A DNA stretch of 64,000 bases, from contig JBHEKY010000006.1 in the NCBI GenBank assembly GCA_041859095.1, positions 7,838-71,837 of the forward strand. Direction: 5' to 3'. A program made the position numbers and the translations under genes. Source of the stretch: Anaerovoracaceae bacterium. GTDB taxonomy: Bacteria; Bacillota; Clostridia; Peptostreptococcales; Anaerovoracaceae. The notes beneath the pieces were generated by a model. The model had not been told where the DNA came from, did not search any database, and worked only from the letters and a program-made list of their open reading frames with translations. Positions 1-64,000 of this stretch are shown piece by piece (the first letter of the stretch is position 1; each line of letters begins with the position of its first letter).

Positions 1-2530
1 TATTGGTTTGAATTGTAACGTTGTAGCAGAATTTGACGGTTTCTTCTTTGATGTTTTGAATCATCTCCTCAAACATATCAAACCCTTCCTGGGCGTATGC
101 GGCGGCAGGATCTTGCTGTCCCAGTGCCCGAAGACCAATGCCGTGTTTCAACTGATCCATGGCATCAATATGATCCATCCACTTATTATCTACTACGCGG
201 ATTAAAATCATTCGTTCCAGTTCTCTCATCCGTTCAGCGCCCAGCTCTTGTTCTTTTTCTTGGTACAAAGCCTCAAAGGCCGATAATACCATTTCTTTCA
301 GGCTTTCGTCTGTTAGGCTATGAATTTCGTTTTCATTGAATTGTAGTGGTATGAACCGCTCGCAAATCCGCTTCAAATGGCCGTTCATGACTTCAAAATC
401 CCACTCTTCTGGGTATTTGGAAGCCACAGTAACCGGTTCCACGCATCCAATGACCAACTCATTGGTCATGTTCATAATGTAGTCCCGCAGGTCTTCTCCG
501 AACAAGACTTTTCGTCGTTCATCGTATACGATTTCCCGCTGCTTATTCATGACATTGTCATACTGCAACACATATTTTCGGATGGAGAAGTTCCGTGCTT
601 CTACCTTCTTTTGAGCACCTTCAATAGATCTGCTCACCATGCCGGATTCAATCGCTTCGTCTTCTGCAACACCCAGCCGGGTGACAACGCTTTGCATCTT
701 ATCCCCGCCAAACAGACGCATCAGTTCGTCTTCCATGGAAATGCAGAATTGGGTGACGCCCGGGTCGCCTTGTCTGCCGGCACGACCTCTTAGCTGGTTA
801 TCTATACGTCTGGATTCATGCCGCTCGGTACCGATGATGCACAGTCCGCCCAAAGAGATAACCCGCTGTTGTTCGTCATGCCGTTCTTCCTTATACTTAT
901 TATATAGCTCCCTAAATTTGCTGCGAGCTTCCAGAATGGCTGGATCCTCAGTAGGGATGTTGGTGGCAGCATAAGCAATGACTTCATCTGAAAACTCCAG
1001 TTTGACCATATCTGCTTTGGCTTCGAATTCAGGGTTGCCACCAAGGATGATGTCCGTACCACGGCCGGCCATGTTGGTGGCGATGGTAATCGCGCCTTCC
1101 CGACCAGCTTCCGCAATGATGGCGGCTTCTTTGTCATGCTGTTTGGCATTCAGCACTTTGTATTCCTTCACGCCACGCTTGCTTAGCAGGTTGGCGATTA
1201 GTTCCGAATTTTCGATGGAGATGGTGCCAACAAGTACCGGCTGTCCCGTGTTGTGTACTTCCACAATTTTGTCCACAATAGCCTTGTACTTTCCCTTTTC
1301 TGAGGCGAAGATTGCATCAGCCCGGTCGTCACGAACAATAACGCGATTGGTGGGAATCTCCAAAACATCCATATTGTAGATATCAATAAATTCGTCTTCT
1401 TCGGTTTTGGCGGTACCTGTCATGCCTGCCAGCTTTTGATACATTCTAAAGTAGTTCTGCAGGGTGACGGTGGCCAGCGTCTTGGATTCGGACCGAACGA
1501 AAACGCCTTCCTTGGCTTCGATGGCCTGATGGAGACCTTCTCCATAACGTCGGCCAAACATCAGGCGACCAGTAAATTCATCAACAATAATGATTTCACC
1601 ATCTTTGACAATATAGTCCACATCCCGCTTCATAATGTTTCTGGCCTTCAAGGCTTGAAGCACGTGATGATTGATTTCCATGTTTTCGGGATCAGAAAAG
1701 TTATCTACTTTAAAGAAAGTTTCGCATTTGCCGACACCCTGTTCCGTCAAGGCGACCTGCTTGTCTTTTTCTTCTACTTCATAGTCGGTTCCCGGCTGAA
1801 GACTCTTGACGAACCGGTCTGCCGTTCCGTACAAATCCGTGGATTTGGCACCCTGTCCTGAAATAATCAGTGGCGTTCTGGCTTCGTCAATCAGGATGGA
1901 GTCCACCTCATCGACGATAGCGTAATTCAAATCACGCTGCATCATATCTTCCCGATAAATGACCATATTGTCTCGAAGATAATCAAAACCGTATTCGTTG
2001 TTGGTGCCGTATGTGATATCCGCCTGATAGGCGGCTCGCCTTGCTTGTTCTGGAATGCCGTGTATGACACATCCCACCGTCAACCCCAGGAAAGTATAAA
2101 TCTTGCCCATCCACTCCATGTCACGCTTGGCCAGATAGTCATTGACCGTGACAATATGGACGCCTTTGCCTTCCAACGCATTGAGATACGCCGGCAAGGT
2201 AGCAACCAGGGTCTTTCCTTCTCCGGTTTTCATTTCGGAAATTCTGCCTTGATGAAGGGTGATTCCGCCAATTATCTGTACATAAAAATGCTTCATTCCC
2301 AGGGTGCGCCAGGCTGCTTCCCGACAGACCGCGAAGGCCTCCGGCAAGATGTCGTCCAGGGTTTCTCCATCCGTTAGCCGCTGTTTGAGCGCCGGGGTCA
2401 TTGCCTTGAGTTGCTCATCCGAATACCCTTGCATCTGCAGGTCCAATGCATCCACTGTTTGTGCGATTTTGTCTATTTTTTTAATCTCTTTGGCATTGAT
2501 ATCTCCAAAGATTTTTTCCATAAAGCCCAT
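1..2530 (-). CDS. secA: Preprotein translocase ATPase SecA (N-terminal ~840 aa; 3' end runs off the left edge)
   Basis: Minus-strand frame is open from 2530 to position 1; it is absent from the ORF track because no stop lies in the window. My translation is [19 protein letters not shown]...[43 protein letters not shown]...[19 protein letters not shown], showing the SecA Walker A and DEVD motifs. GGGAG lies 8 nt upstream of ATG 2530 (alternative ATG at 2521). Confidence 0.9.
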
Positions 2531-2596
2531 TCGGTCTTCTCCCTTCATGCTTCCCCGGGGGCATCTGATTGCCGCCCAGGCATTCTCGTGTTGCCT

Positions 2597-3859
2597 CTAT
2601 TCTTCCGGCAGTTCTTCCACCGTCAAGTTGATTTCAATTGCTTTTTTGCCGTTGGCTTTGGTTACACGACCCTTGAGTCGTTTGAAGTCAGCTGTGTATT
2701 CAAAGGTATCGCCCTTTTCAGGCAGTTTGTCCAGGCAAAGAACCACCCATCCATTAACCGTGTTGGCATCCACCTCTTCCTCGATGCCGAAATAGTCGAA
2801 GACATTGGCCAAATTGGCATTGCACATAACCCGGTACGTGCCATTCTGAAGCTCCGTCACCTGCTGAGACATGACGACATCATGCTCATCATAAATTTCC
2901 CCAACAAGTTCCTCGATAATATCTTCCATGGTGACAAGTCCTTCTGTGCCGCCATATTCATCCACAATAATTGCCATATGGCTTTTCATCTGCTGCAGTT
3001 TTCGGAGCAAGGTTGCCAGCCGCATGCTTCCAGCCACAAAGGCCACCGGCTTGACAAAGTCCGATATGGAATTTTCTTTGCCATAGATATAGTTATGGAA
3101 GTCCTTTTGATTGAGAACTCCTAAAATTTCATCCAAATCATCGTCGTATACCGGCAATCTGGAAAAGCCTGTATTGCGGAATATTTCGTCCACCTCTTCA
3201 TTGGTCATAACAATGTCGATGGCTTCCATGTCGACTCTCGGAGTCAGCACATCAATGGCCACCAAATCGTTGAATTCGATTGCATTTTGAATTAGTTCGC
3301 TTTGTCCTTCGTCGATGCCACCATCGGTCTCCGCTTCTTCTACCATGGTCATCAGCTCATCTTCTGTAATTTTGTGATGACCCGAAACTTTGAGAATCCT
3401 GAAAGAAGCTTTCTTTAATGCTGCGAAAAAGAAGGTGATTGGTGTCATAATCACCATGATCGCTTGAATGATTGGCGCCACGAACATGCTGTACTTCTCG
3501 GGAATCTCTTTCGCTACTGTTTTGGGGGTGATTTCTCCAAAAATTAGAATGATTACGGTACTGAAAATCGTTGCAATCGTAGGGCCATAATCTCCATATA
3601 AGTCAATGAACAGGACCGTCGCAATGGAAGTTGCCGCGATGTTCACCACGTTGTTGGCAATCAGGATAGTAGACAGCAAATTGTCATATTGCTCTGATAG
3701 CTTGACCACCCGTCTGGCCTTATGGTTGCCATCATTGGCTAGGTTCTTAATTTTGATTCGATTAATTGAAGTAAATGCAGTTTCTGTGGCTGAAAAAAAG
3801 GCTGACAGTACCATCAGAAATAATATGGCTATGGCCGCAGTTGTACTGTGACTTTCCAT
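2597..3859 (-). CDS. CNNM/CorC-HlyC family transporter (DUF21 membrane domain + CBS pair + CorC_HlyC C-terminal domain)
   Basis: 420-aa ORF. The N-terminal TM region contains SATETAF and GEITPK motifs, followed by a CBS-pair region and a C-terminal transporter-associated domain. AGGAGG precedes the ATG. The stop is TAG. Confidence 0.85.
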   Translation of the reverse strand: MESHSTTAAIAILFLMVLSAFFSATETAFTSINRIKIKNLANDGNHKARRVVKLSEQYDNLLSTILIANNVVNIAATSIATVLFIDLYGDYGPTIATIFSTVIILIFGEITPKTVAKEIPEKYSMFVAPIIQAIMVIMTPITFFFAALKKASFRILKVSGHHKITEDELMTMVEEAETDGGIDEGQSELIQNAIEFNDLVAIDVLTPRVDMEAIDIVMTNEEVDEIFRNTGFSRLPVYDDDLDEILGVLNQKDFHNYIYGKENSISDFVKPVAFVAGSMRLATLLRKLQQMKSHMAIIVDEYGGTEGLVTMEDIIEELVGEIYDEHDVVMSQQVTELQNGTYRVMCNANLANVFDYFGIEEEVDANTVNGWVVLCLDKLPEKGDTFEYTADFKRLKGRVTKANGKKAIEINLTVEELPEE

Positions 3860-3927
3860 GAATAGATTCCTCCTATTGGTTTCTGCCTTCCGGAAAACCC
3901 GGTAACAAAGACAGATTCGTAGAAATA

Positions 3928-3956
3928 ATTATACCTTATTTCAAGCAAGATGTAAA
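3928..3956 (-). promoter_or_regulatory. Sigma-70-type promoter candidate for the CNNM gene
   Basis: On the minus strand: TTTACA (3956-3951), a 17-nt spacer, then TATAAT (3933-3928), about 70 nt upstream of ATG 3859. Confidence 0.4.
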
Positions 3957-4199
3957 ACAGAAGTAGACTGCCAAGCCTTGCCGGCCCGACAGTCTACCTC
4001 AGATATAAATGGAAAGGGTTTTGGGTTTAATTAAGTGTTATACTCCCCCCAGAGCAAAACAAACTGATTGATTGTTCATGCGGTTATCTGTGCATATTGC
4101 ACTCTTGATTCATGTTTGTATTATATGCTTCGTTTTCGCTTTTGTCAATACTCAATATGAAAAGATTACGGATTCTACATCAGCACATCTTTGCATCTT

Positions 4200-5921
4200 T
4201 TAATTGGCAGTCTTTGCTGCTATTTTAGCCAGTTCCTGGGCTTCCAGCACGGTGTAAGCCACCTTTCCTACAAGGGTCTGTGGCAGCCGTTCCATGTACT
4301 CAAACTCATAGGGCATTGCGTAGTGTGCGATGTTTCGGTTGCAGTGCTCATAAATGGAATCCCGCAACTCATCGGTCAGTGCCACATCAGGCTTCAATAC
4401 AACAAAGGCCTTCACCTTCTGCATCTTATAGGGGTCCGGCACCCCAATCACCGAGCTCATCAGCACCGCTTCATGGCCGTCGATGATATTTTCAAGTTGA
4501 GCTGGATAAATGGAATATCCAGAGGAAATAATCATCCTCTTCAGACGTTGCTTAAAGTAGATAAACCCTTCATCATCCATCACCCCCAAATCTCCAGTAT
4601 GCAGCCAAAGTCTTCCATCTTCATGCATTTGAAGCGTAGATTCGGTTTCAGAAGGGCTATTTAAGTACCCAATCATAACCGTAGGGCCGCTGATGCAAAT
4701 TTCGCCTTCGTCACCATATGGCACTTCGACCTTCGTACTTGCTTTGACGATTTTGTAATAGGTGTCTGGGAAAGGGATTCCGATGGTTCCTTCTTTATAA
4801 AAATCCTTGGGGGTCAGGCAGCTGGCGGTCACACACTCTGTCAGGCCATAACCCTCCCGAAGCTGGATCTTGGCATTGTGATCTCGTAAAAAGGCATCAA
4901 CTTTTTTCTTTAGTTCCACCGATAGCGTGTCCCCTCCTGAGAAAACGCCAATGAGGCAAGAAAGATCCACGCCTTCCATCTTCTTGTTCCGTAGCAGCGC
5001 TTCAAACAAAGTGGGCACGCCTGCGATATAATTGGGTTGTACCTTCTTCAGCAAATCAGCATAGATATCAACGCTAAACTGAGGCACCAGTTGGCAACAA
5101 CCTCCAATAATCAGGAACGTATGGATCCCGATACCAAAACCAAAGCCATGAAAAATCGGCATAATGGAAAGCATCTTCTGTCCGGGCCGTAAGGTTTCTC
5201 CCGCCGCTTCCGTTTGCATGGCCAATGCATTAAAATTCAGATTAGAAAGCAGAATTCCTTTGGTGATGCCAGAGGTTCCGCCGCTGTACAAAATGGCAGC
5301 CGGATCTTTGCCTTTATTGTGGATTGCATAATCCTTCTTCCAGTTTGAAGCCAGGTTCATGAAATCAACCCATTTGACCACAGGCTCGCCCTTTTTAATT
5401 TTGGCAATCTTCCTGCCTTTCGTGGCTTTAAAACCCAGGCTTTTTACAAAGGAAAGCTCCGTTGCGATGGAAGCCACGATAACGTGTTTCAGGTTCGGTG
5501 TGTTATCACGGATTGCGGCCACTTTTGGATAGAACGCATCCAGAACCAACATGCCCTTGCTTTCAGAAAGATTCAGATAAAACTCGATCTCTCCCTCCGA
5601 AGACAGTGGATGAACCATATTCGGGATGCCGCCCATCATATTCAGTGCGTAAAACATAATAATACCCTGCGGGGTATTGGGCATACAAATCGTCACCTTA
5701 TCCCCAGGCTCAATCCCCAAGGTACGTAACGCTTTGGCGCATTGGTGAACTTTTTCGAGAAATCCACGGTAGGTGACTTCTTTTCCGAGAAAATGATAGG
5801 CAATCAGCTCAGGATAAGCCGAGGCATTCTTCTCGATCAGGTCTACCATGGAAAGATCGGGGTAGTCAAGGTGTTCCGGCACCTTTCCGTAGGATGAAAT
5901 CCAAGGCGTTTTGATGGTCAT
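4200..5921 (-). CDS. AMP-dependent acyl-CoA synthetase/ligase (FadD-like)
   Basis: Carries the AMP-binding signature YSGGTSGITKG, plus GYGLTE and a C-terminal GKV. The start is placed at ATG 5921 (GGGGAG 7 nt upstream). The ORF track start at 5951 would overlap the upstream gene and lacks an SD. Confidence 0.85.
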   Translation of the reverse strand: MTIKTPWISSYGKVPEHLDYPDLSMVDLIEKNASAYPELIAYHFLGKEVTYRGFLEKVHQCAKALRTLGIEPGDKVTICMPNTPQGIIMFYALNMMGGIPNMVHPLSSEGEIEFYLNLSESKGMLVLDAFYPKVAAIRDNTPNLKHVIVASIATELSFVKSLGFKATKGRKIAKIKKGEPVVKWVDFMNLASNWKKDYAIHNKGKDPAAILYSGGTSGITKGILLSNLNFNALAMQTEAAGETLRPGQKMLSIMPIFHGFGFGIGIHTFLIIGGCCQLVPQFSVDIYADLLKKVQPNYIAGVPTLFEALLRNKKMEGVDLSCLIGVFSGGDTLSVELKKKVDAFLRDHNAKIQLREGYGLTECVTASCLTPKDFYKEGTIGIPFPDTYYKIVKASTKVEVPYGDEGEICISGPTVMIGYLNSPSETESTLQMHEDGRLWLHTGDLGVMDDEGFIYFKQRLKRMIISSGYSIYPAQLENIIDGHEAVLMSSVIGVPDPYKMQKVKAFVVLKPDVALTDELRDSIYEHCNRNIAHYAMPYEFEYMERLPQTLVGKVAYTVLEAQELAKIAAKTAN

Positions 5922-5937
5922 GTTTGTACTCCCCGGC

Positions 5938-6816
5938 TTATTCGCCGTCATATCCGATGGATTCTTTGAGAGGTCCTTCCAGCATCTTGGGATGCTCTAT
6001 GATATGCCTCATTATTTTCATAGATTTAGCAAAGTAAAATCCGTCTGCAATCCGTTCATCCACGTTAATGCCAAAGTTCACCACATCCCGGATTACTGTT
6101 ATGCCATCCTGCCCTAACACTTGTTCTTTATGGATTTCTCCAATGGTCATCATGATAGAATTGGTGCCATAATTGTTCAGATGGTGATAAGTGGCATCTG
6201 CCTGAATGCTTCCCAAATTGGAAAGCAACACTGATACAAAATTCGTGTCACCGTCGGTCATAAATTGAGGCATCAGCCCGTAAAAATCCAGCATCCGGAA
6301 ACACCGCATGGAGAACCGCTGAACAAAACGAGGGAGCCTGGCGAAAAAATTGATGGTGGCATCCAGCTCGCTTTTTCCGCTTTCCCGCAGCTCTTTGGTT
6401 TCCCCCAAAATCTTGCGGCTAATGTCTTCCAAGGTTGTTTCACCGTTCACTTTCATCGTCAAGAGCAACTCTTCCGCATGGTCGCTAAACTGTCGCTTAA
6501 CCACAAATGCGAAGGTTAACTCATTTCGTTGGTACATTCTGCGACCTGCCACAAAACGGTTCAGCATCTCTCGGTGATAGAGGGTTTTGGCGATGGCGGC
6601 TACAAAAACGTGAAACGCTTTGGTTTGAATTGCTGGGTTTGCGCTGTTTCTTGTGTCCACCAGTTTTAATAATTCAGTGACATCAAACTGCTCTTTGCTG
6701 TAAACTTCTGCTTCAGTTCGGTTCGGAATCAGGTGCATCATCACCGCATGAAATCCATCAATGTCACGAATCCATCGTCCATCCCGGCGGTCGCCCCTTC
6801 TTTTTTTGTCTGCCAT
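5938..6816 (-). CDS. Stand-alone 2-oxoacid dehydrogenase E2 / CAT-fold acyltransferase catalytic-domain-like protein
   Basis: About 292 aa with no lipoyl or E3-binding domain. The C-terminal motif NVDERIADGFYF aligns by eye with the E2 catalytic DHRxxDG motif, with Glu in place of His. The start is ATG 6816, preceded by AGGAGG. Confidence 0.55.
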   Translation of the reverse strand: MADKKRRGDRRDGRWIRDIDGFHAVMMHLIPNRTEAEVYSKEQFDVTELLKLVDTRNSANPAIQTKAFHVFVAAIAKTLYHREMLNRFVAGRRMYQRNELTFAFVVKRQFSDHAEELLLTMKVNGETTLEDISRKILGETKELRESGKSELDATINFFARLPRFVQRFSMRCFRMLDFYGLMPQFMTDGDTNFVSVLLSNLGSIQADATYHHLNNYGTNSIMMTIGEIHKEQVLGQDGITVIRDVVNFGINVDERIADGFYFAKSMKIMRHIIEHPKMLEGPLKESIGYDGE

Positions 6817-6938
6817 TCGCACCCTCCTGCCAATCAACATGTTTTTCCATAAACAATGTATTAATTATATGTATTTTGCAAGCTGTTTTCAATAAATACT
6901 TTGCTTGTGATATAATATGCCCGTTGGAGGTTTGAACC

Positions 6939-8708
6939 ATGGGACTTATTGAAACTATCAATGAAGCAGGAATCCCTTTGATGATACGACTTTCCGGGAT
7001 TTTCCATGAAAGTGCGGCTTTTTCGGATGCATACACCACCGTTGCGCGGTGGATTTTCGTCATGCTGGCACTTTTTATTATTATCAAATCCATTCGTTCG
7101 TTATGGACTGCCAGGGGCACTTCAGAAATATGGGCTTACCTTATTTTACCCGACGGAACCCATACCCCGTTAACCCACTGGGAAAGTGTAATCGGTCGGT
7201 CCAAAAGTGCAGATGTTGTGGTGGATCTGATGACCGTTTCACGCAACCACGGCTTATTGATTCGTGATGAGCAAGGTACCTGGCGTTATAACGACTTGGG
7301 CTCCAGTGGAGGGTCTGAAATCAACGGCAATAATGTGAGCAAGTCAACACCTGTAGAAGCCGGGGATACCATTTCTCTGGCAGGTGCAGACTGTTTGTTT
7401 ATTCCTGCTAGTCTGGAAGAACGGCTGGATAACTTGGACGAACGTCGCAAATCGTCTTTCGTTTCATCTCCGTTGTCCTCCCTCATGGCTTTGACCGTAT
7501 TCCAGATCATGCTTTGTGTGCAATTGATTGCGGCCGAGGGTGAGACCTTGCCGATTTCTGTCATCGTGGGCGTCCTTGGGTTAACCGTGATCATGTGGTG
7601 TTTCTGGGCTATCTTGCGCTTGATGCAGCTTCGACATTTTGAAATTGAAACCATTGCATTTTTTCTATGCACGCTGAACCTCGCCGTCACGGCTTCTTCT
7701 TCACCGGATGAGGTGATCAAGCAACTGATTTCTATTCTTCTGGGGGTTTGCCTCTTCTTCGGAATGTGCTTATATCTTCGGGATTTGAATCGCACGCTTT
7801 GGGTACGTCGCATTTTGGTCATGGGTAGCGTCCTTTTGTTGTTGGTCAATTTGGTATTTGGAACCCTGACCTACGGCTCCACCAATTGGGTGAATCTGGG
7901 TGGCTTTTCGTTCCAGCCTTCTGAATTTGTTAAGATTGCATTTATCTTCATCGGTTCTGCCACGCTGGAAGAACTGTACCAAAAGAAGAACCTGGGCTTG
8001 TTCATGGTTTTTTCACTGTTTTGCCTAGGTTGTCTGGCGGTGATGGGAGACTTTGGCACAGCTGCCATTTTCTTTGTTACCTATTTGGTTATTTCATTCC
8101 TGCGAAGCGGCGAGTTCTCCAAGTTGTTCCTGACCGTGGGAGGAGCGCTGGGCGCAGGTCTGATGATCTTGCGATTCAAGCCTTACATCGCGACTCGCTT
8201 CGAAACCTGGGGGCATGCATGGGAATATGCGGATGCAGGTGGCTTTCAGCAAACCCGCACCATGACAGCAGGGGCAAGCGGAGGCCTATTAGGTGTTGGC
8301 AGCGGTGAAGGTTGGCTGCATAACGTTTTTGCGGCGGACACGGATTTGGTTTTTGGGATGCTCAGCGAAGAATGGGGCTTAATCATTGCGGTCCTGTCAG
8401 TGCTCTCTATCTTTGCATTGGGTGTTTTTGCGTATCGAACCATCCTTTCCGGCCGTTCCTCTTTTTATACCATCGCAGCATGTTCTGCAACATCCCTTTT
8501 TGCTTTTCAGACCATGCTCAATGTATTCGGCTCGGTGGATTTGTTTCCACTAACCGGCGTAACTTTCCCATTCGTTTCCAACGGCGGCAGCAGTATGGTG
8601 GCTTCCTGGGGGTTGTTAGCCTTCCTCAAAGCGGCAGACACCAGACAAGATGCAAGCCTGGCAGTGAAAGGTGTGGATGAGGACGACTTAGAAGGAGGCA
8701 CCCTATGA
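6939..8708 (+). CDS. FHA domain fused to an FtsW/RodA/SpoVE (SEDS) peptidoglycan polymerase
   Basis: The N-terminus has an FHA-like segment (VIGRSKSADVVVDLMTVSRNHGLLIRDEQGTWRYNDLGSSGGSEINGN). A multi-TM SEDS body follows (GGFSFQPSEFVKI, FGTAAIF, LPLTGVTFPFVSNGGSS). GGAGG lies upstream of the ATG. Confidence 0.85.
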   Translation: MGLIETINEAGIPLMIRLSGIFHESAAFSDAYTTVARWIFVMLALFIIIKSIRSLWTARGTSEIWAYLILPDGTHTPLTHWESVIGRSKSADVVVDLMTVSRNHGLLIRDEQGTWRYNDLGSSGGSEINGNNVSKSTPVEAGDTISLAGADCLFIPASLEERLDNLDERRKSSFVSSPLSSLMALTVFQIMLCVQLIAAEGETLPISVIVGVLGLTVIMWCFWAILRLMQLRHFEIETIAFFLCTLNLAVTASSSPDEVIKQLISILLGVCLFFGMCLYLRDLNRTLWVRRILVMGSVLLLLVNLVFGTLTYGSTNWVNLGGFSFQPSEFVKIAFIFIGSATLEELYQKKNLGLFMVFSLFCLGCLAVMGDFGTAAIFFVTYLVISFLRSGEFSKLFLTVGGALGAGLMILRFKPYIATRFETWGHAWEYADAGGFQQTRTMTAGASGGLLGVGSGEGWLHNVFAADTDLVFGMLSEEWGLIIAVLSVLSIFALGVFAYRTILSGRSSFYTIAACSATSLFAFQTMLNVFGSVDLFPLTGVTFPFVSNGGSSMVASWGLLAFLKAADTRQDASLAVKGVDEDDLEGGTL

Positions 8709-10075
8709 AAAAATTAGACAAACGAGCATACATGTGCCTGGCACTTTCGGCATGCCTCTTCCTGGGGGTCTGCTTCTATATCGGAAAAGTTCTGGTTTTT
8801 GGCAGCACCTGGGTCAGTTATCCTGCCAACCAGCACATTTACACCGACGGTAAAATCAGCACTGGCAGCGTTTATGATGTCAATGGCCAACTCTTAATGA
8901 AAAATACCGAAAGCGGTACGCCGGATTACAATGACGATGTCACCATCCGAAAAGCCATGCTACACGCCACTGGCGACAAGGCCGGAAATATTATCACCGG
9001 TGCCAACAAAGCCTTTGCCGGTCGTCTGGTGGGTTACAATATTCTTACGGGAACTTATTCCGCAAAGAAGGCTGGACGTCAGCTTTACCTAACTTTGGAT
9101 GCCAAGGTATGCGCTGCGGCATACACCGCACTAAACGGGCGAAGTGGTACCGTTGGGGTATACAACTATGAAACCGGTGAAATCATCTGTATGGTTAGTT
9201 CCCCGACGTATGATCCGGCCAACCCTCCCACTCTGGCGGCGGATGACACCTCTGGGGTATATCTCAATCGATTCACCTCAGTGTCCGTTGTCCCCGGCTC
9301 CATCTTCAAATTAATCACCGCTGCGGCAGCCATCGAAGAAATCCCCGTACTTTCATCCTGGACTTATAACTGTACCGGTGAGTTGCCTTTGGGCACCGCC
9401 GAAACCGATCGGGTAACCTGTCCCAGCGCCCATGGAGAAGTCAACTTTGAGGAAGCCCTAGCTGTTTCATGCAACTGTGGATTTGCAAATTTGTCTCTGA
9501 TTCTTGGCAGCGAGTCGATACAGAAATATACCGAAAAAGCCGGTTTGACTCAGTCCTACTCCATCAATGGAATCCAAACCACCAAAGGATCCTTCGAATA
9601 TCCCGATAACGAGGTTGGGCTAGCCTGGACTGGTATCGGTCAGAATAAGGATTTGGTCAATCCCTGCTCCATGATGGTCTATATGGGTGCCATTGCAAAT
9701 GGTGGAAAAGCCGCTGTACCACGGCTCATCGATACGGTAAAATTTAGCAACGGCCTTCCTGCCGGATGGTTTTTCTCCCGTAAGACCAATGTACTGATTG
9801 AGTCCGAAACCGCTGCCAAGCTGGAAAGTATGATGCACAACAATGTGGTCGAGACCTATGGGGAAGATAACTTTCCGGGATTAGACCTTTGCGCCAAATC
9901 AGGCACCGCCGAAGTTGGAGGCAACAAAGCGCCTAACGCCTGGTTCACAGGATTTATCCGCAACGATGGCGCACCTTACGCATTTATCGTCTTAGTTGAA
10001 AACGGAGGCTCCGGTAGCGACGTCGCAGGCAAAATCGCAAATACTGTCTTACAGGAAATTGTAAAGAACAAGTAA
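8705..10075 (+). CDS. Class B penicillin-binding protein (transpeptidase)
   Basis: N-terminal TM anchor. SxxK (PGSIFK), SxN (SCN) and KSG(T) (KSGTAE) motifs occur in the correct order. ATGA overlap with the upstream SEDS gene. Confidence 0.85.
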   Translation: MKKLDKRAYMCLALSACLFLGVCFYIGKVLVFGSTWVSYPANQHIYTDGKISTGSVYDVNGQLLMKNTESGTPDYNDDVTIRKAMLHATGDKAGNIITGANKAFAGRLVGYNILTGTYSAKKAGRQLYLTLDAKVCAAAYTALNGRSGTVGVYNYETGEIICMVSSPTYDPANPPTLAADDTSGVYLNRFTSVSVVPGSIFKLITAAAAIEEIPVLSSWTYNCTGELPLGTAETDRVTCPSAHGEVNFEEALAVSCNCGFANLSLILGSESIQKYTEKAGLTQSYSINGIQTTKGSFEYPDNEVGLAWTGIGQNKDLVNPCSMMVYMGAIANGGKAAVPRLIDTVKFSNGLPAGWFFSRKTNVLIESETAAKLESMMHNNVVETYGEDNFPGLDLCAKSGTAEVGGNKAPNAWFTGFIRNDGAPYAFIVLVENGGSGSDVAGKIANTVLQEIVKNK

Positions 10076-10120
10076 TGCTCATTGTAAAGAACAAGTGATA
10101 TCTCTTCTTCAAAAACTCAA

Positions 10121-10158
10121 AGAACCCGACAATGTTCCGCATTGCCGGGTTCTTTTGC
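10121..10158. terminator. Bidirectional rho-independent terminator between the PBP (+) and SDR (-) genes
   Basis: AGAACCCGACAATG-ttcc-GCATTGCCGGGTTCT forms a stem with one mismatch. It is followed by TCTTTTG and preceded by an A-rich run. Confidence 0.5.
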
Positions 10159-10169
10159 TGTTGGTATTC

Positions 10170-10952
10170 TTATTTTGACTCAAGACTTTTCAGGACGGCT
10201 TCAATCAACTGATTGGCAGGACCTGCCTTCAACCCGCCGTCAATGTAGATATCTTCGCCTGTAATATATTTGCAGTCGTCCGCCGCCAGGAAATGGAATA
10301 GAGCCGCGGCTTCTTCCGCTTTGCACATTCTGGCTAATGGTGTCTGGATCTTCATGACCATCAGCTCCGTTTCGCACCCTTCCGCATATGCCATGGGTGT
10401 GTCAATGGTGTTAGGGCAGATGCAGTTGACTCGGATGCCTCTTGGTGCCAACTCAATGGCAGCCGCCTTGGTCACCCCTACCACGGCTGATTTGCTGGCG
10501 ATGTAGGCCCCATATCCTGCGTAATCCCCGTTGGCAGAATTGGAAGCGGTGCTCAGGATTGCACCGCCGTCCTTCATATACTTCTGTCCGTATTTGATCC
10601 CGTATACAACACTCATGAGATTCACATCCATAAGGCGCTGGAAATTAGCGAGGTTAGCGTCTTCCAGAAGCTCCTCCGGGCTGATGATTCCGGCGTTATT
10701 CACCACGACATCCAAAGGTCCTAGGGCTTCGGCGGCCCCTTTCATCAGGGCTTCCACCTGCTCCTCTTTGCTGACGTCCGTACGGATAAACAAAGCTCCC
10801 AATTCGTTGGCCAACTCCCTTGTCTTCTCGTTGATATCCCCCATGACCACTTTAGCGCCTGCTTCAGCGAATCGTTTGGCGGTGGCATATCCCAATCCGG
10901 ATCCTGCACCGGTGATCACGGCTACTTTGTCTTTCAGTGAAAAAAATTCCAT
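10170..10952 (-). CDS. Short-chain dehydrogenase/reductase (SDR) family oxidoreductase
   Basis: TGAGSGLG Rossmann motif, NNAG, and a YxxxK-type catalytic region (YIASK). 260 aa. Confidence 0.85.
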   Translation of the reverse strand: MEFFSLKDKVAVITGAGSGLGYATAKRFAEAGAKVVMGDINEKTRELANELGALFIRTDVSKEEQVEALMKGAAEALGPLDVVVNNAGIISPEELLEDANLANFQRLMDVNLMSVVYGIKYGQKYMKDGGAILSTASNSANGDYAGYGAYIASKSAVVGVTKAAAIELAPRGIRVNCICPNTIDTPMAYAEGCETELMVMKIQTPLARMCKAEEAAALFHFLAADDCKYITGEDIYIDGGLKAGPANQLIEAVLKSLESK

Positions 10953-10982
10953 ATTCTGTCCCTCGCATAAGTATTCACGAAT

Positions 10983-11036
10983 AAACTATCAGCATGCTCC
11001 CGGGACAGCTGCCCCGGGAATCTATGCTGATAGTTT
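10983..11036 (-). terminator. Long palindromic hairpin immediately after rsgA
   Basis: AAACTATCAGCAT ... ATGCTGATAGTTT outer arms enclose a CCCGGG-containing inner palindrome. A T-rich tail follows on the minus strand. Confidence 0.45.
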
Positions 11037-12030
11037 ACCACTTATTATAGACCAGCGGTACAAATTTCTTAGTGGTTTTCCTTAGAATTCTAGCCTCTTC
11101 CTCAGCTTTCAGTTTCATGTAACTGTTGAATCGCTTCGGGTCCAATCTGCCATCTCGAATTGCCTGTTTCAGGGCACATCCCGGCTCGTTGCCATGGGTG
11201 CAATCATTGAATCGGCACTCCAATTCCAGATCTGTGATGTCCTCAAAGACTTCATCCACATCGCTGTCATCAAGGGCCAATTCCCGGATACCCGGGGAAT
11301 CAATGACGGCACCGCCCCCTTCCAAAGGAAACAGCTCACGGTGTGTGGTGGTATGTCTTCCTCTGCCATCGCTTTCACGGATACCGGCAGTTTTTAAGAT
11401 GTCTTTTCCCAAGAGGCCATTGATGATGGTGGACTTTCCGACTCCTGAGGACCCGACGAATGCCACGGTTCGTTTCCCACCAATGTACTCTCTGATCTGT
11501 TCGAGACCTTCCCCGGTCAGGTTGGAGCAAAGCAGAATTTCAAGTCCCAGTTGCGCGCTCATGATTTCCAGCATAGCTGCCTCTTTTTCCGTGGATAAAT
11601 CTGACTTGGTCAAAACCACCACAGGACGGATGCCACAGCCGTACGCCACCGCAAGGTATCGTTCCAATCTTCTTCTGTTATAATCATGGTTCAGTGACAT
11701 GCAAATAAACAGGATGTCTACATTCGCCGCAATGGATTGACTGTTTCCGCCAGTACCCGCTTCTGTCCTTCGCAATAAACTGGTTCGAGGTTCCTGGTCA
11801 AAGATAACAGCGTCTCCAGTTTCATCGGTGTCTCGGTCCAACTGAACCCAGTCGCCTACGGCGGGATAATCTAAAGTCTTTTTGGCTGCAAACGCCATTT
11901 TTCCGGATAGCATTGCCAGCAGCGGTTCTTCCCGTTTTTCAGGAAGAACCAGATACTGCTGATGGTGTTGAGAAATGATTCTGCCTCGAAACATTTTGTT
12001 CTCCAACGGATTCATTTGGTTTGATTTCAT
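11035..12030 (-). CDS. rsgA: Ribosome small-subunit-dependent GTPase A
   Basis: OB-fold N-terminus, a circularly permuted GTPase (VLTKSDL ... GSSGVGKST) and a C-terminal zinc knuckle (CRFNDCTHGNEPGC). The start is ATG 12030, preceded by GGGAGGT. Confidence 0.85.
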   Translation of the reverse strand: MKSNQMNPLENKMFRGRIISQHHQQYLVLPEKREEPLLAMLSGKMAFAAKKTLDYPAVGDWVQLDRDTDETGDAVIFDQEPRTSLLRRTEAGTGGNSQSIAANVDILFICMSLNHDYNRRRLERYLAVAYGCGIRPVVVLTKSDLSTEKEAAMLEIMSAQLGLEILLCSNLTGEGLEQIREYIGGKRTVAFVGSSGVGKSTIINGLLGKDILKTAGIRESDGRGRHTTTHRELFPLEGGGAVIDSPGIRELALDDSDVDEVFEDITDLELECRFNDCTHGNEPGCALKQAIRDGRLDPKRFNSYMKLKAEEEARILRKTTKKFVPLVYNKW

Positions 12031-12281
12031 TAGTACCTCCCTCGTTGTTTCTGACCATCGAAGCAAGCTTGCCGTAATTCGGCGCTCATCTCAAGTGTCT
12101 TGATACTCGTGATTGGTTTCTTGTTCTGTTTTTTTGTGTGTCCCCAGATCCACTCTACGCAGTCGATGCAAAGTCTTACAGTTTTTAATGGCAGCTTGAT
12201 CACTGTCTCGGTAAGTTTCATAGGCCGGTTTGAATGCATGGGGATGCCGGTCGCAGTATGTTGCGCTCTTTGGGTATGCAT
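12030..12281 (-). CDS. Hypothetical 83-aa protein translationally coupled to rsgA
   Basis: ORF-track ORF with AAGGAG 9 nt upstream of its ATG. Its TAA stop overlaps the rsgA ATG (TAATG). I recognise no family. Confidence 0.3.
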   Translation of the reverse strand: MHTQRAQHTATGIPMHSNRPMKLTETVIKLPLKTVRLCIDCVEWIWGHTKKQNKKPITSIKTLEMSAELRQACFDGQKQRGRY

Positions 12282-12299
12282 TCTTTTTTTCTCCTTGTT

Positions 12300-12415
12300 C
12301 CGGACATAAAAAGGCCCGGTATAATACAGATTCTCCGGGCATTAAAAAACCCGGTGTTACTCATCCGGGCATAAAAATACCCGGGTTGCTGTCTTCCGGG
12401 CATAAAAATACCCGG
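12300..12415. repeat. Four tandem ~30-35-nt units, each an inverted repeat CCGGG-N10-CCCGG with an A/T-rich centre
   Basis: Units lie at 12300-12319 (CCGGA...CCCGG), 12335-12354, 12365-12384 and 12396-12415. The loops are CATAAAAAGG, CATTAAAAAA, CATAAAAATA and CATAAAAATA. Confidence 0.65.
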
Positions 12416-12432
12416 GAGAAATCTCTCCCGGG
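12401..12432 (-). terminator. Strong rho-independent terminator (minus strand)
   Basis: Perfect 9-bp arms CCCGGGAGA/TCTCCCGGG (12411-12432) with a 4-nt loop. On the minus strand they are followed by TATTTTTAT. Confidence 0.6.
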
Positions 12433-12466
12433 TCCGATTCAATTGAATAAGGAATCATCGCAAAAG

Positions 12467-12526
12467 TTATCTTTTGCACCCGGGAGGTAAACTGTTCAAT
12501 TGTTGTGCGTTTGTGCTACGAACCAT
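12467..12526 (-). CDS. 19-codon mini-ORF (MVRSTNAQQLNSLPPGCKR), or part of a small structured RNA
   Basis: AAAGGAGG lies 7 nt upstream of ATG 12526 and the stop is TAA at 12467. The SD (GGAGGTA, 12538-12532) is complementary to codons 13-15 of the ORF (TACCTCC, 12489-12483). The terminator lies 35 nt downstream. Confidence 0.25.
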   Translation of the reverse strand: MVRSTNAQQLNSLPPGCKR

Positions 12527-12638
12527 GTTCGTACCTCCTTTCGTTTTTTTAACATTATTAGTTTATCACAACAAACTATATTCTGTAAAGTGTTTTTGCT
12601 TGTCATACCAAAATATATTTTGCAACCAAAAATGCCAA

Positions 12639-12667
12639 CTGCCGGTCACGAGTTTCGTGACCGGCAG
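12639..12667. terminator. Hairpin terminator downstream of the aminotransferase-SDR operon
   Basis: 13-bp perfect stem CTGCCGGTCACGA/TCGTGACCGGCAG with a 3-nt loop. T-rich sequence follows on both strands. Confidence 0.55.
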
Positions 12668-12722
12668 TTTGTAATCCGTTTTCACAAGATTATGGCCGTC
12701 TTCCCACTATTTTATTAAATTG

Positions 12723-13520
12723 TTAATAATATAAATCTGAAGGACCTTTGTATTCCTGAATGGTATTTCCTCCATCCACCACAAAGTTTTGTCCTGTGAT
12801 ATAAGAGGCTTTTTCCGATGCAAGGAACACATTCATGTTGGCCACTTCTTCTGCCGACCCACCACGGCCGGCCGGCGTGTTTAGTCCGCCTACGGCTTCT
12901 TCTTCCGTTTGGGACGCCGTTGCAATCCAGCCTGGCAACACATTATTAATCGTAATGTTATACTTGGCCGTTTCGATGGCGATGGACATGCTCATGCCAT
13001 TGATGGCTGCTTTTGCGGCACCATATCCGGCTGACCCGGGATTACTTGCAATGGGTCCTGTCACCGATGAGGTATTAACGATGCGCCCATACTGATTCTG
13101 AATCATATGGGGCAGTACCGCTCGGGTCACATTGAAACAAGTATTCAAGTTCCGATCAATGGCGTCATCCCAGCTTGCGTAACTGACCTTGTCAAAGGTC
13201 GCAAAGTCTTCTTCCATGCCAACCTGAACCATCCCGGCATTGTTCACCAAGACGTCAATGACGCCATACTTTTGAATGATGCCCGCCACCAGGTTTTCCA
13301 CCTGCGTCCGGTCCATGAGATTGGCGATGAATGCTTCTGCTTCAACCCCAACGCCACGGAGCTCTTCAGCTCGCTGATAGACTCGTTCCGTCGTCGCGAC
13401 CAGGAGGATTTTACCTCCTAGATCGCCAAGAATTTTTGCGGTTTCAAAACCGATGCCATTGGGACTGCCAGCGCCTGTAATCAAACAGACCTGACCTGTA
13501 AAGTCAATAAACTTATTCAT
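12723..13520 (-). CDS. SDR family oxidoreductase (3-oxoacyl-ACP reductase-like)
   Basis: TGAGSPNGIG, NNAG and YGAAK motifs. 265 aa. Begins 2 nt after the upstream aminotransferase stop (TAGCCATG). Confidence 0.85.
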   Translation of the reverse strand: MNKFIDFTGQVCLITGAGSPNGIGFETAKILGDLGGKILLVATTERVYQRAEELRGVGVEAEAFIANLMDRTQVENLVAGIIQKYGVIDVLVNNAGMVQVGMEEDFATFDKVSYASWDDAIDRNLNTCFNVTRAVLPHMIQNQYGRIVNTSSVTGPIASNPGSAGYGAAKAAINGMSMSIAIETAKYNITINNVLPGWIATASQTEEEAVGGLNTPAGRGGSAEEVANMNVFLASEKASYITGQNFVVDGGNTIQEYKGPSDLYY

Positions 13521-13522
13521 GG

Positions 13523-14872
13523 CTATAGGATGTTGCTGACGATTTCGTCAAACACACTGGTATGATGGTCGATATCTTTTTCTGAAGTCTCGGCAGAAAT
13601 CAGCGCCATGTTGTGGAAAGGAGTCATCAGTATGCCTCTGTTTAAGGATGCCAGATGCATGTATTGATCCAACTCGAAGTCTACGGCTGCTTCCGCTTCC
13701 CCACCGTTCATAGCCGGCTCTTTACGGAACCAATATTCGGTTCGGCAACCTAGCTGGGTGGTGTTCCACGGTAGGTTGTGCTTGTCGATGACCGACTGGA
13801 TGCCTTCATTGAACTTGACAGCTAATGGGATGTTCTTGTTGTAGTAATCCTGTGTCAGGACTTCACCAAGAACCGCCTTCATGGCATGCATACTTAGTGC
13901 GTTAGCAGCCAGCGTGCCACCAATGCCACCGATGTCACAAAGTTCGGGAGGAATGGCTGCGGCAACTTTCTTGCCCAATTCTTCAGTGAAGCCATAAGCA
14001 CCTGCAGGGATTCCGGCAGCGATGGTTTTGCCCACAACGACCATATCCGGCTTTAGGTTATATTCTTTGGTATATCCACCAACACCGGTACAAATGGTGT
14101 GGGTTTCATCGATGATTAACAGTGTGCCGTACTTGGTGCATAGTTCTCGTAGTTTGTCATGGTAACCGGGGATCGGATGAACGATACCGCAGTTGGTCAT
14201 AACCGGCTCTGCCAAAACAGCTGCAACGTCCTGATCTTTCAGCGCGTTTTCAAGAGCCTCCACATCGTTCCATTCAATGACCTTGGTGGTCAGAGCAGGA
14301 TCGCACTGGGGACCTAAGCTCCCGGATTTGGCAACGGTCTTGCCGGTTTTTTCGTCGATGATGGCAACAGTTTCGTCAACGGAACCATGGTAGCACCAAT
14401 TGTAAACCAATACTTTAGGTCGCTGAGTAACTTCTCTACAAAGTCTTAGGGCAAAGCGGTTGGCATCGGTTGCGCTTGTGGAAAACTGCCAGTATTTCAT
14501 GCCAAATCTTCTGTTCAGCTCTTCGCCGACCCATACGGCATCCTCGGTAGGAAGCATGAGTGTGGTTCCTTTTTGAACGTATTCAGTAATGGCTCGCACT
14601 GCCGGTTCAACGGCATGGCCAATCATGGAACCGGTATCGCCAAGACAAAGATCCAGGTACTCGTTACCGTCAACGTCCCAGAAATGAGCGCCTTTTGCGG
14701 TCTCTACGAAAACAGGATAGCTACCTGCCCACTTTGTCATCCAGTTCATAGGTACGCCCTGAAGCAGGCTACCCTGTGCTCTTTTATAGAGTTCTCCGGA
14801 TTTTGGATGGTTCTTTTCGAACATCTCAATTTCTTTGGCCATCTGGGCCTTTAGTTTGTCTCTGTTGATCAT
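13523..14872 (-). CDS. Class III PLP-dependent aminotransferase (glutamate-1-semialdehyde aminomutase-like)
   Basis: 449 aa. Typical class III segments are present (GSVDETV, LIIDETHT, VVGKTIAAGIP with the PLP-lysine context). The stop is TAG. Confidence 0.85.
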   Translation of the reverse strand: MINRDKLKAQMAKEIEMFEKNHPKSGELYKRAQGSLLQGVPMNWMTKWAGSYPVFVETAKGAHFWDVDGNEYLDLCLGDTGSMIGHAVEPAVRAITEYVQKGTTLMLPTEDAVWVGEELNRRFGMKYWQFSTSATDANRFALRLCREVTQRPKVLVYNWCYHGSVDETVAIIDEKTGKTVAKSGSLGPQCDPALTTKVIEWNDVEALENALKDQDVAAVLAEPVMTNCGIVHPIPGYHDKLRELCTKYGTLLIIDETHTICTGVGGYTKEYNLKPDMVVVGKTIAAGIPAGAYGFTEELGKKVAAAIPPELCDIGGIGGTLAANALSMHAMKAVLGEVLTQDYYNKNIPLAVKFNEGIQSVIDKHNLPWNTTQLGCRTEYWFRKEPAMNGGEAEAAVDFELDQYMHLASLNRGILMTPFHNMALISAETSEKDIDHHTSVFDEIVSNIL

Positions 14873-14955
14873 GATAAATTTCCTTTCCTTTACGGCTTCT
14901 TCTAATTCGTTATTTGACTAAGTTAATTATACAACTTGATTATACTTTATATAAT

Positions 14956-14971
14956 TGCAAGTCCCGTGCCA
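14956..14971 (-). promoter_or_regulatory. Sigma-54 (-24/-12) promoter of the aminotransferase-SDR operon
   Basis: The minus strand reads TGGCACGGGACTTGCA, i.e. TGGCAC-N5-TTGCA, about 85-100 nt upstream of ATG 14872. Confidence 0.75.
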
Positions 14972-15088
14972 AGGCATCATTTGACGCATTATCCGCGATG
15001 TGATATCTGAAAGCCTTTGGAAACTGTGGGTACCGGTATGAACGGCCAGTTTGATCGTCTTTGGGGTGATAAGCGTTTGGTGTCAAAA

Positions 15089-15127
15089 TTGTCATAATTA
15101 ACAACTATTATTGTCATAATTGACAAT
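15089..15127. promoter_or_regulatory. Tandem palindromic upstream activator sites (candidate enhancer-binding-protein sites)
   Basis: TTGTCATAATTAACAA (15089-15104) and ATTGTCATAATTGACAAT (15110-15127, perfect 7-bp arms). Their centres are 22 bp apart, about 120-155 bp upstream of the sigma-54 promoter. Confidence 0.5.
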
Positions 15128-15181
15128 AATGCCTGGCAGGTGATAAGATTAGGCAAACAAATATCGAACGGAGGAATCCTT

Positions 15182-16978
15182 ATGCTTAGTTTGTCATCCA
15201 TTCAAAATACGGTTATGCAAGTTGCCGAAGCTATTACCGCAGCGTTGGACATCGAAACTGAAATCGTGGACAGTCATCTTCGGATTATCGGGGGCACCGG
15301 GCGATATGTAAAAAAAATCGGATCCCTGGAGGAAGAAGGTCAGCTGGATTCCGGATTCATTTATGCCACAATTTTAAAGACCGGTCGGGAATATGTATGC
15401 ATGGATGTGCGGCAAGATTCCAATTACAACCAGAAGGAAGGCGAGTTCGCTGAAATCAGTTGCCCTATCCAGGTTGAAAATCAGATTATCGGTATTATCG
15501 GTCTGGTTGCCTTTACCCTTGAGCAACAAGAGAAAATGTCGGCAAGAAGTGACACCTACCTGAATTTTCTCCGCCGCATGTCAGAACTAATCGCCAGCAA
15601 ACTCATCGAATCCCAAAGCAACTCCAAGCTAGCCTCCATGCTGGAGTCCATGCCGGAAGGTCTGTTGGCGACCGATGGGGACGGGAAAATATTTTCCTGT
15701 AATTTTACATGTGAAGTGCTGTTGAACCGCAAACGGGAAGAAATGGTGGGGATGAAAATTGATCGGTTGTTTCCTCAAGACGAGTTTTTTGCTCAGGGCG
15801 GCGCGGTTGGCAATCAGGCTCGTACCAAAGAAATCGTGTCAAAAGAAGGCCGATACTTCTTTACCGCTGTACCCATTCCAGGCATCGGGATCATGTACTT
15901 GTTTCAAGATATGGAGGAGGTGGCGGCCAAAGCTAGTCAACTTGCTCATACCGACAGCGGAACCACGTTCGAAAACATTTTGGGTCAAAGCCAAGCCATC
16001 ATCGAAACGAAACGGAGAGCGCTACAGGTTTCCGGTTCTGATTCAACAGTGTTGATTACCGGAGAAAGCGGGACAGGCAAAGAACTTTTTGCCCGGGCCA
16101 TACACAGCGCAAGTCCCCGTTCTGTTGGACCCTTTATCTCCATCAACTGCGGCGCTATTCCTGACACCTTATTGGAAAGTGAGTTGTTCGGTTATGAAAA
16201 AGGTGCTTTCACCGGCGCGTCTACCATGGGCAAGCCAGGCAAGTTCGAAATCGCCAACAAAGGCACCATTTTCTTGGATGAAATCGGAGACATGCCCATC
16301 CATCTGCAGGTGAAGCTGCTCCATGTCCTTCAAAACAAAACCATCGAGCGTGTGGGAGGCGTGGTCCCTATTAAAATTGATGTGCGCATCATTGCAGCCA
16401 CCAACAAACACCTGGAGGAGCAAATCGAAAAGGGTGAGTTTCGGGAAGATTTGTATTTCCGGCTTAATGTCATCCCTCTGCTCATCCCACCGCTTCGTGA
16501 ACGGGGTGGCGACATTGACCTTTTGTTATTATCTACGCTGACCCGCTTCAACCAGCTCCTTGGGAAACGGGTGGCGGGGTTTCATCCGCTAGCCATGAAA
16601 TTGTTATCCGGTTATGCCTGGCCCGGCAATGTCCGGGAATTGGAAAACACCGTGGAGTATGCTGTCAACATGGCTCCCGGGGAGGAAATCCTAGTGACCA
16701 ACTTACCTCCGCGAATTCAGAATGCGCTTGCGACTCAGCACGACGGAACAAGTCTAACTAGTACGGAGGGTGCCCAAGTTTTGGGTGTCTCCGGCCTGTC
16801 GAACTTTGCTGCGGAGGGGAGAACCCTAAAAGACCAGACGGATGCCATCCACCGAGAAATCATCGCCTCCTGCCTGGCCAAGACAGGTGAAACGCTGGAA
16901 GGGAAAAGAAAAGCCGCCGACCAGCTAGGGATTAGCGAATCCACACTGTATCGACGGCTACGGGAGTTGGGGATGTAG
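15182..16978 (+). CDS. Sigma-54-dependent transcriptional activator (sensor + PAS + AAA+ + Fis-type HTH)
   Basis: [15 protein letters not shown] Walker A, the GAFTGA sigma-54 contact loop (EKGAFTGA), and a C-terminal HTH ([14 protein letters not shown]). The start is ATG 15182 with GGAGGA upstream; the track start at 15140 is a GTG extension. Confidence 0.85.
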
Positions 16979-16996
16979 GCCCAATAATTGTATGCG

Positions 16997-17689
16997 CTAT
17001 TTGAAGATCTTGCCTTTTGCTTCTTCTATTCGCCCAGCCGCTTCTATTTCCGATGAAATATACCGGCTGATATATTGCTGGACTTCTTTTCTGTCACATT
17101 TTGATAATGTTTCCATTAGCCTTAAGAATTTGCTTTTGTCAAGATGATGGAACATCTCATTGATTGACACCCGATCCTTTTCTGTCTTCTTCTTACGTTC
17201 TTTATTGATTATCATTTTATGCAGTACATACGCCTCTGGGCAAGGTATTTCGATTGGTAGTCCATAGTGCTTGACTACTATTGTATTTGCAAGCAGCATT
17301 TCCATATGGCGCAAGGTCTGTGCCGTAACCCCAAGGTTTGTCTTAAGAGCTTTCTCGTTGCCAGCACCCCGCTTCGACAACAGAAACTCCACCTCAAGGC
17401 TACCTGGGAGAAGTAATTTAGTGATTCCTGTCAAACGCTCTCTTTCAATTAGATACCCTTCTGCTTTTGCAATTTGAGGCAAATTGACTTCTTGCCTTGG
17501 ATGTTTTAGATTCTTTACGAGCACATCCAAATCCAGTGTGATAACGCTGGCTGCGTAGGAAGGCAGTACCCCCGTTTCAATATATAAGTATTCAGCCCAC
17601 GAACCAACAATAATAATGTTCGAAATGCAATTATTATCATGCAGCAGTTTGATGGTTTTTAAAAAATCGCGCGTTTGTAGATTACTCAT
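16997..17689 (-). CDS. Nucleotidyltransferase-fold protein (minimal NTase signature); toxin-like component
   Basis: 230 aa with hGS...DLDVLV (IVGSWAEYL ... TLDLDVLV), matching the G[SG]-Xn-DxD minimal nucleotidyltransferase pattern. AT-rich coding sequence. The family assignment is uncertain. Confidence 0.5.
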   Translation of the reverse strand: MSNLQTRDFLKTIKLLHDNNCISNIIIVGSWAEYLYIETGVLPSYAASVITLDLDVLVKNLKHPRQEVNLPQIAKAEGYLIERERLTGITKLLLPGSLEVEFLLSKRGAGNEKALKTNLGVTAQTLRHMEMLLANTIVVKHYGLPIEIPCPEAYVLHKMIINKERKKKTEKDRVSINEMFHHLDKSKFLRLMETLSKCDRKEVQQYISRYISSEIEAAGRIEEAKGKIFK

Positions 17690-17993
17690 CTGTCTTTGCC
17701 TTTTTTAGTGCAGCAGTTAACTTTTTTTGCTCAACTCTCATTTCTTTAGTCTTTTGTTCAAGGGTTTTCCTATGTTTTATTAAAGTTGCATACGGTTCAA
17801 GCTCATCTTTTTTGAGGTGCTTTGATACAATCTTATCTCCTTCTCTTTTTTGCAAGTAATAGTAAGTGCCATTCCCAATTTTCTTTTCGGAAATATATCC
17901 TTTTGGCAAACTTGCAAGTTCTTCATGGATCAGATTAATCCCTCTCTCCAACCGATTATATTCTTCAAGTAAAATTTCATCTAATATAGTCAT
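17682..17993 (-). CDS. Small (103 aa) partner protein; antitoxin/regulator-like
   Basis: 8-nt overlap with the downstream NTase gene. Charged, coiled-coil-like C-terminus. AAGGAG lies upstream of the ATG. I recognise no family. Confidence 0.4.
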   Translation of the reverse strand: MTILDEILLEEYNRLERGINLIHEELASLPKGYISEKKIGNGTYYYLQKREGDKIVSKHLKKDELEPYATLIKHRKTLEQKTKEMRVEQKKLTAALKKAKTDE

Positions 17994-18006
17994 CTGAATC
18001 GCTCCT

Positions 18007-18102
18007 TAACCTACATCTTATATTAATTATGGCTTTGTAGGGTAATTGTATTATAAACAAAATAACCTACTTTGTCAATATATTACTCCATTGTAGGTTA
18101 TT
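18007..18102 (-). promoter_or_regulatory. Consensus sigma-70 promoter with four copies of a TAACCTAC/GTAGGTTA operator motif
   Basis: On the minus strand: TTGACA (18078-18073), a 17-nt spacer, TATAAT (18055-18050). One inverted-repeat pair is AATAACCTAC (18061-18070) / GTAGGTTATT (18093-18102), flanking the -35. A second pair is TAACCTACA (18007-18015) / TGTAGGGTAA (18036-18045), between the -10 and the SD. Confidence 0.55.
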
Positions 18103-18180
18103 TTGAGCCCATTTTTATCTGAATAGTCTTTTAGTAAAGAAATCTATTCCGCAATTATAATTGCGGATTGTGACAGGCCA

Positions 18181-18357
18181 TTAGAAAAAAATTATATACA
18201 ATGATATTAATAGACATATAACAACTACAGCAATACATACTATTCTCAAGGCTTTTTTTACTTCCGGGTTAAGTTTTGGAAGCAACAATTTATTTGCAGC
18301 TATTGCGATACAAATAACTGTTAACACGCAAATCAAAATTAAAATCTTACTATCCAA
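18181..18357 (-). CDS. Small two-TM hydrophobic protein (58 aa, TTG start)
   Basis: AGGAGGG (18372-18366) lies 8 nt upstream of TTG 18357. My translation is MDSKILILICVLTVICIAIAANKLLLPKLNPEVKKALRIVCIAVVVICLLISLYIIFF. It falls below the ORF-track size cutoff. Confidence 0.35.
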   Translation of the reverse strand: MDSKILILICVLTVICIAIAANKLLLPKLNPEVKKALRIVCIAVVVICLLISLYIIFF

Positions 18358-18630
18358 TTATAAATCCCTCCTTCTATTCATTCCTCAATTATTGAGTCCT
18401 CTTTTTATAAGCATAGACCCAGGTAATGTCCGCAACAATTCCTCCCATGAACAGGCAAACAACTAATATGATTGATGCTGCGGTTCTTATTATTGTATTT
18501 TTTTCATAAGTCTCTCCCTTTCAATGTGTTTATGTATACATAGTGGTATTAATGTGCATTTTGCTTTTTTGGTTCATTTCGCCAATTTATCATTTTAGTT
18601 CATTCATGTCAAGGCTTCCTCTTTTTTTAA

Positions 18631-18660
18631 ACAACAAAAATGCCCCTGCATTGGCAGGAG
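18631..18660 (-). terminator. Rho-independent terminator candidate ending the pyl-csaA transcription unit
   Basis: On the minus strand, CTCCTGC-caat-GCAGGGG (7-bp stem with one G-U pair) is followed by CATTTTTGTTGTTT. Confidence 0.4.
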
Positions 18661-18689
18661 CTTTGTATGGCACATTGTGTATTTAGTTA

Positions 18690-19034
18690 TCAGCCTAGTT
18701 TGTCGCCTTTCTTCACCGGTTGCTGGGGCTGGATCAAGACGACCCCTTGTGATGCATAGACGCCAAGGATTAAAACCTCCGACATGAAGTCTTTAATTTG
18801 CTTTGGCGGGAAATTAACCACACAAAGCACTTGCTTGCCTACCAAGTCACCTGCTTCATAGCATTGGGTGATTTGCGCGCTGGATTTTTTGACACCGATT
18901 TCGTCGCCGAAATCAACCCACACTTTGTACGCCGGCATTCTTACCTTATCAAAAGATTCTGCCGCCACGATTTCTCCAACCCGTATATCTAGCTTAGCAA
19001 AATCTTCAAATGTAATCGTATTTTTTGTTTCCAC
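18690..19034 (-). CDS. csaA: CsaA/Trbp111-type OB-fold tRNA-binding protein
   Basis: 114 aa. FAKLDIRVGEIV...VWVDFG.EIG.K.SSAQIT...L.GKQV.CVVNFPP.QI..F.SEVL.LG matches the CsaA/tRNA-binding-domain pattern. GTG start at 19034 with AGGAG 9 nt upstream. Confidence 0.8.
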   Translation of the reverse strand: METKNTITFEDFAKLDIRVGEIVAAESFDKVRMPAYKVWVDFGDEIGVKKSSAQITQCYEAGDLVGKQVLCVVNFPPKQIKDFMSEVLILGVYASQGVVLIQPQQPVKKGDKLG

Positions 19035-19046
19035 TTTGCGATACTC

Positions 19047-19382
19047 CTATTCGTCTTTTTTTCTTTTTTGCAAATCACTGCCGTAGTGTTCCGAGAAGAA
19101 AGTAGCCGAGTATTTTTCCATCTTCCACTCAGGCACTTTGCAGTCGGGACAAGGGGTGAAAACCCACTTGTTCCGAAGCCACCGTGCGGCTCTGGATTTT
19201 CTGGAATTATAGATACGAAAAGACTTGCCGCAATGGGTGGTGACGATGGCAACATTGCCCCGCACATCCATGTCGCGAATGCCGTGGAGCATGCCGCTTT
19301 TGGAGGGCCATAGCTTCATTTTATCCAGGAGCAGGAATAGCTCCGTTCTTTTTCGGTAATACCTTTTTTTGTCGTCACTCAT
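19047..19382 (-). CDS. pylSn: Pyrrolysyl-tRNA synthetase N-terminal tRNA-binding domain protein (split bacterial form)
   Basis: 111 aa. LWPSKSGMLHGIRDMDV...THCGKSFRIYNSRKSRAARWLRNKWVFTPCPDCKV aligns with the archaeal PylS N-domain as I recall it (LWMSRTGTIHKIKHHEV...[34 protein letters not shown]). The stop is TAG. Confidence 0.85.
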   Translation of the reverse strand: MSDDKKRYYRKRTELFLLLDKMKLWPSKSGMLHGIRDMDVRGNVAIVTTHCGKSFRIYNSRKSRAARWLRNKWVFTPCPDCKVPEWKMEKYSATFFSEHYGSDLQKRKKDE

Positions 19383-19437
19383 TTTATTTCGCTTTCCAAG
19401 GTGGGATTTTTCGGACCTATAAAATCACCATGTTTCT

Positions 19438-20226
19438 TTACAGTGCCATGGCCAGCATGGTTGCGGTGCCGATGTCCAGCATGTCGTGCACCAATTGGTT
19501 TTTGAACTGTTCGGCTGCCTCTGCATCAAGCCCCAAAGGGATGCCGGGAGCTGCAATCAGTGCATCGGGTGCAAGCATTTCCTTGTGAATCCACGCTGAC
19601 TCAGGGGTGGCTTCAATAATGTATGGAAAATGGATGATGTCCTGGGGGCGGTTGGGTTTTCCTTGGAATGGATCTTTGTCAAAGACCGTCACCCGGGCAC
19701 CCTTTGCCAGCAGAATCTCTTCTGCATGCCTGCCCACCGGTCCATAGCCTAAAACCAACACAGGTGCGTCTTTTATATCGGCGTTTTTTTTGTTGATCAT
19801 GGCTTCCAATGCGGCAACATAGCCAGCGGCGGTGGCCAGATTGTTCTCCCCGATTTTTGGCGCTTTGGTATTCATCGCAAGGAAGCGGTCATCATCAGCA
19901 ATGAAAATCAAATCAGCACCGGTGGTATAGGCTTCATAAATGCCATTGACGTCGGATTTTTCCATAACAATGCAGTTGAATCCGGTACTCCGCACAATTG
20001 CTGCCACGGACTGTGCAAACTGCCCAATCACGCCCAGTCCGGCGGTGACAGGCACTGCCGCCACCAAAGCATCCCCGCTAAGCCGCCGCAACTCCAAAGG
20101 CGACCGGCCGGCGGCTTTGGCAGCCAGCTCCAGCAAGGACAGTCCTGTTTTTTCCTTGAGTTCCAGGTCCCGTCTTTTGCAACCTTCTTCCATATCCAAA
20201 ATCCATTCAGTAATTAATCTTGTCAA
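19438..20226 (-). CDS. pylD: Pyrrolysine biosynthesis dehydrogenase PylD
   Basis: Rossmann motif LVLGYGPVGRH. The C-terminal ...IAAPGIPLG...IGTATMLAMAL resembles the PylD ending ...STPGIP...LGIGTASML. The start is reassigned to TTG 20226 (GGAAGG 6 nt upstream), giving about 263 aa. The 332-aa track ORF would overlap pylSc. Confidence 0.85.
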   Translation of the reverse strand: MTRLITEWILDMEEGCKRRDLELKEKTGLSLLELAAKAAGRSPLELRRLSGDALVAAVPVTAGLGVIGQFAQSVAAIVRSTGFNCIVMEKSDVNGIYEAYTTGADLIFIADDDRFLAMNTKAPKIGENNLATAAGYVAALEAMINKKNADIKDAPVLVLGYGPVGRHAEEILLAKGARVTVFDKDPFQGKPNRPQDIIHFPYIIEATPESAWIHKEMLAPDALIAAPGIPLGLDAEAAEQFKNQLVHDMLDIGTATMLAMAL

Positions 20227-20318
20227 GGCGATTCCTTCCGTTGGCTTAGTTTTTACCTTCACATACGCGAGGCTGTTAACATAGGTTTTGTCTTTGCATT
20301 CGCAAGGCAATCCAATTC

Positions 20319-21158
20319 TTATAGTTTTAGCGGGACGCCATCCAAGTAAGCAATACTTTTGCCGGCACGCTTGATGGTCTGGTATTCTCCTTTGAGCATG
20401 GCAATTCGTTCCAGCCCCAAGCCGATGCCCACCCAAGGATCAAAGATGCCCCACGCAGGGTCTAAGAGGTGGGGTCCATAAGCGCCGGATGCCAGCTCCA
20501 TACCGTCTACCACAATGTCCAGGGTTTCCCCATAGACTTCGGATTTTTCTACTTCAATTTCGTAATGATTAATGCCCACTGCTTCCATGGCTCCATGAGC
20601 CAAGACTTCCAGACGAGACATCTGCTCCCCCTCTTTGACGCCTGCCAGTTCCACCAGATTCAGCATGGTGAATTCATTCATGTGTTTGGCCCCCTGGGAT
20701 TCTTTGCGGAAGCAAGATCCGATTTCAAAAATACGAACCGGTTGATTGGTAATGGCGTACAAATTACGCATCACTTCATATAGATTTGGTGCAAGCATAG
20801 GACGCATACAGTGCTTTGAATCGACCCAAAAAACCTGGTCAGTCAGGGGATGGCCCGCTGTAATGGTCATCTTGGCCAACATCTCAGCTGTAATCAGAAC
20901 AGGGGTAGAAACCCGGGTAAAGTCGATTCCGATAAGCCATGCGGTCATAGCTTCTTCAATTTGGATAGTCAGTGGCTTATGGGTTTCATGAAGAAGCTTG
21001 GCAAGCTTTGCTTTATTTTCTTTGACCAATACCAATTCCAAGCTTTTGAATACCCGATTTCGCTCTTCCGCGGAATCAAATGTTCGGGATGTATCTTTGG
21101 GATTCCCGTTGAGTTCGGTCAACCGTTGACTTTGAGTCACGGTAAATTTCTCTTCCAT
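20319..21158 (-). CDS. pylSc: Pyrrolysyl-tRNA synthetase catalytic domain (class II aaRS core)
   Basis: 279 aa. CMRPMLAPNLY, IFEIGSCFRKESQGAKHMNEFTMLN, VYGETLDIV..GMELASGA.GPH and PWVGIGLGLERI match the PylS catalytic motifs as I recall them. Confidence 0.92.
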   Translation of the reverse strand: MEEKFTVTQSQRLTELNGNPKDTSRTFDSAEERNRVFKSLELVLVKENKAKLAKLLHETHKPLTIQIEEAMTAWLIGIDFTRVSTPVLITAEMLAKMTITAGHPLTDQVFWVDSKHCMRPMLAPNLYEVMRNLYAITNQPVRIFEIGSCFRKESQGAKHMNEFTMLNLVELAGVKEGEQMSRLEVLAHGAMEAVGINHYEIEVEKSEVYGETLDIVVDGMELASGAYGPHLLDPAWGIFDPWVGIGLGLERIAMLKGEYQTIKRAGKSIAYLDGVPLKL

Positions 21159-21190
21159 ATGATTCTCCTTTGACTACTAGGCTCTTGGGT

Positions 21191-22339
21191 CTAGCGCTTC
21201 GCGAAATTCCCTAGCATTTTCACTCGCTTGCTCTTCAATTCCAATTTCGTCGAGGCCGCATTGATGAACGTGCCTCGCCATGGATCTTGCCCCGGTTGGT
21301 AATCCGTGATTACCTCATCCGCACCGCAGAATCCAGGCTTATGGGTAAGAGGGTTTCCCATGGTCATAATCCGCTCGCCCAAATGATGGGGAATGTTACG
21401 GTTAAACAGGTAATGCTCGTAGGCAACGTATTTGCCCTGCCGCTCCTGATTCTTCAAAAAATAGCCGGTGGAGAACAAGTCCCGAAGCTCCTCCAGCAGA
21501 TTCATCCCCGAGCTATGAAGTACAGCAGTCGGGGTTTGGCTGGGAATTCTCGCGTCAATTTCAAGCATTTTAAAGACACCGTTATGTTCGATCACCTCCA
21601 AATCCATAATCCCATGCAGATTGATTTCTTCGGCTATGCAAAATGCCATTTTGCGCAAAGTCTCTTCCTGGATGGACGTCAGGCCACAAGGGGCTGTCAC
21701 CATTTTACAGTCATAACGCTGATCCATGTGGATTTGGGTCACCAGATAGGTTCGGTACATCCCTGGCTTTCCAATGATTTCAATCGAGTAAGAAGGTCCT
21801 TCCATGAATTCTTGGATAACCAGATCGCATTCTTTTTCTAGGGCTATATGAAGTTCGTCAGGTGTATCCAGACGTTGTACACCATGACTTCCACTGTCGC
21901 AATCCGGCTTACAGATATATGGGTACGTCCCTCCAGGGAAGTATTCGGGCACGGGGATTCCGCATTTTCGAAAAAGCAAATCCGATTTTTTCTTCGAGGA
22001 TGACAGTTGGTATGCCTGCCAGTCGAAAGCCAGGGTATATCCCTTTTCCTTGGCATCCTTGTCCAACCATCTCAATACTGCATCATTTTCTAAGGCCGGC
22101 AAAACGATGTCCGCCTCTTTCATGTCCACCATAAGTTGACTACTCCGCTGGAACAGGTCCTCGCATACAAACCTGCTGCAAAGATGTCGCGCCGGGGCAT
22201 CCGGATTTTTGTCCACCAGAATGGTTTCAATGCCTGCTTTCATCCCAAGATAACAGGCTTCAATTCCCTGAAGCTTCCCTCCGATGATGACAATCTTGTT
22301 ATTCAACGCACTCATGAACGTTTGTATCCCCCTATTCAT
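21191..22339 (-). CDS. pylC: 3-methylornithine--L-lysine ligase PylC (ATP-grasp)
   Basis: 382 aa of ATP-grasp architecture (KIVIIGGKLQG N-terminal Rossmann-like segment; KP..GSGS.GV; EEF..G). It sits between pylB and pylSc. The stop is TAG. Confidence 0.85.
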   Translation of the reverse strand: MNRGIQTFMSALNNKIVIIGGKLQGIEACYLGMKAGIETILVDKNPDAPARHLCSRFVCEDLFQRSSQLMVDMKEADIVLPALENDAVLRWLDKDAKEKGYTLAFDWQAYQLSSSKKKSDLLFRKCGIPVPEYFPGGTYPYICKPDCDSGSHGVQRLDTPDELHIALEKECDLVIQEFMEGPSYSIEIIGKPGMYRTYLVTQIHMDQRYDCKMVTAPCGLTSIQEETLRKMAFCIAEEINLHGIMDLEVIEHNGVFKMLEIDARIPSQTPTAVLHSSGMNLLEELRDLFSTGYFLKNQERQGKYVAYEHYLFNRNIPHHLGERIMTMGNPLTHKPGFCGADEVITDYQPGQDPWRGTFINAASTKLELKSKRVKMLGNFAKR

Positions 22340-22359
22340 TATTTTAAGACGACGATTTT

Positions 22360-23364
22360 TTATTTCATACCCTTCAAAAGGGATAGATATGCTTTGTATG
22401 ATTCCGGTGATCCGACGTTCATGCCTAAGTCTGAAATAATTCGGCTGGCTTCCAATACAGTTCTCCCGCCTTCCTCCACATCCATGGAAGACTGGGCCAC
22501 ACCCATGAGCCCTGAGGCTGGAGGAATGATTGATGTCACCACATTTGCGCCTGCGTTAAGCCTGTCCCGGAGCCCAGCGATGCCATCCACATCCAGAGAG
22601 GCGGGGATCAGCGCGTAGGGATACAGAATCCGAAGCAAGGCAATGACTTTCAATTCTAACAATCTATCCGTGGCAAAAGATTCCTGCATTGGGATTCCTT
22701 CCTGGGGAACGAAACTCATGATTCGCATCTGCATTGCTCCGATTTCGCCCATTGCAAAAAGTGAATCGGCGATGTCGGCAGCGGTTTCTCCTACGCCCGC
22801 CAGCAGACCCTCTTCAACCAACATACCCTTGCTTTTGGCATATCGTTTGGCATGTATCCGCTCATCATAGCTTTGATCCAAGCGCAAACGGCCGAACAAA
22901 GCACGGTTATGGGTTTCCTGATATAGCGCATACCAATCGGCACCCGCCTCTGCAAATCCATCAATCCATTCATCCGGAATGTACCCTGGTGATATCATCA
23001 CTGGCAAACCAGTTTCCGATTTGATGACTTTGGTCAGCTCCATGACGCTTTGGAATCCTTCTTTATGAAATTCCGGGTCTTCTCCCATGGTAAGATCTAT
23101 GAGGTGCACGCCGGATTTGGCCAGGTCCATGGCCAGGGTTTTCGTCTCCTCAAACGTCTTGCGGTATCGGTCTATGGGATTGGATCGCCGGTAGTAACAA
23201 AAGGCGCAATTGTTTCTGCACCAGGTTGTAAAATATACAAAACCGTATAGAAAGACCTGGTCCCCTGTTGTGGTTTTTCTTGCTTCCCTGGCACGGGAAA
23301 AAAGATCCGCCAGTTCCTTGGGGTCATCCGAGTTTAAGATTTTGATGATTTGGTCTTTGTCCAT
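22360..23364 (-). CDS. pylB: Methylornithine synthase PylB (radical SAM lysine mutase)
   Basis: Radical-SAM CxxxCxxC motif (CRNNCAFCYY) and BioB-like TIM-barrel length. The start is ATG 23364 with AAGGGA 6 nt upstream; the track start at 23379 is a TTG. Confidence 0.9.
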   Translation of the reverse strand: MDKDQIIKILNSDDPKELADLFSRAREARKTTTGDQVFLYGFVYFTTWCRNNCAFCYYRRSNPIDRYRKTFEETKTLAMDLAKSGVHLIDLTMGEDPEFHKEGFQSVMELTKVIKSETGLPVMISPGYIPDEWIDGFAEAGADWYALYQETHNRALFGRLRLDQSYDERIHAKRYAKSKGMLVEEGLLAGVGETAADIADSLFAMGEIGAMQMRIMSFVPQEGIPMQESFATDRLLELKVIALLRILYPYALIPASLDVDGIAGLRDRLNAGANVVTSIIPPASGLMGVAQSSMDVEEGGRTVLEASRIISDLGMNVGSPESYKAYLSLLKGMK

Positions 23365-23414
23365 GATGGGTCCCTTCAATCGTTGGCATAAATGCCTCTA
23401 TTTTCGATAAAAAT

Positions 23415-23486
23415 TGGCGAGGAGCCCGAGAGTTTCACTCGGCTGCATAGATTTAGAGTCTATGTGATCCATCCGATCCGCTCCCC
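23415..23486 (-). tRNA. pylT: tRNA-Pyl, anticodon CUA (amber suppressor), CCA encoded
   Basis: The minus strand reads GGGGAGC-G-GATC-GGATG-GATC-A-CATAGA-CTCTAAA-TCTATG-CAG-CCGAG-TGAAACT-CTCGG-GCTCCTC-G-CCA. It folds with a 7-bp acceptor stem, one nt between the acceptor and D stems, a 4-bp D stem with a 5-nt D loop, a 6-bp anticodon stem, a CUA anticodon, a 3-nt variable loop and a T loop lacking TTC. These are the hallmark tRNA-Pyl features. Confidence 0.93.
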
Positions 23487-23490
23487 ACAG

Positions 23491-24897
23491 TTAAAAGGCC
23501 AGCGCTTTCATGTATTCATCCTGGAAGTCGCTGCAGGATGCCAGTTCAATGTGCTCCACCCTGGTTGGCACCGATTTCGCCAGCTCCATTTCAGCCTCGT
23601 TCATCAATGCCATGGAAACCCCAGCTCCCGCGGTGTTCCCTGCGGAAATGATTTTATCCAAGGGCAAAGAAGGAATCAGTCCAATGGCCACTGCGCTTTC
23701 TTTATGGATAAAGTTGCCAAATGCCCCGGCGATGATGATTTTATGGATGTCTTCCGGTTTTTTGTCCATCCGTTTCAGCATAATGGAAATACCGGCAGCC
23801 ACTGCACCTTTTGCTAGCTGGACCTCCCGGATATCTTTTTGAGTGACGACGATGTCTTCACCGTCTTCTTTGTAGACCAAAACAAATTCCCGTCCCTCTT
23901 CGCTGTTGATGAGCCGGTCCGCAAGGGGGCTGCCCGGGTGCGTTTTCTCTAAGTCTTCTTTTGACGCCAGCCGTCCTTTGATGTTAATTAAGCCAGCGCC
24001 AATCATCTCCGCCATGACGTCAATAATTCCGGAGCCACAAATGCCAACCGGTTCAGCGTCATCAACGGTTTTGATAAACACTTCATCGTCTTTGATCTGA
24101 ATCTTTTCGATGGCTCCCGGTGCGGCACGCATGCCGTTTCGGATGGTGGCACCTTCAAAAGCAGGGCCTGCTGCGGTGGAGCATGTCAAGGCAACGCCGC
24201 CACCAGACAACACGATTTCACCATTTGTACCGATGTCCAAAAACAAAGTTAATTTCTCTTCATCAAGAATTCTGGTTGCCACAATGCCGGCAACAATATC
24301 GCCTCCTACATGACCTGCAATATTAGGCAGTAGCGTGATTTGTGCATCTTTGGAAACCAAAAGACCTAATTCGGTTTGGCTTAACTGCAGGGTGCCGGTA
24401 TACATGGGGGAAAAGGGCGCTCTGGCCAGGCTAGCCGGTGGATATCCCGCAAAAATATGGGACATGGTGGTGTTTCCACCGACAGTCACTTGTAGAATTT
24501 CGTCTTTGTCTACGTTATGTTTCGTAATCAGTTCCAAGGTCAGGCCGTTTAGTCCTTCTAAAATTTTTGCTCTGACGTTTGCCAACCGCTGAGGGTCGTC
24601 GTCACAGTAGGTGATTCTGGAAATCACGTCAGCACCAAATTCATTTTGAGGATTGGTGCATGCGGCGGGACCCAATTCCTTTCCTGTTGATAAATCCCAA
24701 AGCATAGCGACCACGGTGGTGGTCCCAATATCAAAAGCTACCCCATATCCGAGTCTGTCGGTTTGGGCCGCGAAGTCGGCTGGGAAAGTGACTAGTTTTG
24801 TTTTGCGTCCGTGGGCGTCCTTCAGAAGATTTGCGCCTTTGCACTTTCCGCACTCGCTGCAAATTCCGGAACACTTTACTGTAGATTTCAAGCTCAT
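23491..24897 (-). CDS. RamA/RACo-like ATP-dependent corrinoid reductive activase (ASKHA fold, DUF4445-type) with an N-terminal Cys cluster
   Basis: 468 aa. N-terminal CSGICSECGKC, then ASKHA-type phosphate motifs (AFDIGTTTVV, FLDIGTNGEIV, AGAFGN). The stop lies only 4 nt before pylT. Confidence 0.75.
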   Translation of the reverse strand: MSLKSTVKCSGICSECGKCKGANLLKDAHGRKTKLVTFPADFAAQTDRLGYGVAFDIGTTTVVAMLWDLSTGKELGPAACTNPQNEFGADVISRITYCDDDPQRLANVRAKILEGLNGLTLELITKHNVDKDEILQVTVGGNTTMSHIFAGYPPASLARAPFSPMYTGTLQLSQTELGLLVSKDAQITLLPNIAGHVGGDIVAGIVATRILDEEKLTLFLDIGTNGEIVLSGGGVALTCSTAAGPAFEGATIRNGMRAAPGAIEKIQIKDDEVFIKTVDDAEPVGICGSGIIDVMAEMIGAGLINIKGRLASKEDLEKTHPGSPLADRLINSEEGREFVLVYKEDGEDIVVTQKDIREVQLAKGAVAAGISIMLKRMDKKPEDIHKIIIAGAFGNFIHKESAVAIGLIPSLPLDKIISAGNTAGAGVSMALMNEAEMELAKSVPTRVEHIELASCSDFQDEYMKALAF

Positions 24898-24933
24898 TTT
24901 TCTCTCTTTTCGTGTTTATATCAGTTTCGTCTT

Positions 24934-25626
24934 CTATTTTTTGTCAGTGTTTTGTTTATTTTTGATGTTGCAAAATGCACAACCGGATTTGTTTCCCCGG
25001 CAATCGGCGCATTCGGCGTTAAGGCGGACATATGAATCATTCACCCGAAATGTCATCCCCCCACAGGATTTCAGTGGCAGCAAAATTCCGGTGGGTCTGG
25101 TTTCTACGCCAATGGCGGCGCCGTCCAAGAGGGTCGACAACTCTTTCATCTGAAGGGATTCCATCCCATAGAATCCAGGGCCAAATCCATCGCTTAGCGC
25201 GCCCTCTCCTTCAATCATTTCTTCCAGACGCATCCTACCGGCCTCGGTAAAGGCCGTGCCCCAAATGTCCGCAAATAATTGATTCATAATTGGTTCTCCA
25301 TCCAAATGGTACTCGCCCGCAGTAAGCAAATGCACGTACACGCCTTGAATGGCATCCGGATCTAATTGCTCAAAGGCATTGCAATGAAAGACCACCCCAT
25401 CGATGGTGGCAGTAGATCCTGACAAAGTAGGCATATCATAATAGGAGTAGATTGCTTTGATATTGACTCGGCTCCGTATTCTCTCCCTGATTTCAAAGGC
25501 TTCTTTTCGCATTCTCTCATATTTCGGTCCCGGTCGGTCAATTCCGCTGGTCTCCATGAAGTATGCATCAGCCAGTGCGTCACAGTCTTCTGTTGGGATT
25601 GCGATGATTTGGTTTTTTATATCCAT
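24934..25626 (-). CDS. Stand-alone homologue of the methionine synthase (MetH) B12 reactivation domain, with a C-terminal 4-Cys tail
   Basis: SDGFGPGFYGMESLQMKELSTLLDGAAIGVETRPTGILLPLKSCGGM resembles the activation-domain core (SPGYG..W....Q..L..LL....IGV.LTES..M.P.KS.SG). The tail is ECADCRGNKSGCAFC. The stop is TAG, then TAA six codons later. Confidence 0.6.
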   Translation of the reverse strand: MDIKNQIIAIPTEDCDALADAYFMETSGIDRPGPKYERMRKEAFEIRERIRSRVNIKAIYSYYDMPTLSGSTATIDGVVFHCNAFEQLDPDAIQGVYVHLLTAGEYHLDGEPIMNQLFADIWGTAFTEAGRMRLEEMIEGEGALSDGFGPGFYGMESLQMKELSTLLDGAAIGVETRPTGILLPLKSCGGMTFRVNDSYVRLNAECADCRGNKSGCAFCNIKNKQNTDKK

Positions 25627-26540
25627 AAGTACCCTTTCAGGCGATTACCAATTGCCGTGATTATCAGGCTCATCATTTTGAAGCCCACAGCAGAAATCAC
25701 CACGATGTCGGTTTTGCTGATGGGCTGTTCCCAGGAGAGTAGTTCCACCTGGGTTCCGACGCAGCTAATTTCTATATTTCCTCGATCTGTCATAGCAAAA
25801 CCTTTGATCCGATATGCCTGCGGGGATATCTCCCGGACAAACCTCTCCAGCTCATCATGTGGGATGATTTGATCTCCCTTGACGATAAAGGTGGCAGGCC
25901 TTGAGACCACCGTATTGGTGGAATCCCTTGAATCTGATAGCTTCGCCAGGGCAGGATCCAGATTCTTCATTAATTCAGTGATGTCAATCCTGCAATAAGA
26001 TGTAACATATGGGGTAATTTTCGAATTGACTTCTTCTAGTTTTTCGATAATCTCTTTTAACTGGGTTTCGTCTATCAAGTCTGCCTTGTTGATGATCACC
26101 GCGCCACAGAACTCAAGCTGGGCTCGGATGGCAGGTAGTAAGTCGTACAATCCCATGAAGTTTTCAGCGTCCACCACACAGACAGAGCCTCTATAGTCGT
26201 AAGGCTGTTTCACCTTGTGGGCAATTCCGTCCAGAATGCTGTTCATGTTGGCGGGATCAGCCAGACCTGTAGCCTCAATGATGACAAATTCTAGTTCACG
26301 ATGAGACATGTCTATAAGGCTATCCACAAATTTGTCTTTGATGCAGGCACAAAAGATGGAACCGTTGGTCAGCTCCGCTATTTGGATTCCATCCCGTGCG
26401 ACCAACAGTCCATCCACATTCACGTCTCCAAATTCATTGATGATTACACCAATTTTATGAGCCTTCAGGGATTCCATGACCAGTTGCAGCAACGTGGTCT
26501 TGCCTGCGCCGAGAAAACCTGTCAATAAAATCAGTTGCAT
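25617..26540 (-). CDS. CobW/COG0523-family metallochaperone GTPase
   Basis: MQLILLTGFLGAGKTTLL P-loop, a cysteine-containing metal-site-like region (GSIFCAC), an NKADL motif (IINKADL) and a C-terminal CobW_C-like domain. The start is ATG 26540; the track start is 26561. Confidence 0.8.
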   Translation of the reverse strand: MQLILLTGFLGAGKTTLLQLVMESLKAHKIGVIINEFGDVNVDGLLVARDGIQIAELTNGSIFCACIKDKFVDSLIDMSHRELEFVIIEATGLADPANMNSILDGIAHKVKQPYDYRGSVCVVDAENFMGLYDLLPAIRAQLEFCGAVIINKADLIDETQLKEIIEKLEEVNSKITPYVTSYCRIDITELMKNLDPALAKLSDSRDSTNTVVSRPATFIVKGDQIIPHDELERFVREISPQAYRIKGFAMTDRGNIEISCVGTQVELLSWEQPISKTDIVVISAVGFKMMSLIITAIGNRLKGYLWI

Positions 26541-26694
26541 AAGGCACCTCTCTTCTTCCATCCATTATATATGATTCCGTGAAAAATTACATCCGGAATC
26601 TCCGCTGTCTTTAAACAGGGAAATCCCGGATATTAAATGCTATTCATCCGGACGTCAACCGGTGTAAACCAACTTGATTCTTAGGTTTGCCCTG

Positions 26695-28062
26695 TTATTT
26701 TTTGGCGTTGGCGTACTCTTTCACAGTATTGACAAATTCTTCTCTGTCGGGGATGATGGAAACCCATTTGATGTCACCGTCCACACACATGGTGGGCAGA
26801 TTGGTCAGGCCCATCTTGGCGGTTCTTGCAATGTCTTCTTTGATGAAGTATTTATACACTCTGTACTCTGCAATGTCTTTGATTTGGTCAAAGGCATCCA
26901 CCACACTGTTCAACATGTAAGTACACGCCGCACACTGATCGGGATCCAGCAAGAATAATTCAATGATTACTTTTTCTTCGTTGGCATAGTCCGGAATTTC
27001 CACTTCGATGTCGAAGCTAGTTGCGGTTTGGTAATTCTTGATCATTTCTCTGGTGCGATCAGGGTTCTTTGTGGCTTGGGCACAGGCAATGGTGTTTTCA
27101 ATGGGAGTGGCATAAGGCATATCACAGCCCGGGCTGACGATAAAATTCTTCATGCTTCCCACGCTGTCAATTAGGTCAATGACACCCTTCATGTTGTCTT
27201 CCTGGGTTCCATGAAGCATGGTAGTGGTTAGGGGAATGTTTCCGCCAATGCAGATGTTGTAACGGTCGGTTACTTCCTTCGCAAGAGGAAGGTTCACGTT
27301 TTCATCCACAGAGATGCCATCCGGATTCATTTTGCACATGACTTCGATTTGTTGAGTCGCATTACCACAGACAAAGAAGCTGGAGTAAGCGCCCTTCATG
27401 CGGATGAAGTCAAACACTGCGGTGAAGCTTTCTGACATCATCTTTTCAATATGCTTTGGCGAAACCTGGCTAATCAACGGGTCTACCACCGCGATGACAT
27501 CCATACCGGCTTCTATGTACATCTCTGACATTTTGCAGGCAATCTGAGAACAGTAACCAATCAAATCCTTTACATACTCGGGATCTTTCATCATATCCAT
27601 GAAGATATTGCTGCCACGCAGATGGGAAGCCAGAGTGAACGGTCCGCAGATTAGTCCGTAAAGAGCAATGTCTTCGCCAACGGCTTCTTTCGTCTTTCTC
27701 ATGGCATCCAAAATAGCCGGAATTCTACCGGAAGTTTCATCTGGAATCATACATTCGCATGGAATGGTTTTATCAGAAGCCAGGGGATGGCTTTTTACTG
27801 AAGGAGGATTTTCTTTGGCCCACATCAAGTCACACCCAAGAATTTCCGCTTCAACCTGTAAGTCGAAAATAACGGGCATCCCATCAGGCATGTAAAGTTT
27901 GGCGACTTCTTTGAGAGAGGCTACAATTTTGTCGGCATCTTGTAACATTTCCTCCGCATTGTATCCTTTTAGTTTGCCTGCATGGACGCCGGCAAAGGGA
28001 ACCCACGGGTACTCGGTTAATTCCTCATGTCGTAGCGCTTTAAATATCAGTTCCTTACTCAT
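26695..28062 (-). CDS. URO-D family (MtaA/MtbA/CmuA-like) methyltransferase fused to a C-terminal thioredoxin-like CxxC domain
   Basis: Residues ~1-345 show URO-D/MT2-like segments (PWVPFAGVHAG, GPFTLASHL, VCGN, SPGCDMP). Residues ~365-455 form a small thioredoxin-fold-like module with CAAC. GGAGGA lies 5 nt upstream of the ATG. Confidence 0.75.
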   Translation of the reverse strand: MSKELIFKALRHEELTEYPWVPFAGVHAGKLKGYNAEEMLQDADKIVASLKEVAKLYMPDGMPVIFDLQVEAEILGCDLMWAKENPPSVKSHPLASDKTIPCECMIPDETSGRIPAILDAMRKTKEAVGEDIALYGLICGPFTLASHLRGSNIFMDMMKDPEYVKDLIGYCSQIACKMSEMYIEAGMDVIAVVDPLISQVSPKHIEKMMSESFTAVFDFIRMKGAYSSFFVCGNATQQIEVMCKMNPDGISVDENVNLPLAKEVTDRYNICIGGNIPLTTTMLHGTQEDNMKGVIDLIDSVGSMKNFIVSPGCDMPYATPIENTIACAQATKNPDRTREMIKNYQTATSFDIEVEIPDYANEEKVIIELFLLDPDQCAACTYMLNSVVDAFDQIKDIAEYRVYKYFIKEDIARTAKMGLTNLPTMCVDGDIKWVSIIPDREEFVNTVKEYANAKK

Positions 28063-28122
28063 CTGTTTCCTCCATTTGTTATTTTTATTTTGATTGCTCT
28101 GCTCTTGTCCTTTGATATTCCC

Positions 28123-28150
28123 ATTATATCTCGGTCCGTGTTCTTCTGTA
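28123..28150 (-). promoter_or_regulatory. Candidate activator-dependent promoter of the methyltransferase-pyl operon
   Basis: On the minus strand, TATAAT (28128-28123) is paired with a poor -35 (TACAGA, 28150-28145) across a 16-nt spacer, about 60 nt upstream of ATG 28062. It faces the divergent PocR/AraC gene. Confidence 0.3.
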
Positions 28151-28277
28151 TTTTAGTTTTTTTGGTACATTTGGTATTATTATTCGCCATATGGGGGTTA
28201 TGTTTGCACATTAAGAAAATATATACTATAATCATATAAATTATGTTTTACTTTATAGTATTTTTTTGAGGTATTTT

Positions 28278-29597
28278 ATGAATAAGAAACCCTTGTCCGC
28301 TTCCTATCCCATTGGGATGTCCCGGGAAATAGAAAGTTCCATGCTATCCTTTTGCAGCATCACCGGTCTGCCGGTGACCTACTATGACGCTCAGGGACAA
28401 GTCCGGATGGAATACGGTTCTCAGTATAAAATATGCAAATTTCTCAGAGTGTATAACAAGGAAGGCACAACCTGCCGACAGCACTTGATGTCAGCCATCC
28501 GAACCGCCGCCAGTTTAGGGGAGCCCTATTTTTTTGTATGCGCCTCAGGTTTCGTAAACATCGCGATTCCCTTGATTCAAGATGGCAAAAACTACGGTTG
28601 CTTCATCGCGGGTCCAATCATCATGGAAAAATTCAGCCATCGCACCATTGCGAAGCTATTGTCCATGAACATGACTCCCGAGAATACCTCTCAGGAGACT
28701 GACCACAATGCAGATTTCCTGTCTCGGGTTATTTCCATACTCCGAGAAATGTATATTTACACTTCCAAACAGGTGGCGCATCTGGCAACCTTGCTGAATA
28801 ATTCTGTTGTCGCCAATTTGGTGGACAAAACCGATTATGACAAAGTTAATGCAAAATATCTGGAGCAGGTTCAAATTGGAGATGATATTCGGGGGTTGAA
28901 GCGAAGTGGGAAAGAAACCGGCTATCCGGTCAGCCAGGAGCACAACCTGATTGCGCAGGTTCGTGGTGGAAAGACGGCAGAAGCCAAAGAGGCGATGACT
29001 GCATACCTGAATGGCATCCTACTCTACGAGGCCGGGAACCTGGATTTCGTCAAGGTCCATCTCATTGAGCTGTGTGCCTTAATATCCCGGGAAGGTCCGG
29101 ACAGGCATATGGAAAACGAGGAATCCATTCGGGATAGCTTTGCCTACATCGAATCTCTGAACAAAATTGATAACATTCAAGATTTAAAGGAATGGTCCGA
29201 GGGGCTAGTAACTCATTTCACCACAAGGACCGGTCTATTAAGTTATCGCGGAAATTCCCAGTTAGTGCTTCAAGTACTGCGTCTCATCGCAAAGGACGAC
29301 AAGTATCAATTAACCCTTGCCGCCACCGCCACTGAACTACATGTCAATCCCTCTTATCTATCAGGTCATTTCAAGCGGGAAACTGGCATGGGGTTTTCAG
29401 AGTTTGTGAACGAACAAAAGATTAGCAAAAGCAAAGAACTGCTCGAAAAAACAAATCTGCGACTTTTGGAAATCGCAGATTTGTGTGGTTTTGAAGATCA
29501 AAGTTATTATACAAAGGTTTTCAGTAAACGGGTGGGCATGTCGCCCAGAGAATACCGAAATACTATTTGTAGGTCACTTTCGAATTCTGATCAATAA
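28278..29597 (+). CDS. PocR sensory domain + AraC-family HTH transcriptional regulator
   Basis: The N-terminus is PocR-like (C..F........C......A..LGEPYFFVCASGFVNIAIPLI.DG...G). The C-terminus carries an AraC double HTH (LTLAATATELHVNPSYLSGHFKRETGMGFSEFVNEQKI..SKELL...LRLLEIADLCGFEDQSYYTKVFSKRVGMSPREYR). The start is ATG 28278. Confidence 0.8.
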   Translation: MNKKPLSASYPIGMSREIESSMLSFCSITGLPVTYYDAQGQVRMEYGSQYKICKFLRVYNKEGTTCRQHLMSAIRTAASLGEPYFFVCASGFVNIAIPLIQDGKNYGCFIAGPIIMEKFSHRTIAKLLSMNMTPENTSQETDHNADFLSRVISILREMYIYTSKQVAHLATLLNNSVVANLVDKTDYDKVNAKYLEQVQIGDDIRGLKRSGKETGYPVSQEHNLIAQVRGGKTAEAKEAMTAYLNGILLYEAGNLDFVKVHLIELCALISREGPDRHMENEESIRDSFAYIESLNKIDNIQDLKEWSEGLVTHFTTRTGLLSYRGNSQLVLQVLRLIAKDDKYQLTLAATATELHVNPSYLSGHFKRETGMGFSEFVNEQKISKSKELLEKTNLRLLEIADLCGFEDQSYYTKVFSKRVGMSPREYRNTICRSLSNSDQ

Positions 29598-30672
29598 CAT
29601 GTACCCAAGTTTTTCCGCGGGTTAAGACGAATTCATTGCCTTCAGTGTCGGTGAAAATAGTTGGTGAATCAAGGTCCGCCCTGTCCCAAGTTCCTTCCAC
29701 GATATTACCCCCGGTGAACAGCAAAGCCTTGCCACCTGCAGTCATATTGATGCCCAGTGTTTTGCCACCGGCATATAATATACTACTTTTGACATATTGA
29801 ATCAAAATGTTTGATTGGGTGATGGGCAAATCGTTTTCGGCATCGATATATAACTCTCCATCAACATAACGTTCATATAAGTTTTTTTCTTGGATGTATT
29901 TATATTCCACCAGTGTATAGGGATTATTCACGGTGATGGAGGCTACAGCGGGCACAATCGGATCTTCCCCATCCTCTTTATCTTTATCTGTATCTGCTTT
30001 CTCTTCAGGAGCAAACGTAAAGGTACGAAGCTCTTGCACCTCATCCAACGAACGCTTCTTTATTACTTCCCATAGGTCAGCATAATTCAGCATTGAATTA
30101 TGGGGTGCGTTACGGGTCTTGGAGCGCCAGAAGAGGCTGTCATTCGTGCTGGTGGATACGTTGTCCACCACACCGGTTTTCAGATAAGCAACACCCTCGA
30201 CACTGCCTCCATGATTAACAAATATTGCGTTGTATTCTCTGGCGACATCAATAAAATATGGCCTTGCACTTCGGATAGGTCCCACCACATCAGGCGTCTC
30301 TCCGTAGAAGAGTACCTGTAGACGTGTCAAACCACCTTCCGCAGGCATCTCATAAATAATATCCGCTTTTGACAGACCGGATTGTGGAATACAATCCACG
30401 TTGTCAATGGAAAACTGAACCACCCTGTTTGGCAAAGTCTCAGCACGAAGTCCGGTTAGTGGATTAATCGGTCGATTATCTACCGGTTCGGGCTTCAAAG
30501 GATTTGGCAAATCTTCTGCAATGCCAGATGCATATATCCCAACTGCAGTGGCCACCAATAACAGAAGGATAATCCCGATTGCTATCGGGGTTTTACTCTT
30601 TTTTTTGCTTTTTTTCCTGTTTTGTCTCATGCTATCTTGTTGCATCGTTTCTCTCCCCTTACAGTACTTCAT
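29563..30672 (-). CDS. DUF3048 (YerB-like) secreted/anchored protein
   Basis: A basic N-terminus plus TM segment, then NPLTGL...PV.VQFSIDN...QSGLSKADIIYEMPAEGGLTRL.VLF, typical of DUF3048. The 3' end overlaps the convergent AraC gene by 35 nt. The true start may be an internal ATG. Confidence 0.65.
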   Translation of the reverse strand: MKYCKGRETMQQDSMRQNRKKSKKKSKTPIAIGIILLLLVATAVGIYASGIAEDLPNPLKPEPVDNRPINPLTGLRAETLPNRVVQFSIDNVDCIPQSGLSKADIIYEMPAEGGLTRLQVLFYGETPDVVGPIRSARPYFIDVAREYNAIFVNHGGSVEGVAYLKTGVVDNVSTSTNDSLFWRSKTRNAPHNSMLNYADLWEVIKKRSLDEVQELRTFTFAPEEKADTDKDKEDGEDPIVPAVASITVNNPYTLVEYKYIQEKNLYERYVDGELYIDAENDLPITQSNILIQYVKSSILYAGGKTLGINMTAGGKALLFTGGNIVEGTWDRADLDSPTIFTDTEGNEFVLTRGKTWVHVIDQNSKVTYK

Positions 30673-31216
30673 TTATACATTTGGCAATCCACGCCTGACC
30701 CTCAACCGTAGGGTGAAGTCCATCGTGGTATTTTTCAAATCCCTTGTATTTTAACTCCAAATCCACCAAGGCGCAACCCTTTCCCTCGCAGAGGTTTCGA
30801 ATTAGGTTGGAAAGCTCGGATAATTTTTTGTTTACGCTCTGGTAGTCAACCGCCTTGCCTGCCATCCATTCCTGGGCAGTTTGGCCTGGATTGCACTGCA
30901 ACGGAGTCAGAAGAACCACTTCGACGCCGTTCTCCTGTGACAAATCGACCATTTTCTCAATGTTTTCTATGGCTTCCTGCGGGCTTGCGGTTTTATAGAT
31001 AAAATCGTTAGCACCGGTGAGAATCAGGACTTTGTCGGGTCGATGCGCTAATACATCCTTTGGGAAGCGTTGGAGGACCATGGCTGTCGTATCCCCGTTC
31101 ACACCTTTATTAATGATTTGCCACCCGGTTTTCTCCCGAAGTATGGAAGGGAAGCTTTGTCCCTGCCTATGGGGGAATCCTTTGACAATGCTGTTGCCGA
31201 TACAAACAACTTTCAT
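30659..31216 (-). CDS. SGNH/GDSL-family hydrolase
   Basis: Block I GNSIVKG (catalytic Ser), block III GANDF, and a C-terminal DGLHP block V. 185 aa. Confidence 0.75.
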   Translation of the reverse strand: MKVVCIGNSIVKGFPHRQGQSFPSILREKTGWQIINKGVNGDTTAMVLQRFPKDVLAHRPDKVLILTGANDFIYKTASPQEAIENIEKMVDLSQENGVEVVLLTPLQCNPGQTAQEWMAGKAVDYQSVNKKLSELSNLIRNLCEGKGCALVDLELKYKGFEKYHDGLHPTVEGQAWIAKCINEVL

Positions 31217-31292
31217 GGCTGTTTCTCCTCTGTCTGTGATATAATAACTCCTATCATTATACCCTCTTTTTTTTAGAATGGAAGGATAACAA

Positions 31293-31550
31293 ATGCGTCA
31301 CACCATGGTCCCCCGCGGCGTTTGTCCCATGAAGGTTGAATTCGATCTGGATGGACAAATTGTAACAAATGTAAAATTCATTGGAGGCTGCAACGGCAAC
31401 CTGAAAGCGATTGCGATTTTAGTCGATGGTATGACCGTTGATCAGATTAATCAAAAACTCGGTGGAAATACGTGTGGCCGCAAGTCCACTTCTTGTACCG
31501 ACCAATTAGCAATTGCAGTCAATAAAGCCATGGCAGATGAGAAGGAATAG
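31293..31550 (+). CDS. TSCPD-domain small protein (TIGR03905-like)
   Basis: 85 aa. KGVCP..V.FDLDG..V.NV.F.GGCNGNLKAI..LV.GM.V......L.GN.CG.K.TSC.DQLA matches my recollection of this family. The stop is TAG. Confidence 0.65.
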   Translation: MRHTMVPRGVCPMKVEFDLDGQIVTNVKFIGGCNGNLKAIAILVDGMTVDQINQKLGGNTCGRKSTSCTDQLAIAVNKAMADEKE

Positions 31551-31562
31551 GCTGGGAGAAAA

Positions 31563-32735
31563 ATGAATCACTTGCTGATTAAGCTTTTTATCAAAAATCA
31601 TGAAGATATCGAAAACCCTGATGTCCGTTTGCGTTATGGCAAATTGGCAGGTGCTGTAGGCATCGCCACCAATCTAGTTCTTTGCGTGGTAAAGGTCATC
31701 ATCGGCCTAATTTCCGGAAGCATCGCCATCATCGCAGACGGTGTCAATAATTTGTCCGACACCTCCTCCTCGTTAATTACGCTAATCGGATTTCGCTTAT
31801 CGTCCCAACCGGAAGATGAAGCCCATCCGTATGGCCACGCACGAATGGAATATCTGGCTGGCCTGATCGTCTCCGTATTGATTATCGTTGTCGGTGTTTT
31901 TCTCATGCAGTCCTCCATCGATAAAATTTTACATCCCGTAGACATCGTTGTGGATGTCGTAACCTTGACTGTCCTTGCACTTTCAATGGTGATTAAGTTA
32001 TGGCAGACTTTTTTCAATAAGAAAATAGGCAAAATTATCAATTCTGTCACATTGATGGCCACAGCTACAGATAGTCGTAATGATGTAATCACCACCGGCG
32101 TGATCCTGATCGGTGTCGCCATCGTAAGATTTTCCGGCATCCAGTTGGATGGTTGGTTGGGTTGCTTCGTTGCCTTATTTATTATTTGGTCCGGCATCCA
32201 ATTGATTCGCCAAACGTCAAGCCCCCTGTTGGGCGAGGCACCGGATCAGCATCTCATTGACGAAATCGTTCGAATTACTCATTCCAACCCCAACGTTTTA
32301 GGCATTCATGATTTGGCTGTCCATAATTATGGCCCCGGTAAAATCTTCGCTTCCATTCATATCGAGGTGGATGCGGATGGCGATTTGATGCAAAGCCATG
32401 ACATGGTGGATAATATCGAATTTGAAATACGTAGAGTCCTGAACATTCACTGCGTTGCACATATGGATCCGGTTCGGCTCAATGATCCAATTGTATGTCA
32501 GGTCAAGGAGCCGATTCAACGGGTGATTGAAGCGCTAGATGACGTGACGGAAGTCCACGATCTTCGGGTGGTTCCCGGGCATACTCATACCAATATCATC
32601 TTTGATGCGGTACTTGCTCCAAAATGTAAATTTTCAGAACCGGAACTGCAACAGATTTTTGAAGATGCCATCCACCTTGTTAATCCAACGTATCATGTCT
32701 CCGTTGTATTTGACCGTGCGTACACACACCTATAA
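31563..32735 (+). CDS. Cation diffusion facilitator (CDF) family metal efflux transporter
   Basis: Six TM segments with IIADGVNNLSD and HPYGHARMEY motifs, plus a C-terminal cytoplasmic domain (HDL.VH.YGPG). Confidence 0.85.
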   Translation: MNHLLIKLFIKNHEDIENPDVRLRYGKLAGAVGIATNLVLCVVKVIIGLISGSIAIIADGVNNLSDTSSSLITLIGFRLSSQPEDEAHPYGHARMEYLAGLIVSVLIIVVGVFLMQSSIDKILHPVDIVVDVVTLTVLALSMVIKLWQTFFNKKIGKIINSVTLMATATDSRNDVITTGVILIGVAIVRFSGIQLDGWLGCFVALFIIWSGIQLIRQTSSPLLGEAPDQHLIDEIVRITHSNPNVLGIHDLAVHNYGPGKIFASIHIEVDADGDLMQSHDMVDNIEFEIRRVLNIHCVAHMDPVRLNDPIVCQVKEPIQRVIEALDDVTEVHDLRVVPGHTHTNIIFDAVLAPKCKFSEPELQQIFEDAIHLVNPTYHVSVVFDRAYTHL

Positions 32736-32780
32736 AAATATCCATGGCTACGATGCGCTTCCCCTGCATAACTGTCAATA

Positions 32781-32810
32781 AAAACCCCCGCAAATTTTGC
32801 GGGGGTTTCG
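32781..32810. terminator. Bidirectional rho-independent terminator
   Basis: AAAACCCCCGCAAA-TTTTGCGGGGGTTT is a GC-rich palindrome flanked by A and T runs, between the convergent CDF and lipoprotein genes. Confidence 0.6.
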
Positions 32811-32834
32811 TTTACCGTTCATGACAAATTTCAT

Positions 32835-33509
32835 TTACATGTTGAGGAAAAATTCGGTTTCGTCCACCAATTCATAGCCGGAAGGCATTTCCATCAATCC
32901 GTCGGGAATATCCTTGGTTAGTTCATTAATAACCATGGTGGATCCAACTCCGCCAGCTTTCACTTCGATGGCGTAAAGGTTGTCACCCTTAAAGTAGTAG
33001 CGCACTACCGCATCTTCTGAACCAGTACCTATCTTGAACTCCTCATAGTCGTACGATTTGTCGTCAATACCTGCCAAGTCGCTGATTACGCCATTGCCGT
33101 CGTCGCCGAATTCAATACCGCTATAATCGAAAATGCCGTTATCCACCGGATCTGTGGTACCCTCGCCTTCAATCATCATATAAACCTTACTCTCGTCATT
33201 CATATAGTACATTTTGCCATCTAATGTCAGCATTCGGACTGGGAATCCGATTCCAGATACTTCGACACTACTGTCAGCCCCATCCACCGCCATTTTCATT
33301 GATGTTTCAATGCCGGCAACAAAGGCGGAACAATCCAGGTAGTAGGTGCCGGACTCCATGATTTCTACAAATTCTCCGGATTTATAATTATCAAATTTTC
33401 CACCTTCATCGGTTCCCGGTGTGTTGTCTTCGTCCTCGGCGCCCCCACCGCACGCTGTCAGGGTTGCCAGAAGCAATACCACCAACAGTATCCATAGTTT
33501 TTTCTTCAT
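32835..33509 (-). CDS. Predicted lipoprotein of unknown function
   Basis: Signal peptide MKKKLWILLVVLLLATLTAC with a lipobox (LTAC). The mature part is acidic. Confidence 0.6.
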   Translation of the reverse strand: MKKKLWILLVVLLLATLTACGGGAEDEDNTPGTDEGGKFDNYKSGEFVEIMESGTYYLDCSAFVAGIETSMKMAVDGADSSVEVSGIGFPVRMLTLDGKMYYMNDESKVYMMIEGEGTTDPVDNGIFDYSGIEFGDDGNGVISDLAGIDDKSYDYEEFKIGTGSEDAVVRYYFKGDNLYAIEVKAGGVGSTMVINELTKDIPDGLMEMPSGYELVDETEFFLNM

Positions 33510-33634
33510 CTTCTCATCCTCCTCTTGGACATATGGGTTAACATGCTAAAATTATACCACATTTTCTGCCTGTTTGTGCTATGCTATATTTAGAAAAACA
33601 GACCAACTCCTATGTATGCGAAAGGAACGGACTG

Positions 33635-34369
33635 ATGGAAAATTATATCAGTATACGGAACATCAACAAGAGCTTTGGGAAAAAGCAGGTGCTTTTCAAT
33701 GTTTCTTTGGATGTCCCAAAAGGCTGCATTTTTGGGTTACTCGGCCCTTCTGGTTGTGGAAAAACTACCACTGTGCGGATTATGGCTGGCATTTTGGGGG
33801 CAGATTCGGGTGAAACATATATTTTAGACGAAAAAATGCCCAATCTAAAGCTTATGAGCAAAATCGGTTACATGGCTCAGGCGGATGCCTTATATGGCAT
33901 GCTCTCAGGCTATGAAAATCTTCAGTTTTTTGGAGAGGTCTATGGCATGAAGCGCAAAGAGTTGAAAGCCCGAATTGACTATGTCATGGGTCTGGTCAAC
34001 CTGACTGACGACCTTCATAAGCCTGTCAACGCGTACTCAGGGGGTATGAAACGTCGCCTCTCCCTGGCCATTGCCCTGTTACCAAATCCGAAAGTCTTGA
34101 TTCTGGATGAACCCACTGTCGGAATCGATCCCCTGCTTCGTCAAGATGTATGGGATGAATTGTATGGTCTGGCTAGCAAAGGCGTCAGCCTGATTGTAAC
34201 CACCCACGTCATGGACGAAGCCATCAAATGCCAACGGATTTCGATGATGCGGGATGGCAGACTCCTTGCTACCGGTACTCCGAAGGAAATTATGGCAAAA
34301 ACCCATACCGCCGACCTCGAAGAGGCTTTTATCAAAATGGGACGGGAGGGAATCACATATGAGAATTAA
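33635..34369 (+). CDS. ABC transporter ATP-binding protein (ABC-2 subfamily)
   Basis: Walker A GPSGCGKTT, signature YSGGMKRRL, Walker B LILDEPT. The start is ATG 33635; the track ORF is N-extended. Confidence 0.85.
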   Translation: MENYISIRNINKSFGKKQVLFNVSLDVPKGCIFGLLGPSGCGKTTTVRIMAGILGADSGETYILDEKMPNLKLMSKIGYMAQADALYGMLSGYENLQFFGEVYGMKRKELKARIDYVMGLVNLTDDLHKPVNAYSGGMKRRLSLAIALLPNPKVLILDEPTVGIDPLLRQDVWDELYGLASKGVSLIVTTHVMDEAIKCQRISMMRDGRLLATGTPKEIMAKTHTADLEEAFIKMGREGITYEN

Positions 34370-35474
34370 AGCACTGGCCTTTCGGATTTTGAATCAAATC
34401 CGCCACGACAAACGAACGCTAGGGTTAATCTTGATTGCGCCACTTCTGATTTTGACCGTCATCTATTTTATATTTAACACTTCCGGCAGTACTTTTACGA
34501 TTGGTGTCGTGGACGTTCCACAAACGGTTGTAGAACGTATTACCGACAACGAAGATCTAACCATTACTGTCAATGAATATACCGCCGCGAAGGCAAGAGA
34601 TGCAGTCAATGACGAAGACGCCATTGCAGTGTTGGACATGAGCGGAAAGACCCCGATAATCTATCTGGATGCCAGCGATGCGGCAAGTGCCACTAAAATC
34701 ACCGGTCTTTTGAAGAGCGTGGTCATGCTGGATAGCATCAGCACAATCCGAGATGCCTTGAATAATTTGAAAGACATACTCCCTCCTGCACTGTTGGGCT
34801 CTGTCACATTACCGGAACTGCCGGATATTGAATCCGCCACCGATAGCTGGGAAGTGGATTATGTTTATGGAAGTGCCGACAGTACTTTTTTTGACAATTT
34901 CGGTGCGCCTATGGTTGGAATCATTGTGTTTTTTCTGACCTTCCTCATCGCTGGAATTAACTTTCTATCGGAGCGAACATCCGGAACCCTTGAGAAGCTG
35001 CTTTCCACGCCTATCAAGCGGGGAGAAATCATCGCCGGATACACCCTGGGATTTGGTCTCTTGGCTGTGGTCCAATCCTTGCTTGTCACCCTTTTTGTTG
35101 TCTATGTCCTGGGGATGCAAGTGGTGGGCAGCATCTGGCTTGTCATCTTAATTAATTTACTGACAGCTGTCACGGCTCTAACTCTTGGCATCTTGCTTTC
35201 TACCCTGGCCAACAGTGAATTTCAGATGATCCAGTTTATTCCCATTGTCATACTTCCTCAGATTTTCCTCTGCGGCTTGTTTGACCTTTCCGGCGGTTGG
35301 GTCATTGTTAGCTACTTTATGCCGCTGTACTATACAACCGATGCCCTGGCAGAAGTCATTCTAAGAGGACACGGCTTGGGATTTATTTATCTGGATCTGC
35401 TTGTTCTGTCTGGCCTTTCATTTATCTTTGTGATGGTGAACACTTTGATGCTCAAGCGGCATCGGGGGGTCTAA
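34359..35474 (+). CDS. ABC-2 type transporter permease
   Basis: An N-terminal TM segment, a large extracytoplasmic loop and a C-terminal 5-TM ABC-2 membrane domain. Overlaps the ATPase gene by 11 nt. The start is ATG 34359. Confidence 0.8.
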   Translation: MRIKALAFRILNQIRHDKRTLGLILIAPLLILTVIYFIFNTSGSTFTIGVVDVPQTVVERITDNEDLTITVNEYTAAKARDAVNDEDAIAVLDMSGKTPIIYLDASDAASATKITGLLKSVVMLDSISTIRDALNNLKDILPPALLGSVTLPELPDIESATDSWEVDYVYGSADSTFFDNFGAPMVGIIVFFLTFLIAGINFLSERTSGTLEKLLSTPIKRGEIIAGYTLGFGLLAVVQSLLVTLFVVYVLGMQVVGSIWLVILINLLTAVTALTLGILLSTLANSEFQMIQFIPIVILPQIFLCGLFDLSGGWVIVSYFMPLYYTTDALAEVILRGHGLGFIYLDLLVLSGLSFIFVMVNTLMLKRHRGV

Positions 35475-35711
35475 ATGCATTTTGTTTATATCATCAAGTG
35501 CAAAGACGGAACCCTATATACAGGGTGGACCACAGATGTGGATGCTAGACTCTATGCCCACAACCAAGGTCTTGGCGCCAAATACACCAAAGGCCGTGGA
35601 CCGGTTTCTCTCCTCTATACGGAGTCCTTCGAAACCAAACCCGACGCGCTCCGCCGGGAGATGGCCATCAAAAAACTTTCCCGAGCCGGGAAATTGAGCT
35701 TAATCCGCTAA
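35475..35711 (+). CDS. GIY-YIG nuclease family protein (UPF0213-like)
   Basis: HFVYIIKCKDGTLYTGWTTDVDARL..HN...GAKYTKGRGPV.L matches the GIY-YIG motif. 78 aa. The ATG abuts the upstream TAA. Confidence 0.8.
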   Translation: MHFVYIIKCKDGTLYTGWTTDVDARLYAHNQGLGAKYTKGRGPVSLLYTESFETKPDALRREMAIKKLSRAGKLSLIR

Positions 35712-35715
35712 AATC

Positions 35716-35750
35716 AAAAGCATCGTTTCCTATGAAACGATGCTTTTTTT
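35716..35750. terminator. Bidirectional rho-independent terminator
   Basis: GCATCGTTTC-ctat-GAAACGATGC forms a 10-bp stem followed by T7 and preceded by an A run, between the convergent GIY-YIG and orr genes. Confidence 0.65.
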
Positions 35751-35774
35751 ATGGATATGGCAAAATGGAAATGC

Positions 35775-36860
35775 TTACTTGTAGACCTTCTCCACATAGG
35801 AGCTGGTCATGGACTTCAGCATGGAACCGTATCCAACTTTAAAAGTCAGTACGTCTCCAACCTTGTATTTATGAGTAGCATCGGTCAAGTCCAACAGCAA
35901 ATGGTCAGAGCTTCCTCCAAGCACTCGAATTTGTAAATCCAGTGGCATCAAGCTATCCACATCGATATCTTGCTTTCCAATGGCCAGAATAGCTCGTTTC
36001 ATTATCCCACGGTCCTCATAAGTTGGCCGATGACCAAATGCATCCAAGCCGACTTCCCCAATGGGAAGAGATGGTTTTTGCTTCAATTCGATGATCTGCG
36101 CTTCCAGCAATAAAGCATCATCCGTTGTGCCGGGCAGTTTGGTGCCATATGCTGTGTCATTGCCCAGCAGAAAGGATTCGCCAAGCCGAAGGTTATTGAT
36201 TCGCTTCGGTAGTTCGCACTTGTCTATCAAGTAGATTGAGCTGGAATTGCCGCCGGAAATCATGTCCAGTTTGATACCCAGTTTTCCTTCAATCCGATCC
36301 GCCCAGTTGCACAGTTGGGAAAGGTTGTCTTCCTTGGGGATAATCGCGCCATAGCAAGTCAGGTTTACAGCCAATCCGTGGAGGGTGATGTTTTTCATGG
36401 CCAGGGTTTTTCGCACCGTAGAAAATATCTCGTCGGAGTTCTCGGTGAAGATGCCCTCTCTCAAATCGCCCAGGTCAATCATTAGAACCACCTTGTGGTT
36501 GATTCCCTGCTTACCGGCCTCTTCATCGAGTAGCTGTATCGTGGAAAGTTCAGAGTTGAAACTAATATCCACATATCGGATGATCTCTTTGATTTCGCAA
36601 GCCTGTGGCAGGCGAATTAACACGGTTTTCTTGCCGTTGGCCCTGGCATACTCAGCATAGGTCATGATGTTTTTCATCCTGGAATCGGCCAGGTAATCCA
36701 CTTTTGGGTGTTTTGCAACCATCTCGATAACGTTACGATCTGCGCAGACTCCTTTTGTGACAATCATCAGGGAACAGTTGCCTCGGTCTTTGGTGATGGC
36801 TGCAACGCCGTCCAGATTGTGCTTCAGTTTTTTGATGTCTATGGTCAATTTTGGATACAT
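35775..36860 (-). CDS. orr: Ornithine racemase (alanine-racemase-fold PLP enzyme)
   Basis: 361 aa with an alanine racemase N-terminal-domain pattern (IVTKGVC with the PLP lysine context). It is the last gene of the ornithine-degradation operon. Confidence 0.72.
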   Translation of the reverse strand: MYPKLTIDIKKLKHNLDGVAAITKDRGNCSLMIVTKGVCADRNVIEMVAKHPKVDYLADSRMKNIMTYAEYARANGKKTVLIRLPQACEIKEIIRYVDISFNSELSTIQLLDEEAGKQGINHKVVLMIDLGDLREGIFTENSDEIFSTVRKTLAMKNITLHGLAVNLTCYGAIIPKEDNLSQLCNWADRIEGKLGIKLDMISGGNSSSIYLIDKCELPKRINNLRLGESFLLGNDTAYGTKLPGTTDDALLLEAQIIELKQKPSLPIGEVGLDAFGHRPTYEDRGIMKRAILAIGKQDIDVDSLMPLDLQIRVLGGSSDHLLLDLTDATHKYKVGDVLTFKVGYGSMLKSMTSSYVEKVYK

Positions 36861-36870
36861 GGGTCTCTCC

Positions 36871-38271
36871 TTAGTCTTCTTCTTTTTTAGGTGGAAACGG
36901 GTGTTTTAGGCTTTGAGCCAGCAATTCGGCCGCGGCTTCCGGATATTTCCTGGAAAGGACTCCCAGGGAGGCCATGATGTAGTCGTTGTCCACAAGGATT
37001 TCTGCTGCCTGGCTGGGAAATAAAAGCATACCGGTATCGTTGTGCTTTGCAATCCGCTTGATGATTTCCACTCGATGGGGCAACCGAGTCAACGCACCAC
37101 CGGTTCCTACAATGAAGTTCACCTGGGTCAGGTCTTTGCCTTCAGCAAGAGTTTGCCTTCCGGAAGGGCCATAGATGTATCTGATGGTGCCCGCGTGCCG
37201 CTCTACGGCCTTTAAGGTCGCTTCTTTGGCTAATCGTTCTACCAATTTGATTTCGTCAGCATTCTTGGGAATCGCAGTATAACTCTCCAGGGTTTTATCT
37301 ACATCAATGTCGGCAAGGTCTTTTCGGAATTTCTCTTCGCCGATGGATTCGATGACTTTCATTCGGTTGACAAAAAGACCCAAGTCTCCTTCCACTGTCC
37401 GTTTGGCTTTAGGTTCGGGACTGATGAGAAGTTTGGCGATGGTTTCCGAATCGTCGGTCACAGAGTGGACATCCGTGGTAGCCCCTCCCACATCTAAAAC
37501 CATCAGATTTCCCAAATACTGATACATCAGCTTGGTGCATTCCATCACAGCACCGGGAGTAGGAATAATCGGCCCATTGACCATATCCCGCACATGCTCC
37601 ATGCCGGGAGCATGGATAATATGTTCTTCAAACGCTTCCTGAATCACCTTGCGGCAAGGCTCCACGTTAAGCTGATCGATCTTGGGATAGACGTTTTCTA
37701 CCACATAGAGTTTCGTGCCGGTATTTTCAAAAATTAGCCTGATTTCCTCTTGGTTTTCAATGTTACCGGCGTAGATCACCGGAATGTTCAGGTTCATGCT
37801 ACGGATCATCTCCGCATTGTCAAGGGCAGTGTCCCGCTCGCCGAAGTCAACCCCGCCTGCAATTAAAATCAGATTTGGCTTTACCTCTTCTATTTTTTTT
37901 AGGTCGGTCCGTCGTAATTTTCCTGCGGTGATGTAGTGGATGATTCCCCCGGCACCTAGCGCTGCTTCTTTGGCGGCACGGGCAGTCATGTCATAAACCA
38001 ATCCATGGACGGTCATCTTTAGGCCGCCTGCAGCCGAGGAGGTTGCCAGCATTTCATCATAGGTCAACTCCGAAATGCCCTTGTTTTTACATAAATCATC
38101 GATGGCTCCTTGCAGTCCCACGCGGACGTCTCCCTCCAAAACGGAAGTTGGCGCTTGGCCCTGACCCCAAAAGATAGGCTGGCCGGATGCAAGATTATGA
38201 AAGCCATTGACCACAGTGGTGGTGGATCCGATTTCGGCCACCAGAACATCAATATTCATCGTTTTCTCCAA
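36871..38271 (-). CDS. GlmL/MutL-family protein (putative B12 aminomutase accessory/reactivase)
   Basis: 466 aa. ASKHA-like motifs (LVAEIGSTTTVV, VLDVGGATTDVHS, VGTGGAL). It lies directly downstream of oraE. Confidence 0.7.
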   Translation of the reverse strand: MEKTMNIDVLVAEIGSTTTVVNGFHNLASGQPIFWGQGQAPTSVLEGDVRVGLQGAIDDLCKNKGISELTYDEMLATSSAAGGLKMTVHGLVYDMTARAAKEAALGAGGIIHYITAGKLRRTDLKKIEEVKPNLILIAGGVDFGERDTALDNAEMIRSMNLNIPVIYAGNIENQEEIRLIFENTGTKLYVVENVYPKIDQLNVEPCRKVIQEAFEEHIIHAPGMEHVRDMVNGPIIPTPGAVMECTKLMYQYLGNLMVLDVGGATTDVHSVTDDSETIAKLLISPEPKAKRTVEGDLGLFVNRMKVIESIGEEKFRKDLADIDVDKTLESYTAIPKNADEIKLVERLAKEATLKAVERHAGTIRYIYGPSGRQTLAEGKDLTQVNFIVGTGGALTRLPHRVEIIKRIAKHNDTGMLLFPSQAAEILVDNDYIMASLGVLSRKYPEAAAELLAQSLKHPFPPKKEED

Positions 38272-38281
38272 ACGGTTTTGT

Positions 38282-38312
38282 GAAAAGCAGGACGGGCTAC
38301 GCCCGCCCTGCT
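38282..38312 (-). terminator. Intra-operon GC-rich hairpin (partial terminator or processing site) between oraE and the glmL-like gene
   Basis: On the minus strand, AGCAGGGCGGGC-gta-GCCCGTCCTGCT (12-bp stem, one mismatch) is followed by TTTTCA. Confidence 0.4.
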
Positions 38313-38356
38313 GCTCAAAGTTTCAAGTAGTACTTATTTCGTGTCGCGCTACAAGC

Positions 38357-40570
38357 TTATTTTTTATCTGCGACTCTTCGTCGACGACGTTCCTCAACAA
38401 GGAAGGATGCCACGTCAATGCCGTGGGAGTTTCGGCCAAAGGCGGCGTCGATGCCGGTCTTCATGCCTTCTTCCGGTATGACCTGGGTCCCGCCTGCAGC
38501 GATGATAACGCTGTCACGGATGCCCTTTTCCACAGCCAATTCATGAATTCGTTTCATGTTCTTGTAGTGGATGTTGTCATGGGAAATAATGGTGGAAGCC
38601 AAGATAACTTCAGCCTTCAGTTCCACTGCAGCATCAACCAGTTTTTCAACCGGAACGGAAGTGCCTAGATAATGAACTTCAATGCCGAACTTCTCAATGC
38701 CACCATGCTTGATGTCGATGATTTCCCGCAAACCTACAGAATGCTCATCCATTCCAACGGTTCCACAAACCAGACGTAGTGGATGTTCTTCAATGTCGGC
38801 TCTGATTTCGGCTTCCGTCAGATACGTGGGTTCCGGTGGAATCACCAGGCTGGCCACGTCGATGTCAAAGGTGACTTTACCCTTTAACTCGATTCGGGTG
38901 CCTTCGGCTTCCTGAAGGACTTCTCTGGAAATGACAGAGGGCTCTGCCAAGCCCATTTTTTTGGCTACTTCAACGGCAACCGCTTCCGCCGTCCGTTTGT
39001 TGGTGGGAATCATCATGGTCATCATAACGATGCCGTCGCCCTGCCATTCCATCTCTGGAATCATCATGTCGGTATGTCGATAACGCTCGGTTTCGGCCAT
39101 TCTGATGTTCACGTTGTCGGTATCATCCAACTCGTCGATGTAGACAATCTTGCTTCTGTCTTCGAAGGTACATCCTCCGATCAGCGCGGAAGGGTCTTCC
39201 GGGTTGCCGCCGTACTGGGCAACATTGTTGTATCCAAAGTGAGCCGTGACCGGTGCCATATAATCTTCGTCCCGTTCAAAGACAAATCCGTAACCGATTC
39301 CGCCGTCGATTTTACGGGCGATACCATCTCCGTGACGTTCAGGATATTCTGCGGAATCCACAAAGAATCCTTCTTCTACGGCTTTGAAATAACCGCCGAC
39401 TTCCAGAACTTCTTCCATGAACAGGCAAGCCTTTTCTTTAATCTCACGGGCTTTCTCGCGAAGGGGTCCATCTTTTTTCAACTCGACCATATCCATCAAG
39501 CCATCTAAACCAATTAAGGTCTGTTTTGCAGTATCGCAAGCTTCTACATTATAGATGTGCCAGGGCACATTACGACCTTCGTCAGGGGTGATGGTGGATT
39601 GAATGTCAGCGCTAGTCAGCTTAGAAACCAACATATTCAGTACGTGCGTTACCGTGGCTTCCCGGGCTGATGAATCGATATATTTGGTGTTCATCTGGGC
39701 TCTCATCCGATACTTGTCACAGAATTCCCGGAGGGCCACCGCATAAGGCAGATCCATAAACACGCAAGGTGCCGGAGTGGCTGTGGGTGGAACAGTAGAA
39801 AGACAGATGTTCTTGGGGTCAATGCCGGCCATCTCGGAAAATTTGGAGTTGATGGCATGCTGAACAATCAGTTCGGGCATGACTTTCCAGGCTTCCCGTG
39901 CGGTAGCATTGGCGTTATGAGCGCCATCAATCTGGGCAATGTCGGCCCACGCCAGTATTTTTTTGGATTCGCAAGCATCGACAAAAGATCGGACACAGTT
40001 GATGTTTCTGTAAAGAACATTGTACTGTGGATCCTGATGAGCGCCATTGACGCCTTCCTCTGCAAACATCACTGCGATATCCGGTCCGGCTACACCCGAG
40101 ACATAGGAATGGTAGTTGATAGGGCGGCCCACTTCATCTTCAATGGCGTCCAGGGCTTTTCTTTGTGCCCGGACTTGCTTTCTGGAAATGGGTACACCGC
40201 CAATACCTTGAGGTGTTCCTTCCACCAGGCTGTCCATGTGGGACTGACCGGCGGTCCGAATAACCATGATATGGTCTGCGCCGTGCCATGCGGCCATTCT
40301 CATACGACGGATATCATCCTCAAAACGTCCCGAAGCGATTTCGGTTGTAATTACTGGGGCGGGCTGAGGATCGATGTTGTCAAAATACTTCGCCGGCGGC
40401 AGAGGCACGCCGTTGGTCAAAGGTTCTGTGGCATCCCTGTATTCAAAGGGACCCATTTTAAGACCCGGAGCCGGCTTACGCCAGGTCCAGCCTGTTCTTC
40501 TGGGCTTATATTTGTCCAGGTCCTGGAGGATTTGTTCGATATCCAGTTTCTCGTTATGGTCTAACTTCAT
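38357..40570 (-). CDS. oraE: D-ornithine 4,5-aminomutase large subunit (B12- and PLP-dependent)
   Basis: 737 aa, the size and architecture of OraE (TIM-barrel PLP domain plus a C-terminal Rossmann B12-binding domain with a DxHxxG-like segment, GMDEHSVG). It is adjacent to the small OraS subunit. Confidence 0.88.
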   Translation of the reverse strand: MKLDHNEKLDIEQILQDLDKYKPRRTGWTWRKPAPGLKMGPFEYRDATEPLTNGVPLPPAKYFDNIDPQPAPVITTEIASGRFEDDIRRMRMAAWHGADHIMVIRTAGQSHMDSLVEGTPQGIGGVPISRKQVRAQRKALDAIEDEVGRPINYHSYVSGVAGPDIAVMFAEEGVNGAHQDPQYNVLYRNINCVRSFVDACESKKILAWADIAQIDGAHNANATAREAWKVMPELIVQHAINSKFSEMAGIDPKNICLSTVPPTATPAPCVFMDLPYAVALREFCDKYRMRAQMNTKYIDSSAREATVTHVLNMLVSKLTSADIQSTITPDEGRNVPWHIYNVEACDTAKQTLIGLDGLMDMVELKKDGPLREKAREIKEKACLFMEEVLEVGGYFKAVEEGFFVDSAEYPERHGDGIARKIDGGIGYGFVFERDEDYMAPVTAHFGYNNVAQYGGNPEDPSALIGGCTFEDRSKIVYIDELDDTDNVNIRMAETERYRHTDMMIPEMEWQGDGIVMMTMMIPTNKRTAEAVAVEVAKKMGLAEPSVISREVLQEAEGTRIELKGKVTFDIDVASLVIPPEPTYLTEAEIRADIEEHPLRLVCGTVGMDEHSVGLREIIDIKHGGIEKFGIEVHYLGTSVPVEKLVDAAVELKAEVILASTIISHDNIHYKNMKRIHELAVEKGIRDSVIIAAGGTQVIPEEGMKTGIDAAFGRNSHGIDVASFLVEERRRRRVADKK

Positions 40571-40582
40571 GCTGTCCTCCTT

Positions 40583-40936
40583 CTACCGAAACTGGGCGAC
40601 AGCTTCATCCCAAGCGTCTCCCTTTGCGAGCATCTCACCGGCTTCTTTGATGGAAATGCTTTTGGCCTTGGCCAGTTTGTAAACCACGTTGCCTGCACCT
40701 TTGCCCATCAGACCGCGGTCCATACAACCTTCTACGATGGGTTTGGTATCCAGAGAGGATATGCCCATGCGCAGCAATACCGAACGCTCTACCGATGGGG
40801 TGGTGTTTTTTCTCCCCAGTTCCAGCATGGGAGAAACCACTTGAGTGGTCAATTCCCAGAACCGGTCATACAGCTCTTTATCGGAGAGTCCTGCAATATG
40901 TTTTCTGCGTTCTGCAAAATCGTCTTGTCTTTTCAT
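40583..40936 (-). CDS. oraS: D-ornithine 4,5-aminomutase small subunit
   Basis: 117 aa, in the position and of the size of OraS. ATGA overlap with ortB. The stop is TAG. Confidence 0.82.
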   Translation of the reverse strand: MKRQDDFAERRKHIAGLSDKELYDRFWELTTQVVSPMLELGRKNTTPSVERSVLLRMGISSLDTKPIVEGCMDRGLMGKGAGNVVYKLAKAKSISIKEAGEMLAKGDAWDEAVAQFR

Positions 40937-42357
40937 TTGCTACCTCCTTCATTTTGAATGATTCCAATGATTTCTCTGACCCAAGTCGTGTCCTTCATGG
41001 TCTCGTCGGCCAGGAAACGGATATCCTCTTCCGTAGGGTCATCCACGTTGTAGGTTTTAAGCGCTGTCCTAACTAAAGATTTTCTCATGTTATCCAGGTC
41101 GATATCCGTTGCCTTGAGCAGGCTGGGGTGACTTGGGAAAATAATATTTTTGCCTGGCACTTCGTCCTTTGGGTCTCCAAAATGGATGTCAATGCCGTTG
41201 CTTCTTGCAAAAGATAGTTGTGGTTGGATGTGTTTGCCCGCTCCGGTATATTCGGTTTCCTGAACGACAATCAATTGATCCTGATTCATTTCCTGAGACA
41301 ACGCAAATGCTGCTGCCAGGGAAGTGTTGCCAGCGGGACCCTTTTCAAGGCCCTCCAGGGTGGCTAGGCATTCCGTCATGTAAAACACATCTCCTTGGGT
41401 AACCGTCACATAACGTTGCATGTAGCGGAGAGGTCTTGCTGCCGACCTTGGTACATCGGAACGGTCCGGCCAGTTGGAAAACGGCACACCGAATCCGGTA
41501 TGGCCTGTGGTAAAGGACTTCTTGTTGAAATCGCCGTCTGATGCCATATGGAGTCCCGAAAGATCCACAGAAGCACCCACCACCAGAGATGTCGCACCGG
41601 CTTTTCGAAGACCCCGGGCTGTTCCTGTGATATTCCCTCCACCCGCTTGGGTGCAAACCACCACGTCCGGATCTTTGCCAAACCTTTCCCGGAACTGCAT
41701 GGAGATTTCATATCCCAACGTTTCCACACCGGCAATTCCAAATGGAGTGTATAGCGAGGCATTGAAGTAGCCGGTTTCTTCCAGCAGCAGGAGGAACTTG
41801 AAAAACAGCTCCGGTCCGACAGAAAGTTGTACCACTTCTGCTCCAAGGGCTTCACATTTTCGTGCTTTCTCGACGATTTCGGGCTGACCGATGCCTTTGG
41901 AGTCATAGCATTCCTGAACAATGATACATTTCAGCCCTGCCATGGCTGCCTGAGATGCCACGGCTGCGCCGTAGTTCCCGCTTGTGGCTGAGATTACACC
42001 TTTGTATCCCAATCTCTTGGCATGATATACCGCATTGGCGGCTCGTCTTGCTTTAAAGCTTCCCGATGGGTTTGATGCCTCGTCCTTGATGAAAATTCTG
42101 GCACCTTTGCCTTGCGGGGCACACGCTCTGGCCAAAGCGGTCAGGTTATGCAGCTCCATAATTGGGGTATTGCCCACATTGACGCCATATTGGATGTTTT
42201 GCATTTCTTCCAAAGTGTAACCTGTTTCCCGCATCATCTTTTCATAATCGAATGCGATGGAGCCGGATTCGAATTTGGAGTAGTCGATGCCCACGGACTT
42301 CAGCATGATTTCCGGTTTCCGTGCCATGACGGATGCATAATCGTTGGCTTTAGTCAT
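40933..42357 (-). CDS. ortB: 2-amino-4-ketopentanoate thiolase beta subunit (PLP, tryptophan-synthase-beta fold)
   Basis: 474 aa. PLP-lysine region NPSGSFKARRA and glycine loop (GGGN) of fold-type II enzymes. Operon context with ortA, ord and oraSE. Confidence 0.85.
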   Translation of the reverse strand: MTKANDYASVMARKPEIMLKSVGIDYSKFESGSIAFDYEKMMRETGYTLEEMQNIQYGVNVGNTPIMELHNLTALARACAPQGKGARIFIKDEASNPSGSFKARRAANAVYHAKRLGYKGVISATSGNYGAAVASQAAMAGLKCIIVQECYDSKGIGQPEIVEKARKCEALGAEVVQLSVGPELFFKFLLLLEETGYFNASLYTPFGIAGVETLGYEISMQFRERFGKDPDVVVCTQAGGGNITGTARGLRKAGATSLVVGASVDLSGLHMASDGDFNKKSFTTGHTGFGVPFSNWPDRSDVPRSAARPLRYMQRYVTVTQGDVFYMTECLATLEGLEKGPAGNTSLAAAFALSQEMNQDQLIVVQETEYTGAGKHIQPQLSFARSNGIDIHFGDPKDEVPGKNIIFPSHPSLLKATDIDLDNMRKSLVRTALKTYNVDDPTEEDIRFLADETMKDTTWVREIIGIIQNEGGSK

Positions 42358-42656
42358 TATTTTTCACCTCCGAATACGATTCCGCGGACCTGCTTATCAA
42401 TGGCCAACAATTCCGGAATAAATTTCCCGTAGTCATGGTCGTAATAAGGATTTACTTCAATCAGCGTGCCGGCTTCCCGGCGTCCTGTGACGGTTTCAAC
42501 TTCAACTTCATCACCGAATTCTGCATCGGCTTGAAGGAATCCTTTGTCCCACATCTCAAGAGCCACAGCCTTGGTGTCATCCGGAACCTGAGGGGCCCGT
42601 TCAGACGGCTGCAGGATGATCTTGTGGATCCGGACCCATTCGCCTTTCTTAATCAT
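42357..42656 (-). CDS. ortA: 2-amino-4-ketopentanoate thiolase alpha subunit
   Basis: 99 aa small subunit immediately upstream of ortB (TAATG overlap). Confidence 0.8.
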   Translation of the reverse strand: MIKKGEWVRIHKIILQPSERAPQVPDDTKAVALEMWDKGFLQADAEFGDEVEVETVTGRREAGTLIEVNPYYDHDYGKFIPELLAIDKQVRGIVFGGEK

Positions 42657-42682
42657 TTTGTATCTCCTTGGTTTTCGGGAAG

Positions 42683-43741
42683 TTATTTTACGATCTTTGC
42701 TTCAGGGCTGATCTGGTCACGCATGTCGCCCATGATAGCACGGGGAACCGGTAGGTCCAGCATGGTGTGGAGACCTGGTCTTGCATTGATGACGTGAGGA
42801 ATCATATTGACGCACATTGCGATGGTGCCAATTCCGCCTGGGATTTCCGGTGTGTTCAGCATGTTCACGTTTGGGGTTCCCTTGATGATGACATAGTCAC
42901 CGGTTACCACGCCAACCTGCTCCGGTTCAATCTGCTGGGGATGCTCCATCTTGATTTTGACTTCTCCATCCACGTAGCATTCCGCTTCCATGGCGCAACC
43001 TGCAACATTGCCTGCTTTTGCAAAACCATACGGAGATTTACGGTCCACATCCGTCATGATGGGATTCATGCTTTGAACGACTTTTTCGACCTTCCAACCG
43101 ATGGCGTCTGCAATCATGTTGGAGGATTCGTGGAATCCAACGTGTCCAGACAATTTGCCTGTCTTCACGCCGTCAATAAATTCTTCTTTTGTGATGCCAA
43201 TGCCCTGTTCTTCCATAACGGCGGGGCCAAACGGAGACAGGCTGTTGACTCTTCTTGAAGTGATATGCTCAACTTCTTCGCAGCAACCGGTCCAAAGAAC
43301 AACCAAAAGGTCCATAATCAGACCCGGGTTGATGCCAGTTCCCAAAATAGAAACGCCGTTGGCTTTTGCGATTTCATCCAATTGCTTGGCTAATTCTGGC
43401 TCTTGAGCCATGGGATATGCCATTTCTTCTGCGGAAGAAACAACGTTGATTTTTTGATCCAAGACAAACTTCAGACGGTCAAATGCTTTTTTGGTAAAAG
43501 AATCGGTGCAGCACAAAACTACATCAGCTGCGCCGGGTTTGATTACATCTTCGGGGGTGCCGACAATCACATCTTTGCGATCGCCACGGTCGGTATCAAT
43601 AAAGTCAAACATGGATTTGCCTACTTTGCTGCCTCTGCCAACAGCTCCAACGATGTCAACGCCTTTTTTCTTTAACAGCATGTCCGCCATGCCGCCGCCC
43701 ATTGCGCCTAAACCCCAGATAATAACTTTTACATTTTCCAT
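42683..43741 (-). CDS. ord: 2,4-diaminopentanoate dehydrogenase
   Basis: 352 aa. N-terminal NAD(P) Rossmann motif VIIWGLGAMGGGMA. DapB-like fold. It is the first gene of the ornithine operon. Confidence 0.85.
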   Translation of the reverse strand: MENVKVIIWGLGAMGGGMADMLLKKKGVDIVGAVGRGSKVGKSMFDFIDTDRGDRKDVIVGTPEDVIKPGAADVVLCCTDSFTKKAFDRLKFVLDQKINVVSSAEEMAYPMAQEPELAKQLDEIAKANGVSILGTGINPGLIMDLLVVLWTGCCEEVEHITSRRVNSLSPFGPAVMEEQGIGITKEEFIDGVKTGKLSGHVGFHESSNMIADAIGWKVEKVVQSMNPIMTDVDRKSPYGFAKAGNVAGCAMEAECYVDGEVKIKMEHPQQIEPEQVGVVTGDYVIIKGTPNVNMLNTPEIPGGIGTIAMCVNMIPHVINARPGLHTMLDLPVPRAIMGDMRDQISPEAKIVK

Positions 43742-43809
43742 TTTTTATTTCTCCTTTTCGTGGTTCCTTCGCGGTTGCGATAGTTATACTATTAGTACTT
43801 TTATATAGA

Positions 43810-43824
43810 GCAAGAGTTGTGCCA
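43810..43824 (-). promoter_or_regulatory. Sigma-54 (-24/-12) promoter of the ornithine operon
   Basis: The minus strand reads TGGCACAACTCTTGC(T), i.e. TGGCAC-N5-TTGC, about 70 nt upstream of the ord ATG at 43741. Confidence 0.75.
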
Positions 43825-43872
43825 ATCCCGTGTTCCCTTTTTGAATATCTCTTTCATTCCTAGAAAGAAATC

Positions 43873-43895
43873 AAAAAAGCCCCGTTTTTAGGGCT
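43873..43895 (-). terminator. Terminator candidate of the activator gene
   Basis: On the minus strand, AGCCC-taaaaacg-GGGCT is followed by TTTTTTG. Confidence 0.4.
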
Positions 43896-43974
43896 TTCGC
43901 AATGTTGTTTTTACTTGTGCCTATCTAGTTGTTCAATCGTGAAATCATCCTTTTTCTGATTCCAAAAGATTACA

Positions 43975-44011
43975 TGCAAATTTATTTGCTATTTATGCAA
44001 AATTATTTGCA
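43975..44011. promoter_or_regulatory. Tandem palindromes TGCAAA-N4-TTTGC(A/T): candidate upstream activator sites
   Basis: TGCAAATTTATTTGCT (43975-43990) and TGCAAAATTATTTGCA (43996-44011). Their centres are 21 bp apart, about 150-200 bp upstream of the sigma-54 promoter. The second site overlaps the activator stop codon. Confidence 0.5.
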
Positions 44012-45394
44012 CTTGAATCGTTTGAGCTTGTGTTGCAAGGTCTGACGCTTGAGTCCCAGACTGGCTGCCGCCTTTGAAATGTTTCCGTTATGCTGCTCCA
44101 TAGCCCGTTCAACCGCGTCTTTTTCTATTCTAGCCAAAAATATGTCGATGGTTTGCCCCGAAGCGTCCTCGAAGTCATTTTCATTTCTGGTAATGGTTCG
44201 TTGATTCAGATGAATGTGGTCCGCATTAAGCACGTCGTTCTCGTCTGCAAGAGAGACTGCAGACATGATAACATTTTCCAGCTCCCGGACATTGCCCGGA
44301 TAGTCGTAAGCCATTAGCTTTTCGAGTGCGACCGTTGAAATTCCGGCGATGCGCCGGTCAAAACGACGACATTGTTTTTCTAGAAGTCGCTCCGTTAACA
44401 AGGGGATATCATCTTTTCGCTTGCGTAATGGAATCAGGTTCAGGTTGACAATGCTCAGCCTGTAATACAAGTCTTTTCGCAACGCGCCTCTGGCAATGAG
44501 TTGTTCTGGCGCTTCGTTAACTGTGGCAATAATTCGGACATCCACCGGTACATCTTTTGTGCCACCAATCCGCCTGATGTAATCTTCCTGCAAAACCCGC
44601 AAAAGTTTGCTCTGGAGTTCATAAGGCATGGCGCTGATTTCATCTAATAGTAGCGTTCCTCCGTTGGCTTGTTCAAACAGACCCGCACGGTCTACCGCGC
44701 CGGTGAAACCGCCTTTGGCCGTACCGAACAAAATGCTTTCCAGTAAGCTTTCTGGAAGTGCGGCACAGTTTTGGGCAAGGAAGGGGCCGTTTTTTCGATT
44801 TCCATCATAATGGATACTTTGTGCAATCAGCTCTTTTCCTGTTCCTGTTTCACCATAAATAAATACCGAGGCTTTCGTTTTGGCCGCTTTCTTGGCTACA
44901 TGTATGAGATCCCGAAACTCTTTGTTTTCGCCTATGATATCGGCGAAATTATAGTGTCGGATTCGGGGATGCTCTAGTTTTGAGGGTTTGATGGACTCTT
45001 CCTGGAGTTCTAGTAACGTATCTGACATGTTCTTAAAATGGGTGATGTCCTTGGCAATTTCTACCGCCGCAATGACCCTGCCATCTACTTCAATGGGTAA
45101 GGTAGTATTGACTGTGGTTATTTCTTTGCCGTATTTGTTCAGATACGTCTGCTGGCTATTGTGGGTGGATTTGTTTTCCATCAATGCCCGATGCAAAGTG
45201 CTTTCCGTTTCGGGAATCTGAGAGAAGGCTTCACTGAATTTTTTGCCTAGCACTTCATCCCGTGCCGTATCTTCCATTTTAGCCATCGCGCTGTTATAAA
45301 ACAGAGTTCGTCCGTCCCGTCCCACGACTTGTACCCCTTCATCGATCACTTCGATGATGGATGTAAGCATTGATTTATAATCTTGTTGGTTCAT
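44003..45394 (-). CDS. Sigma-54-dependent transcriptional activator (PAS + AAA+ + HTH)
   Basis: GETGTGKELIAQSIH Walker A, the GAFTGA-type loop (AKGGFTGA), an ESLLESILFG-type segment, and a C-terminal Fis HTH (NISKAAASLGLKRQTLQHKLKRF). Confidence 0.88.
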   Translation of the reverse strand: MNQQDYKSMLTSIIEVIDEGVQVVGRDGRTLFYNSAMAKMEDTARDEVLGKKFSEAFSQIPETESTLHRALMENKSTHNSQQTYLNKYGKEITTVNTTLPIEVDGRVIAAVEIAKDITHFKNMSDTLLELQEESIKPSKLEHPRIRHYNFADIIGENKEFRDLIHVAKKAAKTKASVFIYGETGTGKELIAQSIHYDGNRKNGPFLAQNCAALPESLLESILFGTAKGGFTGAVDRAGLFEQANGGTLLLDEISAMPYELQSKLLRVLQEDYIRRIGGTKDVPVDVRIIATVNEAPEQLIARGALRKDLYYRLSIVNLNLIPLRKRKDDIPLLTERLLEKQCRRFDRRIAGISTVALEKLMAYDYPGNVRELENVIMSAVSLADENDVLNADHIHLNQRTITRNENDFEDASGQTIDIFLARIEKDAVERAMEQHNGNISKAAASLGLKRQTLQHKLKRFKCK

Positions 45395-45441
45395 GGCGGT
45401 TCTCCTTCAGCTTTGTGCTTTCTTGTTCTATCTTAACACAT

Positions 45442-45473
45442 AAAAAAAACAGGTGCAAATTAATTTGCACCTG
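45442..45473 (-). terminator. Rho-independent terminator (perfect 24-bp palindrome + T8)
   Basis: On the minus strand, CAGGTGCAAATTAATTTGCACCTG is followed by TTTTTTTT, downstream of the membrane-protein gene ending at 45490. Confidence 0.65.
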
Positions 45474-45489
45474 GATCGCGTCCTTATTC

Positions 45490-46098
45490 CTATTGAACCT
45501 CTTGCTCACCTTTGGCGTGAATCCGGTAAACCTGCACAACCAGCACAGCGCCGACAATCAATAGGGGCATTCCTGCGGCTGGTACGACGTACGTCAGTGC
45601 CGATAACCCCTCGTTAACCAGCAATACCGCTACCATTTGCATCATCAGATATAGTATGGCAAAGGTCAGGAAAATGGCCCAAAGATATGCCAATCGGTTT
45701 GCCTCACCCTCTTTGCCGTCGAGCCGAATTCTGTCGCTTAACCCCAAAAGAACCAGTCCGGTCAGAAACAGAAACAGGACATCTCCTGTCACAACCAGGC
45801 AAATCGCTAAAATGGCCATCCATTCCGTGATTCCCGACAACGAGAGTGCTTGGATTGCGCCCATGCCTACGCTTGCGAATAATGCAAGCCCGGCAACGGC
45901 TGCCGCTTTTTTGAAGTATCGATGTTGATCTGAGATTTGCCGAATCCAGAATAGCATCAGACTAAAACCCAATATTTCCGCGCCAATCACGGCAAATGGC
46001 ACCCACAAACCTGTGTCAAGGGGGCTTAAAAAATATGTGGTTAATGCCAAAATCCATCCAGCAAAAAAAAGTCCAATCTCTCTTATCCCTTGCTTCAT
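45490..46098 (-). CDS. Polytopic membrane protein of unknown function
   Basis: About 202 aa with 6 predicted hydrophobic helices. The start is taken at ATG 46098. The stop is TAG. Confidence 0.5.
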   Translation of the reverse strand: MKQGIREIGLFFAGWILALTTYFLSPLDTGLWVPFAVIGAEILGFSLMLFWIRQISDQHRYFKKAAAVAGLALFASVGMGAIQALSLSGITEWMAILAICLVVTGDVLFLFLTGLVLLGLSDRIRLDGKEGEANRLAYLWAIFLTFAILYLMMQMVAVLLVNEGLSALTYVVPAAGMPLLIVGAVLVVQVYRIHAKGEQEVQ

Positions 46099-46105
46099 TT
46101 GCCCC

Positions 46106-46732
46106 TTACCTCTTTTTTTGGAGTGCAAGAGCGCTCTTGTTGATGTACCTGCACCAGTATAGCTCGGTTCCTATTACGATAAGAATCACCAAGCCGGCCA
46201 AAACCTTTTCGATAATGCTCGGAAACAAAGTTGCGAGTGGAATAAAAAGTGTTCCCGCAAAGATGATAATCAAGCCTACCAACCATACGGTTTTCCATTC
46301 CATAGGTGCACTTTTGTCAGACTTGTCGGCGACAAGTCCGTCGATTCCCTTCATCATCATTCTGTAAAGAGCTACCATGCCCAACAGTGCAATATATCCA
46401 AAGAACATCACATCAAACTGAATAAACGTTTGTTCCTCCATGTTATTCAAGAAGTTTTTTATTCCCAAGCCAGTCTGTGCAAAAAGCGCTACAATGCTGA
46501 TGATGGATACAATAAATGCATATTCGAACTCGGGTCTTTCTTTTCTCAACATTAACGTGCCCCATAGAATCGACAGCCAGGATACTATCAATCCTGCCAA
46601 CGCCACAAATTCCAATTTGTTGTCAGCGCCAAACGTACGTGAAGCTGCAATTGCGGCATAAACAAGTGCCATCAGGACAAGTCCCAGTAGGATTGGCTTT
46701 CGTTCATGCAATATTTCTCGTTTTTTACTCAC
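46106..46732 (-). CDS. Polytopic membrane protein of unknown function
   Basis: About 208 aa starting from GTG 46732 (GGAGGA 6 nt upstream), with multiple hydrophobic helices. The track ORF is N-extended to a TTG at 46855. Confidence 0.5.
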   Translation of the reverse strand: MSKKREILHERKPILLGLVLMALVYAAIAASRTFGADNKLEFVALAGLIVSWLSILWGTLMLRKERPEFEYAFIVSIISIVALFAQTGLGIKNFLNNMEEQTFIQFDVMFFGYIALLGMVALYRMMMKGIDGLVADKSDKSAPMEWKTVWLVGLIIIFAGTLFIPLATLFPSIIEKVLAGLVILIVIGTELYWCRYINKSALALQKKR

Positions 46733-46848
46733 GTTTTTTCCTCCGTATAAAACAATTTCCCAATGTTGAATTATCTCATATGTCGTCCGGTTTTTCAAGT
46801 AGTTCCATGTCGAACGCCATATATCAATGAATTCGAAGGTAAAATTCG

Positions 46849-46892
46849 TTGACAAAACAATATATTTCTTGTATCGTTAATTAACGATACAA
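46849..46892 (+). promoter_or_regulatory. Promoter with a 24-bp perfect palindromic operator upstream of the ArsR-family gene
   Basis: TTGACA (46849-46854), a 17-nt spacer, TATCGT. The perfect palindrome TTGTATCGTTAATTAACGATACAA (46869-46892) overlaps the -10. Confidence 0.5.
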
Positions 46893-46922
46893 ATATGCAG
46901 TCATGACATGAAGGAGACTAAT

Positions 46923-47237
46923 ATGCGACTACGAAAGCAAACCGATACCCTGGCAGAAACCGATATAGAATTGATGGCTAAGGTCTCTGACGCCCTTGCA
47001 CATCCGGCACGAATTAGAATATTCCGCTTCATTATGAAGTGTAACAAGGATAGGATTTTGGTCTGTAACAAAGATGTGGTCCAAGAATTCGACTACGCTC
47101 AAGCCACCATTTCCCAGCATTTGAAAACACTGGTCAGCTCTGGACTGGTGGAAGCCCAAAAAAAAGAGAAGTACACCTATTATTTTGTCAACATTGGTGT
47201 ACTGATGAACTATCTGGACATCACAAGAAAACTATAG
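46923..47237 (+). CDS. ArsR/SmtB-family winged-helix transcriptional regulator
   Basis: LAHPARIRIFRFI......C..D......Y.QATISQHLKTLVSSGLV fits the ArsR HTH pattern. ATG 46923 has AAGGAG 6 nt upstream. Confidence 0.75.
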   Translation: MRLRKQTDTLAETDIELMAKVSDALAHPARIRIFRFIMKCNKDRILVCNKDVVQEFDYAQATISQHLKTLVSSGLVEAQKKEKYTYYFVNIGVLMNYLDITRKL

Positions 47238-47687
47238 CTATTTATGGTATCTCTCGTTGCGGCTGATTTTGAAGCTACGATAGATTTGTTCCAGCAGGAT
47301 GACCCGCATCATTTGATGTGGAAATGTCATCTTTGAAAACGAAAGACTACGGTCTGCACGGTTCAATACGGCGGGTGACAATCCCATGGAACCCCCGATT
47401 ATAAATAAAATATTGCTTTTGCCCGAAAGGGCAAGGGCATCCAGATCCGATGACAGCTCCTGCGAGCTTTTGGCAGCACCCTGTATTTCCAAGGTAATCA
47501 CCACCTCATCGGGTTTTATTTTTTTGCAGATTCTCTCTCCCTCTTCCATTACATCTTCAGCCGGACTTTCCCGAACCTCTTCAATCGAAAGCGTGCAGTA
47601 TGCGCTTAGGCGTTTACTGTATTCTGCGACTGCGTCTTTCCAATATTTTTCTTTGAGTGTGCCAACGCACAAAATCCGAATATTCAC
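47238..47687 (-). CDS. rlmH: 23S rRNA (pseudouridine1915-N3)-methyltransferase RlmH (SPOUT)
   Basis: VNIRILCVGTLKEKYW...YSKRL......IEE....... and C-terminal FIIGGS.G....V..RAD..LSFS.MTFPHQ..R..L.EQIYR match RlmH. GTG start at 47687. Confidence 0.85.
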   Translation of the reverse strand: MNIRILCVGTLKEKYWKDAVAEYSKRLSAYCTLSIEEVRESPAEDVMEEGERICKKIKPDEVVITLEIQGAAKSSQELSSDLDALALSGKSNILFIIGGSMGLSPAVLNRADRSLSFSKMTFPHQMMRVILLEQIYRSFKISRNERYHK

Positions 47688-47731
47688 GGGGCTCCAATCA
47701 ATACAAACCACAAGGGTTTGCTAGTGTTTTA

Positions 47732-48526
47732 CTACAAAATATAGATATCGCTTATTTTTTCTCGCGTTATGACATCAATGCAGAAATCTCCACCGGCATA
47801 AATCCCAGCGGTTTCCAGGATGTTTGTAATGGTAATCCTTGCAATTTCAGGGGTATTGTTCTCATGACTCAGGTGCGACAGAAGAATCTGTCTTTTTTTG
47901 GAGTTTTCTCTTGCCAACCTGCAAATACAATCACCTGCAGCCTCGTTTGACAAGTGACCGATATCGCTTAAAATCCGTCGCTTGATATGGTAGGGATAGC
48001 GGCAGAATTGTAGCACATCCTTATCATGGTTCGCTTCTAGGGCAACCAGATCGGCATTTTTGATTTCCTCAAAGATATCTTCTGTCACACAGCCGGTATC
48101 CGTCAGGACGCTGATTTGTTTGCCTTCGGCAAAGAAAGAATAGCCTACAGGTTCAGAAGCGTCATGAGAAATCCGAAAAGGTTTTACAGTAATTTCGCCG
48201 ATATCAAAGGGCTTGCCGCTTTCGAATGTGACCTGCCGGTCTTCCGGCATTAATTCCGAAATATGGGGCCAGGTACCGATGTTGCAGTAGGTGGTTGCAT
48301 TCATCAACTTTTTTGATGATACTTTGAGACTTTTGATGTGGTCGCTGTGCTCGTGGGTAATTAGAATGCCTCGAACCTGTTCTGGCGCAACGCCAGAGGC
48401 TTCAAGCCCCAGCATGATCTTTTTGCCACTGATGCCAACATCTACCAGCAGTACCGTTTCTTCGCATTGTATCATGTAACAGTTCCCGCTGCTTCCGCTG
48501 GCAAAGGAACAAAATTTCAAACTCAT
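47732..48526 (-). CDS. MBL-fold metallo-hydrolase (YycJ/WalJ-like)
   Basis: HxHxDH motif (ITHEHSDHI). 264 aa. SGSSGN near the N-terminus, as in YycJ-type proteins. Confidence 0.8.
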   Translation of the reverse strand: MSLKFCSFASGSSGNCYMIQCEETVLLVDVGISGKKIMLGLEASGVAPEQVRGILITHEHSDHIKSLKVSSKKLMNATTYCNIGTWPHISELMPEDRQVTFESGKPFDIGEITVKPFRISHDASEPVGYSFFAEGKQISVLTDTGCVTEDIFEEIKNADLVALEANHDKDVLQFCRYPYHIKRRILSDIGHLSNEAAGDCICRLARENSKKRQILLSHLSHENNTPEIARITITNILETAGIYAGGDFCIDVITREKISDIYIL

Positions 48527-48646
48527 TAATTCACTCCGTTCTGTACTCGTTTATTATAAACCATCTACCTCCGTGTTGGTACAAATTATTGGTTTCATGT
48601 TATAATAATTGGCATAGCAACCACAATCGACACGGAGGATTGATTC

Positions 48647-49210
48647 ATGACCATTCTAAAGATTTATACTGACGGTGCTTGTTCAGGCAACCAGCACGAC
48701 GAGAACATCGGAGGCTGGGGTGCTGTTTTGACTTTTGGCAGTCACGAAAAAGAACTGTGGGGCGGGCAGCAGAATACCACCAATAACCGAATGGAAATGA
48801 CTGCATTGCTGGAAGCATTCAAAGCGCTGAATCGGGACAACCAATGTATCGAAATCTACTCGGACAGCGCCTATTTAATGGATTGCTTCCGAAAGAAATG
48901 GTATGTAAAATGGCTGGCCAATGGATGGATTAACGCAAAAAAAGAACCGGTTGAAAACCGAGATCTGTGGGAAAGGCTTCTGCCTTTTTTGCAAACCCAT
49001 GATATCCGATTTTTTCGGGTCAAAGGCCATGTGAACCTGGCCTCCAAAATCACCAACAAAGAAAAACTATTTGAGCAGTTTATCGCTTGGAATGGAAATG
49101 ACTTCCGATTTGAAGATTTTCTTTTGGTCACTGCTATGAATCATCGTGCAGACGCCTTGGCCAATCGAGGCATCGATGAGATTCGCGGCAACCCTTCAAA
49201 AAATAGATAG
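48647..49210 (+). CDS. rnhA: Ribonuclease HI
   Basis: IYTDGAC.GN.....GGWG.VL......KEL.G....TTNNRMEMTA..EA...L.......I.IYSDS.Y...........W..NGW.....EPV.N.DLW is the RNase H catalytic DEDD pattern. Confidence 0.85.
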   Translation: MTILKIYTDGACSGNQHDENIGGWGAVLTFGSHEKELWGGQQNTTNNRMEMTALLEAFKALNRDNQCIEIYSDSAYLMDCFRKKWYVKWLANGWINAKKEPVENRDLWERLLPFLQTHDIRFFRVKGHVNLASKITNKEKLFEQFIAWNGNDFRFEDFLLVTAMNHRADALANRGIDEIRGNPSKNR

Positions 49211-49256
49211 TGCCAATGGTGGAGTACTGTCACACACTTTTTCCCACCACTGGCAC
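49210..49256 (+). terminator. Long-loop hairpin after rnhA (weak terminator candidate)
   Basis: GTGCCAATGGTGG ... CCACCACTGGCAC (13-bp arms, one mismatch, 21-nt loop) followed by TTGTTCTG. Confidence 0.3.
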
Positions 49257-49425
49257 TTGTTCTGAATCACCAAAACATTTTACTTAATATATTTCATCCC
49301 CTATTTAGCTTCCATAATTGCGTAAATTTCTACAGTGATCCAGAGAATTCTGAGTTGCGAAATGAGAAAATCAACGTCGATTTTCTAACAAGAAATTGTT
49401 ATCACATCTCAGTCCGTATTGTATC

Positions 49426-49500
49426 AAAAAAAAACGAGTTCCGACGCTAGATGGCGAAACTCGTATGTCTAGATGGTGAAACTCGTAGTTTTTTGTTTTT
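49426..49500. terminator. Bidirectional terminator containing a 22-nt tandem duplication
   Basis: A9-ACGAGTT ... AACTCGT ... AACTCGT-AGTTTTTTGTTTTTTT. The direct repeats are CTAGATGGCGAAACTCGTA (49447-49465) and CTAGATGGTGAAACTCGTA (49469-49487). It lies between the convergent rnhA and histidine kinase genes. Confidence 0.45.
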
Positions 49501-50826
49501 TTAGAGGTTCGAATGCACATTACTGTTCGCTTGATTGTATAGTAATATGGTGACATCAAAGACGCCGTTCTTGGTCTCAACATCCATTGTACCGTCATAA
49601 ATCGATACGGCAGACTGGACACTTCTCAGCCCAATTCCCCGGAGTTTTTCGTTTCCTTTTGTGGAAAGGAATTCTCCCTTCTGACGATTCAGAGGTCCGT
49701 CGTAATGATTCTGCACCTTGATGAACAGCATGGATCGGTCCAACACCATGTCAAACCTGATTCTTTTGTCCTCTACTTCTTTGCACCCTTCAATGGCATT
49801 ATCAAACAAATTCCCAATAATCACATTCAGGTCAAAAGCCTGAATATTTAATTTGTCTGGGATATGTATTTCCACCTTGACCTGCGCACCCGACCGGATG
49901 GCTTCTTCTATCTTATAATTGAGGATACTGTCCACATAATGGTTTCCCGTATCCACATGGACGGTTTCTGTCTCGATATTCGCGTTGATTTTTTTCATAT
50001 ATTCAAACAGCTCCTGGCGATCACCGATGGCAACCAGGCTATTCATTGTCATCATGTGGTTTTTCATATCGTGCCGGATCATTCGAATGCTTTGCTGACT
50101 TTGTTGAATCAGCTCAAATTGTCTGGAATATGCTTCGTTTTGCTGGATCAAGAGTTGCTTCTCGTTTTCCTCAACATAGTATCTGCCCAATGCATCATAT
50201 AAATAGAACGCGATGAAGTTTATGGAAAGCAGGAAAAGCAATGCTACCACAACCCAGTTAAAACTGGTCAGCGGCATTCCAAGCACCAGACTGATGAATA
50301 CGCTGGCAACGGGAATAAACATCAAGGGCAGCCAACTTTTTGATTTAATCTCCCGATCAAGACTGGTGGCTTTGGCGCGCTCAAGAAGCATAACAACTAA
50401 GAGAAGAATCAGGGATCCGATAATCAACACCAGATTCGCCATGTCACCATCAAAATCAAGCGACAACAGGAATATATATACTAAGATTTCAACACAAAGC
50501 GCCGGTGCATAAATCAGTAGTGTCGCCAGTACTTTTGTGGAGAGTCTGCTTTTGTATAAAAAGGTAATGACAAATATGGAAAAGATGTTTGTAAGCATTG
50601 TTACAATTAGAATATTGAATGCCAAATAGGTCGTCGAATTGATTAGAAAATACAAAAAAAATGCTACCATCTCACGAGTCTTGCTAACTCCTGAACGATC
50701 GAAAAAAATCCCCACAAACCGGTAGGCGACATAAATTCGAAACAGGTTGTTCAAAATAAACAACGTTCCGGCAGGGCTAAGCAGTTCTGTTGAGAATGGT
50801 CCATGAAGGGTGAATAGGTCAAACAT
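49501..50826 (-). CDS. Membrane sensor histidine kinase of the AgrC/LytS-like (HPK10, GHKL) type
   Basis: About six N-terminal TM helices, an H-box-like region (RMIRHDMKNHM) and a GHKL ATPase (N-box NLFDNAIEG, G-box GIGLRSV). The start is ATG 50826, overlapping the regulator stop by 8 nt. Confidence 0.75.
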   Translation of the reverse strand: MFDLFTLHGPFSTELLSPAGTLFILNNLFRIYVAYRFVGIFFDRSGVSKTREMVAFFLYFLINSTTYLAFNILIVTMLTNIFSIFVITFLYKSRLSTKVLATLLIYAPALCVEILVYIFLLSLDFDGDMANLVLIIGSLILLLVVMLLERAKATSLDREIKSKSWLPLMFIPVASVFISLVLGMPLTSFNWVVVALLFLLSINFIAFYLYDALGRYYVEENEKQLLIQQNEAYSRQFELIQQSQQSIRMIRHDMKNHMMTMNSLVAIGDRQELFEYMKKINANIETETVHVDTGNHYVDSILNYKIEEAIRSGAQVKVEIHIPDKLNIQAFDLNVIIGNLFDNAIEGCKEVEDKRIRFDMVLDRSMLFIKVQNHYDGPLNRQKGEFLSTKGNEKLRGIGLRSVQSAVSIYDGTMDVETKNGVFDVTILLYNQANSNVHSNL

Positions 50827-51544
50827 GAAGATCCCCCTTTCTCCGTTGTACCATAAAATCCCGAACGCCTTTTCGGAACGTTTGAGTAATAGGCAAGCGC
50901 AACCCCGTAGATAAGATAATCTCATCGTACATTGCTTCGCGAATATACATATAATTCACTAAGAAGGATTTGTGAATCCACACAAAGTGGTTTCCTCCCA
51001 ATTGTTTTTCTACCAGAGACAATTTTCCGTAGAATTCTAGCGTATTGACAATGGTATGAATCAGAATTTTTTTGTTGTCGCTTTCGAAATACATGATTTC
51101 ATTGATCTTAACCCGGTATTGTCTTTTTCCGATTTGAAATTCGAAGTCTGATTGATTTCGTTCCCAAAGAGAAAGGGCCTTGAGGAGCGTCCGCTCCAGT
51201 GCCTCCTCCGCAACAGGCTTTGGTAGGAAATTCATCGGTCGGTTCTCAAACATTTGCATGGTGTGAGATTTACTGGAGGAAACATAAACAATCTGAAGGG
51301 ATTCATCCATATATTCTTCTCGAATTTTTCGGCTTGCCTCTATCCCATCCATTAATTTCATGCACACGTCAAGATAAAGCAAGTGAAAAGCCTCACCGGA
51401 TTCTAAGGTTTTGCACAGTTCCTCTCCTGAGAGAAACGCAACAATCTCTAAATCCAGCTTGTGTTTTTCCTTGAAACGGGTAAGCATCCGCTCCATATCA
51501 GCAACAATGGTGGGCTCATCGTCGCAAACTGCAATTCGAAACAT
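50819..51544 (-). CDS. LytTR-family two-component response regulator
   Basis: Receiver domain (IAVCDDE...YLDV) plus a C-terminal LytTR DNA-binding domain (I.YFES..KK..IHT...........L...E..L....F..IHKS.LVN). Confidence 0.85.
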   Translation of the reverse strand: MFRIAVCDDEPTIVADMERMLTRFKEKHKLDLEIVAFLSGEELCKTLESGEAFHLLYLDVCMKLMDGIEASRKIREEYMDESLQIVYVSSSKSHTMQMFENRPMNFLPKPVAEEALERTLLKALSLWERNQSDFEFQIGKRQYRVKINEIMYFESDNKKILIHTIVNTLEFYGKLSLVEKQLGGNHFVWIHKSFLVNYMYIREAMYDEIILSTGLRLPITQTFRKGVRDFMVQRRKGDLHV

Positions 51545-51558
51545 CCCTCTCCTCCAAT

Positions 51559-52311
51559 TTATAGGTACTTGGCCGCATCCCGTTCAAAGGTATACCGACC
51601 GTTCTCTCTTGATTTTTTGCCATCCTGAATGGCTTCTACGGGGCAAGTGTGAATGCAGGCCGTACACTGGGTGCAAGATTTACCCCAGACCGGCTTACCG
51701 TTTTTCATAGAAATTGTCTCAACCGGGCAAACCGCAACACATTTTCCACAGGAATTACAGGTGTCATCGACGGAGAACCCATCTGTCTTTAAGGCGAAGT
51801 GTACAAACGCGGTGCCAATAAGTCCTGTCTTAAACCCAGCAAGTTTTCCCTTATGGATGTCTTTGACTGATTTTTTTGCTAAAATTGCAGTACAGATATC
51901 TGGCAATTTGGCCTGTGCATTTCGCACACAACTCTCGATTCGCTGGGGGCTGTCCACCGGGTACCCTTTGATATAGTTGTTAGGCATTGCGACGGTGTAG
52001 CTGCTGTTTACCGGCACCTTTTCAGCGAAATGCGCCAACCCATTGCCCACGTCGGAACCACAGGTAGCCACTGCAAACACAAAGTTGCTTTCATCATACT
52101 TCATACCACAGGCGAAGTCATACATAATCTCGGGCACACGCCAGGCATGAATAGGAAAAACAAACCCGATGGTTTCCTCTTCAACCGGCTCATAATGGGG
52201 TGCGCCAATTTTTCGCAACACTGCGATATCCACCGCTTCGTCATTTGTTTGTCTGGCAATCTCTTGGGCTACCCATTTGGAGTTGCCTGTGCCGGAAAAG
52301 TAAAATATCAT
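51559..52311 (-). CDS. Flavodoxin-like + 2x[4Fe-4S] ferredoxin-domain protein (EFR1-type)
   Basis: MIFYFSGTGNSKWVA flavodoxin-like N-terminus. Two CxxCxxCxxxCP motifs (CNSCGKCVAVCP, CTQCTACIHTCP). Confidence 0.7.
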   Translation of the reverse strand: MIFYFSGTGNSKWVAQEIARQTNDEAVDIAVLRKIGAPHYEPVEEETIGFVFPIHAWRVPEIMYDFACGMKYDESNFVFAVATCGSDVGNGLAHFAEKVPVNSSYTVAMPNNYIKGYPVDSPQRIESCVRNAQAKLPDICTAILAKKSVKDIHKGKLAGFKTGLIGTAFVHFALKTDGFSVDDTCNSCGKCVAVCPVETISMKNGKPVWGKSCTQCTACIHTCPVEAIQDGKKSRENGRYTFERDAAKYL

Positions 52312-53018
52312 ATCTTATATCCTTTCATGTGTTCCTTGCTTACTTTGGAGACCCGATTGGACTCCCTTATTTTTTGTATTGTTTTGTTCTGGATTTCTTT
52401 TGTAAGGTCGCCTTTTGCTATTAAGGCTTCGGTTTTTTCGGGGAAACGGACATAGCAGGCTGACAGGGTCCAGCCTACAGCCATGGTCACATAATAGGCC
52501 GGGTGTTTTACCTTGGAGAGCTCAAAAAGCACTTCGTCAATGTGTTCTTCATCAATGAAATTTACCAACAGCATCACCACGCCAAATCGGATTTCAAATT
52601 CGGTGTCCCGCCTCACATATTGGAGAAAGAAATTCATCCAAGGAGTCGGATTTTTTTTGATGACAGATAGGGTTCCACAAGCGATATCGCAGACAGCCCA
52701 ATTATCGATTACCGGCACAAAGGCACGATACTCTTCCATCCTTTGTTCGTCGGAGATTTTTAATTTACTTAGAAGAATACCCCACATCAGCTTTTCTTCA
52801 TATAGGCAGTCTTTTTCCAAGGATTTTATATAGGAAAGAATCCTAGAGGGATCTGATTTGAGGAGCTCCGAGGCAAGCTTCCGCAATGCAGGAATTCGAA
52901 CGCCCAGCATTTTGCCCCGGTCAACCCCAGGGATTAAGTTAGCCGAGAAATTTTTGTATTCTTTGTCCTGCAATTCTTCCATTCGTCTACGGATTTCAAG
53001 GTGCATTTGCTGCTCCAT
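52308..53018 (-). CDS. DNA alkylation repair protein (AlkD-like HEAT-repeat family)
   Basis: 236 aa. The pattern ...YK.F...L.P......LGVR.P.LRKLA......-...W.I... is typical of the DNA_alkylation family. ATGA-type overlaps on both sides. Confidence 0.65.
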   Translation of the reverse strand: MEQQMHLEIRRRMEELQDKEYKNFSANLIPGVDRGKMLGVRIPALRKLASELLKSDPSRILSYIKSLEKDCLYEEKLMWGILLSKLKISDEQRMEEYRAFVPVIDNWAVCDIACGTLSVIKKNPTPWMNFFLQYVRRDTEFEIRFGVVMLLVNFIDEEHIDEVLFELSKVKHPAYYVTMAVGWTLSACYVRFPEKTEALIAKGDLTKEIQNKTIQKIRESNRVSKVSKEHMKGYKI

Positions 53019-53707
53019 TACTGGGTCACCTCCCCATTTCCGTCAATTGGGATTTCAGGGCCCAGATAGGTAGGCTTTGGTTGAAGTATGGACTGGAAGA
53101 CATCTTTTATCCGGGCAGCGATTTCCCTTAGGTCTCTGTAGTCCTGTCCTGCATATGTCTCTTGATTTGACGCAACGCCATGGACGTTCAATCCCAAAGC
53201 ACGACCAATTTGCAGTGCCCTGTATAAATGGTACTTCTGGGTCACCACCACCGCGGTTTCCACCAGGAAAACATCTCTGGCGCGATACATACTTTCGTAG
53301 GTTGAAAATCCAGCATAATCAAGGAAAATATCCTCAACAGGAACGCCAGCATCCAGTACATATTTTTGCATCACGACCACTTCGTTGTAGTTCACCTGGC
53401 CGTTGTCGCCGGAAAGCAAGATTTTTGGGGCGACCCTGGCTTCATATAGAGCGATGGCCACATCCAGCCGATCCTGTAGCATCTTGCTTGGGGTGTCTCC
53501 CCGGACAGCCGCTCCTAACACCAAGATGCAATCCGGTTTCAGATCTTGCAACTGACGAATGGCGGTTCTGTCCAAAGAAATATCCGACGAGTCCACCGTT
53601 GCAACGATGTCCTTCTCGCCGGATTTGATTACATAATAATTGGTGGCAGCTACCAAAGCTGCTACCATCAGCAACATTATTAAGATGATAAATAACACCT
53701 TTTTCAT
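53018..53707 (-). CDS. SanA/YdcF (DUF218) family protein
   Basis: N-terminal TM anchor. CILVLGA.V.....S..L.DRLD.A..LY......KILLSGD............M..Y....GVP.EDIFLD.AGFSTYES matches the DUF218/SanA pattern. Confidence 0.7.
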   Translation of the reverse strand: MKKVLFIILIMLLMVAALVAATNYYVIKSGEKDIVATVDSSDISLDRTAIRQLQDLKPDCILVLGAAVRGDTPSKMLQDRLDVAIALYEARVAPKILLSGDNGQVNYNEVVVMQKYVLDAGVPVEDIFLDYAGFSTYESMYRARDVFLVETAVVVTQKYHLYRALQIGRALGLNVHGVASNQETYAGQDYRDLREIAARIKDVFQSILQPKPTYLGPEIPIDGNGEVTQ

Positions 53708-53729
53708 GGCGGTATTATATCACATTTTT

Positions 53730-54398
53730 TTAGTCTATGACATGTCTTCCCGCCAGTTCATTTACAATTTCTTCGGGGCGGATACCGGTTTCAACCATCA
53801 TTACCATTAGGTGGTATGCCAGATCGGATACCTCGTAGATGATTTCTTCCCGCTTTTCTCGTGCTGCAGCAATCACCACTTCGGTACTTTCCTCGCCAAC
53901 TTTCTTGAGAATCTTTTCGATTCCTTTGTCGAAAAGGTAGTTGGTGTAGCTGCCTTCTTTGGGGGTTTCCTTTCGTCCACGAATCATCTCGTAGAGAGCG
54001 TCCACGGAAAATGCCGGAACGGTTTGGCTTTGATAGACCGGCTCAAAGAAACAGCTGGTGGCACCGGTGTGGCAGGCAGGCCCTTTTTTGATGACCTGGA
54101 TTACCAACGCGTCTTTGTCACAATCCGCGGTGATGTTGACCACTTCCTGGGTGTTACCACTGGTTTCTCCTTTTCGCCATAATTCCTGACGGCTTCGGCT
54201 AAAAAAGCAGGTGCGGCCTTCCCGCATGGTAATCTCAAGGCTTTCCCGGTTCATATACGCCACCGTTAGCACCTGCTTGGTGTAATAGTCTTGCACTACA
54301 ACCGGGATTAGTCCCTTTTCATCAAACTTCAAATCTATCATAACGTTTTTGTCCTCGCTTTCGTTTCTGCTTTCGTTTTCGCTTCGATTGGCGCTCAT
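53730..54398 (-). CDS. hisI: Bifunctional phosphoribosyl-AMP cyclohydrolase / phosphoribosyl-ATP pyrophosphatase
   Basis: GLIPVVVQD......VL.VAYMN.ESL..T...G...F.SRSR.ELW.KGETSGN.Q (HisI) followed by a HisE helical domain (KILKK.GEE..E..IAA). ATGA overlap with hisF. An acidic N-terminal extension is possible; an alternative ATG lies at 54341. Confidence 0.88.
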
Positions 54399-55150
54399 AT
54401 CCGCACTTCGATTCCTTCTCTTTTCAAATATTGCTTCAAATCCTTAATTTCCAGCTCTCTGAAGTGAAAAATGCTGGCGGCAAGCCCTGCATCCATGCCT
54501 TCATGGCGAAACAGTTCTGCAAAATCTTCTTTATTGCCGGCGCCACCACTGGCGATAATCGGCACATTGACCCGGGACGCAATGGCATCCAGAAGTTCCA
54601 GGTCGAATCCACCCTTGACTCCATCGGTATCGATGCTGTTGACCACCAGTTCCCCTGCGCCGCGATTTACTCCGTCTACGGCCCACTGGATGGCATCCAA
54701 CCCCGTATCATCGCGCCCTCCTTTGGAAAACAAGCGGAACTGTCCATTTACCCGTTTTATGTCCATGGAAAGAACCACACACTGGTCTCCGTATTTTTTG
54801 GCACCGGCTTCAATCAGGGCCGGGTTTAAGATCGCGCCGCTGTTGACGCTGACCTTGTCTGCACCACACTTGAGAACCCGATCAAAGTCAGCCAGGGAGT
54901 TAATGCCGCCCCCTACCGTAAGGGGGATAAAAATCTTGGAAGCCACGCCGGTGAGGATTTCCGTGAATAGTCCCCGACCTTCCACGCTGGCGGTGATATC
55001 ATAAAATACCAGTTCGTCGGCGCCACTTTGGTTGTAGAATTCAGCCATGGCCACCGGATCCGCAACGTCTCTCACGCCGGCAAAATTAATGCCCTTCACC
55101 ACCTTCCCATCCCGGATATCCAGGCAGGGAATAATTCGTTTCGTAATCAC
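54395..55150 (-). CDS. hisF: Imidazole glycerol phosphate synthase cyclase subunit
   Basis: [20 protein letters not shown]......DPV..A..Y...GADELVF.DITAS and PLTVGGGI motifs. GTG start at 55150 with AAGGAG 6 nt upstream; the track ORF is N-extended. Confidence 0.9.
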
Positions 55151-55178
55151 TTTTCGCTCCTTCTTGTCATTTTCCACT

Positions 55179-55889
55179 TCACTCTGCAAGCTGTATGCAA
55201 TTGGCCAGGTCCAGGAGACCGCCATACAAGGCTTTGCCCAAAATCGCACCATACACCAAGTTCTTCAATTCAACGATTTCCTCTTCAAAACTAATGCCGC
55301 CTGATGCGATAATATCCAGTCCGGGGATTTGGGACAACTCTTTGTATGCCTCCATGTTGGTTCCCTGCATGCCGCCGTCTTTTGCAATGTCGGTATATAT
55401 CACGGTTTTGACGCCGATTTCAGCCAACGATTTACAAAACTCAACCCCGTTGAGTCTTGTGGTTTTTTCCCATCCGTTTATGGCCGCCAGACCGTCTTTC
55501 ACATCTACGCCTACTGCGATGGCCTCTCCGAACTGCTTCACCATTTCTTTGAGAAATTCCGGATCGGTCACAGCTACTGTGCCAAGAATCACCCGCTTCG
55601 CGCCAAGGTTCAAATAGGTTTCAATGCGGTCCTTGTTTCGGATGCCTCCGCCCACCTGTACTTCCAATCCGGAAGATAGAATGAGTCGTTGCACCACCTT
55701 GTAATTCTCCGGGGTTCCACCCCGTGCACCATCCAGGTCCACCACGTGCAAATGGGTAGCCCCTGCTTCTTTGAAAGTTCTGGCTACGGCCAGCGGGTCT
55801 TCGCTATATACGGTCATCTGGTCATAGTCGCCTTGATGCAGGCGAACCACTTTGCCATCCCGTAAATCAATTGCCGGAAAGAGTATCAT
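55179..55889 (-). CDS. hisA: 1-(5-phosphoribosyl)-5-[(5-phosphoribosylamino)methylideneamino]imidazole-4-carboxamide isomerase
   Basis: MILFPAIDLRDGKVVRL.QGDY........DP...A......GA..LH.VDLDGA. ATGA overlap with hisH (start 55889); the track ORF is N-extended. Confidence 0.9.
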   Translation of the reverse strand: MILFPAIDLRDGKVVRLHQGDYDQMTVYSEDPLAVARTFKEAGATHLHVVDLDGARGGTPENYKVVQRLILSSGLEVQVGGGIRNKDRIETYLNLGAKRVILGTVAVTDPEFLKEMVKQFGEAIAVGVDVKDGLAAINGWEKTTRLNGVEFCKSLAEIGVKTVIYTDIAKDGGMQGTNMEAYKELSQIPGLDIIASGGISFEEEIVELKNLVYGAILGKALYGGLLDLANCIQLAE

Positions 55890-56509
55890 AAGGTTTCCTT
55901 TCTCATTTCCACGAAAGCCCGAAGAATATTGAGCCCCACATCTCCGCTTTTTTCCGGGTGGAACTGGGTGCCCATCACATTGCCCCGCCGAAGCGCGCCG
56001 GTCACGGGAATTTTGTAGGAAGAGGTGGCAATCACATATGGTTCGCACTGTGTGGCGAAATAACTATGCACATAGTAAACGTGTTGCCCTTGCTTTATAT
56101 ATTGGAACAGGGGTTCTCCCTCTTTAAAATCAAGACTGTTCCAACCTATATGAGGCACCTTGAGTTCCCCATCCAGGTATGGAACCAACGATGTGACAAA
56201 GCCGGGAATCAGGCCCAGTCCTTTGTGGTTGCCATACTCGTCACTGCCATCCAGCAGCATCTGCATGCCCAGACAAATCCCAAGAAGCGGTGTTCCTTTT
56301 CCTGCTTCTTCCATTACAATCCGGTCCAAACCGGTTTGTTTTAGTTTGTCCATGGCATCGCCAAAAGCCCCTACACCAGGCAATATAATCTGGTCCGCAC
56401 GGCTGATTTCGTCTGGGTTGCCGGTCACGATGGCTGGGGCGCCCAGGAATTTTAGAGAGGCCGTCAGGGAAAACAGGTTCCCCACGCCATAATCGATAAT
56501 TGCTATCAT
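55886..56509 (-). CDS. hisH: Imidazole glycerol phosphate synthase glutamine amidotransferase subunit
   Basis: IAIIDYGVGNL.S........G.......P......D..ILPGVGAF, and the catalytic GICLGMQ and HSY motifs. Confidence 0.9.
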   Translation of the reverse strand: MIAIIDYGVGNLFSLTASLKFLGAPAIVTGNPDEISRADQIILPGVGAFGDAMDKLKQTGLDRIVMEEAGKGTPLLGICLGMQMLLDGSDEYGNHKGLGLIPGFVTSLVPYLDGELKVPHIGWNSLDFKEGEPLFQYIKQGQHVYYVHSYFATQCEPYVIATSSYKIPVTGALRRGNVMGTQFHPEKSGDVGLNILRAFVEMRKETL

Positions 56510-56563
56510 TCAGTCTCCTTTGCCGCATTCATTTACGAAGCGGCGTCGCTTCTATTCTTGTTT

Positions 56564-57151
56564 TTATAACATGCCCTTGGTGGAGGGGATTTCATCCGGG
56601 TGTTTTTCGTCAATCGCCACGGCTTTGGCCAGAGCTCTTGCCATACACTTGAATCCCCCTTCAATAATATGGTGGGTGTTTTTTCCTTCCAGTTGAATCA
56701 AATGCAAGGTAAATCCCAGCTCCCTTGTGAAAGCCAGAAGAAATTCTTCCACCAGTTCGGTGTCAAAATCGCCGATTCGCTTGGCGCGGAATCGCAAGTC
56801 GTCGTTGAGATATGTTCGGCCGGAAAGATCGATGGCGCATAGAATCAGGGTTTCATCCATAGGCAGCACCATGTAACCGTAACGAACGATGCCACGCTTG
56901 TCTCCAAGGGCTTCTTTGAACGCCATGCCCAAAACAATGCCCACATCTTCCACGGTATGGTGGAAGTCCACCTGACTGTCACCGATGCAACGGAGGGTCA
57001 GGTCAAATCGACCGTGACGGGCGAAAAGCTCCAACATATGGTTCAGAAAACCGCAGTCTGTAACGATGTCTGACTTTCCGGTTCCATCCAGATTCAAGGT
57101 CATGGCGATGTCGGTTTCTGATGTTTTTCGGTTGATTTCACTGATTCTCAT
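56564..57151 (-). CDS. hisB: Imidazoleglycerol-phosphate dehydratase
   Basis: RKTSETDI...LNLDG.G.......G.GFL.HML..FA.H...DL......D...D.HHT.ED.GI.LG and NTHHIIE motifs. Confidence 0.9.
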   Translation of the reverse strand: MRISEINRKTSETDIAMTLNLDGTGKSDIVTDCGFLNHMLELFARHGRFDLTLRCIGDSQVDFHHTVEDVGIVLGMAFKEALGDKRGIVRYGYMVLPMDETLILCAIDLSGRTYLNDDLRFRAKRIGDFDTELVEEFLLAFTRELGFTLHLIQLEGKNTHHIIEGGFKCMARALAKAVAIDEKHPDEIPSTKGML

Positions 57152-58254
57152 GGGTTGCTCCTTTCCCGCAGAATGATATCGGTTGCTGCCAGTAATTTCT
57201 CCATGTCGGATTTTTTCCCTATGGTAATCCGGACGTAATCCCGGATGTTATCTTTGTCGAAATATCGGACCAGGATGTTCTTCTTGCGAAGAGCTTGGAA
57301 ATATGCCTCGCCACTGAGCAGCAGCCTTCCTGTTCCAGCCAGGCTTTCCGGTTGGACTACCTTGACGAAAACGAAGTTTGCCTGAGAAGGAAGCACAGTA
57401 AATCCGCGACGTTTCATTTCAGTAGTAAACCATTCCCTGGTTTGGATGACTTCCCGCCGGTTAGCTTCAAAGGTTTCCCGGTCGGACATGGCGGCCGCAG
57501 CAATTCGAATGGCTAGCCGATCCAGATTGTATGGATTGAAACTAAATTTAATTCGGTTCAAATCTGCGATGAGATCCTGATTTCCTATGGCGAAACCCAC
57601 CCGACATCCGGCAAGGCTTCGTGACTTTGAAAACGTCTGAATGACCAGCAAATTGTCGTACTTATCAATGAGGGGGATACAGCTTTCTCCACCAAAATCC
57701 ACATAAGCCTCGTCGATGATGACCAGGTTGTTTGGATTTTTTTGGAGAATCCCTTCGATTTGATTGCGACTCAGCCCAATTCCCGTGGGGGCATTGGGGT
57801 TTGCCAGCACGATGGTTCCCTGTGCATTATAATAGTCGGATGGGTCCACGGTCAAATCCGATTTCAGCGGAATCATCTTAAACGCTGTCTTAAAAACCCG
57901 ACCAAACACCGGATAAAACCCATAACTGATTTTCGGAAAAACGATGCGTCGCCCTTCGTCGGCGTAGGCCATAAAGGCAAACCCCAACAGTTCATCGGAG
58001 CCGTTGCCCACCATGACCTGCCCGACAGCAAGTCCATAGTAATCCTCAATGGCCTCTGCCAGTTCTCGGCATTGGGGGTCCGGATACAGTCGCAGGGACT
58101 CCGAAGACAGTTCCGCAAAAATCCGTTCCACCGTTGGACTGGGTCCGTAAGGGTTTTCGTTGGTATTTAGTTTGATTAGCCCTGCTTCTTTTGGCTGCTC
58201 TCCCGGGGAGTACGGGGAGAGGCTGTCCAGCTCTTGACTGAAAAATCTACTCAT
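57148..58254 (-). CDS. hisC: Histidinol-phosphate aminotransferase
   Basis: LNTNENPYGPSP, NPNAPTG and FSKS..LAG.R.G (PLP lysine) motifs. ATGA overlap with hisB. Confidence 0.88.
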   Translation of the reverse strand: MSRFFSQELDSLSPYSPGEQPKEAGLIKLNTNENPYGPSPTVERIFAELSSESLRLYPDPQCRELAEAIEDYYGLAVGQVMVGNGSDELLGFAFMAYADEGRRIVFPKISYGFYPVFGRVFKTAFKMIPLKSDLTVDPSDYYNAQGTIVLANPNAPTGIGLSRNQIEGILQKNPNNLVIIDEAYVDFGGESCIPLIDKYDNLLVIQTFSKSRSLAGCRVGFAIGNQDLIADLNRIKFSFNPYNLDRLAIRIAAAAMSDRETFEANRREVIQTREWFTTEMKRRGFTVLPSQANFVFVKVVQPESLAGTGRLLLSGEAYFQALRKKNILVRYFDKDNIRDYVRITIGKKSDMEKLLAATDIILRERSNP

Positions 58255-59836
58255 TGCCGGCCTCCCGCAGTCTGTTCATCATCTCGCCAATGGCCTTGCT
58301 TTGGAATTTGAAACTGGATTTGTTAGCAATCAAACGAGCGCTGCTCAGTTTGAATTCTTCCACCACCTCCAGGTCATTTTCCCGCAGGGTGTTCCCAGTT
58401 TCAACAATATCCACGATGACATCGGACATCCCAAGAATCGGCGCCAGCTCGATGCTGCCGTTGAGTTTGATAATCTCAATGTCCCGGTTTTTTTCCATAT
58501 AGTATTGTTTTGCAATGTTTACATATTTGGTAGCAATCCGAAGGGTCTTGTCGGTGTCTTCCACATACCCTTTGGGAGCGGCGACTGCCATCCGGCATTT
58601 TCCAAACCCCAGGTCCATCAGCTCATACACGTCCGGGGTGGTTTCCATTAGAATGTCCTTACCGACCACTCCCACATCCGCTGCGTTGTGTTCCACATAG
58701 ACTGCCACATCACCAGGCTTCACCAGCAGATACCGGATGCCCAGTTCTTTGTTTTCCAGAATCAGTTTTCGGTTCTTGTCATCGAAGTCCGGGCACTCGT
58801 ACCCGGCTTTGGCAAATATTTTGTACACCTGATTCCCCAGCCTGCCCTTTGGCAACGCCACGGTAATCATGTCCTTTTTCTTTTCTTTGACTGCGTTGCG
58901 GCCGTTGATTTCACTGAGCCTTGCCACTTCGTTCAGGTACAGGGCAAAGCCAATGGCTCCGGCATTTTTCCCAAATATTTTCATGGCACGGTCATATTGC
59001 CCCCCGGCCAACACATGACTGGGTAGTCCTTTGATGTATCCCTTAAAAATGATTCCATTATAATAGTCGATATCGTTGACCATGGAAAAATCCAGCTGCA
59101 GTTTGTCCGCGCCAAGTGCCTCTGCCAACGGTTCGCATAGATTCGAAAAAGATTGGAGCAACTCCTTCATTTCCTGGTTGACAGCCAATTTCATAGCCGT
59201 CTTGATGGTTCTTGCCACCGGTCCGTGGAGGCTGGTTAGTTTGCACAAGGCGTCTTTCTGCTCCTCGTTCAGGCCAGCCAGTTCCGAAACTTTACAGATA
59301 CCATCAGCGTTTTTATTTCGTATCAGCTTGACAAGACGGAAGTAGGTAGGCTCCGGCAGGTTCATGGTCTTCAGCAGTTCCAGCGCGAAATCCATGTGGG
59401 AAAGTTCCATCACATACTCGCTGCTGATGGTCTTAAGTGTTCGACCGGCTAGGGTCAGAACTTCTAGGACTTCGGGCTGTCCGATGTCGCCGAGAAACTC
59501 TAGGCCCATCTGACTGATTTCCATATAATTCCGGCTTTCCTTGCTTTCCCGATAGACATTTTCGATATAATATAGCTTCTCACCACAGTCGGGGGTTGCT
59601 TTGGTGTTTTTGATGATGCTCAGGGTCACATCCGGTTTAAGAGCTAAAAGCCGTCCATCCAAATCTGTGAAGGTAATCACCTTATCCGCCCCAAAAAAAT
59701 CCTTGTTGGCTGCATATAGGCTGTATTCTTCGAATTTGCTCATCTTATATTTTTTGTAACCGGCCTCTTCAAATACCCCTCGTAGTTTGAGGGTTGCGAT
59801 TTCTTCCGGTCTCAAGTTAGCTGTTGTCAGGTTCAT
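58247..59836 (-). CDS. hisZG: Fused ATP phosphoribosyltransferase regulatory subunit (HisZ) and short-form catalytic subunit (HisG)
   Basis: A single 529-aa frame. Residues ~1-318 are HisRS-paralogue-like (LRPD.T....R, Y......FR.E, Q.G.E.LG, DYY.G..F). After a Lys-rich linker, residues ~326-529 are HisG-short (ITVALPKGRL...LVKP.DV..YVE.G.AD.G.VGKD.L.E.....YEL.DL.FG.CR..VA.P). No stop separates the two parts. Confidence 0.85.
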   Translation of the reverse strand: MNLTTANLRPEEIATLKLRGVFEEAGYKKYKMSKFEEYSLYAANKDFFGADKVITFTDLDGRLLALKPDVTLSIIKNTKATPDCGEKLYYIENVYRESKESRNYMEISQMGLEFLGDIGQPEVLEVLTLAGRTLKTISSEYVMELSHMDFALELLKTMNLPEPTYFRLVKLIRNKNADGICKVSELAGLNEEQKDALCKLTSLHGPVARTIKTAMKLAVNQEMKELLQSFSNLCEPLAEALGADKLQLDFSMVNDIDYYNGIIFKGYIKGLPSHVLAGGQYDRAMKIFGKNAGAIGFALYLNEVARLSEINGRNAVKEKKKDMITVALPKGRLGNQVYKIFAKAGYECPDFDDKNRKLILENKELGIRYLLVKPGDVAVYVEHNAADVGVVGKDILMETTPDVYELMDLGFGKCRMAVAAPKGYVEDTDKTLRIATKYVNIAKQYYMEKNRDIEIIKLNGSIELAPILGMSDVIVDIVETGNTLRENDLEVVEEFKLSSARLIANKSSFKFQSKAIGEMMNRLREAGNE

Positions 59837-60017
59837 GGCGTTTCTTGCCCTTTCATACTCTACTTCTCTAATGCTTTATTGCGTTAAACTGCTACATCGC
59901 ACAAATCGTATTATAACATATTTCTTTCGCCTGTAAACTCTTTTTTTACCATTATACAAACTTTGAAGCTTTTTTGTGATAAAATATGGAAAAACATATT
60001 CTTATTGGAGTAATTTT

Positions 60018-60377
60018 ATGGAGAGTGATATTATGGATTTTTTCTTTTGGACACCACTATTTTCTATTTTTGCCTTTTTATTTGCCATTGCAATCCCGGT
60101 TGTGATCATCGTAGTTGTGATTGTGTGGATATTAAGCCATCGCGACAACATGCAAAAAACCGGCAATACAGCTGGTGCATCGAGAAAGCTCTATAAGTCG
60201 GAAACCGACAAAATGTTGGCCGGCGTTTGTGGCGGTATCGCCGAGTACTTCAACATCGACTCTACTCTGGTCCGTATTGGTCTGGTGTTTTTCACCTTCT
60301 GCGGTGGTAGCGGCATTTTACTATACATTATTGCGCTCATTGCCATGCCCCATAGACCCAGCCCTACTGCGGTTTAA
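60018..60377 (+). CDS. PspC-domain membrane protein
   Basis: KLYKS..DKMLAGVCGGIAEYFNID.TLVRI..V.....GG.GILLYII..I..P is a PspC domain, preceded by a TM helix. The start is taken at ATG 60018; the track start is GTG 59976. Confidence 0.7.
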   Translation: MESDIMDFFFWTPLFSIFAFLFAIAIPVVIIVVVIVWILSHRDNMQKTGNTAGASRKLYKSETDKMLAGVCGGIAEYFNIDSTLVRIGLVFFTFCGGSGILLYIIALIAMPHRPSPTAV

Positions 60378-60419
60378 TCGGTTCTACGCTGTCACCCATC
60401 GTTTCAATGGAGGTGCTAT

Positions 60420-62075
60420 ATGAGAATTGTTGTAATCGGTGCTGTGGCAGGCGGTACTTCGGCGGCGGCGAAAGCACGAAGAAACATGGAAGACGCTGAG
60501 ATCGTCATCTATGAAAAGGATTCCTTCATCTCCTATTCAACCTGCAGTATGCCCTATTTTATTAGTGGCGTGATTCCCAATCGGGAAGAGTTGTCACCTC
60601 GGGATCCCCAGTTTTTTAAAGAAAAATATAACGTGGATGTCAAAATCGGCCACGAAGTACTGGCCATTGACGCAGCGGCCAAGTCTTTGCAGGTCAAAGA
60701 ACTGTCAACCGGCAAAGTTTTTACCGACAAGTATGATAAGTTGATTTTGTCTACCGGTGCCAAGGCTTGGGTTCCACCCATCATTGGTGCGGACTTGCCT
60801 CATGTTTTTACCCTGCGAACCCTTTCGGATATGGACCGGATCGTGTCCTTTATCGCAAAGAAGCATCCAAAGAATGCAGTCATCATCGGAACCGGCTTCA
60901 TCGGTCTTGAATGTTGCGAAAACTTTTCCCATCTGGGCATGACAGTAACGATGATTGAGAAACTGCCTAGTGTGACACCTAATATGGACGAAGACGTAGG
61001 TGTTCTCATTCAAGATCATCTAACTGAAAAGCAGGTCAAAGTGTATACCAATGCAGGGACCGTAGCCATTGAGCCGGCTCAGGTCCTTTTGGAAGATGGT
61101 ACGGCCATTCCTGCGGAGTTGGTCATCGTGTCAACGGGCATCAAACCCGAAGTCACACTGGCCAAGGCAGCCGGAGTAGAACTTGGCCCTACCGGGGCAA
61201 TTTCGGTGACTCCCACCATGGAAACAAGCCTACCGGATATTTATGCCTGTGGCGACTGTGCCGAGCACTACCATCTGATTACGGGCAAACCGGTATGGCG
61301 CCCTCTTGGATCAACTGCCAACAAAACCGGCAGGATTGCGGGAGATGCAGCAACAGGCGGAGACTTGACTTTCAGGGGTATTTTGGGAACCGGTATATTC
61401 AAAGTCTTCGATTTGACAGTCGCTATGACTGGATTGACGGAGCGGGATGCCCTTGCGGAAGGCTACGACATTGAGATCTGTCACAATATTAAGAGTAGCA
61501 AACCGGAAAATATGGGTGGCCAGGATATGCTGATCAAAGCCGTCGCCGATCGGGCAAACGGCAAAATGCTGGGCGCTCAGATTGTGGGCAAGGACGGTGT
61601 GGATAAGCGAATCGACGTTTTTGCCACCGCCATGACCTATGGCGCCTTGGCTGAAGATTTGTTCCATTTGGATTTGGCCTATTCCCCACCGTTTTCCAAC
61701 ACCAAGGATCCGGTCATGTACACCGGGATGATTCTAGACAACGCCATTCGCAAAGGTCGGAAGTTAATTCTCCCCAAAGCACTGGACAAAATCAAAGCAT
61801 CGGAGCAGAAAGTCCAGATTATTGACACCCGGGTTGCCAGCCAATACGCAGAGGGTCATTTGGAGGATGCCATCAGCATACCCCACGAAAAGGTTCGAAG
61901 CGTACTTGCCAATGAAAACGAATTGGACAAAGAGGCCTTCACCGTAACCTACTGCAATAAAGGGATTACTGGTAATGCGGTCCAAAACATCCTGTTGAAT
62001 AATGGATTCAAAAATGTCTCTAACCTTTCGGGCGGACATCGGAATTACAAGGCATCCAAAAAGGAAAAGGACTAG
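60420..62075 (+). CDS. CoA-disulfide reductase / NADH oxidase-family flavoprotein with a C-terminal rhodanese domain
   Basis: VVIGAVAGGTSAAAKARR FAD motif, redox Cys context SYSTCSMPYF, a second Rossmann motif (IIGTGFIGLE), and a C-terminal rhodanese active-site loop (YCNKGITG). Confidence 0.8.
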   Translation: MRIVVIGAVAGGTSAAAKARRNMEDAEIVIYEKDSFISYSTCSMPYFISGVIPNREELSPRDPQFFKEKYNVDVKIGHEVLAIDAAAKSLQVKELSTGKVFTDKYDKLILSTGAKAWVPPIIGADLPHVFTLRTLSDMDRIVSFIAKKHPKNAVIIGTGFIGLECCENFSHLGMTVTMIEKLPSVTPNMDEDVGVLIQDHLTEKQVKVYTNAGTVAIEPAQVLLEDGTAIPAELVIVSTGIKPEVTLAKAAGVELGPTGAISVTPTMETSLPDIYACGDCAEHYHLITGKPVWRPLGSTANKTGRIAGDAATGGDLTFRGILGTGIFKVFDLTVAMTGLTERDALAEGYDIEICHNIKSSKPENMGGQDMLIKAVADRANGKMLGAQIVGKDGVDKRIDVFATAMTYGALAEDLFHLDLAYSPPFSNTKDPVMYTGMILDNAIRKGRKLILPKALDKIKASEQKVQIIDTRVASQYAEGHLEDAISIPHEKVRSVLANENELDKEAFTVTYCNKGITGNAVQNILLNNGFKNVSNLSGGHRNYKASKKEKD

Positions 62076-62117
62076 CATAACTATACTGTTGCTATTTCTA
62101 TAGTTGTGGATATCACT

Positions 62118-62145
62118 AAAAAAGCGCTCGATTTGAGCGCTTTTT
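62118..62145. terminator. Bidirectional rho-independent terminator
   Basis: AAAAAAGCGCTCgatttGAGCGCTTTTT lies between the convergent CoADR and MerR genes. Confidence 0.6.
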
Positions 62146-62156
62146 AAATATGTATG

Positions 62157-62963
62157 CTATTGCTTTGTAATCGGAATCTGCAGTTCCGTCAGCCAATCCT
62201 CCTCTTTCTGTTGGTTCCAAATGCCGTCGATGTAGTTTTCTCGAGGATTATCGGCAACCTGGTACCCGTTCTTTTCAATCCAATCAAAGGCATATCCGTA
62301 AGCATCCCGCAAGTCGCTGTAGGGTCCTTTGTGCATGACGGATACCACGGTCACCGGTGGCATCTCTTTAAAGACGATATCCTCGAAATTTTCTTTGGCT
62401 TCGGTCACCGCTTCACAAAATTCTACATTGATATCTTTTTCTTTATACTCTTCATCCAGGTATGCGATGAAACAGTATTCCGGGGTGGCGCACTTCAGGT
62501 CCGGGTATTTTTCCATGACCTTCCCGCCAATTTCAGGGATAAGATCAAAGTACGCATCGTAGTTGGGCACCGTCATGACCTTTGAGTAAACCATGCACGA
62601 TGGAATCTCCTTGATGGTCGCTTGATAATTCATATTTTCTACCTCCTGTCCGGATAACAAATAGTTGATTCTGGAGAATTTCCGTTTCAGATCGTCCATT
62701 TCAGCCATCACCTCACGTCGGTGTTGTTCCAACACAAACTGACGGTCGTAACCGGACAGAATCAGCATGGTTTCAGAAATGGGCAAGCCAACCTGCCGGA
62801 GGGACTGGATGTTGTGCAACTCAAGGAGCTGCTTGGTGGAATACATCCGGTATCCGGTGCTCTCATCTACACGATCGGGTTTTAGTAGTCCCACTTCATC
62901 GTAATATCTGAGGGTTTTGACCGTTACTTTTCCGATTTTTGAAAACTCGCCGATACGGTACAT
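62157..62963 (-). CDS. MerR-family regulator with a GyrI-like effector-binding domain (BmrR-like)
   Basis: MYRIGEFSKIGKVTVKTLRYYDEVGLLKP..VDE.TGYR.YS..QL..L..I..LR..G is the MerR HTH, followed by a C-terminal GyrI-like domain. ATG 62963 has AAGGAGAG upstream; the track ORF is N-extended. Confidence 0.8.
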   Translation of the reverse strand: MYRIGEFSKIGKVTVKTLRYYDEVGLLKPDRVDESTGYRMYSTKQLLELHNIQSLRQVGLPISETMLILSGYDRQFVLEQHRREVMAEMDDLKRKFSRINYLLSGQEVENMNYQATIKEIPSCMVYSKVMTVPNYDAYFDLIPEIGGKVMEKYPDLKCATPEYCFIAYLDEEYKEKDINVEFCEAVTEAKENFEDIVFKEMPPVTVVSVMHKGPYSDLRDAYGYAFDWIEKNGYQVADNPRENYIDGIWNQQKEEDWLTELQIPITKQ

Positions 62964-62988
62964 GAAATCTCTCCTTGCTACTATTGTC

Positions 62989-63019
62989 ATTCTGGACCCT
63001 ACCCCGACGGGAGAGTCAA
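62989..63019 (-). promoter_or_regulatory. MerR-type promoter candidate with a 19-nt spacer and an imperfect dyad
   Basis: On the minus strand: TTGACT (63019-63014), a 19-nt spacer, CAGAAT (62994-62989). The spacer region carries the imperfect dyad GACTCTCCCGTCGGGGTAGGGTC. Confidence 0.4.
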
Positions 63020-63194
63020 TAGGCAAAAAATCGTTTTCTTCTCTAACTGCTTTTTCTGACGGTTTGTTCCTATAATATATCACAAAAGAACGAATTTATA
63101 TATATACTCCTGCGCGACCCTCTGAAGATGGGTCAACATTGTGTGAACAACATAACTACAACTGGTATTTTTTGTGTATAACACACAATTTTGC

Positions 63195-63223
63195 TTGACG
63201 AAATCGTGTTTTTCATATATACT
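63195..63223 (+). promoter_or_regulatory. Sigma-70-type promoter candidate for leuA
   Basis: TTGACG (63195-63200), a 17-nt spacer, TATACT (63218-63223), 50 nt upstream of ATG 63273. Confidence 0.5.
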
Positions 63224-63272
63224 CTCCATAATCGAGGCGAGGTTTCACTTGCCCTAAGAAAGGACACCCGAC

Positions 63273-64000
63273 ATGAAGAATTCTGGTAGAGCTGGCAAAT
63301 ACGGCGTCAGCTATTTTATGCCTCCAAAATGGAACGCCTCCTGGGTACAAAAGGAGTATATCGACAACGCACCCCTATGGTGCAGCGTTGACCTACGAGA
63401 CGGGAATCAAGCCCTCATCGTTCCCATGACCCTGGAGCAAAAACTGGAATTCTTTACTTTCTTGGTTGAACTGGGTTTCAAGCAAATCGAAGTGGGTTTT
63501 CCCGCCGCATCGGACACTGAGTACCAATTCTTGCGGGCGTTAATTGAAAAGAACCTGGTGCCCGATGACGTGCAACTTCAAGTTCTGACACAGGCACGAA
63601 CCCACATCATCAAAAAAACCTTTGATGCCTTGGTTGGTGCCAAGAATGCCATCGTCCACCTATATAATTCCACTTCCGTGGCACAGCGGGAGCAGGTGTT
63701 CCGCGCCACCAAAGAAGAAATCATCGATATCGCCGTCAAAGGCGCGAAACAGCTCAAAAAGACCGCGGAGAAATATCCGGAAACAAACTTCCAGTTCGAA
63801 TATTCCCCCGAGAGTTTCACGGGCACCGAGCCAGCGTTTGCCCTGGAAATATGCAATGCTGTGATTGACGTATGGCAGCCCACACCGGATAGCAAGGTCA
63901 TCATCAACCTGCCCAGCACCGTACAGATGTCCATGCCCCATGTGTATGCCACACAAATCCAATACATGAACGACAATCTACACAGCCGTGAAAACGTGCT
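63273..64000 (+). CDS. leuA: 2-isopropylmalate synthase, long (LeuA type 2) form; 3' end runs off the right edge
   Basis: Open frame from ATG 63273 to the window end; it is absent from the ORF track because it has no stop. My translation is MKNSGRAGKYGVSYFMPPKWNASWVQKEYIDNAPLWCSVDLRDGNQAL..PM....K.EFF..LV.LGFKQIEVGFPAAS..E..F.R.LIE... Confidence 0.88.
   Translation, partial: MKNSGRAGKYGVSYFMPPKWNASWVQKEYIDNAPLWCSVDLRDGNQALIVPMTLEQKLEFFTFLVELGFKQIEVGFPAASDTEYQFLRALIEKNLVPDDVQLQVLTQARTHIIKKTFDALVGAKNAIVHLYNSTSVAQREQVFRATKEEIIDIAVKGAKQLKKTAEKYPETNFQFEYSPESFTGTEPAFALEICNAVIDVWQPTPDSKVIINLPSTVQMSMPHVYATQIQYMNDNLHSRENV

Follow-up and report, generated by a model that had tools for sequence, protein, structure and literature searches.

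We found a complete and intact split-type pyrrolysine cassette (separate pylSn and pylSc genes) on the minus strand, at positions 19047..23486, of the 64-kb stretch of DNA analyzed here, which we call the window. This cassette is very probably functional and located at the tail of a methyltransferase-accessory operon in the genome of an Anaerovoracaceae-like member of the Clostridia. PylB, PylC and PylD convert two lysines into pyrrolysine, while PylSc, helped by the tRNA-binding subunit PylSn, charges tRNA-Pyl(CUA). Once charged, tRNA-Pyl would read UAG codons in client genes. The six pyl genes appear to make up the 3' portion of a single long transcription unit on the minus strand, which would open with corrinoid-methyltransferase accessory genes encoding a URO-D-type MT2, CobW, a MetH-activation-domain-like protein and a RACo/RamA-type activase. 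The features of the region, in the direction of transcription of this unit, are as follows.

28266..29597, plus strand: PocR-sensor/AraC-type regulator, divergently transcribed (Pfam PocR, HTH_AraC/HTH_18)
26695..28062, minus strand: URO-D-family (MtaA/MtbA-like MT2) protein, first gene of the unit (Pfam URO-D, E 7e-51, residues 2-332)
25617..26561, minus strand: CobW/G3E-family GTPase (Pfam cobW, E 7.8e-40)
24934..25626, minus strand: 230-aa Cys-rich protein (U230) with a predicted MetH activation-domain fold (AlphaFold2 and Foldseek)
23491..24897, minus strand: RACo/RamA-superfamily corrinoid reductive activase, directly upstream of pylT (AcsV and RamA matches below cut-offs)
23415..23486, minus strand: pylT, tRNA-Pyl (CUA) (ARAGORN and sequence reading; 69-nt body plus encoded CCA)
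22360..23379, minus strand: pylB, radical-SAM methylornithine synthase (TIGR03910, 434 bits against a cut-off of 348; CRNNCAFC motif)
21191..22339, minus strand: pylC, ATP-grasp 3-methylornithine--L-lysine ligase (TIGR03909, 347 bits against a cut-off of 248; stop codon TAG)
20319..21158, minus strand: pylSc, class II catalytic subunit of pyrrolysyl-tRNA synthetase (TIGR02367, 301 bits against a cut-off of 178)
19438..20226, minus strand: pylD, 3-methylornithyl-N6-lysine dehydrogenase (TIGR03911, 206 bits against a cut-off of 150)
19047..19382, minus strand: pylSn, tRNA-Pyl-binding small subunit (TIGR03912, 124 bits against a cut-off of 51; stop codon TAG)
18690..19034, minus strand: CsaA/Trbp111-type tRNA-binding protein, 12 nt past pylSn and in frame with it (NF007494, 171 bits against a cut-off of 109)

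The first-pass annotation had proposed a cassette of pylT, pylB, pylC, pylSc, pylD and pylSn from sequence motifs and had named NCBIfam profile searches as a check. All five proteins scored above the curated equivalog cut-offs, ARAGORN called the tRNA-Pyl gene, and each of the quoted motifs (CRNNCAFC, CMRPMLAPNLY, FEIGSCFRKE and YGETLD) was found in the translations. The split class of the synthetase is evident from two separate proteins matching TIGR02367 and TIGR03912, both above cut-off. Among solved structures, the best match of PylSc is the Desulfitobacterium hafniense PylSc (3dsq/2zni), with an end-to-end alignment at E 8e-82. PylSn aligns with Methanosarcina mazei PylSn (5ud5), and one histidine and three cysteines, which we take to be the zinc ligands of 5ud5, are conserved. 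Two start codons deserve comment. The pylB ORF opens at TTG 23379, while an AAGGGA ribosome-binding site precedes ATG 23364, the likely start of a 334-aa protein. The mechanically called pylD ORF encodes 332 aa from TTG 20436 and overlaps pylSc; its likely start is TTG 20226, which follows a GGAAGGA ribosome-binding site and gives a protein of 262 aa. The pylD gene call in one relative is also 262 aa long and contains the PylD_N domain.

The only tRNA detected in the window by ARAGORN is tRNA-Pyl with anticodon cta. Read from the sequence, its acceptor stem of 7 bp is followed by a single base, G8, and a 4-bp D stem with a 5-nt D loop. The anticodon stem has 6 bp, the anticodon loop is CUCUAAA (CTCTAAA in DNA) and the variable loop has 3 nt (CAG). 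The T stem has 5 bp and the T loop, UGAAACU, lacks T-psi-C; the discriminator base is G and the CCA end is encoded. The textbook tRNA-Pyl described at first pass, with a CUA anticodon, a 6-bp anticodon stem, a 3-nt variable loop, a 5-nt D loop and a one-base spacer, thus agrees with both ARAGORN and our reading. When 32 distinct relatives were aligned, the cloverleaf had 99.7% of its cells paired, with support for every helix, compared with 25-60% in slid controls. Compensatory changes were seen at 10 pairs in these 32 relatives, and none of 500 shuffles matched this result. The G1-C68 pair and G69 are invariant in the alignment; the G1:C72 pair and G73 discriminator are presumably the identity elements reported for D. 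hafniense PylRS. Rfam searches, which included the general tRNA model, did not detect pylT, neither in the whole window at the gathering threshold nor in the pylT region at E<=10. No match came from a tRNA-Pyl family either (to our knowledge Rfam has none), and the miss is explained by the atypical shape of tRNA-Pyl; detection by a general model does not define a tRNA-Pyl. The miss is not evidence against pylT, for which ARAGORN and covariation are decisive.

The gene order in the window is pylT-B-C-Sc-D-Sn. Published bacterial orders are pylTScBCDSn and pylSnScBCD (PMC3941956, PMC2933860), and the order in the window indeed differs from the Desulfitobacterium-type order, as the first-pass annotation had stated. 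We compared it with the best 80 of at least 582 species loci, ranked by PylSc similarity and belonging mostly to Anaerovoracaceae, Emergencia and their relatives. Counting the window together with 56 genome loci, 57 loci have all five protein genes, and B-C-Sc-D-Sn is the commonest protein-gene order among them, found in 33 of the 57. The exact order with pylT first occurs in six other species among the best 80 loci, while the textbook order Sc-B-C-D occurs in none of the 80. Comparison of synteny, a check that had been suggested along with the description of the order as non-canonical, therefore upholds that description in the sense that the order departs from the published ones; it is not rare or unusual. 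Rather, B-C-Sc-D-Sn is the usual order in Anaerovoracaceae, and in this family and its relatives the pyl genes occur in at least four recurrent orders, none of them the textbook one. B-C-Sc-D-Sn is a rearrangement of this lineage and is not known to have any mechanistic consequence. We did not find a published description of the B-C-Sc-D order in the literature searched, though it may be described elsewhere. The source contig is apparently metagenome-derived, which could raise the suspicion that the order arose as an assembly or binning artefact. However, at least six independent assemblies, some with contigs of several hundred kb or of megabase size, show the same order with the same neighbors, and the order of the window was also found in a JGI contig; independent assemblies have in effect refuted this explanation. 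The full architecture UROD-CobW-U230-RamA-T-B-C-Sc-D-Sn recurs in the independent assemblies L001, L021 and L078, and loci L012, L024 and L040 have the same architecture without CobW.

The accessory genes upstream of pylT were characterized to different levels. The activase belongs to the RACo/DUF4445 superfamily only and not to the RamA or AcsV family proper, with scores of 356 bits for AcsV (NF040756) against a cut-off of 800 and 125 for RamA (TIGR04270) against 500. The earlier label "RamA-like" therefore holds at the superfamily level and fails at the family level. The gene call of the activase in a relative carries the Raco_middle and RACo_C_ter domains, and most of the best 80 loci show linkage between the activase and pyl genes. 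For the window copy of U230, sequence and profile searches against PDB, Pfam and NCBIfam gave no match, while 12 of 26 members of its family match PF02965. The AlphaFold2 model of U230 (pLDDT 87) has 1j6r, the activation domain of TM0269, as its top Foldseek match (E 1.4e-7), followed by 17 more MetH matches. Since distant family members match Pfam and the predicted fold agrees, this family, annotated merely as "hypothetical protein", is assigned a predicted MetH activation-domain fold; its genes show linkage to pyl genes throughout the bacterial family. The CobW gene lies inside or adjoins the pyl clusters of many relatives. The URO-D protein is 70-95% identical to its counterparts in pyl loci of relatives and has a thioredoxin-like C-terminal extension, with a weak Thioredoxin_3 match in the last 131 aa. 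The divergent PocR/AraC-type gene is, by its position, a candidate regulator of the pyl unit.

The genes from URO-D to CsaA all lie on the minus strand with gaps of 4-92 nt. The 468-aa activase ORF ends with taa at 23491..23493, followed by four nucleotides (ctgt) and then G1 of the tRNA, exactly the 4-nt spacing that had been pointed out before. No promoter-like site was found in a search between the activase gene and pylB. Given this and the adjacency of the two genes, it is reasonable to infer that pylT is co-transcribed with the activase gene and processed out afterwards; tRNA-Pyl would thus be transcribed within a polycistronic mRNA and then cut out. Close placement of pylT behind the stop of another gene is the rule in the family, with a distance of 3-15 nt in more than 30 loci. 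A terminator-like hairpin was found only after CsaA (18661..18642), and csaA is probably the last gene of the unit, with transcription ending at this hairpin.

Client genes were sought in the window in two ways. Using tblastn with queries from locus L058, which did not include MtmB, we found no homologues of MttB, MtbB or the corrinoid protein in the 64 kb, and a scan of ORFs continuing through TAG gave no plausible TAG-interrupted methyltransferase ORF in the same stretch. TAG also ends about 30% of the ORFs of the window, including pylC and pylSn. With TAG a common stop and no client gene in the window, we can only infer that UAG is probably decoded as pyrrolysine in this organism; the first-pass description of a genetic-code-expanding bacterium is to be read as probable in the same sense. 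Relatives have MttB and MtbB genes with a TAG, as well as genes for corrinoid proteins, beside the same module, and published work reports Pyl-type MttB from Emergencia and a novel genus of Anaerovoracaceae (PMC10653893).

One alternative is that the cassette is intact yet idle or decaying, the flanking MT1 and corrinoid protein genes having been lost so that the pyl genes remain without clients. The window shares the lack of MttB, MtbB and corrinoid protein genes in the available sequence with loci L001, L078, L002 and L003, while within 10 kb a corrinoid protein gene is present in 53 and a TAG-containing MtbB gene in 43 of the 80 best loci. The URO-D and CobW genes are also adjacent in the window, and some relatives hold MT1 genes between them. 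Yet all ORFs are full length and above the equivalog cut-offs, and the pylT sequence is identical in the window, L001 and L078, three species whose proteins are only 63-97% identical, which points to purifying selection. The search moreover covered 64 kb of a genome in which clients can lie anywhere, and we regard an idle or decaying cassette as improbable. This sub-lineage might also have uncoupled its cassette from methylamine methyltransferases and use pyrrolysine in an undescribed client, a reading that we consider weaker still than the fusion protein discussed below.

The junction between pylSn and csaA raises a different question. If the TAG of pylSn were read as pyrrolysine when the Pyl system is active, some ribosomes would make a PylSn-Pyl-EYRK-CsaA fusion, since the CsaA ORF begins 12 nt further on in the same frame with no stop between. 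Both proteins are tRNA-binding, and the 12-nt spacing is the same in one metagenome contig. Such a product might serve as a functional variant of the tRNA-recruiting subunit of the synthetase that depends on Pyl and reports on or regulates itself. However, csaA is preceded by a GGAG ribosome-binding site of its own and starts with GTG, and the pylSn stops of the family (33 TAA, 19 TAG and 18 TGA) show no preference for TAG. Apart from the window, csaA was present in just L001 and a single metagenome contig among the sequences compared. The closest species, L001, whose PylSn is 97% identical, has TAA at this position, CsaA follows pylSn in just 2 of the 80 loci, and several other in-frame TAG junctions arise by chance in the window; on these grounds we judged the junction incidental and translation of the fusion very unlikely. 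The preferred reading is still a functional cassette of separate genes.

Comparison with known systems places the locus among familiar ones. D. hafniense (pylT-Sc-B-C-D-Sn) has the same six components with a split synthetase and a compact tRNA-Pyl, and pylSn is last in both. Its pylSc directly follows pylT, whereas pylSc of the window lies between pylC and pylD, in a cluster joined to the tail of a methyltransferase-accessory operon. In Methanosarcina, pylTSBCD encodes the same biosynthetic enzymes and tRNA type, and pylT is likewise first and is co-transcribed with the rest, as is probable in the window; PylS is one fused polypeptide there and the order is S-B-C-D, in contrast to split PylSn and PylSc and B-C-Sc-D-Sn in the window. 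Desulfotomaculum acetoxidans has a RamA homologue within its pyl cluster and an MtbA homologue nearby (PMC2933860), as in the window, though its RamA homologue is located between pylT and pylS and the activase of the window upstream of pylT. The loci of Emergencia timonensis (L061), Ihubacter sp. (L052) and Anaerovoracaceae share the module UROD-U230-RamA-B-C-Sc-D...Sn with the window. Loci of the Emergencia type have pylT after pylD, with CobW separating pylT from pylSn, and carry MttB, MtbB and corrinoid genes nearby. The window has pylT ahead of pylB and CobW further upstream, and it contains none of these methyltransferase and corrinoid genes.

That Anaerovoracaceae and Emergencia use pyrrolysine has been published before, and the locus described here is sound but ordinary; neither it nor the survey changes the accepted picture of how pyrrolysine systems work. 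The family survey is more useful than the single locus, showing shuffled pyl orders, none of them textbook, and pyl genes consistently interleaved across the family with a module of URO-D-type MT2, CobW, MetH-activation-like protein and activase. The organism of the window has every component needed for pyrrolysine, the 22nd amino acid. For annotation, this means that any TAG-interrupted methylamine methyltransferase genes elsewhere in this genome should be translated through the TAG and not be taken for pseudogenes.

The locus is a pyrrolysine (Pyl) cassette, as the first-pass annotation had proposed. All five pyl open reading frames located 3' of pylT on the same strand exceed the NCBIfam equivalog cut-offs: PylB (TIGR03910, 434 bits versus a cut-off of 348), PylC (TIGR03909, 347 versus 248), PylSc (TIGR02367, 301 versus 178), PylD (TIGR03911, 206 versus 150) and PylSn (TIGR03912, 124 versus 51). 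The motifs quoted in that annotation are present in the translated frames. In the established Pyl pathway, PylB is a lysine mutase yielding 3-methyl-D-ornithine, PylC ligates this product to a second lysine, and PylD oxidizes the PylC product, after which the ring closes. The most likely start of pylB is ATG 23364, and that of pylD is TTG 20226, which has GGAAGGA upstream and gives a product of 262 aa; TTG 20436, the pylD start given by the ORF finder, was rejected since it would overlap pylSc. PylSc of the window aligns over its full length with the D. hafniense PylSc crystal structure (3dsq/2zni, E 8e-82), followed by archaeal enzymes of the ΔPylSn class. The N-terminal domain of the M. mazei enzyme (5ud5) aligns with PylSn, with conservation of one His and three Cys which we take to be the zinc ligands of that structure.

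ARAGORN identified a single tRNA in the 64-kb window:

23415..23486, minus strand: pylT, tRNA-Pyl with anticodon cta

Its 72 nt can be divided as GGGGAGC-G-GATC-GGATG-GATC-A-CATAGA-CTCTAAA-TCTATG-CAG-CCGAG-TGAAACT-CTCGG-GCTCCTC-G-CCA. From this sequence we read an acceptor stem of 7 bp, one linker base, a D stem of 4 bp with a 5-nt loop, an anticodon stem of 6 bp, a variable loop of 3 nt, a T loop lacking T-psi-C, a G discriminator and an encoded CCA, and every tRNA-Pyl feature named in the first-pass annotation was among them. Taken literally, the Rfam search spoke against this identity, with zero matches to pylT also at E<=10, while the ARAGORN call and covariation speak strongly for it. We know of no tRNA-Pyl family in Rfam, and the compact shape of tRNA-Pyl is poorly handled by the general tRNA model. 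The window and 62 related loci gave 63 ARAGORN calls with 38 distinct sequences, and pairs were counted on the cloverleaf in an alignment of the 32 distinct sequences of 72 nt. Standard pairs occupy 99.7% of the cells, versus 25-60% in controls with slid 3' partners; compensatory double changes occur at 10 of the 22 cloverleaf pairs, and the observed covariation was reached by none of 500 shuffles. This is strong evidence, independent of Rfam, that pylT is a real tRNA. Two related loci, L001 and L078, carry the same tRNA-Pyl sequence as the window, and their pyl proteins are 63-97% identical to those of the window.

The pyl cassette is the 3' tail of a longer minus-strand unit, with a divergently transcribed PocR/AraC-type regulator. 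The other features of this unit are:

26695..28062, minus strand: URO-D-family (MT2-like) protein, 455 aa, first upstream gene of the unit
25617..26561, minus strand: CobW GTPase
24934..25626, minus strand: 230-aa Cys-rich protein
23491..24897, minus strand: RACo/DUF4445-type activase
18690..19034, minus strand: CsaA/Trbp111-type tRNA-binding protein, 3' of pylSn
18661..18642: terminator-like hairpin 3' of CsaA, the sole convincing one

The URO-D-family protein exceeds the URO-D domain by about 120 aa and has a weakly thioredoxin-like C-terminal extension with a CAAC motif; the same long form is found in pyl loci of relatives at 70-95% identity. The activase falls short of the AcsV cut-off and also of that for RamA, and therefore the earlier label "RamA-like" holds at the superfamily level but not at that of the RamA family. 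The reported spacing of 4 nt between the activase stop (taa, 23493..23491) and G1 of pylT was confirmed, and no promoter-like site was found on the minus strand from the activase gene to pylB.

Published pyl gene orders are pylTScBCDSn or pylSnScBCD for bacteria in general (PMC3941956) and pylScBCDSn for Gram-positive bacteria, among which the D. acetoxidans cluster contains a RamA homolog (PMC2933860). Scanning a single genome for each GTDB species gave at least 582 loci with PylSc relatives. The best 80 of these by PylSc similarity, mostly from Anaerovoracaceae, Emergencia, Ihubacter, Lentihominibacter and related Clostridia, were mapped with 10-kb flanks using tblastn with ten proteins of the window and ARAGORN for pylT.

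Order of pyl protein genes in the 57 loci possessing all five (56 genome loci and the window)
B-C-Sc-D-Sn: 33/57
Sc-D-B-C-Sn: 15/57
Sc-Sn-D-B-C: 6/57
Other: 3/57

The textbook order Sc-B-C-D was found in none of the 80 loci. The order described earlier as non-canonical does differ from the textbook, but its rarity was overstated, as it is the local norm (33 of 57 complete loci). Independent assemblies exclude an assembly artefact. Six other loci (L001, L012, L021, L024, L040 and L078) match the window exactly in their order, T-B-C-Sc-D-Sn. When pylT is counted, the commonest order is B-C-Sc-D-T-Sn, seen in 19 loci, those of Emergencia timonensis and Ihubacter among them; CobW usually separates pylT from pylSn there, and pylT follows pylD, whereas in the window it precedes pylB. 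Genes of the URO-D-family protein, the 230-aa protein, the activase and CobW are beside or interleaved with pyl genes in most of the 80 loci. In more than 30 loci pylT begins 3-15 nt 3' of the stop of the preceding frame (activase, 230-aa protein or pylD); the tight junction is therefore a family trait, which supports the view that pylT would be transcribed inside an mRNA. Six loci with complete B-C-Sc-D-Sn (L002, L003, L022, L048, L049 and L059) gave no ARAGORN tRNA-Pyl in the fetched locus sequence; their pylT may have diverged beyond what ARAGORN recognizes, or may be located outside that sequence. Five Emergencia-type loci (L030, L032, L049, L056 and L061) have a small frame 3' of pylSn, sometimes in frame with it, which by eye looks like a PadR-type transcription regulator in translation.

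Corrinoid protein and methyltransferase genes flank the module in many relatives: a corrinoid protein gene in 53, an MtbB homolog in 43 and an MttB-superfamily homolog, regardless of TAG, in 33 of the 80 loci. Some relatives carry methyltransferase or corrinoid protein genes between the URO-D-family and CobW genes. In translated loci L022 and L058 we read an in-frame TAG in MtbB (...DGL*IG.GDP...), and in L058 also in MttB (...GGT*GDS...). In the 64-kb window, tblastn with MttB, MtbB and corrinoid protein gave no match and no methyltransferase frame plausibly interrupted by TAG was present, and these three genes were likewise not found in the fetched locus sequences of the closest relatives (L001, L078, L002 and L003). 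Of the 62 window frames that reach 100 aa or more, about 20 end in TAG, among them pylC, pylSn and the gene of the 230-aa protein, and TAG is not depleted as a stop; it is therefore not reassigned, and the source organism could decode UAG as Pyl only conditionally or in part.

Starting 12 nt past the pylSn TAG (19047..19049), the CsaA frame is in register with pylSn and no other stop intervenes, so that read-through would fuse two tRNA-binding proteins. We consider this arrangement incidental: L001, whose PylSn is 97% identical, has TAA at this stop, CsaA lies 3' of pylSn in just 2 of the 80 loci and is provided with a separate start and ribosome-binding site, and pylSn stops across the family (33 TAA, 19 TAG, 18 TGA) show no TAG preference. 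Several further in-frame TAG junctions in the window, for example between the small and large subunits of ornithine aminomutase, point the same way.

Elsewhere in the window we observed an ornithine fermentation cluster (35775..43741, minus strand):

alanine-racemase-fold protein
MutL-like reactivase
PLP-dependent enzyme
2,4-diaminopentanoate dehydrogenase
B12-binding large subunit of D-ornithine aminomutase, 737 aa

A small TAG-terminated frame lies 5' of the large subunit in the same frame. A histidine biosynthesis operon (58247..59836 and 53730..58254, minus strand) begins with a 529-aa fusion of HisZ-like (tRNA-synt_His) and HisG (ATP phosphoribosyltransferase) parts. At its left end the window cuts off an open frame of 865 codons or more (1..2594, minus strand), which lies directly 3' of and in frame with a TAG-terminated CNNM/CorC gene (2597..3859).

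The 230-aa protein is labeled "hypothetical" in public sources and itself has no Pfam or NCBIfam match. Twelve of 26 diverse homologs match the methionine synthase activation domain (PF02965). The best 18 PDB matches of its AlphaFold2 model (mean pLDDT 87) are all MetH activation domains, headed by 1j6r, a stand-alone Thermotoga protein (E 1.4e-7, target TM 0.76), and four C-terminal cysteines are invariant in the family. The family is thus predicted to have the AdoMet-binding MetH activation-domain fold plus these four cysteines. Across Anaerovoracaceae its gene is found together with pyl genes, and lies between pylD and pylT in some loci.

Since the cassette is intact and conserved, we infer on good grounds that the source organism would expand its genetic code, as the first-pass annotation had stated with more certainty than a window with no client gene warrants. 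The PylSn+PylSc class comprises about 200 sequences in surveys (PMC11363022), and Pyl-type MttB has been published for Emergencia and a novel Anaerovoracaceae genus (PMC10653893). The gene-order census and the predicted assignment of the "hypothetical" 230-aa family to the MetH activation-domain fold are reusable by-products of this analysis. The source family already has reported Pyl use, and the cassette in the window shows that family's usual gene order.

Follow-up and report, generated by a model that had tools for sequence, protein, structure and literature searches.

The window analysed here is a 64-kb stretch of DNA (positions 7838-71837 of the 73,143-bp contig C11) from a 1.88-Mb genome, G000, that is 98% complete. 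Its minus strand carries a single string of genes from 28062 to 18690, beginning with a URO-D methyltransferase and ending with a CsaA-like gene (Table 1), and all four genes that a preliminary description had placed upstream of pylT on this strand are present. The URO-D and CobW genes are 133 nt apart, CobW and X overlap by 10 nt, and gaps of 36, 4 and 35 nt separate X from RACo, RACo from pylT and pylT from pylB, respectively. The X gene stops at a TAG, with a TAA six codons on, and shares its frame with RACo; pylSn likewise stops at a TAG and is in frame with the CsaA-like gene, and a TAA replaces this TAG in the congener G004. The start of pylD is approximate, the family match beginning at residue 72 of a 332-aa frame. 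We found no minus-strand terminator-like site in the gaps between genes from 28062 to 18690; in a scan of 17600-29700 the top-ranked minus-strand site was the one behind the CsaA-like gene, and the remaining sites from 28062 to 18690 all fall within coding sequence. The -10-like element ahead of the string occurs once in the window and recurs in the orthologous intergenic region of G005; a promoter scan found no good -35 box with it, which would fit an activator-dependent promoter.

Table 1. Features of the gene string and its upstream region (coordinates on the 64-kb window).
Feature	Position	Strand	Basis or remark
PocR-sensor/AraC-HTH regulator, 443 aa, divergent	28266..29597	+	Pfam PocR, HTH_18, HTH_AraC
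-10-like element GAGATATAATGGGA, conserved	28119..28132	-	57-70 nt upstream of URO-D gene
MtaA/MtbA-like URO-D methyltransferase with thioredoxin-like CxxC domain, 455 aa	26695..28062	-	Pfam URO-D, E 7e-51
COG0523/CobW-family G3E GTPase, 314 aa	25617..26561	-	Pfam cobW, E 8e-40, 137 bits
Protein X, MetH activation-domain fold, 230 aa	24934..25626	-	AlphaFold model and fold match
Short RACo/RamA-type ATP-dependent reductive activase, 468 aa	23491..24897	-	Pfam Raco_middle and RACo_C_ter
pylT, tRNA-Pyl, anticodon CUA (CTA in DNA)	23415..23486	-	ARAGORN
pylB	22360..23379	-	TIGR03910, 434 bits (cut-off 348)
pylC	21191..22339	-	TIGR03909, 347 bits (cut-off 248)
pylSc, catalytic subunit of split PylRS	20319..21158	-	TIGR02367, 301 bits (cut-off 178)
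pylD	19438..20226	-	TIGR03911, 205 bits (cut-off 150)
pylSn, tRNA-binding subunit of split PylRS	19047..19382	-	TIGR03912, 124 bits (cut-off 51)
CsaA/Trbp111-like tRNA-binding protein, final gene	18690..19034	-	NF007494, 171 bits (cut-off 109); Pfam tRNA_bind
Terminator-like hairpin and T run, directly 3' of CsaA-like gene	18642..18661	-	consensus match only

The first gene, the only URO-D-family member in the genome, encodes a URO-D part (residues 1-335) followed by a thioredoxin-like CxxC domain (residues ~360-455). Its best NCBIfam matches are MtaA, MtaA/CmuA and MtbA, each below its cut-off (141 against 400, 139 against 235 and 125 against 600, respectively), and among solved structures M. 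mazei MtaA is the best match in both sequence (E 7e-22) and fold (TMt 0.87), true UroD enzymes ranking behind it on both counts. In the model, the tail runs beta-alpha-beta-alpha-beta-beta-alpha with C377-A-A-C380 at a helix start; it matches Thioredoxin_3 weakly and is common to at least 345 homologues of ~450 aa. In MtaA the His of the H-x-C motif is a zinc ligand; here it is replaced by Phe, and every one of 32 family members has F-F-V-C-G. The GTPase encoded next has a Walker A motif and a weak CobW_C match, and it reaches none of the equivalog cut-offs for CobW, ZigA and YjiA; it has C-A-C at the place where a CxCC motif would be expected.

Protein X has no Pfam or NCBIfam match even at E<=1, including none to PF02965, and a profile of its family found no solved chain by sequence. 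The top fold match of its AlphaFold model (pLDDT 88) is 1j6r (E 1.6e-8, TMt 0.74), followed by the E. coli, Thermus and human MetH proteins, and the preliminary description was right to call it, from the letters of the sequence, a stand-alone MetH reactivation-domain homologue. PF02965 is present in three distant homologues and is weakly matched by a paralogue on contig C37 (26% identity, E 3e-15). A C-terminal CxxC-x6-CxxC motif is invariant in X. The neighbouring RACo, also the sole member of its family in the genome, scores 356 bits against AcsV (cut-off 800) and 125 bits against RamA (cut-off 500); it lacks a ferredoxin domain and begins with C9-x3-C13-x2-C16-x2-C19, the four Cys being invariant in 28 of 28 short relatives. 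Since no acetyl-CoA synthase was found in the genome, this RACo does not serve CFeSP.

We compared 80 loci, mostly from Anaerovoracaceae, picked by the presence of an X relative; as genes were counted with tblastn thresholds and loci are often broken at contig ends, all counts over this set are lower bounds. X and RACo behave as one unit: they are adjacent in 35 of the 80 loci and form a single open frame in eight. Among the 150 best clusters from a library of 1.84 billion proteins, 11 exceed 390 aa, including eight X-RACo fusions and one RACo-X fusion, and in all seven full fusions the junction consists of CxxC-x6-CxxC, 10-30 residues and C-x3-C-x2-C-x2-C. One of the operon's helpers would be an undescribed two-part cofactor-repair enzyme, in which the eight Cys probably bind Fe-S and X may use S-adenosylmethionine. 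That X instead serves pyrrolysine synthesis or charging, for example by supplying S-adenosylmethionine or electrons to the radical-SAM enzyme PylB, appears quite improbable. Such a role would accord with the S-adenosylmethionine-binding fold in MetH, the four invariant Cys, a single PylC-like-X fusion in the protein library (P0326) and the position of X directly before pylT in 11 of 25 loci with pylT, often flanked by pylD and pylB or by pylSc and pylSn, but the association with RACo is far commoner, both in the loci and in the library (nine fusions against one), no pyl protein gene was seen in 36 of the 80, and X is kept in congeners without detected pyl genes, in one of which (G003) it is fused to RACo.

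Known clients of Pyl are absent from the neighbourhood, as the preliminary description had stated for the 64 kb. Pfam scans of the window ORFs, with TAG read through where relevant, found no MT1 or corrinoid protein, and six-frame family searches of the whole genome placed no MttB, MtbB or MtmB on C11, whose remainder just outside the window likewise holds no canonical cluster; the sole B12-binding match on this contig is the ornithine aminomutase OraE. The clients are unlinked, one of two possibilities raised earlier, and a genome-wide search for TAG-interrupted MT1 frames and MttC-like proteins recovered four TAG-bearing MT1 genes, mttC and mtbC. Contig C39 carries mttC-mttB-mtbB-mtbC beside a regulator, and here mttB (TIGR02369, 641 against a cut-off of 525) and mtbB (TIGR02368, 458 against 369) each have one in-frame TAG, and C18 and C6 hold two further mtbB genes, again with a single TAG apiece. 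MttB-family genes number four, one with TAG and three non-Pyl homologues, all three MtbB genes have one TAG each, and the six-frame search of the genome found no MtmB. The other possibility raised, an uncharacterised substrate, is very improbable, as is a system serving unknown client proteins. A 73-kb contig lacking MT1 would be in keeping with it, and the frequency of TAG, which ends 321 of 1262 long ORFs (25%), makes further Pyl proteins possible, but the genome encodes four canonical single-TAG clients, TMA and DMA methyltransferases of which two pass equivalog cut-offs, and of six genomes in the genus exactly the three with TAG-bearing MT1 genes also yielded a PylB.

Across the 80 loci, RACo is present in 61, pyl protein genes in 44, a corrinoid protein in 38, MT1 in 30, URO-D in 27 (25 with the thioredoxin tail) and CobW in 21. 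The earlier remark that three different cofactor-care proteins in one operon are unusual holds only in part: all three care genes occur together in 17 loci, and two of the three, X and RACo, act as the unit described above. MT1 and corrinoid protein genes are usually linked to these loci, and the identical URO-D-CobW-X-RACo-pyl order occurs in seven, with mtt/mtb genes directly upstream in three; their absence here is a derived, clade-specific state. In G004 and G005, as in G000, the operon is joined to pyl genes while TAG-bearing MT1 genes lie on other contigs. The remaining congeners (G001, G002 and G003) have the operon, and searches of them recovered neither PylB nor MtbB, while every MttB homologue that they turned up was free of TAG; these genomes are 74-87% complete, and absence of pyl is proven at the G003 locus only. 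There the ~8.6-kb pyl insert is missing, and 32 nt beyond the X-RACo fusion come orthologues (86% and 73% identity) of the aminotransferase and SDR genes at 13523-14872 and 12723-13520, in agreement with the earlier description of the pyl genes as appended.

This presence/absence polymorphism among congeners might mean that the adjacency is merely positional, the pyl cassette having its own promoter and regulation and having landed by the operon by chance, which we consider unlikely. Promoter-like matches do occur inside the string (26658-26630 and 23007-22978), but with 15 such matches, against an expectation of 18.5 from shuffled sequence, they are no commoner than chance would produce. An RNA-library run gave short, low-depth contigs of both halves, with DNA carry-over possible, and none from the organism bridging RACo-pylT-pylB. 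On the other side, pylT starts immediately past the stop codon of RACo, the short gap containing no terminator-like site, and where pylT was detected (25 loci) it directly follows RACo in 11 and X in 11, in several genera and families and in differing gene orders. Chance insertion does not explain a junction that recurs in 22 of 25 loci.

The URO-D protein may not be the second methyltransferase (MT2), because contig C31 encodes a 264-aa pterin-type methyl-THF:corrinoid methyltransferase (NF005719, 334 against a cut-off of 259), of the type used as MT2 in acetogens (PMC13222342). On that account, which we rate as a substantial but lesser possibility, the C31 enzyme would move methyl groups from MttC/MtbC to tetrahydrofolate, like MtqA and MtgA, and the URO-D protein would be either a thiol methylase or an MT1 acting on another substrate (a methoxylated, halogenated or thiol-methyl compound). 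The missing motif His and the scores below every MT2 cut-off are compatible with this, as are the thioredoxin-tailed proteins in relatives' genomes where no PylB was seen (4 of 10) and, in the available text of PMC13222342, the treatment of acetogen URO-D-family members as MT1s and of MtqA-like enzymes as an MTII group with AcsE and MetH. However, the best solved match is a methanogen MT2, the URO-D gene adjoins mtbC/mtbB or mttB/mttC in related loci (e.g. L070, L072, L081, L106, L109, L111, L112, L119 and G054) and is found in all six PylB-positive genomes among 61 searched, and the C31 enzyme, which adjoins a Hcy-methyltransferase/MTHFR fusion, may simply belong to a split methionine synthase.

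The division of labour resembles that of the Methanosarcina methylamine:CoM system, with a Pyl MT1, a cognate corrinoid protein, a URO-D methylcobamide methyltransferase and an ATP-dependent reductive activase, and the MT1 and corrinoid proteins pass the same NCBIfam models. Unlike in Methanosarcina, the MT2-like protein falls under the MtbA/MtaA cut-offs, with Phe in place of the motif His and an additional thioredoxin-like domain, PylRS is split, the activase lacks the C-terminal two-cluster ferredoxin domain of RamA (of the 534 model positions, 1-415 are matched) and a CoM pathway is not expected in a bacterium. According to the accessible text of PMC8604678, Eubacterium limosum encodes MtqA together with RamQ at a distance from MtqC and the MT1 genes, and separate induction of shared and specific parts has been proposed. 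That module is similar in joining an MT2 to an activase away from several substrate-specific MttB-family MT1 genes and the corrinoid protein; it differs in that MtqA groups with the AcsE/MetH pterin type rather than the URO-D family (PMC13222342, available text), in the Wood-Ljungdahl pathway of that organism and in that the available text of PMC8604678 reports no Pyl, MetH-like partner or COG0523 gene. The activase has its RACo middle and ASKHA domains in common with RACo/AcsV of acetogens and with the RamA-like DUF4445 proteins that stand in for the MetH reactivation domain, whose role is reductive reactivation of protein-bound corrinoid, whereas in the short form Cys motifs replace the [2Fe-2S] ferredoxin domain. 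PF02965 and DUF4445 are presented as alternative reactivation devices, and bacteria with both as unexplained, in the available part of a PLoS Genet 2018 paper (PMC5764234); in the present loci the two folds sit side by side or within a single polypeptide. X is a stand-alone protein like the Thermotoga maritima MetH activation subunit TM0269 (PDB 1j6r; ~200-230 aa), but has the additional Cys tail, escapes PF02965 and has its genetic linkage with RACo and pyl, not with metH. Accessible parts of the reports on Bilophila (PMC7593587) and marine Deltaproteobacteria (PMC8318568) describe pyl clusters with mttB, mttC and ramA, and a Pyl-encoding mttB is reported from Anaerovoracaceae and Emergencia in the available text of PMC10653893. 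The Bilophila and deltaproteobacterial genomes, like this one, combine a ramA homologue and a corrinoid protein with pyl genes and a Pyl TMA methyltransferase; here, the MT1 and corrinoid protein genes are unlinked from pyl, and the clade has the thioredoxin-tailed URO-D protein as a specific syntenic candidate.

We conclude, with a probability of roughly three in four, that the string forms the core module shared across a bacterial corrinoid methyltransferase network, with a pyrrolysine cassette joined to it, because the genome's only URO-D-family and only RACo-family genes lie there. The MtaA/MtbA-type methylcobamide methyltransferase would be the candidate second methyltransferase, the GTPase a presumed metal or cofactor chaperone, and X with its 4-Cys tail and RACo with its 4-Cys head and ASKHA ATPase a two-part reductive activase returning Co(II) corrinoid proteins to Co(I) or methyl-Co(III). 
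Substrate-specific pairs encoded elsewhere, MttB/MttC and MtbB/MtbC with in-frame UAG, together with the three non-Pyl MttB homologues, would draw on this module. The divergent regulator shows 34% full-length identity to its PocR/AraC paralogue on C39, which is divergent from mttC and would govern the C39 pair; regulators of the PocR type are likewise found beside the cluster in G005 and G054 and have a match in 10 of the 80 loci, and a controlling role for the regulator at the string is probable. Since the activase gene is followed directly by pylT and pylBCScDSn, apparently as part of one transcription unit, the helper enzymes and UAG-to-Pyl decoding would be switched on together, a joint timing made useful by the frequency of TAG among the stop codons of the genome. 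The whole is an ordinary split methylamine/Pyl system, in which the methyltransferase-thioredoxin fusion and the hybrid X-RACo activase are worth follow-up.

The gene string drawn from the ORF listing and ARAGORN, with its members named by Pfam and NCBIfam, confirms the account of four genes upstream of pylT given in the preliminary description, and runs on through the pyl genes to a CsaA-like tRNA-binding protein with intergenic spacings ranging from a 10-nt overlap up to 133 nt. Only 4 nt separate the stop codon of the RACo/RamA-type activase gene (hereafter RACo) from the start of pylT. The 203-nt region between the divergent regulator and the URO-D gene contains a -10-like element (28119-28132) common to the orthologous region of a congener, and in a comparison of intergenic regions it shared long words only with the orthologous region of congener G005. 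Rfam at gathering score matched no riboswitch or other family in the whole window, the tRNA-Pyl being likewise unmatched. In an RNA-library run of a coded study (P1), short contigs of at least 99% identity cover pylD/Sc, pylC, RACo, protein X and the URO-D/CobW junction, at depths of 2.6-5.9 for which DNA carry-over is possible; in this run no contig from the source organism spans RACo-pylT-pylB, and the contigs at pylT continue into dissimilar sequence.

Features of the helper and pyl gene string and its flanks, in window coordinates
Feature	Position	Strand	Length	Remarks
PocR/AraC regulator	28266-29597	+		divergent from operon
URO-D-family protein	28062-26695	-	455 aa	
cobW/COG0523 GTPase	26561-25617	-	314 aa	
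Protein X	25626-24934	-	230 aa	without family match
RACo_middle + RACo_C_ter protein (RACo)	24897-23491	-	468 aa	
tRNA-Pyl (CUA), pylT	23486-23415	-	72 nt	ARAGORN
PylB	23379-22360	-	339 aa	NCBIfam equivalog, 434 > cut-off 348
PylC	22339-21191	-	382 aa	NCBIfam equivalog, 347 > cut-off 248
PylS catalytic subunit (PylSc)	21158-20319	-	279 aa	NCBIfam equivalog, 301 > cut-off 178
PylD	~20226-19438	-	~262 aa	NCBIfam equivalog, 205 > cut-off 150
PylS N-terminal subunit (PylSn)	19382-19047	-	111 aa	NCBIfam equivalog, 124 > cut-off 51
CsaA-like tRNA-binding protein	19034-18690	-	114 aa	last gene of string
Terminator-like hairpin	18661-18642	-		directly 3' of CsaA-like gene

The lack of both a substrate methyltransferase (MT1: MttB, MtbB or MtmB) and a corrinoid protein, noted earlier for the window, was borne out by six-frame searches for the entire contig C11, of which the window spans positions 7838-71837, on which the only B12-binding match is OraE and on which there is no mtt or mtb cluster, just beyond the window edge or elsewhere. 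The absence has an ordinary answer, namely that these genes are elsewhere in the genome. Six-frame family searches of the source genome (1.88 Mb, 40 contigs, 98% complete), with stops read through, returned four MttB-family copies, with a single TAG in that on contig C39 and none in those on C31, C14 and C30, and three MtbB copies (C39, C18 and C6) with one TAG in each, but no MtmB. The genome-wide search for TAG-interrupted MT1 genes suggested in the preliminary description thus yields one mttB and three mtbB outside C11, each giving a single unbroken family match across the TAG. B12-binding domains adjoin MT1 genes on C39, where there are two, and on C14. On C39 a divergent PocR/AraC regulator, with 34% full-length identity to that of the operon, is followed by mttC, mttB(TAG), mtbB(TAG), mtbC, an acyltransferase and an EamA transporter, with mttB, mtbB and mttC all scoring above NCBIfam cut-offs; a search for an operator common to the two PocR/AraC-controlled intergenic regions found only shared AT-rich 8-9-mers. 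The mtbB genes at C18:181819-183180 and C6:1552-2916, each with one in-frame TAG, have no adjacent corrinoid protein and are neighboured by genes for a glyoxalase-like protein, a nitroreductase and an FAD-dependent protein. The genome has no URO-D-family or RACo-family gene besides those of the window, and the operon is thus a helper set common to all of these MT1/corrinoid protein pairs. No acetyl-CoA synthase was found in the genome, so RACo does not serve a CFeSP of the Wood-Ljungdahl pathway. A split layout with clients at other loci is ordinary, and a precedent is described for E. limosum, in which the second methyltransferase (MT2) MtqA and the activase RamQ are encoded together, apart from the MT1 genes (PMC8604678).

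We scanned one genome per species with the X alignment as query, which gave 80 loci, mostly from Anaerovoracaceae and allied Clostridia and including Emergencia timonensis, Sinanaerobacter chloroacetimidivorans and Anaerovorax sp. IOR16, and mapped the window and C39 proteins onto these by tblastn. RACo is present at 61 loci, pyl protein genes at 44, a corrinoid protein at 38, an MT1 at 30, URO-D at 27 (25 with the thioredoxin-like tail), pylT at 25, CobW at 21, and the trio of CobW, X and RACo at 17; because many loci stop at contig ends, these counts are lower bounds. Where pylT is present it lies directly behind RACo in 11 of 25 loci and directly behind X in 11. URO-D-Trx, CobW, X and RACo stand in precisely this order at nine loci, seven of which run on into pyl genes; mtt/mtb genes lie directly upstream in three of these seven (L070, L072, L106) and not in the other four (L065, L066, L068, L069), so the layout of the window is a pared-down form of a supercluster that is common. 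Congeners G004 and G005 repeat this layout, with all TAG-bearing MT1 genes on other contigs. Congeners G001-G003 (74-87% complete) keep the operon; searches of these incomplete genomes returned only TAG-free MttB homologues, and neither PylB nor MtbB. In G003, 32 nt after the X-RACo gene, there follow an aminotransferase and then a short-chain dehydrogenase, 86% and 73% identical to those at 13523-14872 and 12723-13520 of the window, respectively. The pyl insert is a case of clean presence or absence among congeners. In a Pyl-negative member of the family (L146, G017:C20:788000-807999), a PocR/AraC regulator adjoins URO-D-Trx and CobW, after which come an ABC transporter and then an MttB homologue without TAG and a corrinoid protein, so URO-D-Trx and CobW are found together with non-Pyl MttB systems as well.

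Protein X matches no Pfam or NCBIfam model, PF02965 giving no hit even at E ≤ 1, and its family profile matches no PDB sequence, so a fold search was needed. Compared with the PDB by Foldseek, its AlphaFold model (pLDDT 88) has 19 matches at E ≤ 0.001, every one a MetH activation domain, the best being the stand-alone Thermotoga protein 1j6r, and the next match has an E-value of 0.026. A search of 5.8 billion proteins returned 68 homologues, of which three distant ones have PF02965. A paralogue 26% identical to X is encoded on contig C37 and has a weak PF02965 match (E 5e-5), the only one in a six-frame PF02965 search of the genome; this second MetH-activation-like protein (C37:36524-37216) is likewise of 230 aa. 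The homologues, the modelled fold and the C37 paralogue together indicate that X has the MetH activation-domain fold and represents a divergent branch with an added cysteine-rich tail. An alignment of 38 sequences contains an invariant G-P-G-x-Y-G-M block, in which G149-P150-G151-x-Y153 resemble the P-G-Y motif of MetH; the C-terminal cysteines C206, C209, C216 and C219 are likewise invariant. X may use S-adenosylmethionine.

RACo comprises the RACo middle (PF17651, 181 bits) and ASKHA C-terminal (PF14574, 267 bits) domains. It falls below the cut-off of the AcsV model (356 vs 800), its match beginning at position 205, and Pfam detects neither Fer2 nor a linker, so the N-terminal [2Fe-2S] domain of RACo/AcsV is missing, although relatives in genomes G054 and G027 do carry Fer2. 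Against RamA (TIGR04270) it scores 125 bits vs a cut-off of 500 over model positions 1-415 of 534, with no Fer4 domain in Pfam and without the C-terminal two-[4Fe-4S] domain of RamA. Within residues 1-19 it carries instead C-x3-C-x2-C-x2-C, a motif that all 28 short relatives keep unchanged. X lies within 400 nt of RACo at 35 of the 80 loci (upstream in 23, downstream in 12), and at eight the two share one open frame of ~690-712 aa, one of these being truncated by a contig end; the seven full fusions all have a junction of CxxC-x6-CxxC, 10-30 residues and C-x3-C-x2-C-x2-C. An X-family profile searched against 1.84 billion representative proteins retrieved 1964 clusters at E ≤ 0.001 and 217 at E ≤ 1e-30. 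Among the best 150 clusters, 11 exceed 390 aa, and the architectures found are X-RACo (eight clusters, two with a Fer2 domain between), RACo-X (one), X-HD (one) and PylC-like-X (one). The last, P0326 (596 aa), joins a PylC-like ATP-grasp domain to a C-terminal X-family domain and is the only X fusion with a Pyl biosynthesis enzyme among these 150. In the window, X and RACo are in the same frame, the stretch from the TAG of X running through five codons, a TAA and six more codons to the ATG of RACo (24897-24936, minus strand), and look like a split fusion; L068 and L069 have the fusion unbroken. Pyl-dependent read-through from X into RACo was considered and rejected because the in-frame TAA six codons past the TAG makes such a fusion impossible here. 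Complex prediction for RACo and X gave scores of 0.54, 0.00 and 0.01, run without controls. The gene arrangements and fusions argue that X and RACo are one unit, whose eight cysteines may bind Fe-S clusters.

The best solved relative of the URO-D domain is M. mazei MtaA, both by sequence (E 7e-22) and by fold (TMt 0.87), ahead of true UroD enzymes. The protein passes only the general Pfam URO-D model and scores below the cut-offs for MT2 families (NF040654, 141/400; NF041608, 125/600; TIGR01463, 139/235). Judged against the H-x-C ... C zinc motif of MtaA/MtbA, it has Phe where MtaA has His: 'vlhicgn' of MtaA (4ay7) aligns with 'ffvcgn', 'pgc' being retained, and all 32 family sequences compared keep F229-F230-V231-C232 and C313. 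Residues ~360-455 are modelled as beta-alpha-beta-alpha-beta-beta-alpha, C-A-A-C opening the first helix, a tail with a weak Thioredoxin_3 match and with PF13192 in some homologues. The fusion occurs in at least 345 proteins of ~450 aa, with source names including Anaerovorax, Anaerovoracaceae, Lentihominibacter, Sinanaerobacter, Acidaminobacter and Parasporobacterium, and its conservation is unusually high (mean column identity 76%). Synteny with mtbC/mtbB and mttB/mttC and the fold likeness to MtaA make URO-D-Trx a candidate for demethylation of the methyl-corrinoid protein, the acceptor possibly being thiol-linked rather than tetrahydrofolate. The genome also encodes a pterin-type methyl-THF:corrinoid methyltransferase adjoining a 611-aa Hcy S-methyltransferase/MTHFR fusion (C31:941-3567), which with the C37 MetH-activation-like protein are possibly parts of a split methionine synthase. 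The neighbouring CobW-type protein has the G3E GTPase domain (PF02492, 137 bits), scores below the CobW equivalog (TIGR02475, 82 bits vs 332), and reads F-C-A-C at the position of the CxCC metal motif.

TAG ends 321 of 1262 ORFs of at least 200 aa in the source genome (25%) by a crude count, TAA 698 and TGA 243; TAG is not avoided as a stop codon. The pylSn gene itself stops at a TAG in frame with the CsaA/Trbp111-like gene (18690-19382, minus strand). A PylSn-UAG-CsaA read-through protein was rejected, since the pair is kept in G004 with TAA separating the two and G005 lacks the adjacent tRNA-binding gene, and we read these as two genes; a helper role for the tRNA-binding protein in the Pyl system is conceivable. 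Other TAG-joined frames in the window (CNNM+SecA, OraS+OraE, TSCPD+cation efflux, MerR extensions) join unrelated families and were taken as chance. OraE, which a small in-frame ORF precedes across a TAG, belongs to an ornithine fermentation set (35775-45394, minus strand) with an alanine-racemase-fold protein, a MutL-type reactivase, a PLP enzyme, 2,4-diaminopentanoate dehydrogenase and a sigma-54 activator, whose gene content points to a Stickland-type amino-acid fermenter. At the head of a his operon, a single 529-aa ORF (58247-59836, minus strand) with HisZ-like (tRNA-synt_His) and HisG domains appears to be a HisZ-HisG fusion.

Pyl-encoding mttB has been noted in Emergencia and a novel Anaerovoracaceae genus (PMC10653893), and pyl, mttB, a corrinoid protein and ramA in Bilophila (PMC7593587) and marine Deltaproteobacteria (PMC8318568), the last source terming the second methyltransferase of bacteria uncharacterised; the pterin type, to which the C31 enzyme belongs, acts as MT2 in acetogens (PMC13222342). 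A further study treats PF02965 proteins and RamA-like DUF4445 proteins as alternative means of reactivating B12 (PMC5764234). In contrast to these two devices, so far taken as alternatives, the X/RACo pair would combine both, uniting a MetH-type activation domain, possibly an S-adenosylmethionine-dependent methyl trap, with the ATP-driven RACo reductase, and the eight-cysteine junction would stand in place of the usual ferredoxin domain. We tentatively propose, with a probability of about 0.3 for the two parts jointly, that X and the short RACo form a hybrid corrinoid activase and that URO-D-Trx is the second methyltransferase of bacterial TMA/DMA demethylation. The literature searched, from which subscription journals were mostly absent, contained no account, in pyl clusters, of RACo/RamA joined by linkage or fusion to a MetH-activation-like protein, nor of a URO-D-thioredoxin fusion.

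In the favoured reading of the operon as a whole, the PocR/AraC activator would switch on the 9.4-kb unit. X and RACo would hold MttC and MtbC active, along with the corrinoid proteins that partner the MttB homologues lacking Pyl. The GTPase may supply metal or cofactor, while URO-D-Trx would take over the methyl carried by the corrinoid protein. The making of Pyl and its loading onto the tRNA would rise in step, allowing read-through of mttB and mtbB, themselves presumably induced by the paralogous regulator. As TAG ends a quarter of long ORFs, it would be of advantage to confine Pyl decoding to these circumstances; a precedent is Acetohalobium arabaticum, in which pyl expression is reportedly TMA-dependent.

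Gut and sediment bacteria need Pyl-containing MttB for TMA removal, and URO-D-Trx provides a concrete syntenic candidate for the second methyltransferase of this process. The COG0523 GTPase, the MetH-like protein and RACo form a helper set that may be required to reconstitute the bacterial pathway, and the MetH-like/RACo fusions bear on the general repair of protein-bound B12. The worth of the locus lies in the pyl insert polymorphism among congeners, in the second-methyltransferase candidate and in the putative hybrid activase. With its roughly 80 relatives it also offers a natural case of a UAG=Pyl switch physically tied to a helper operon in a genome in which TAG ends about one quarter of long genes.
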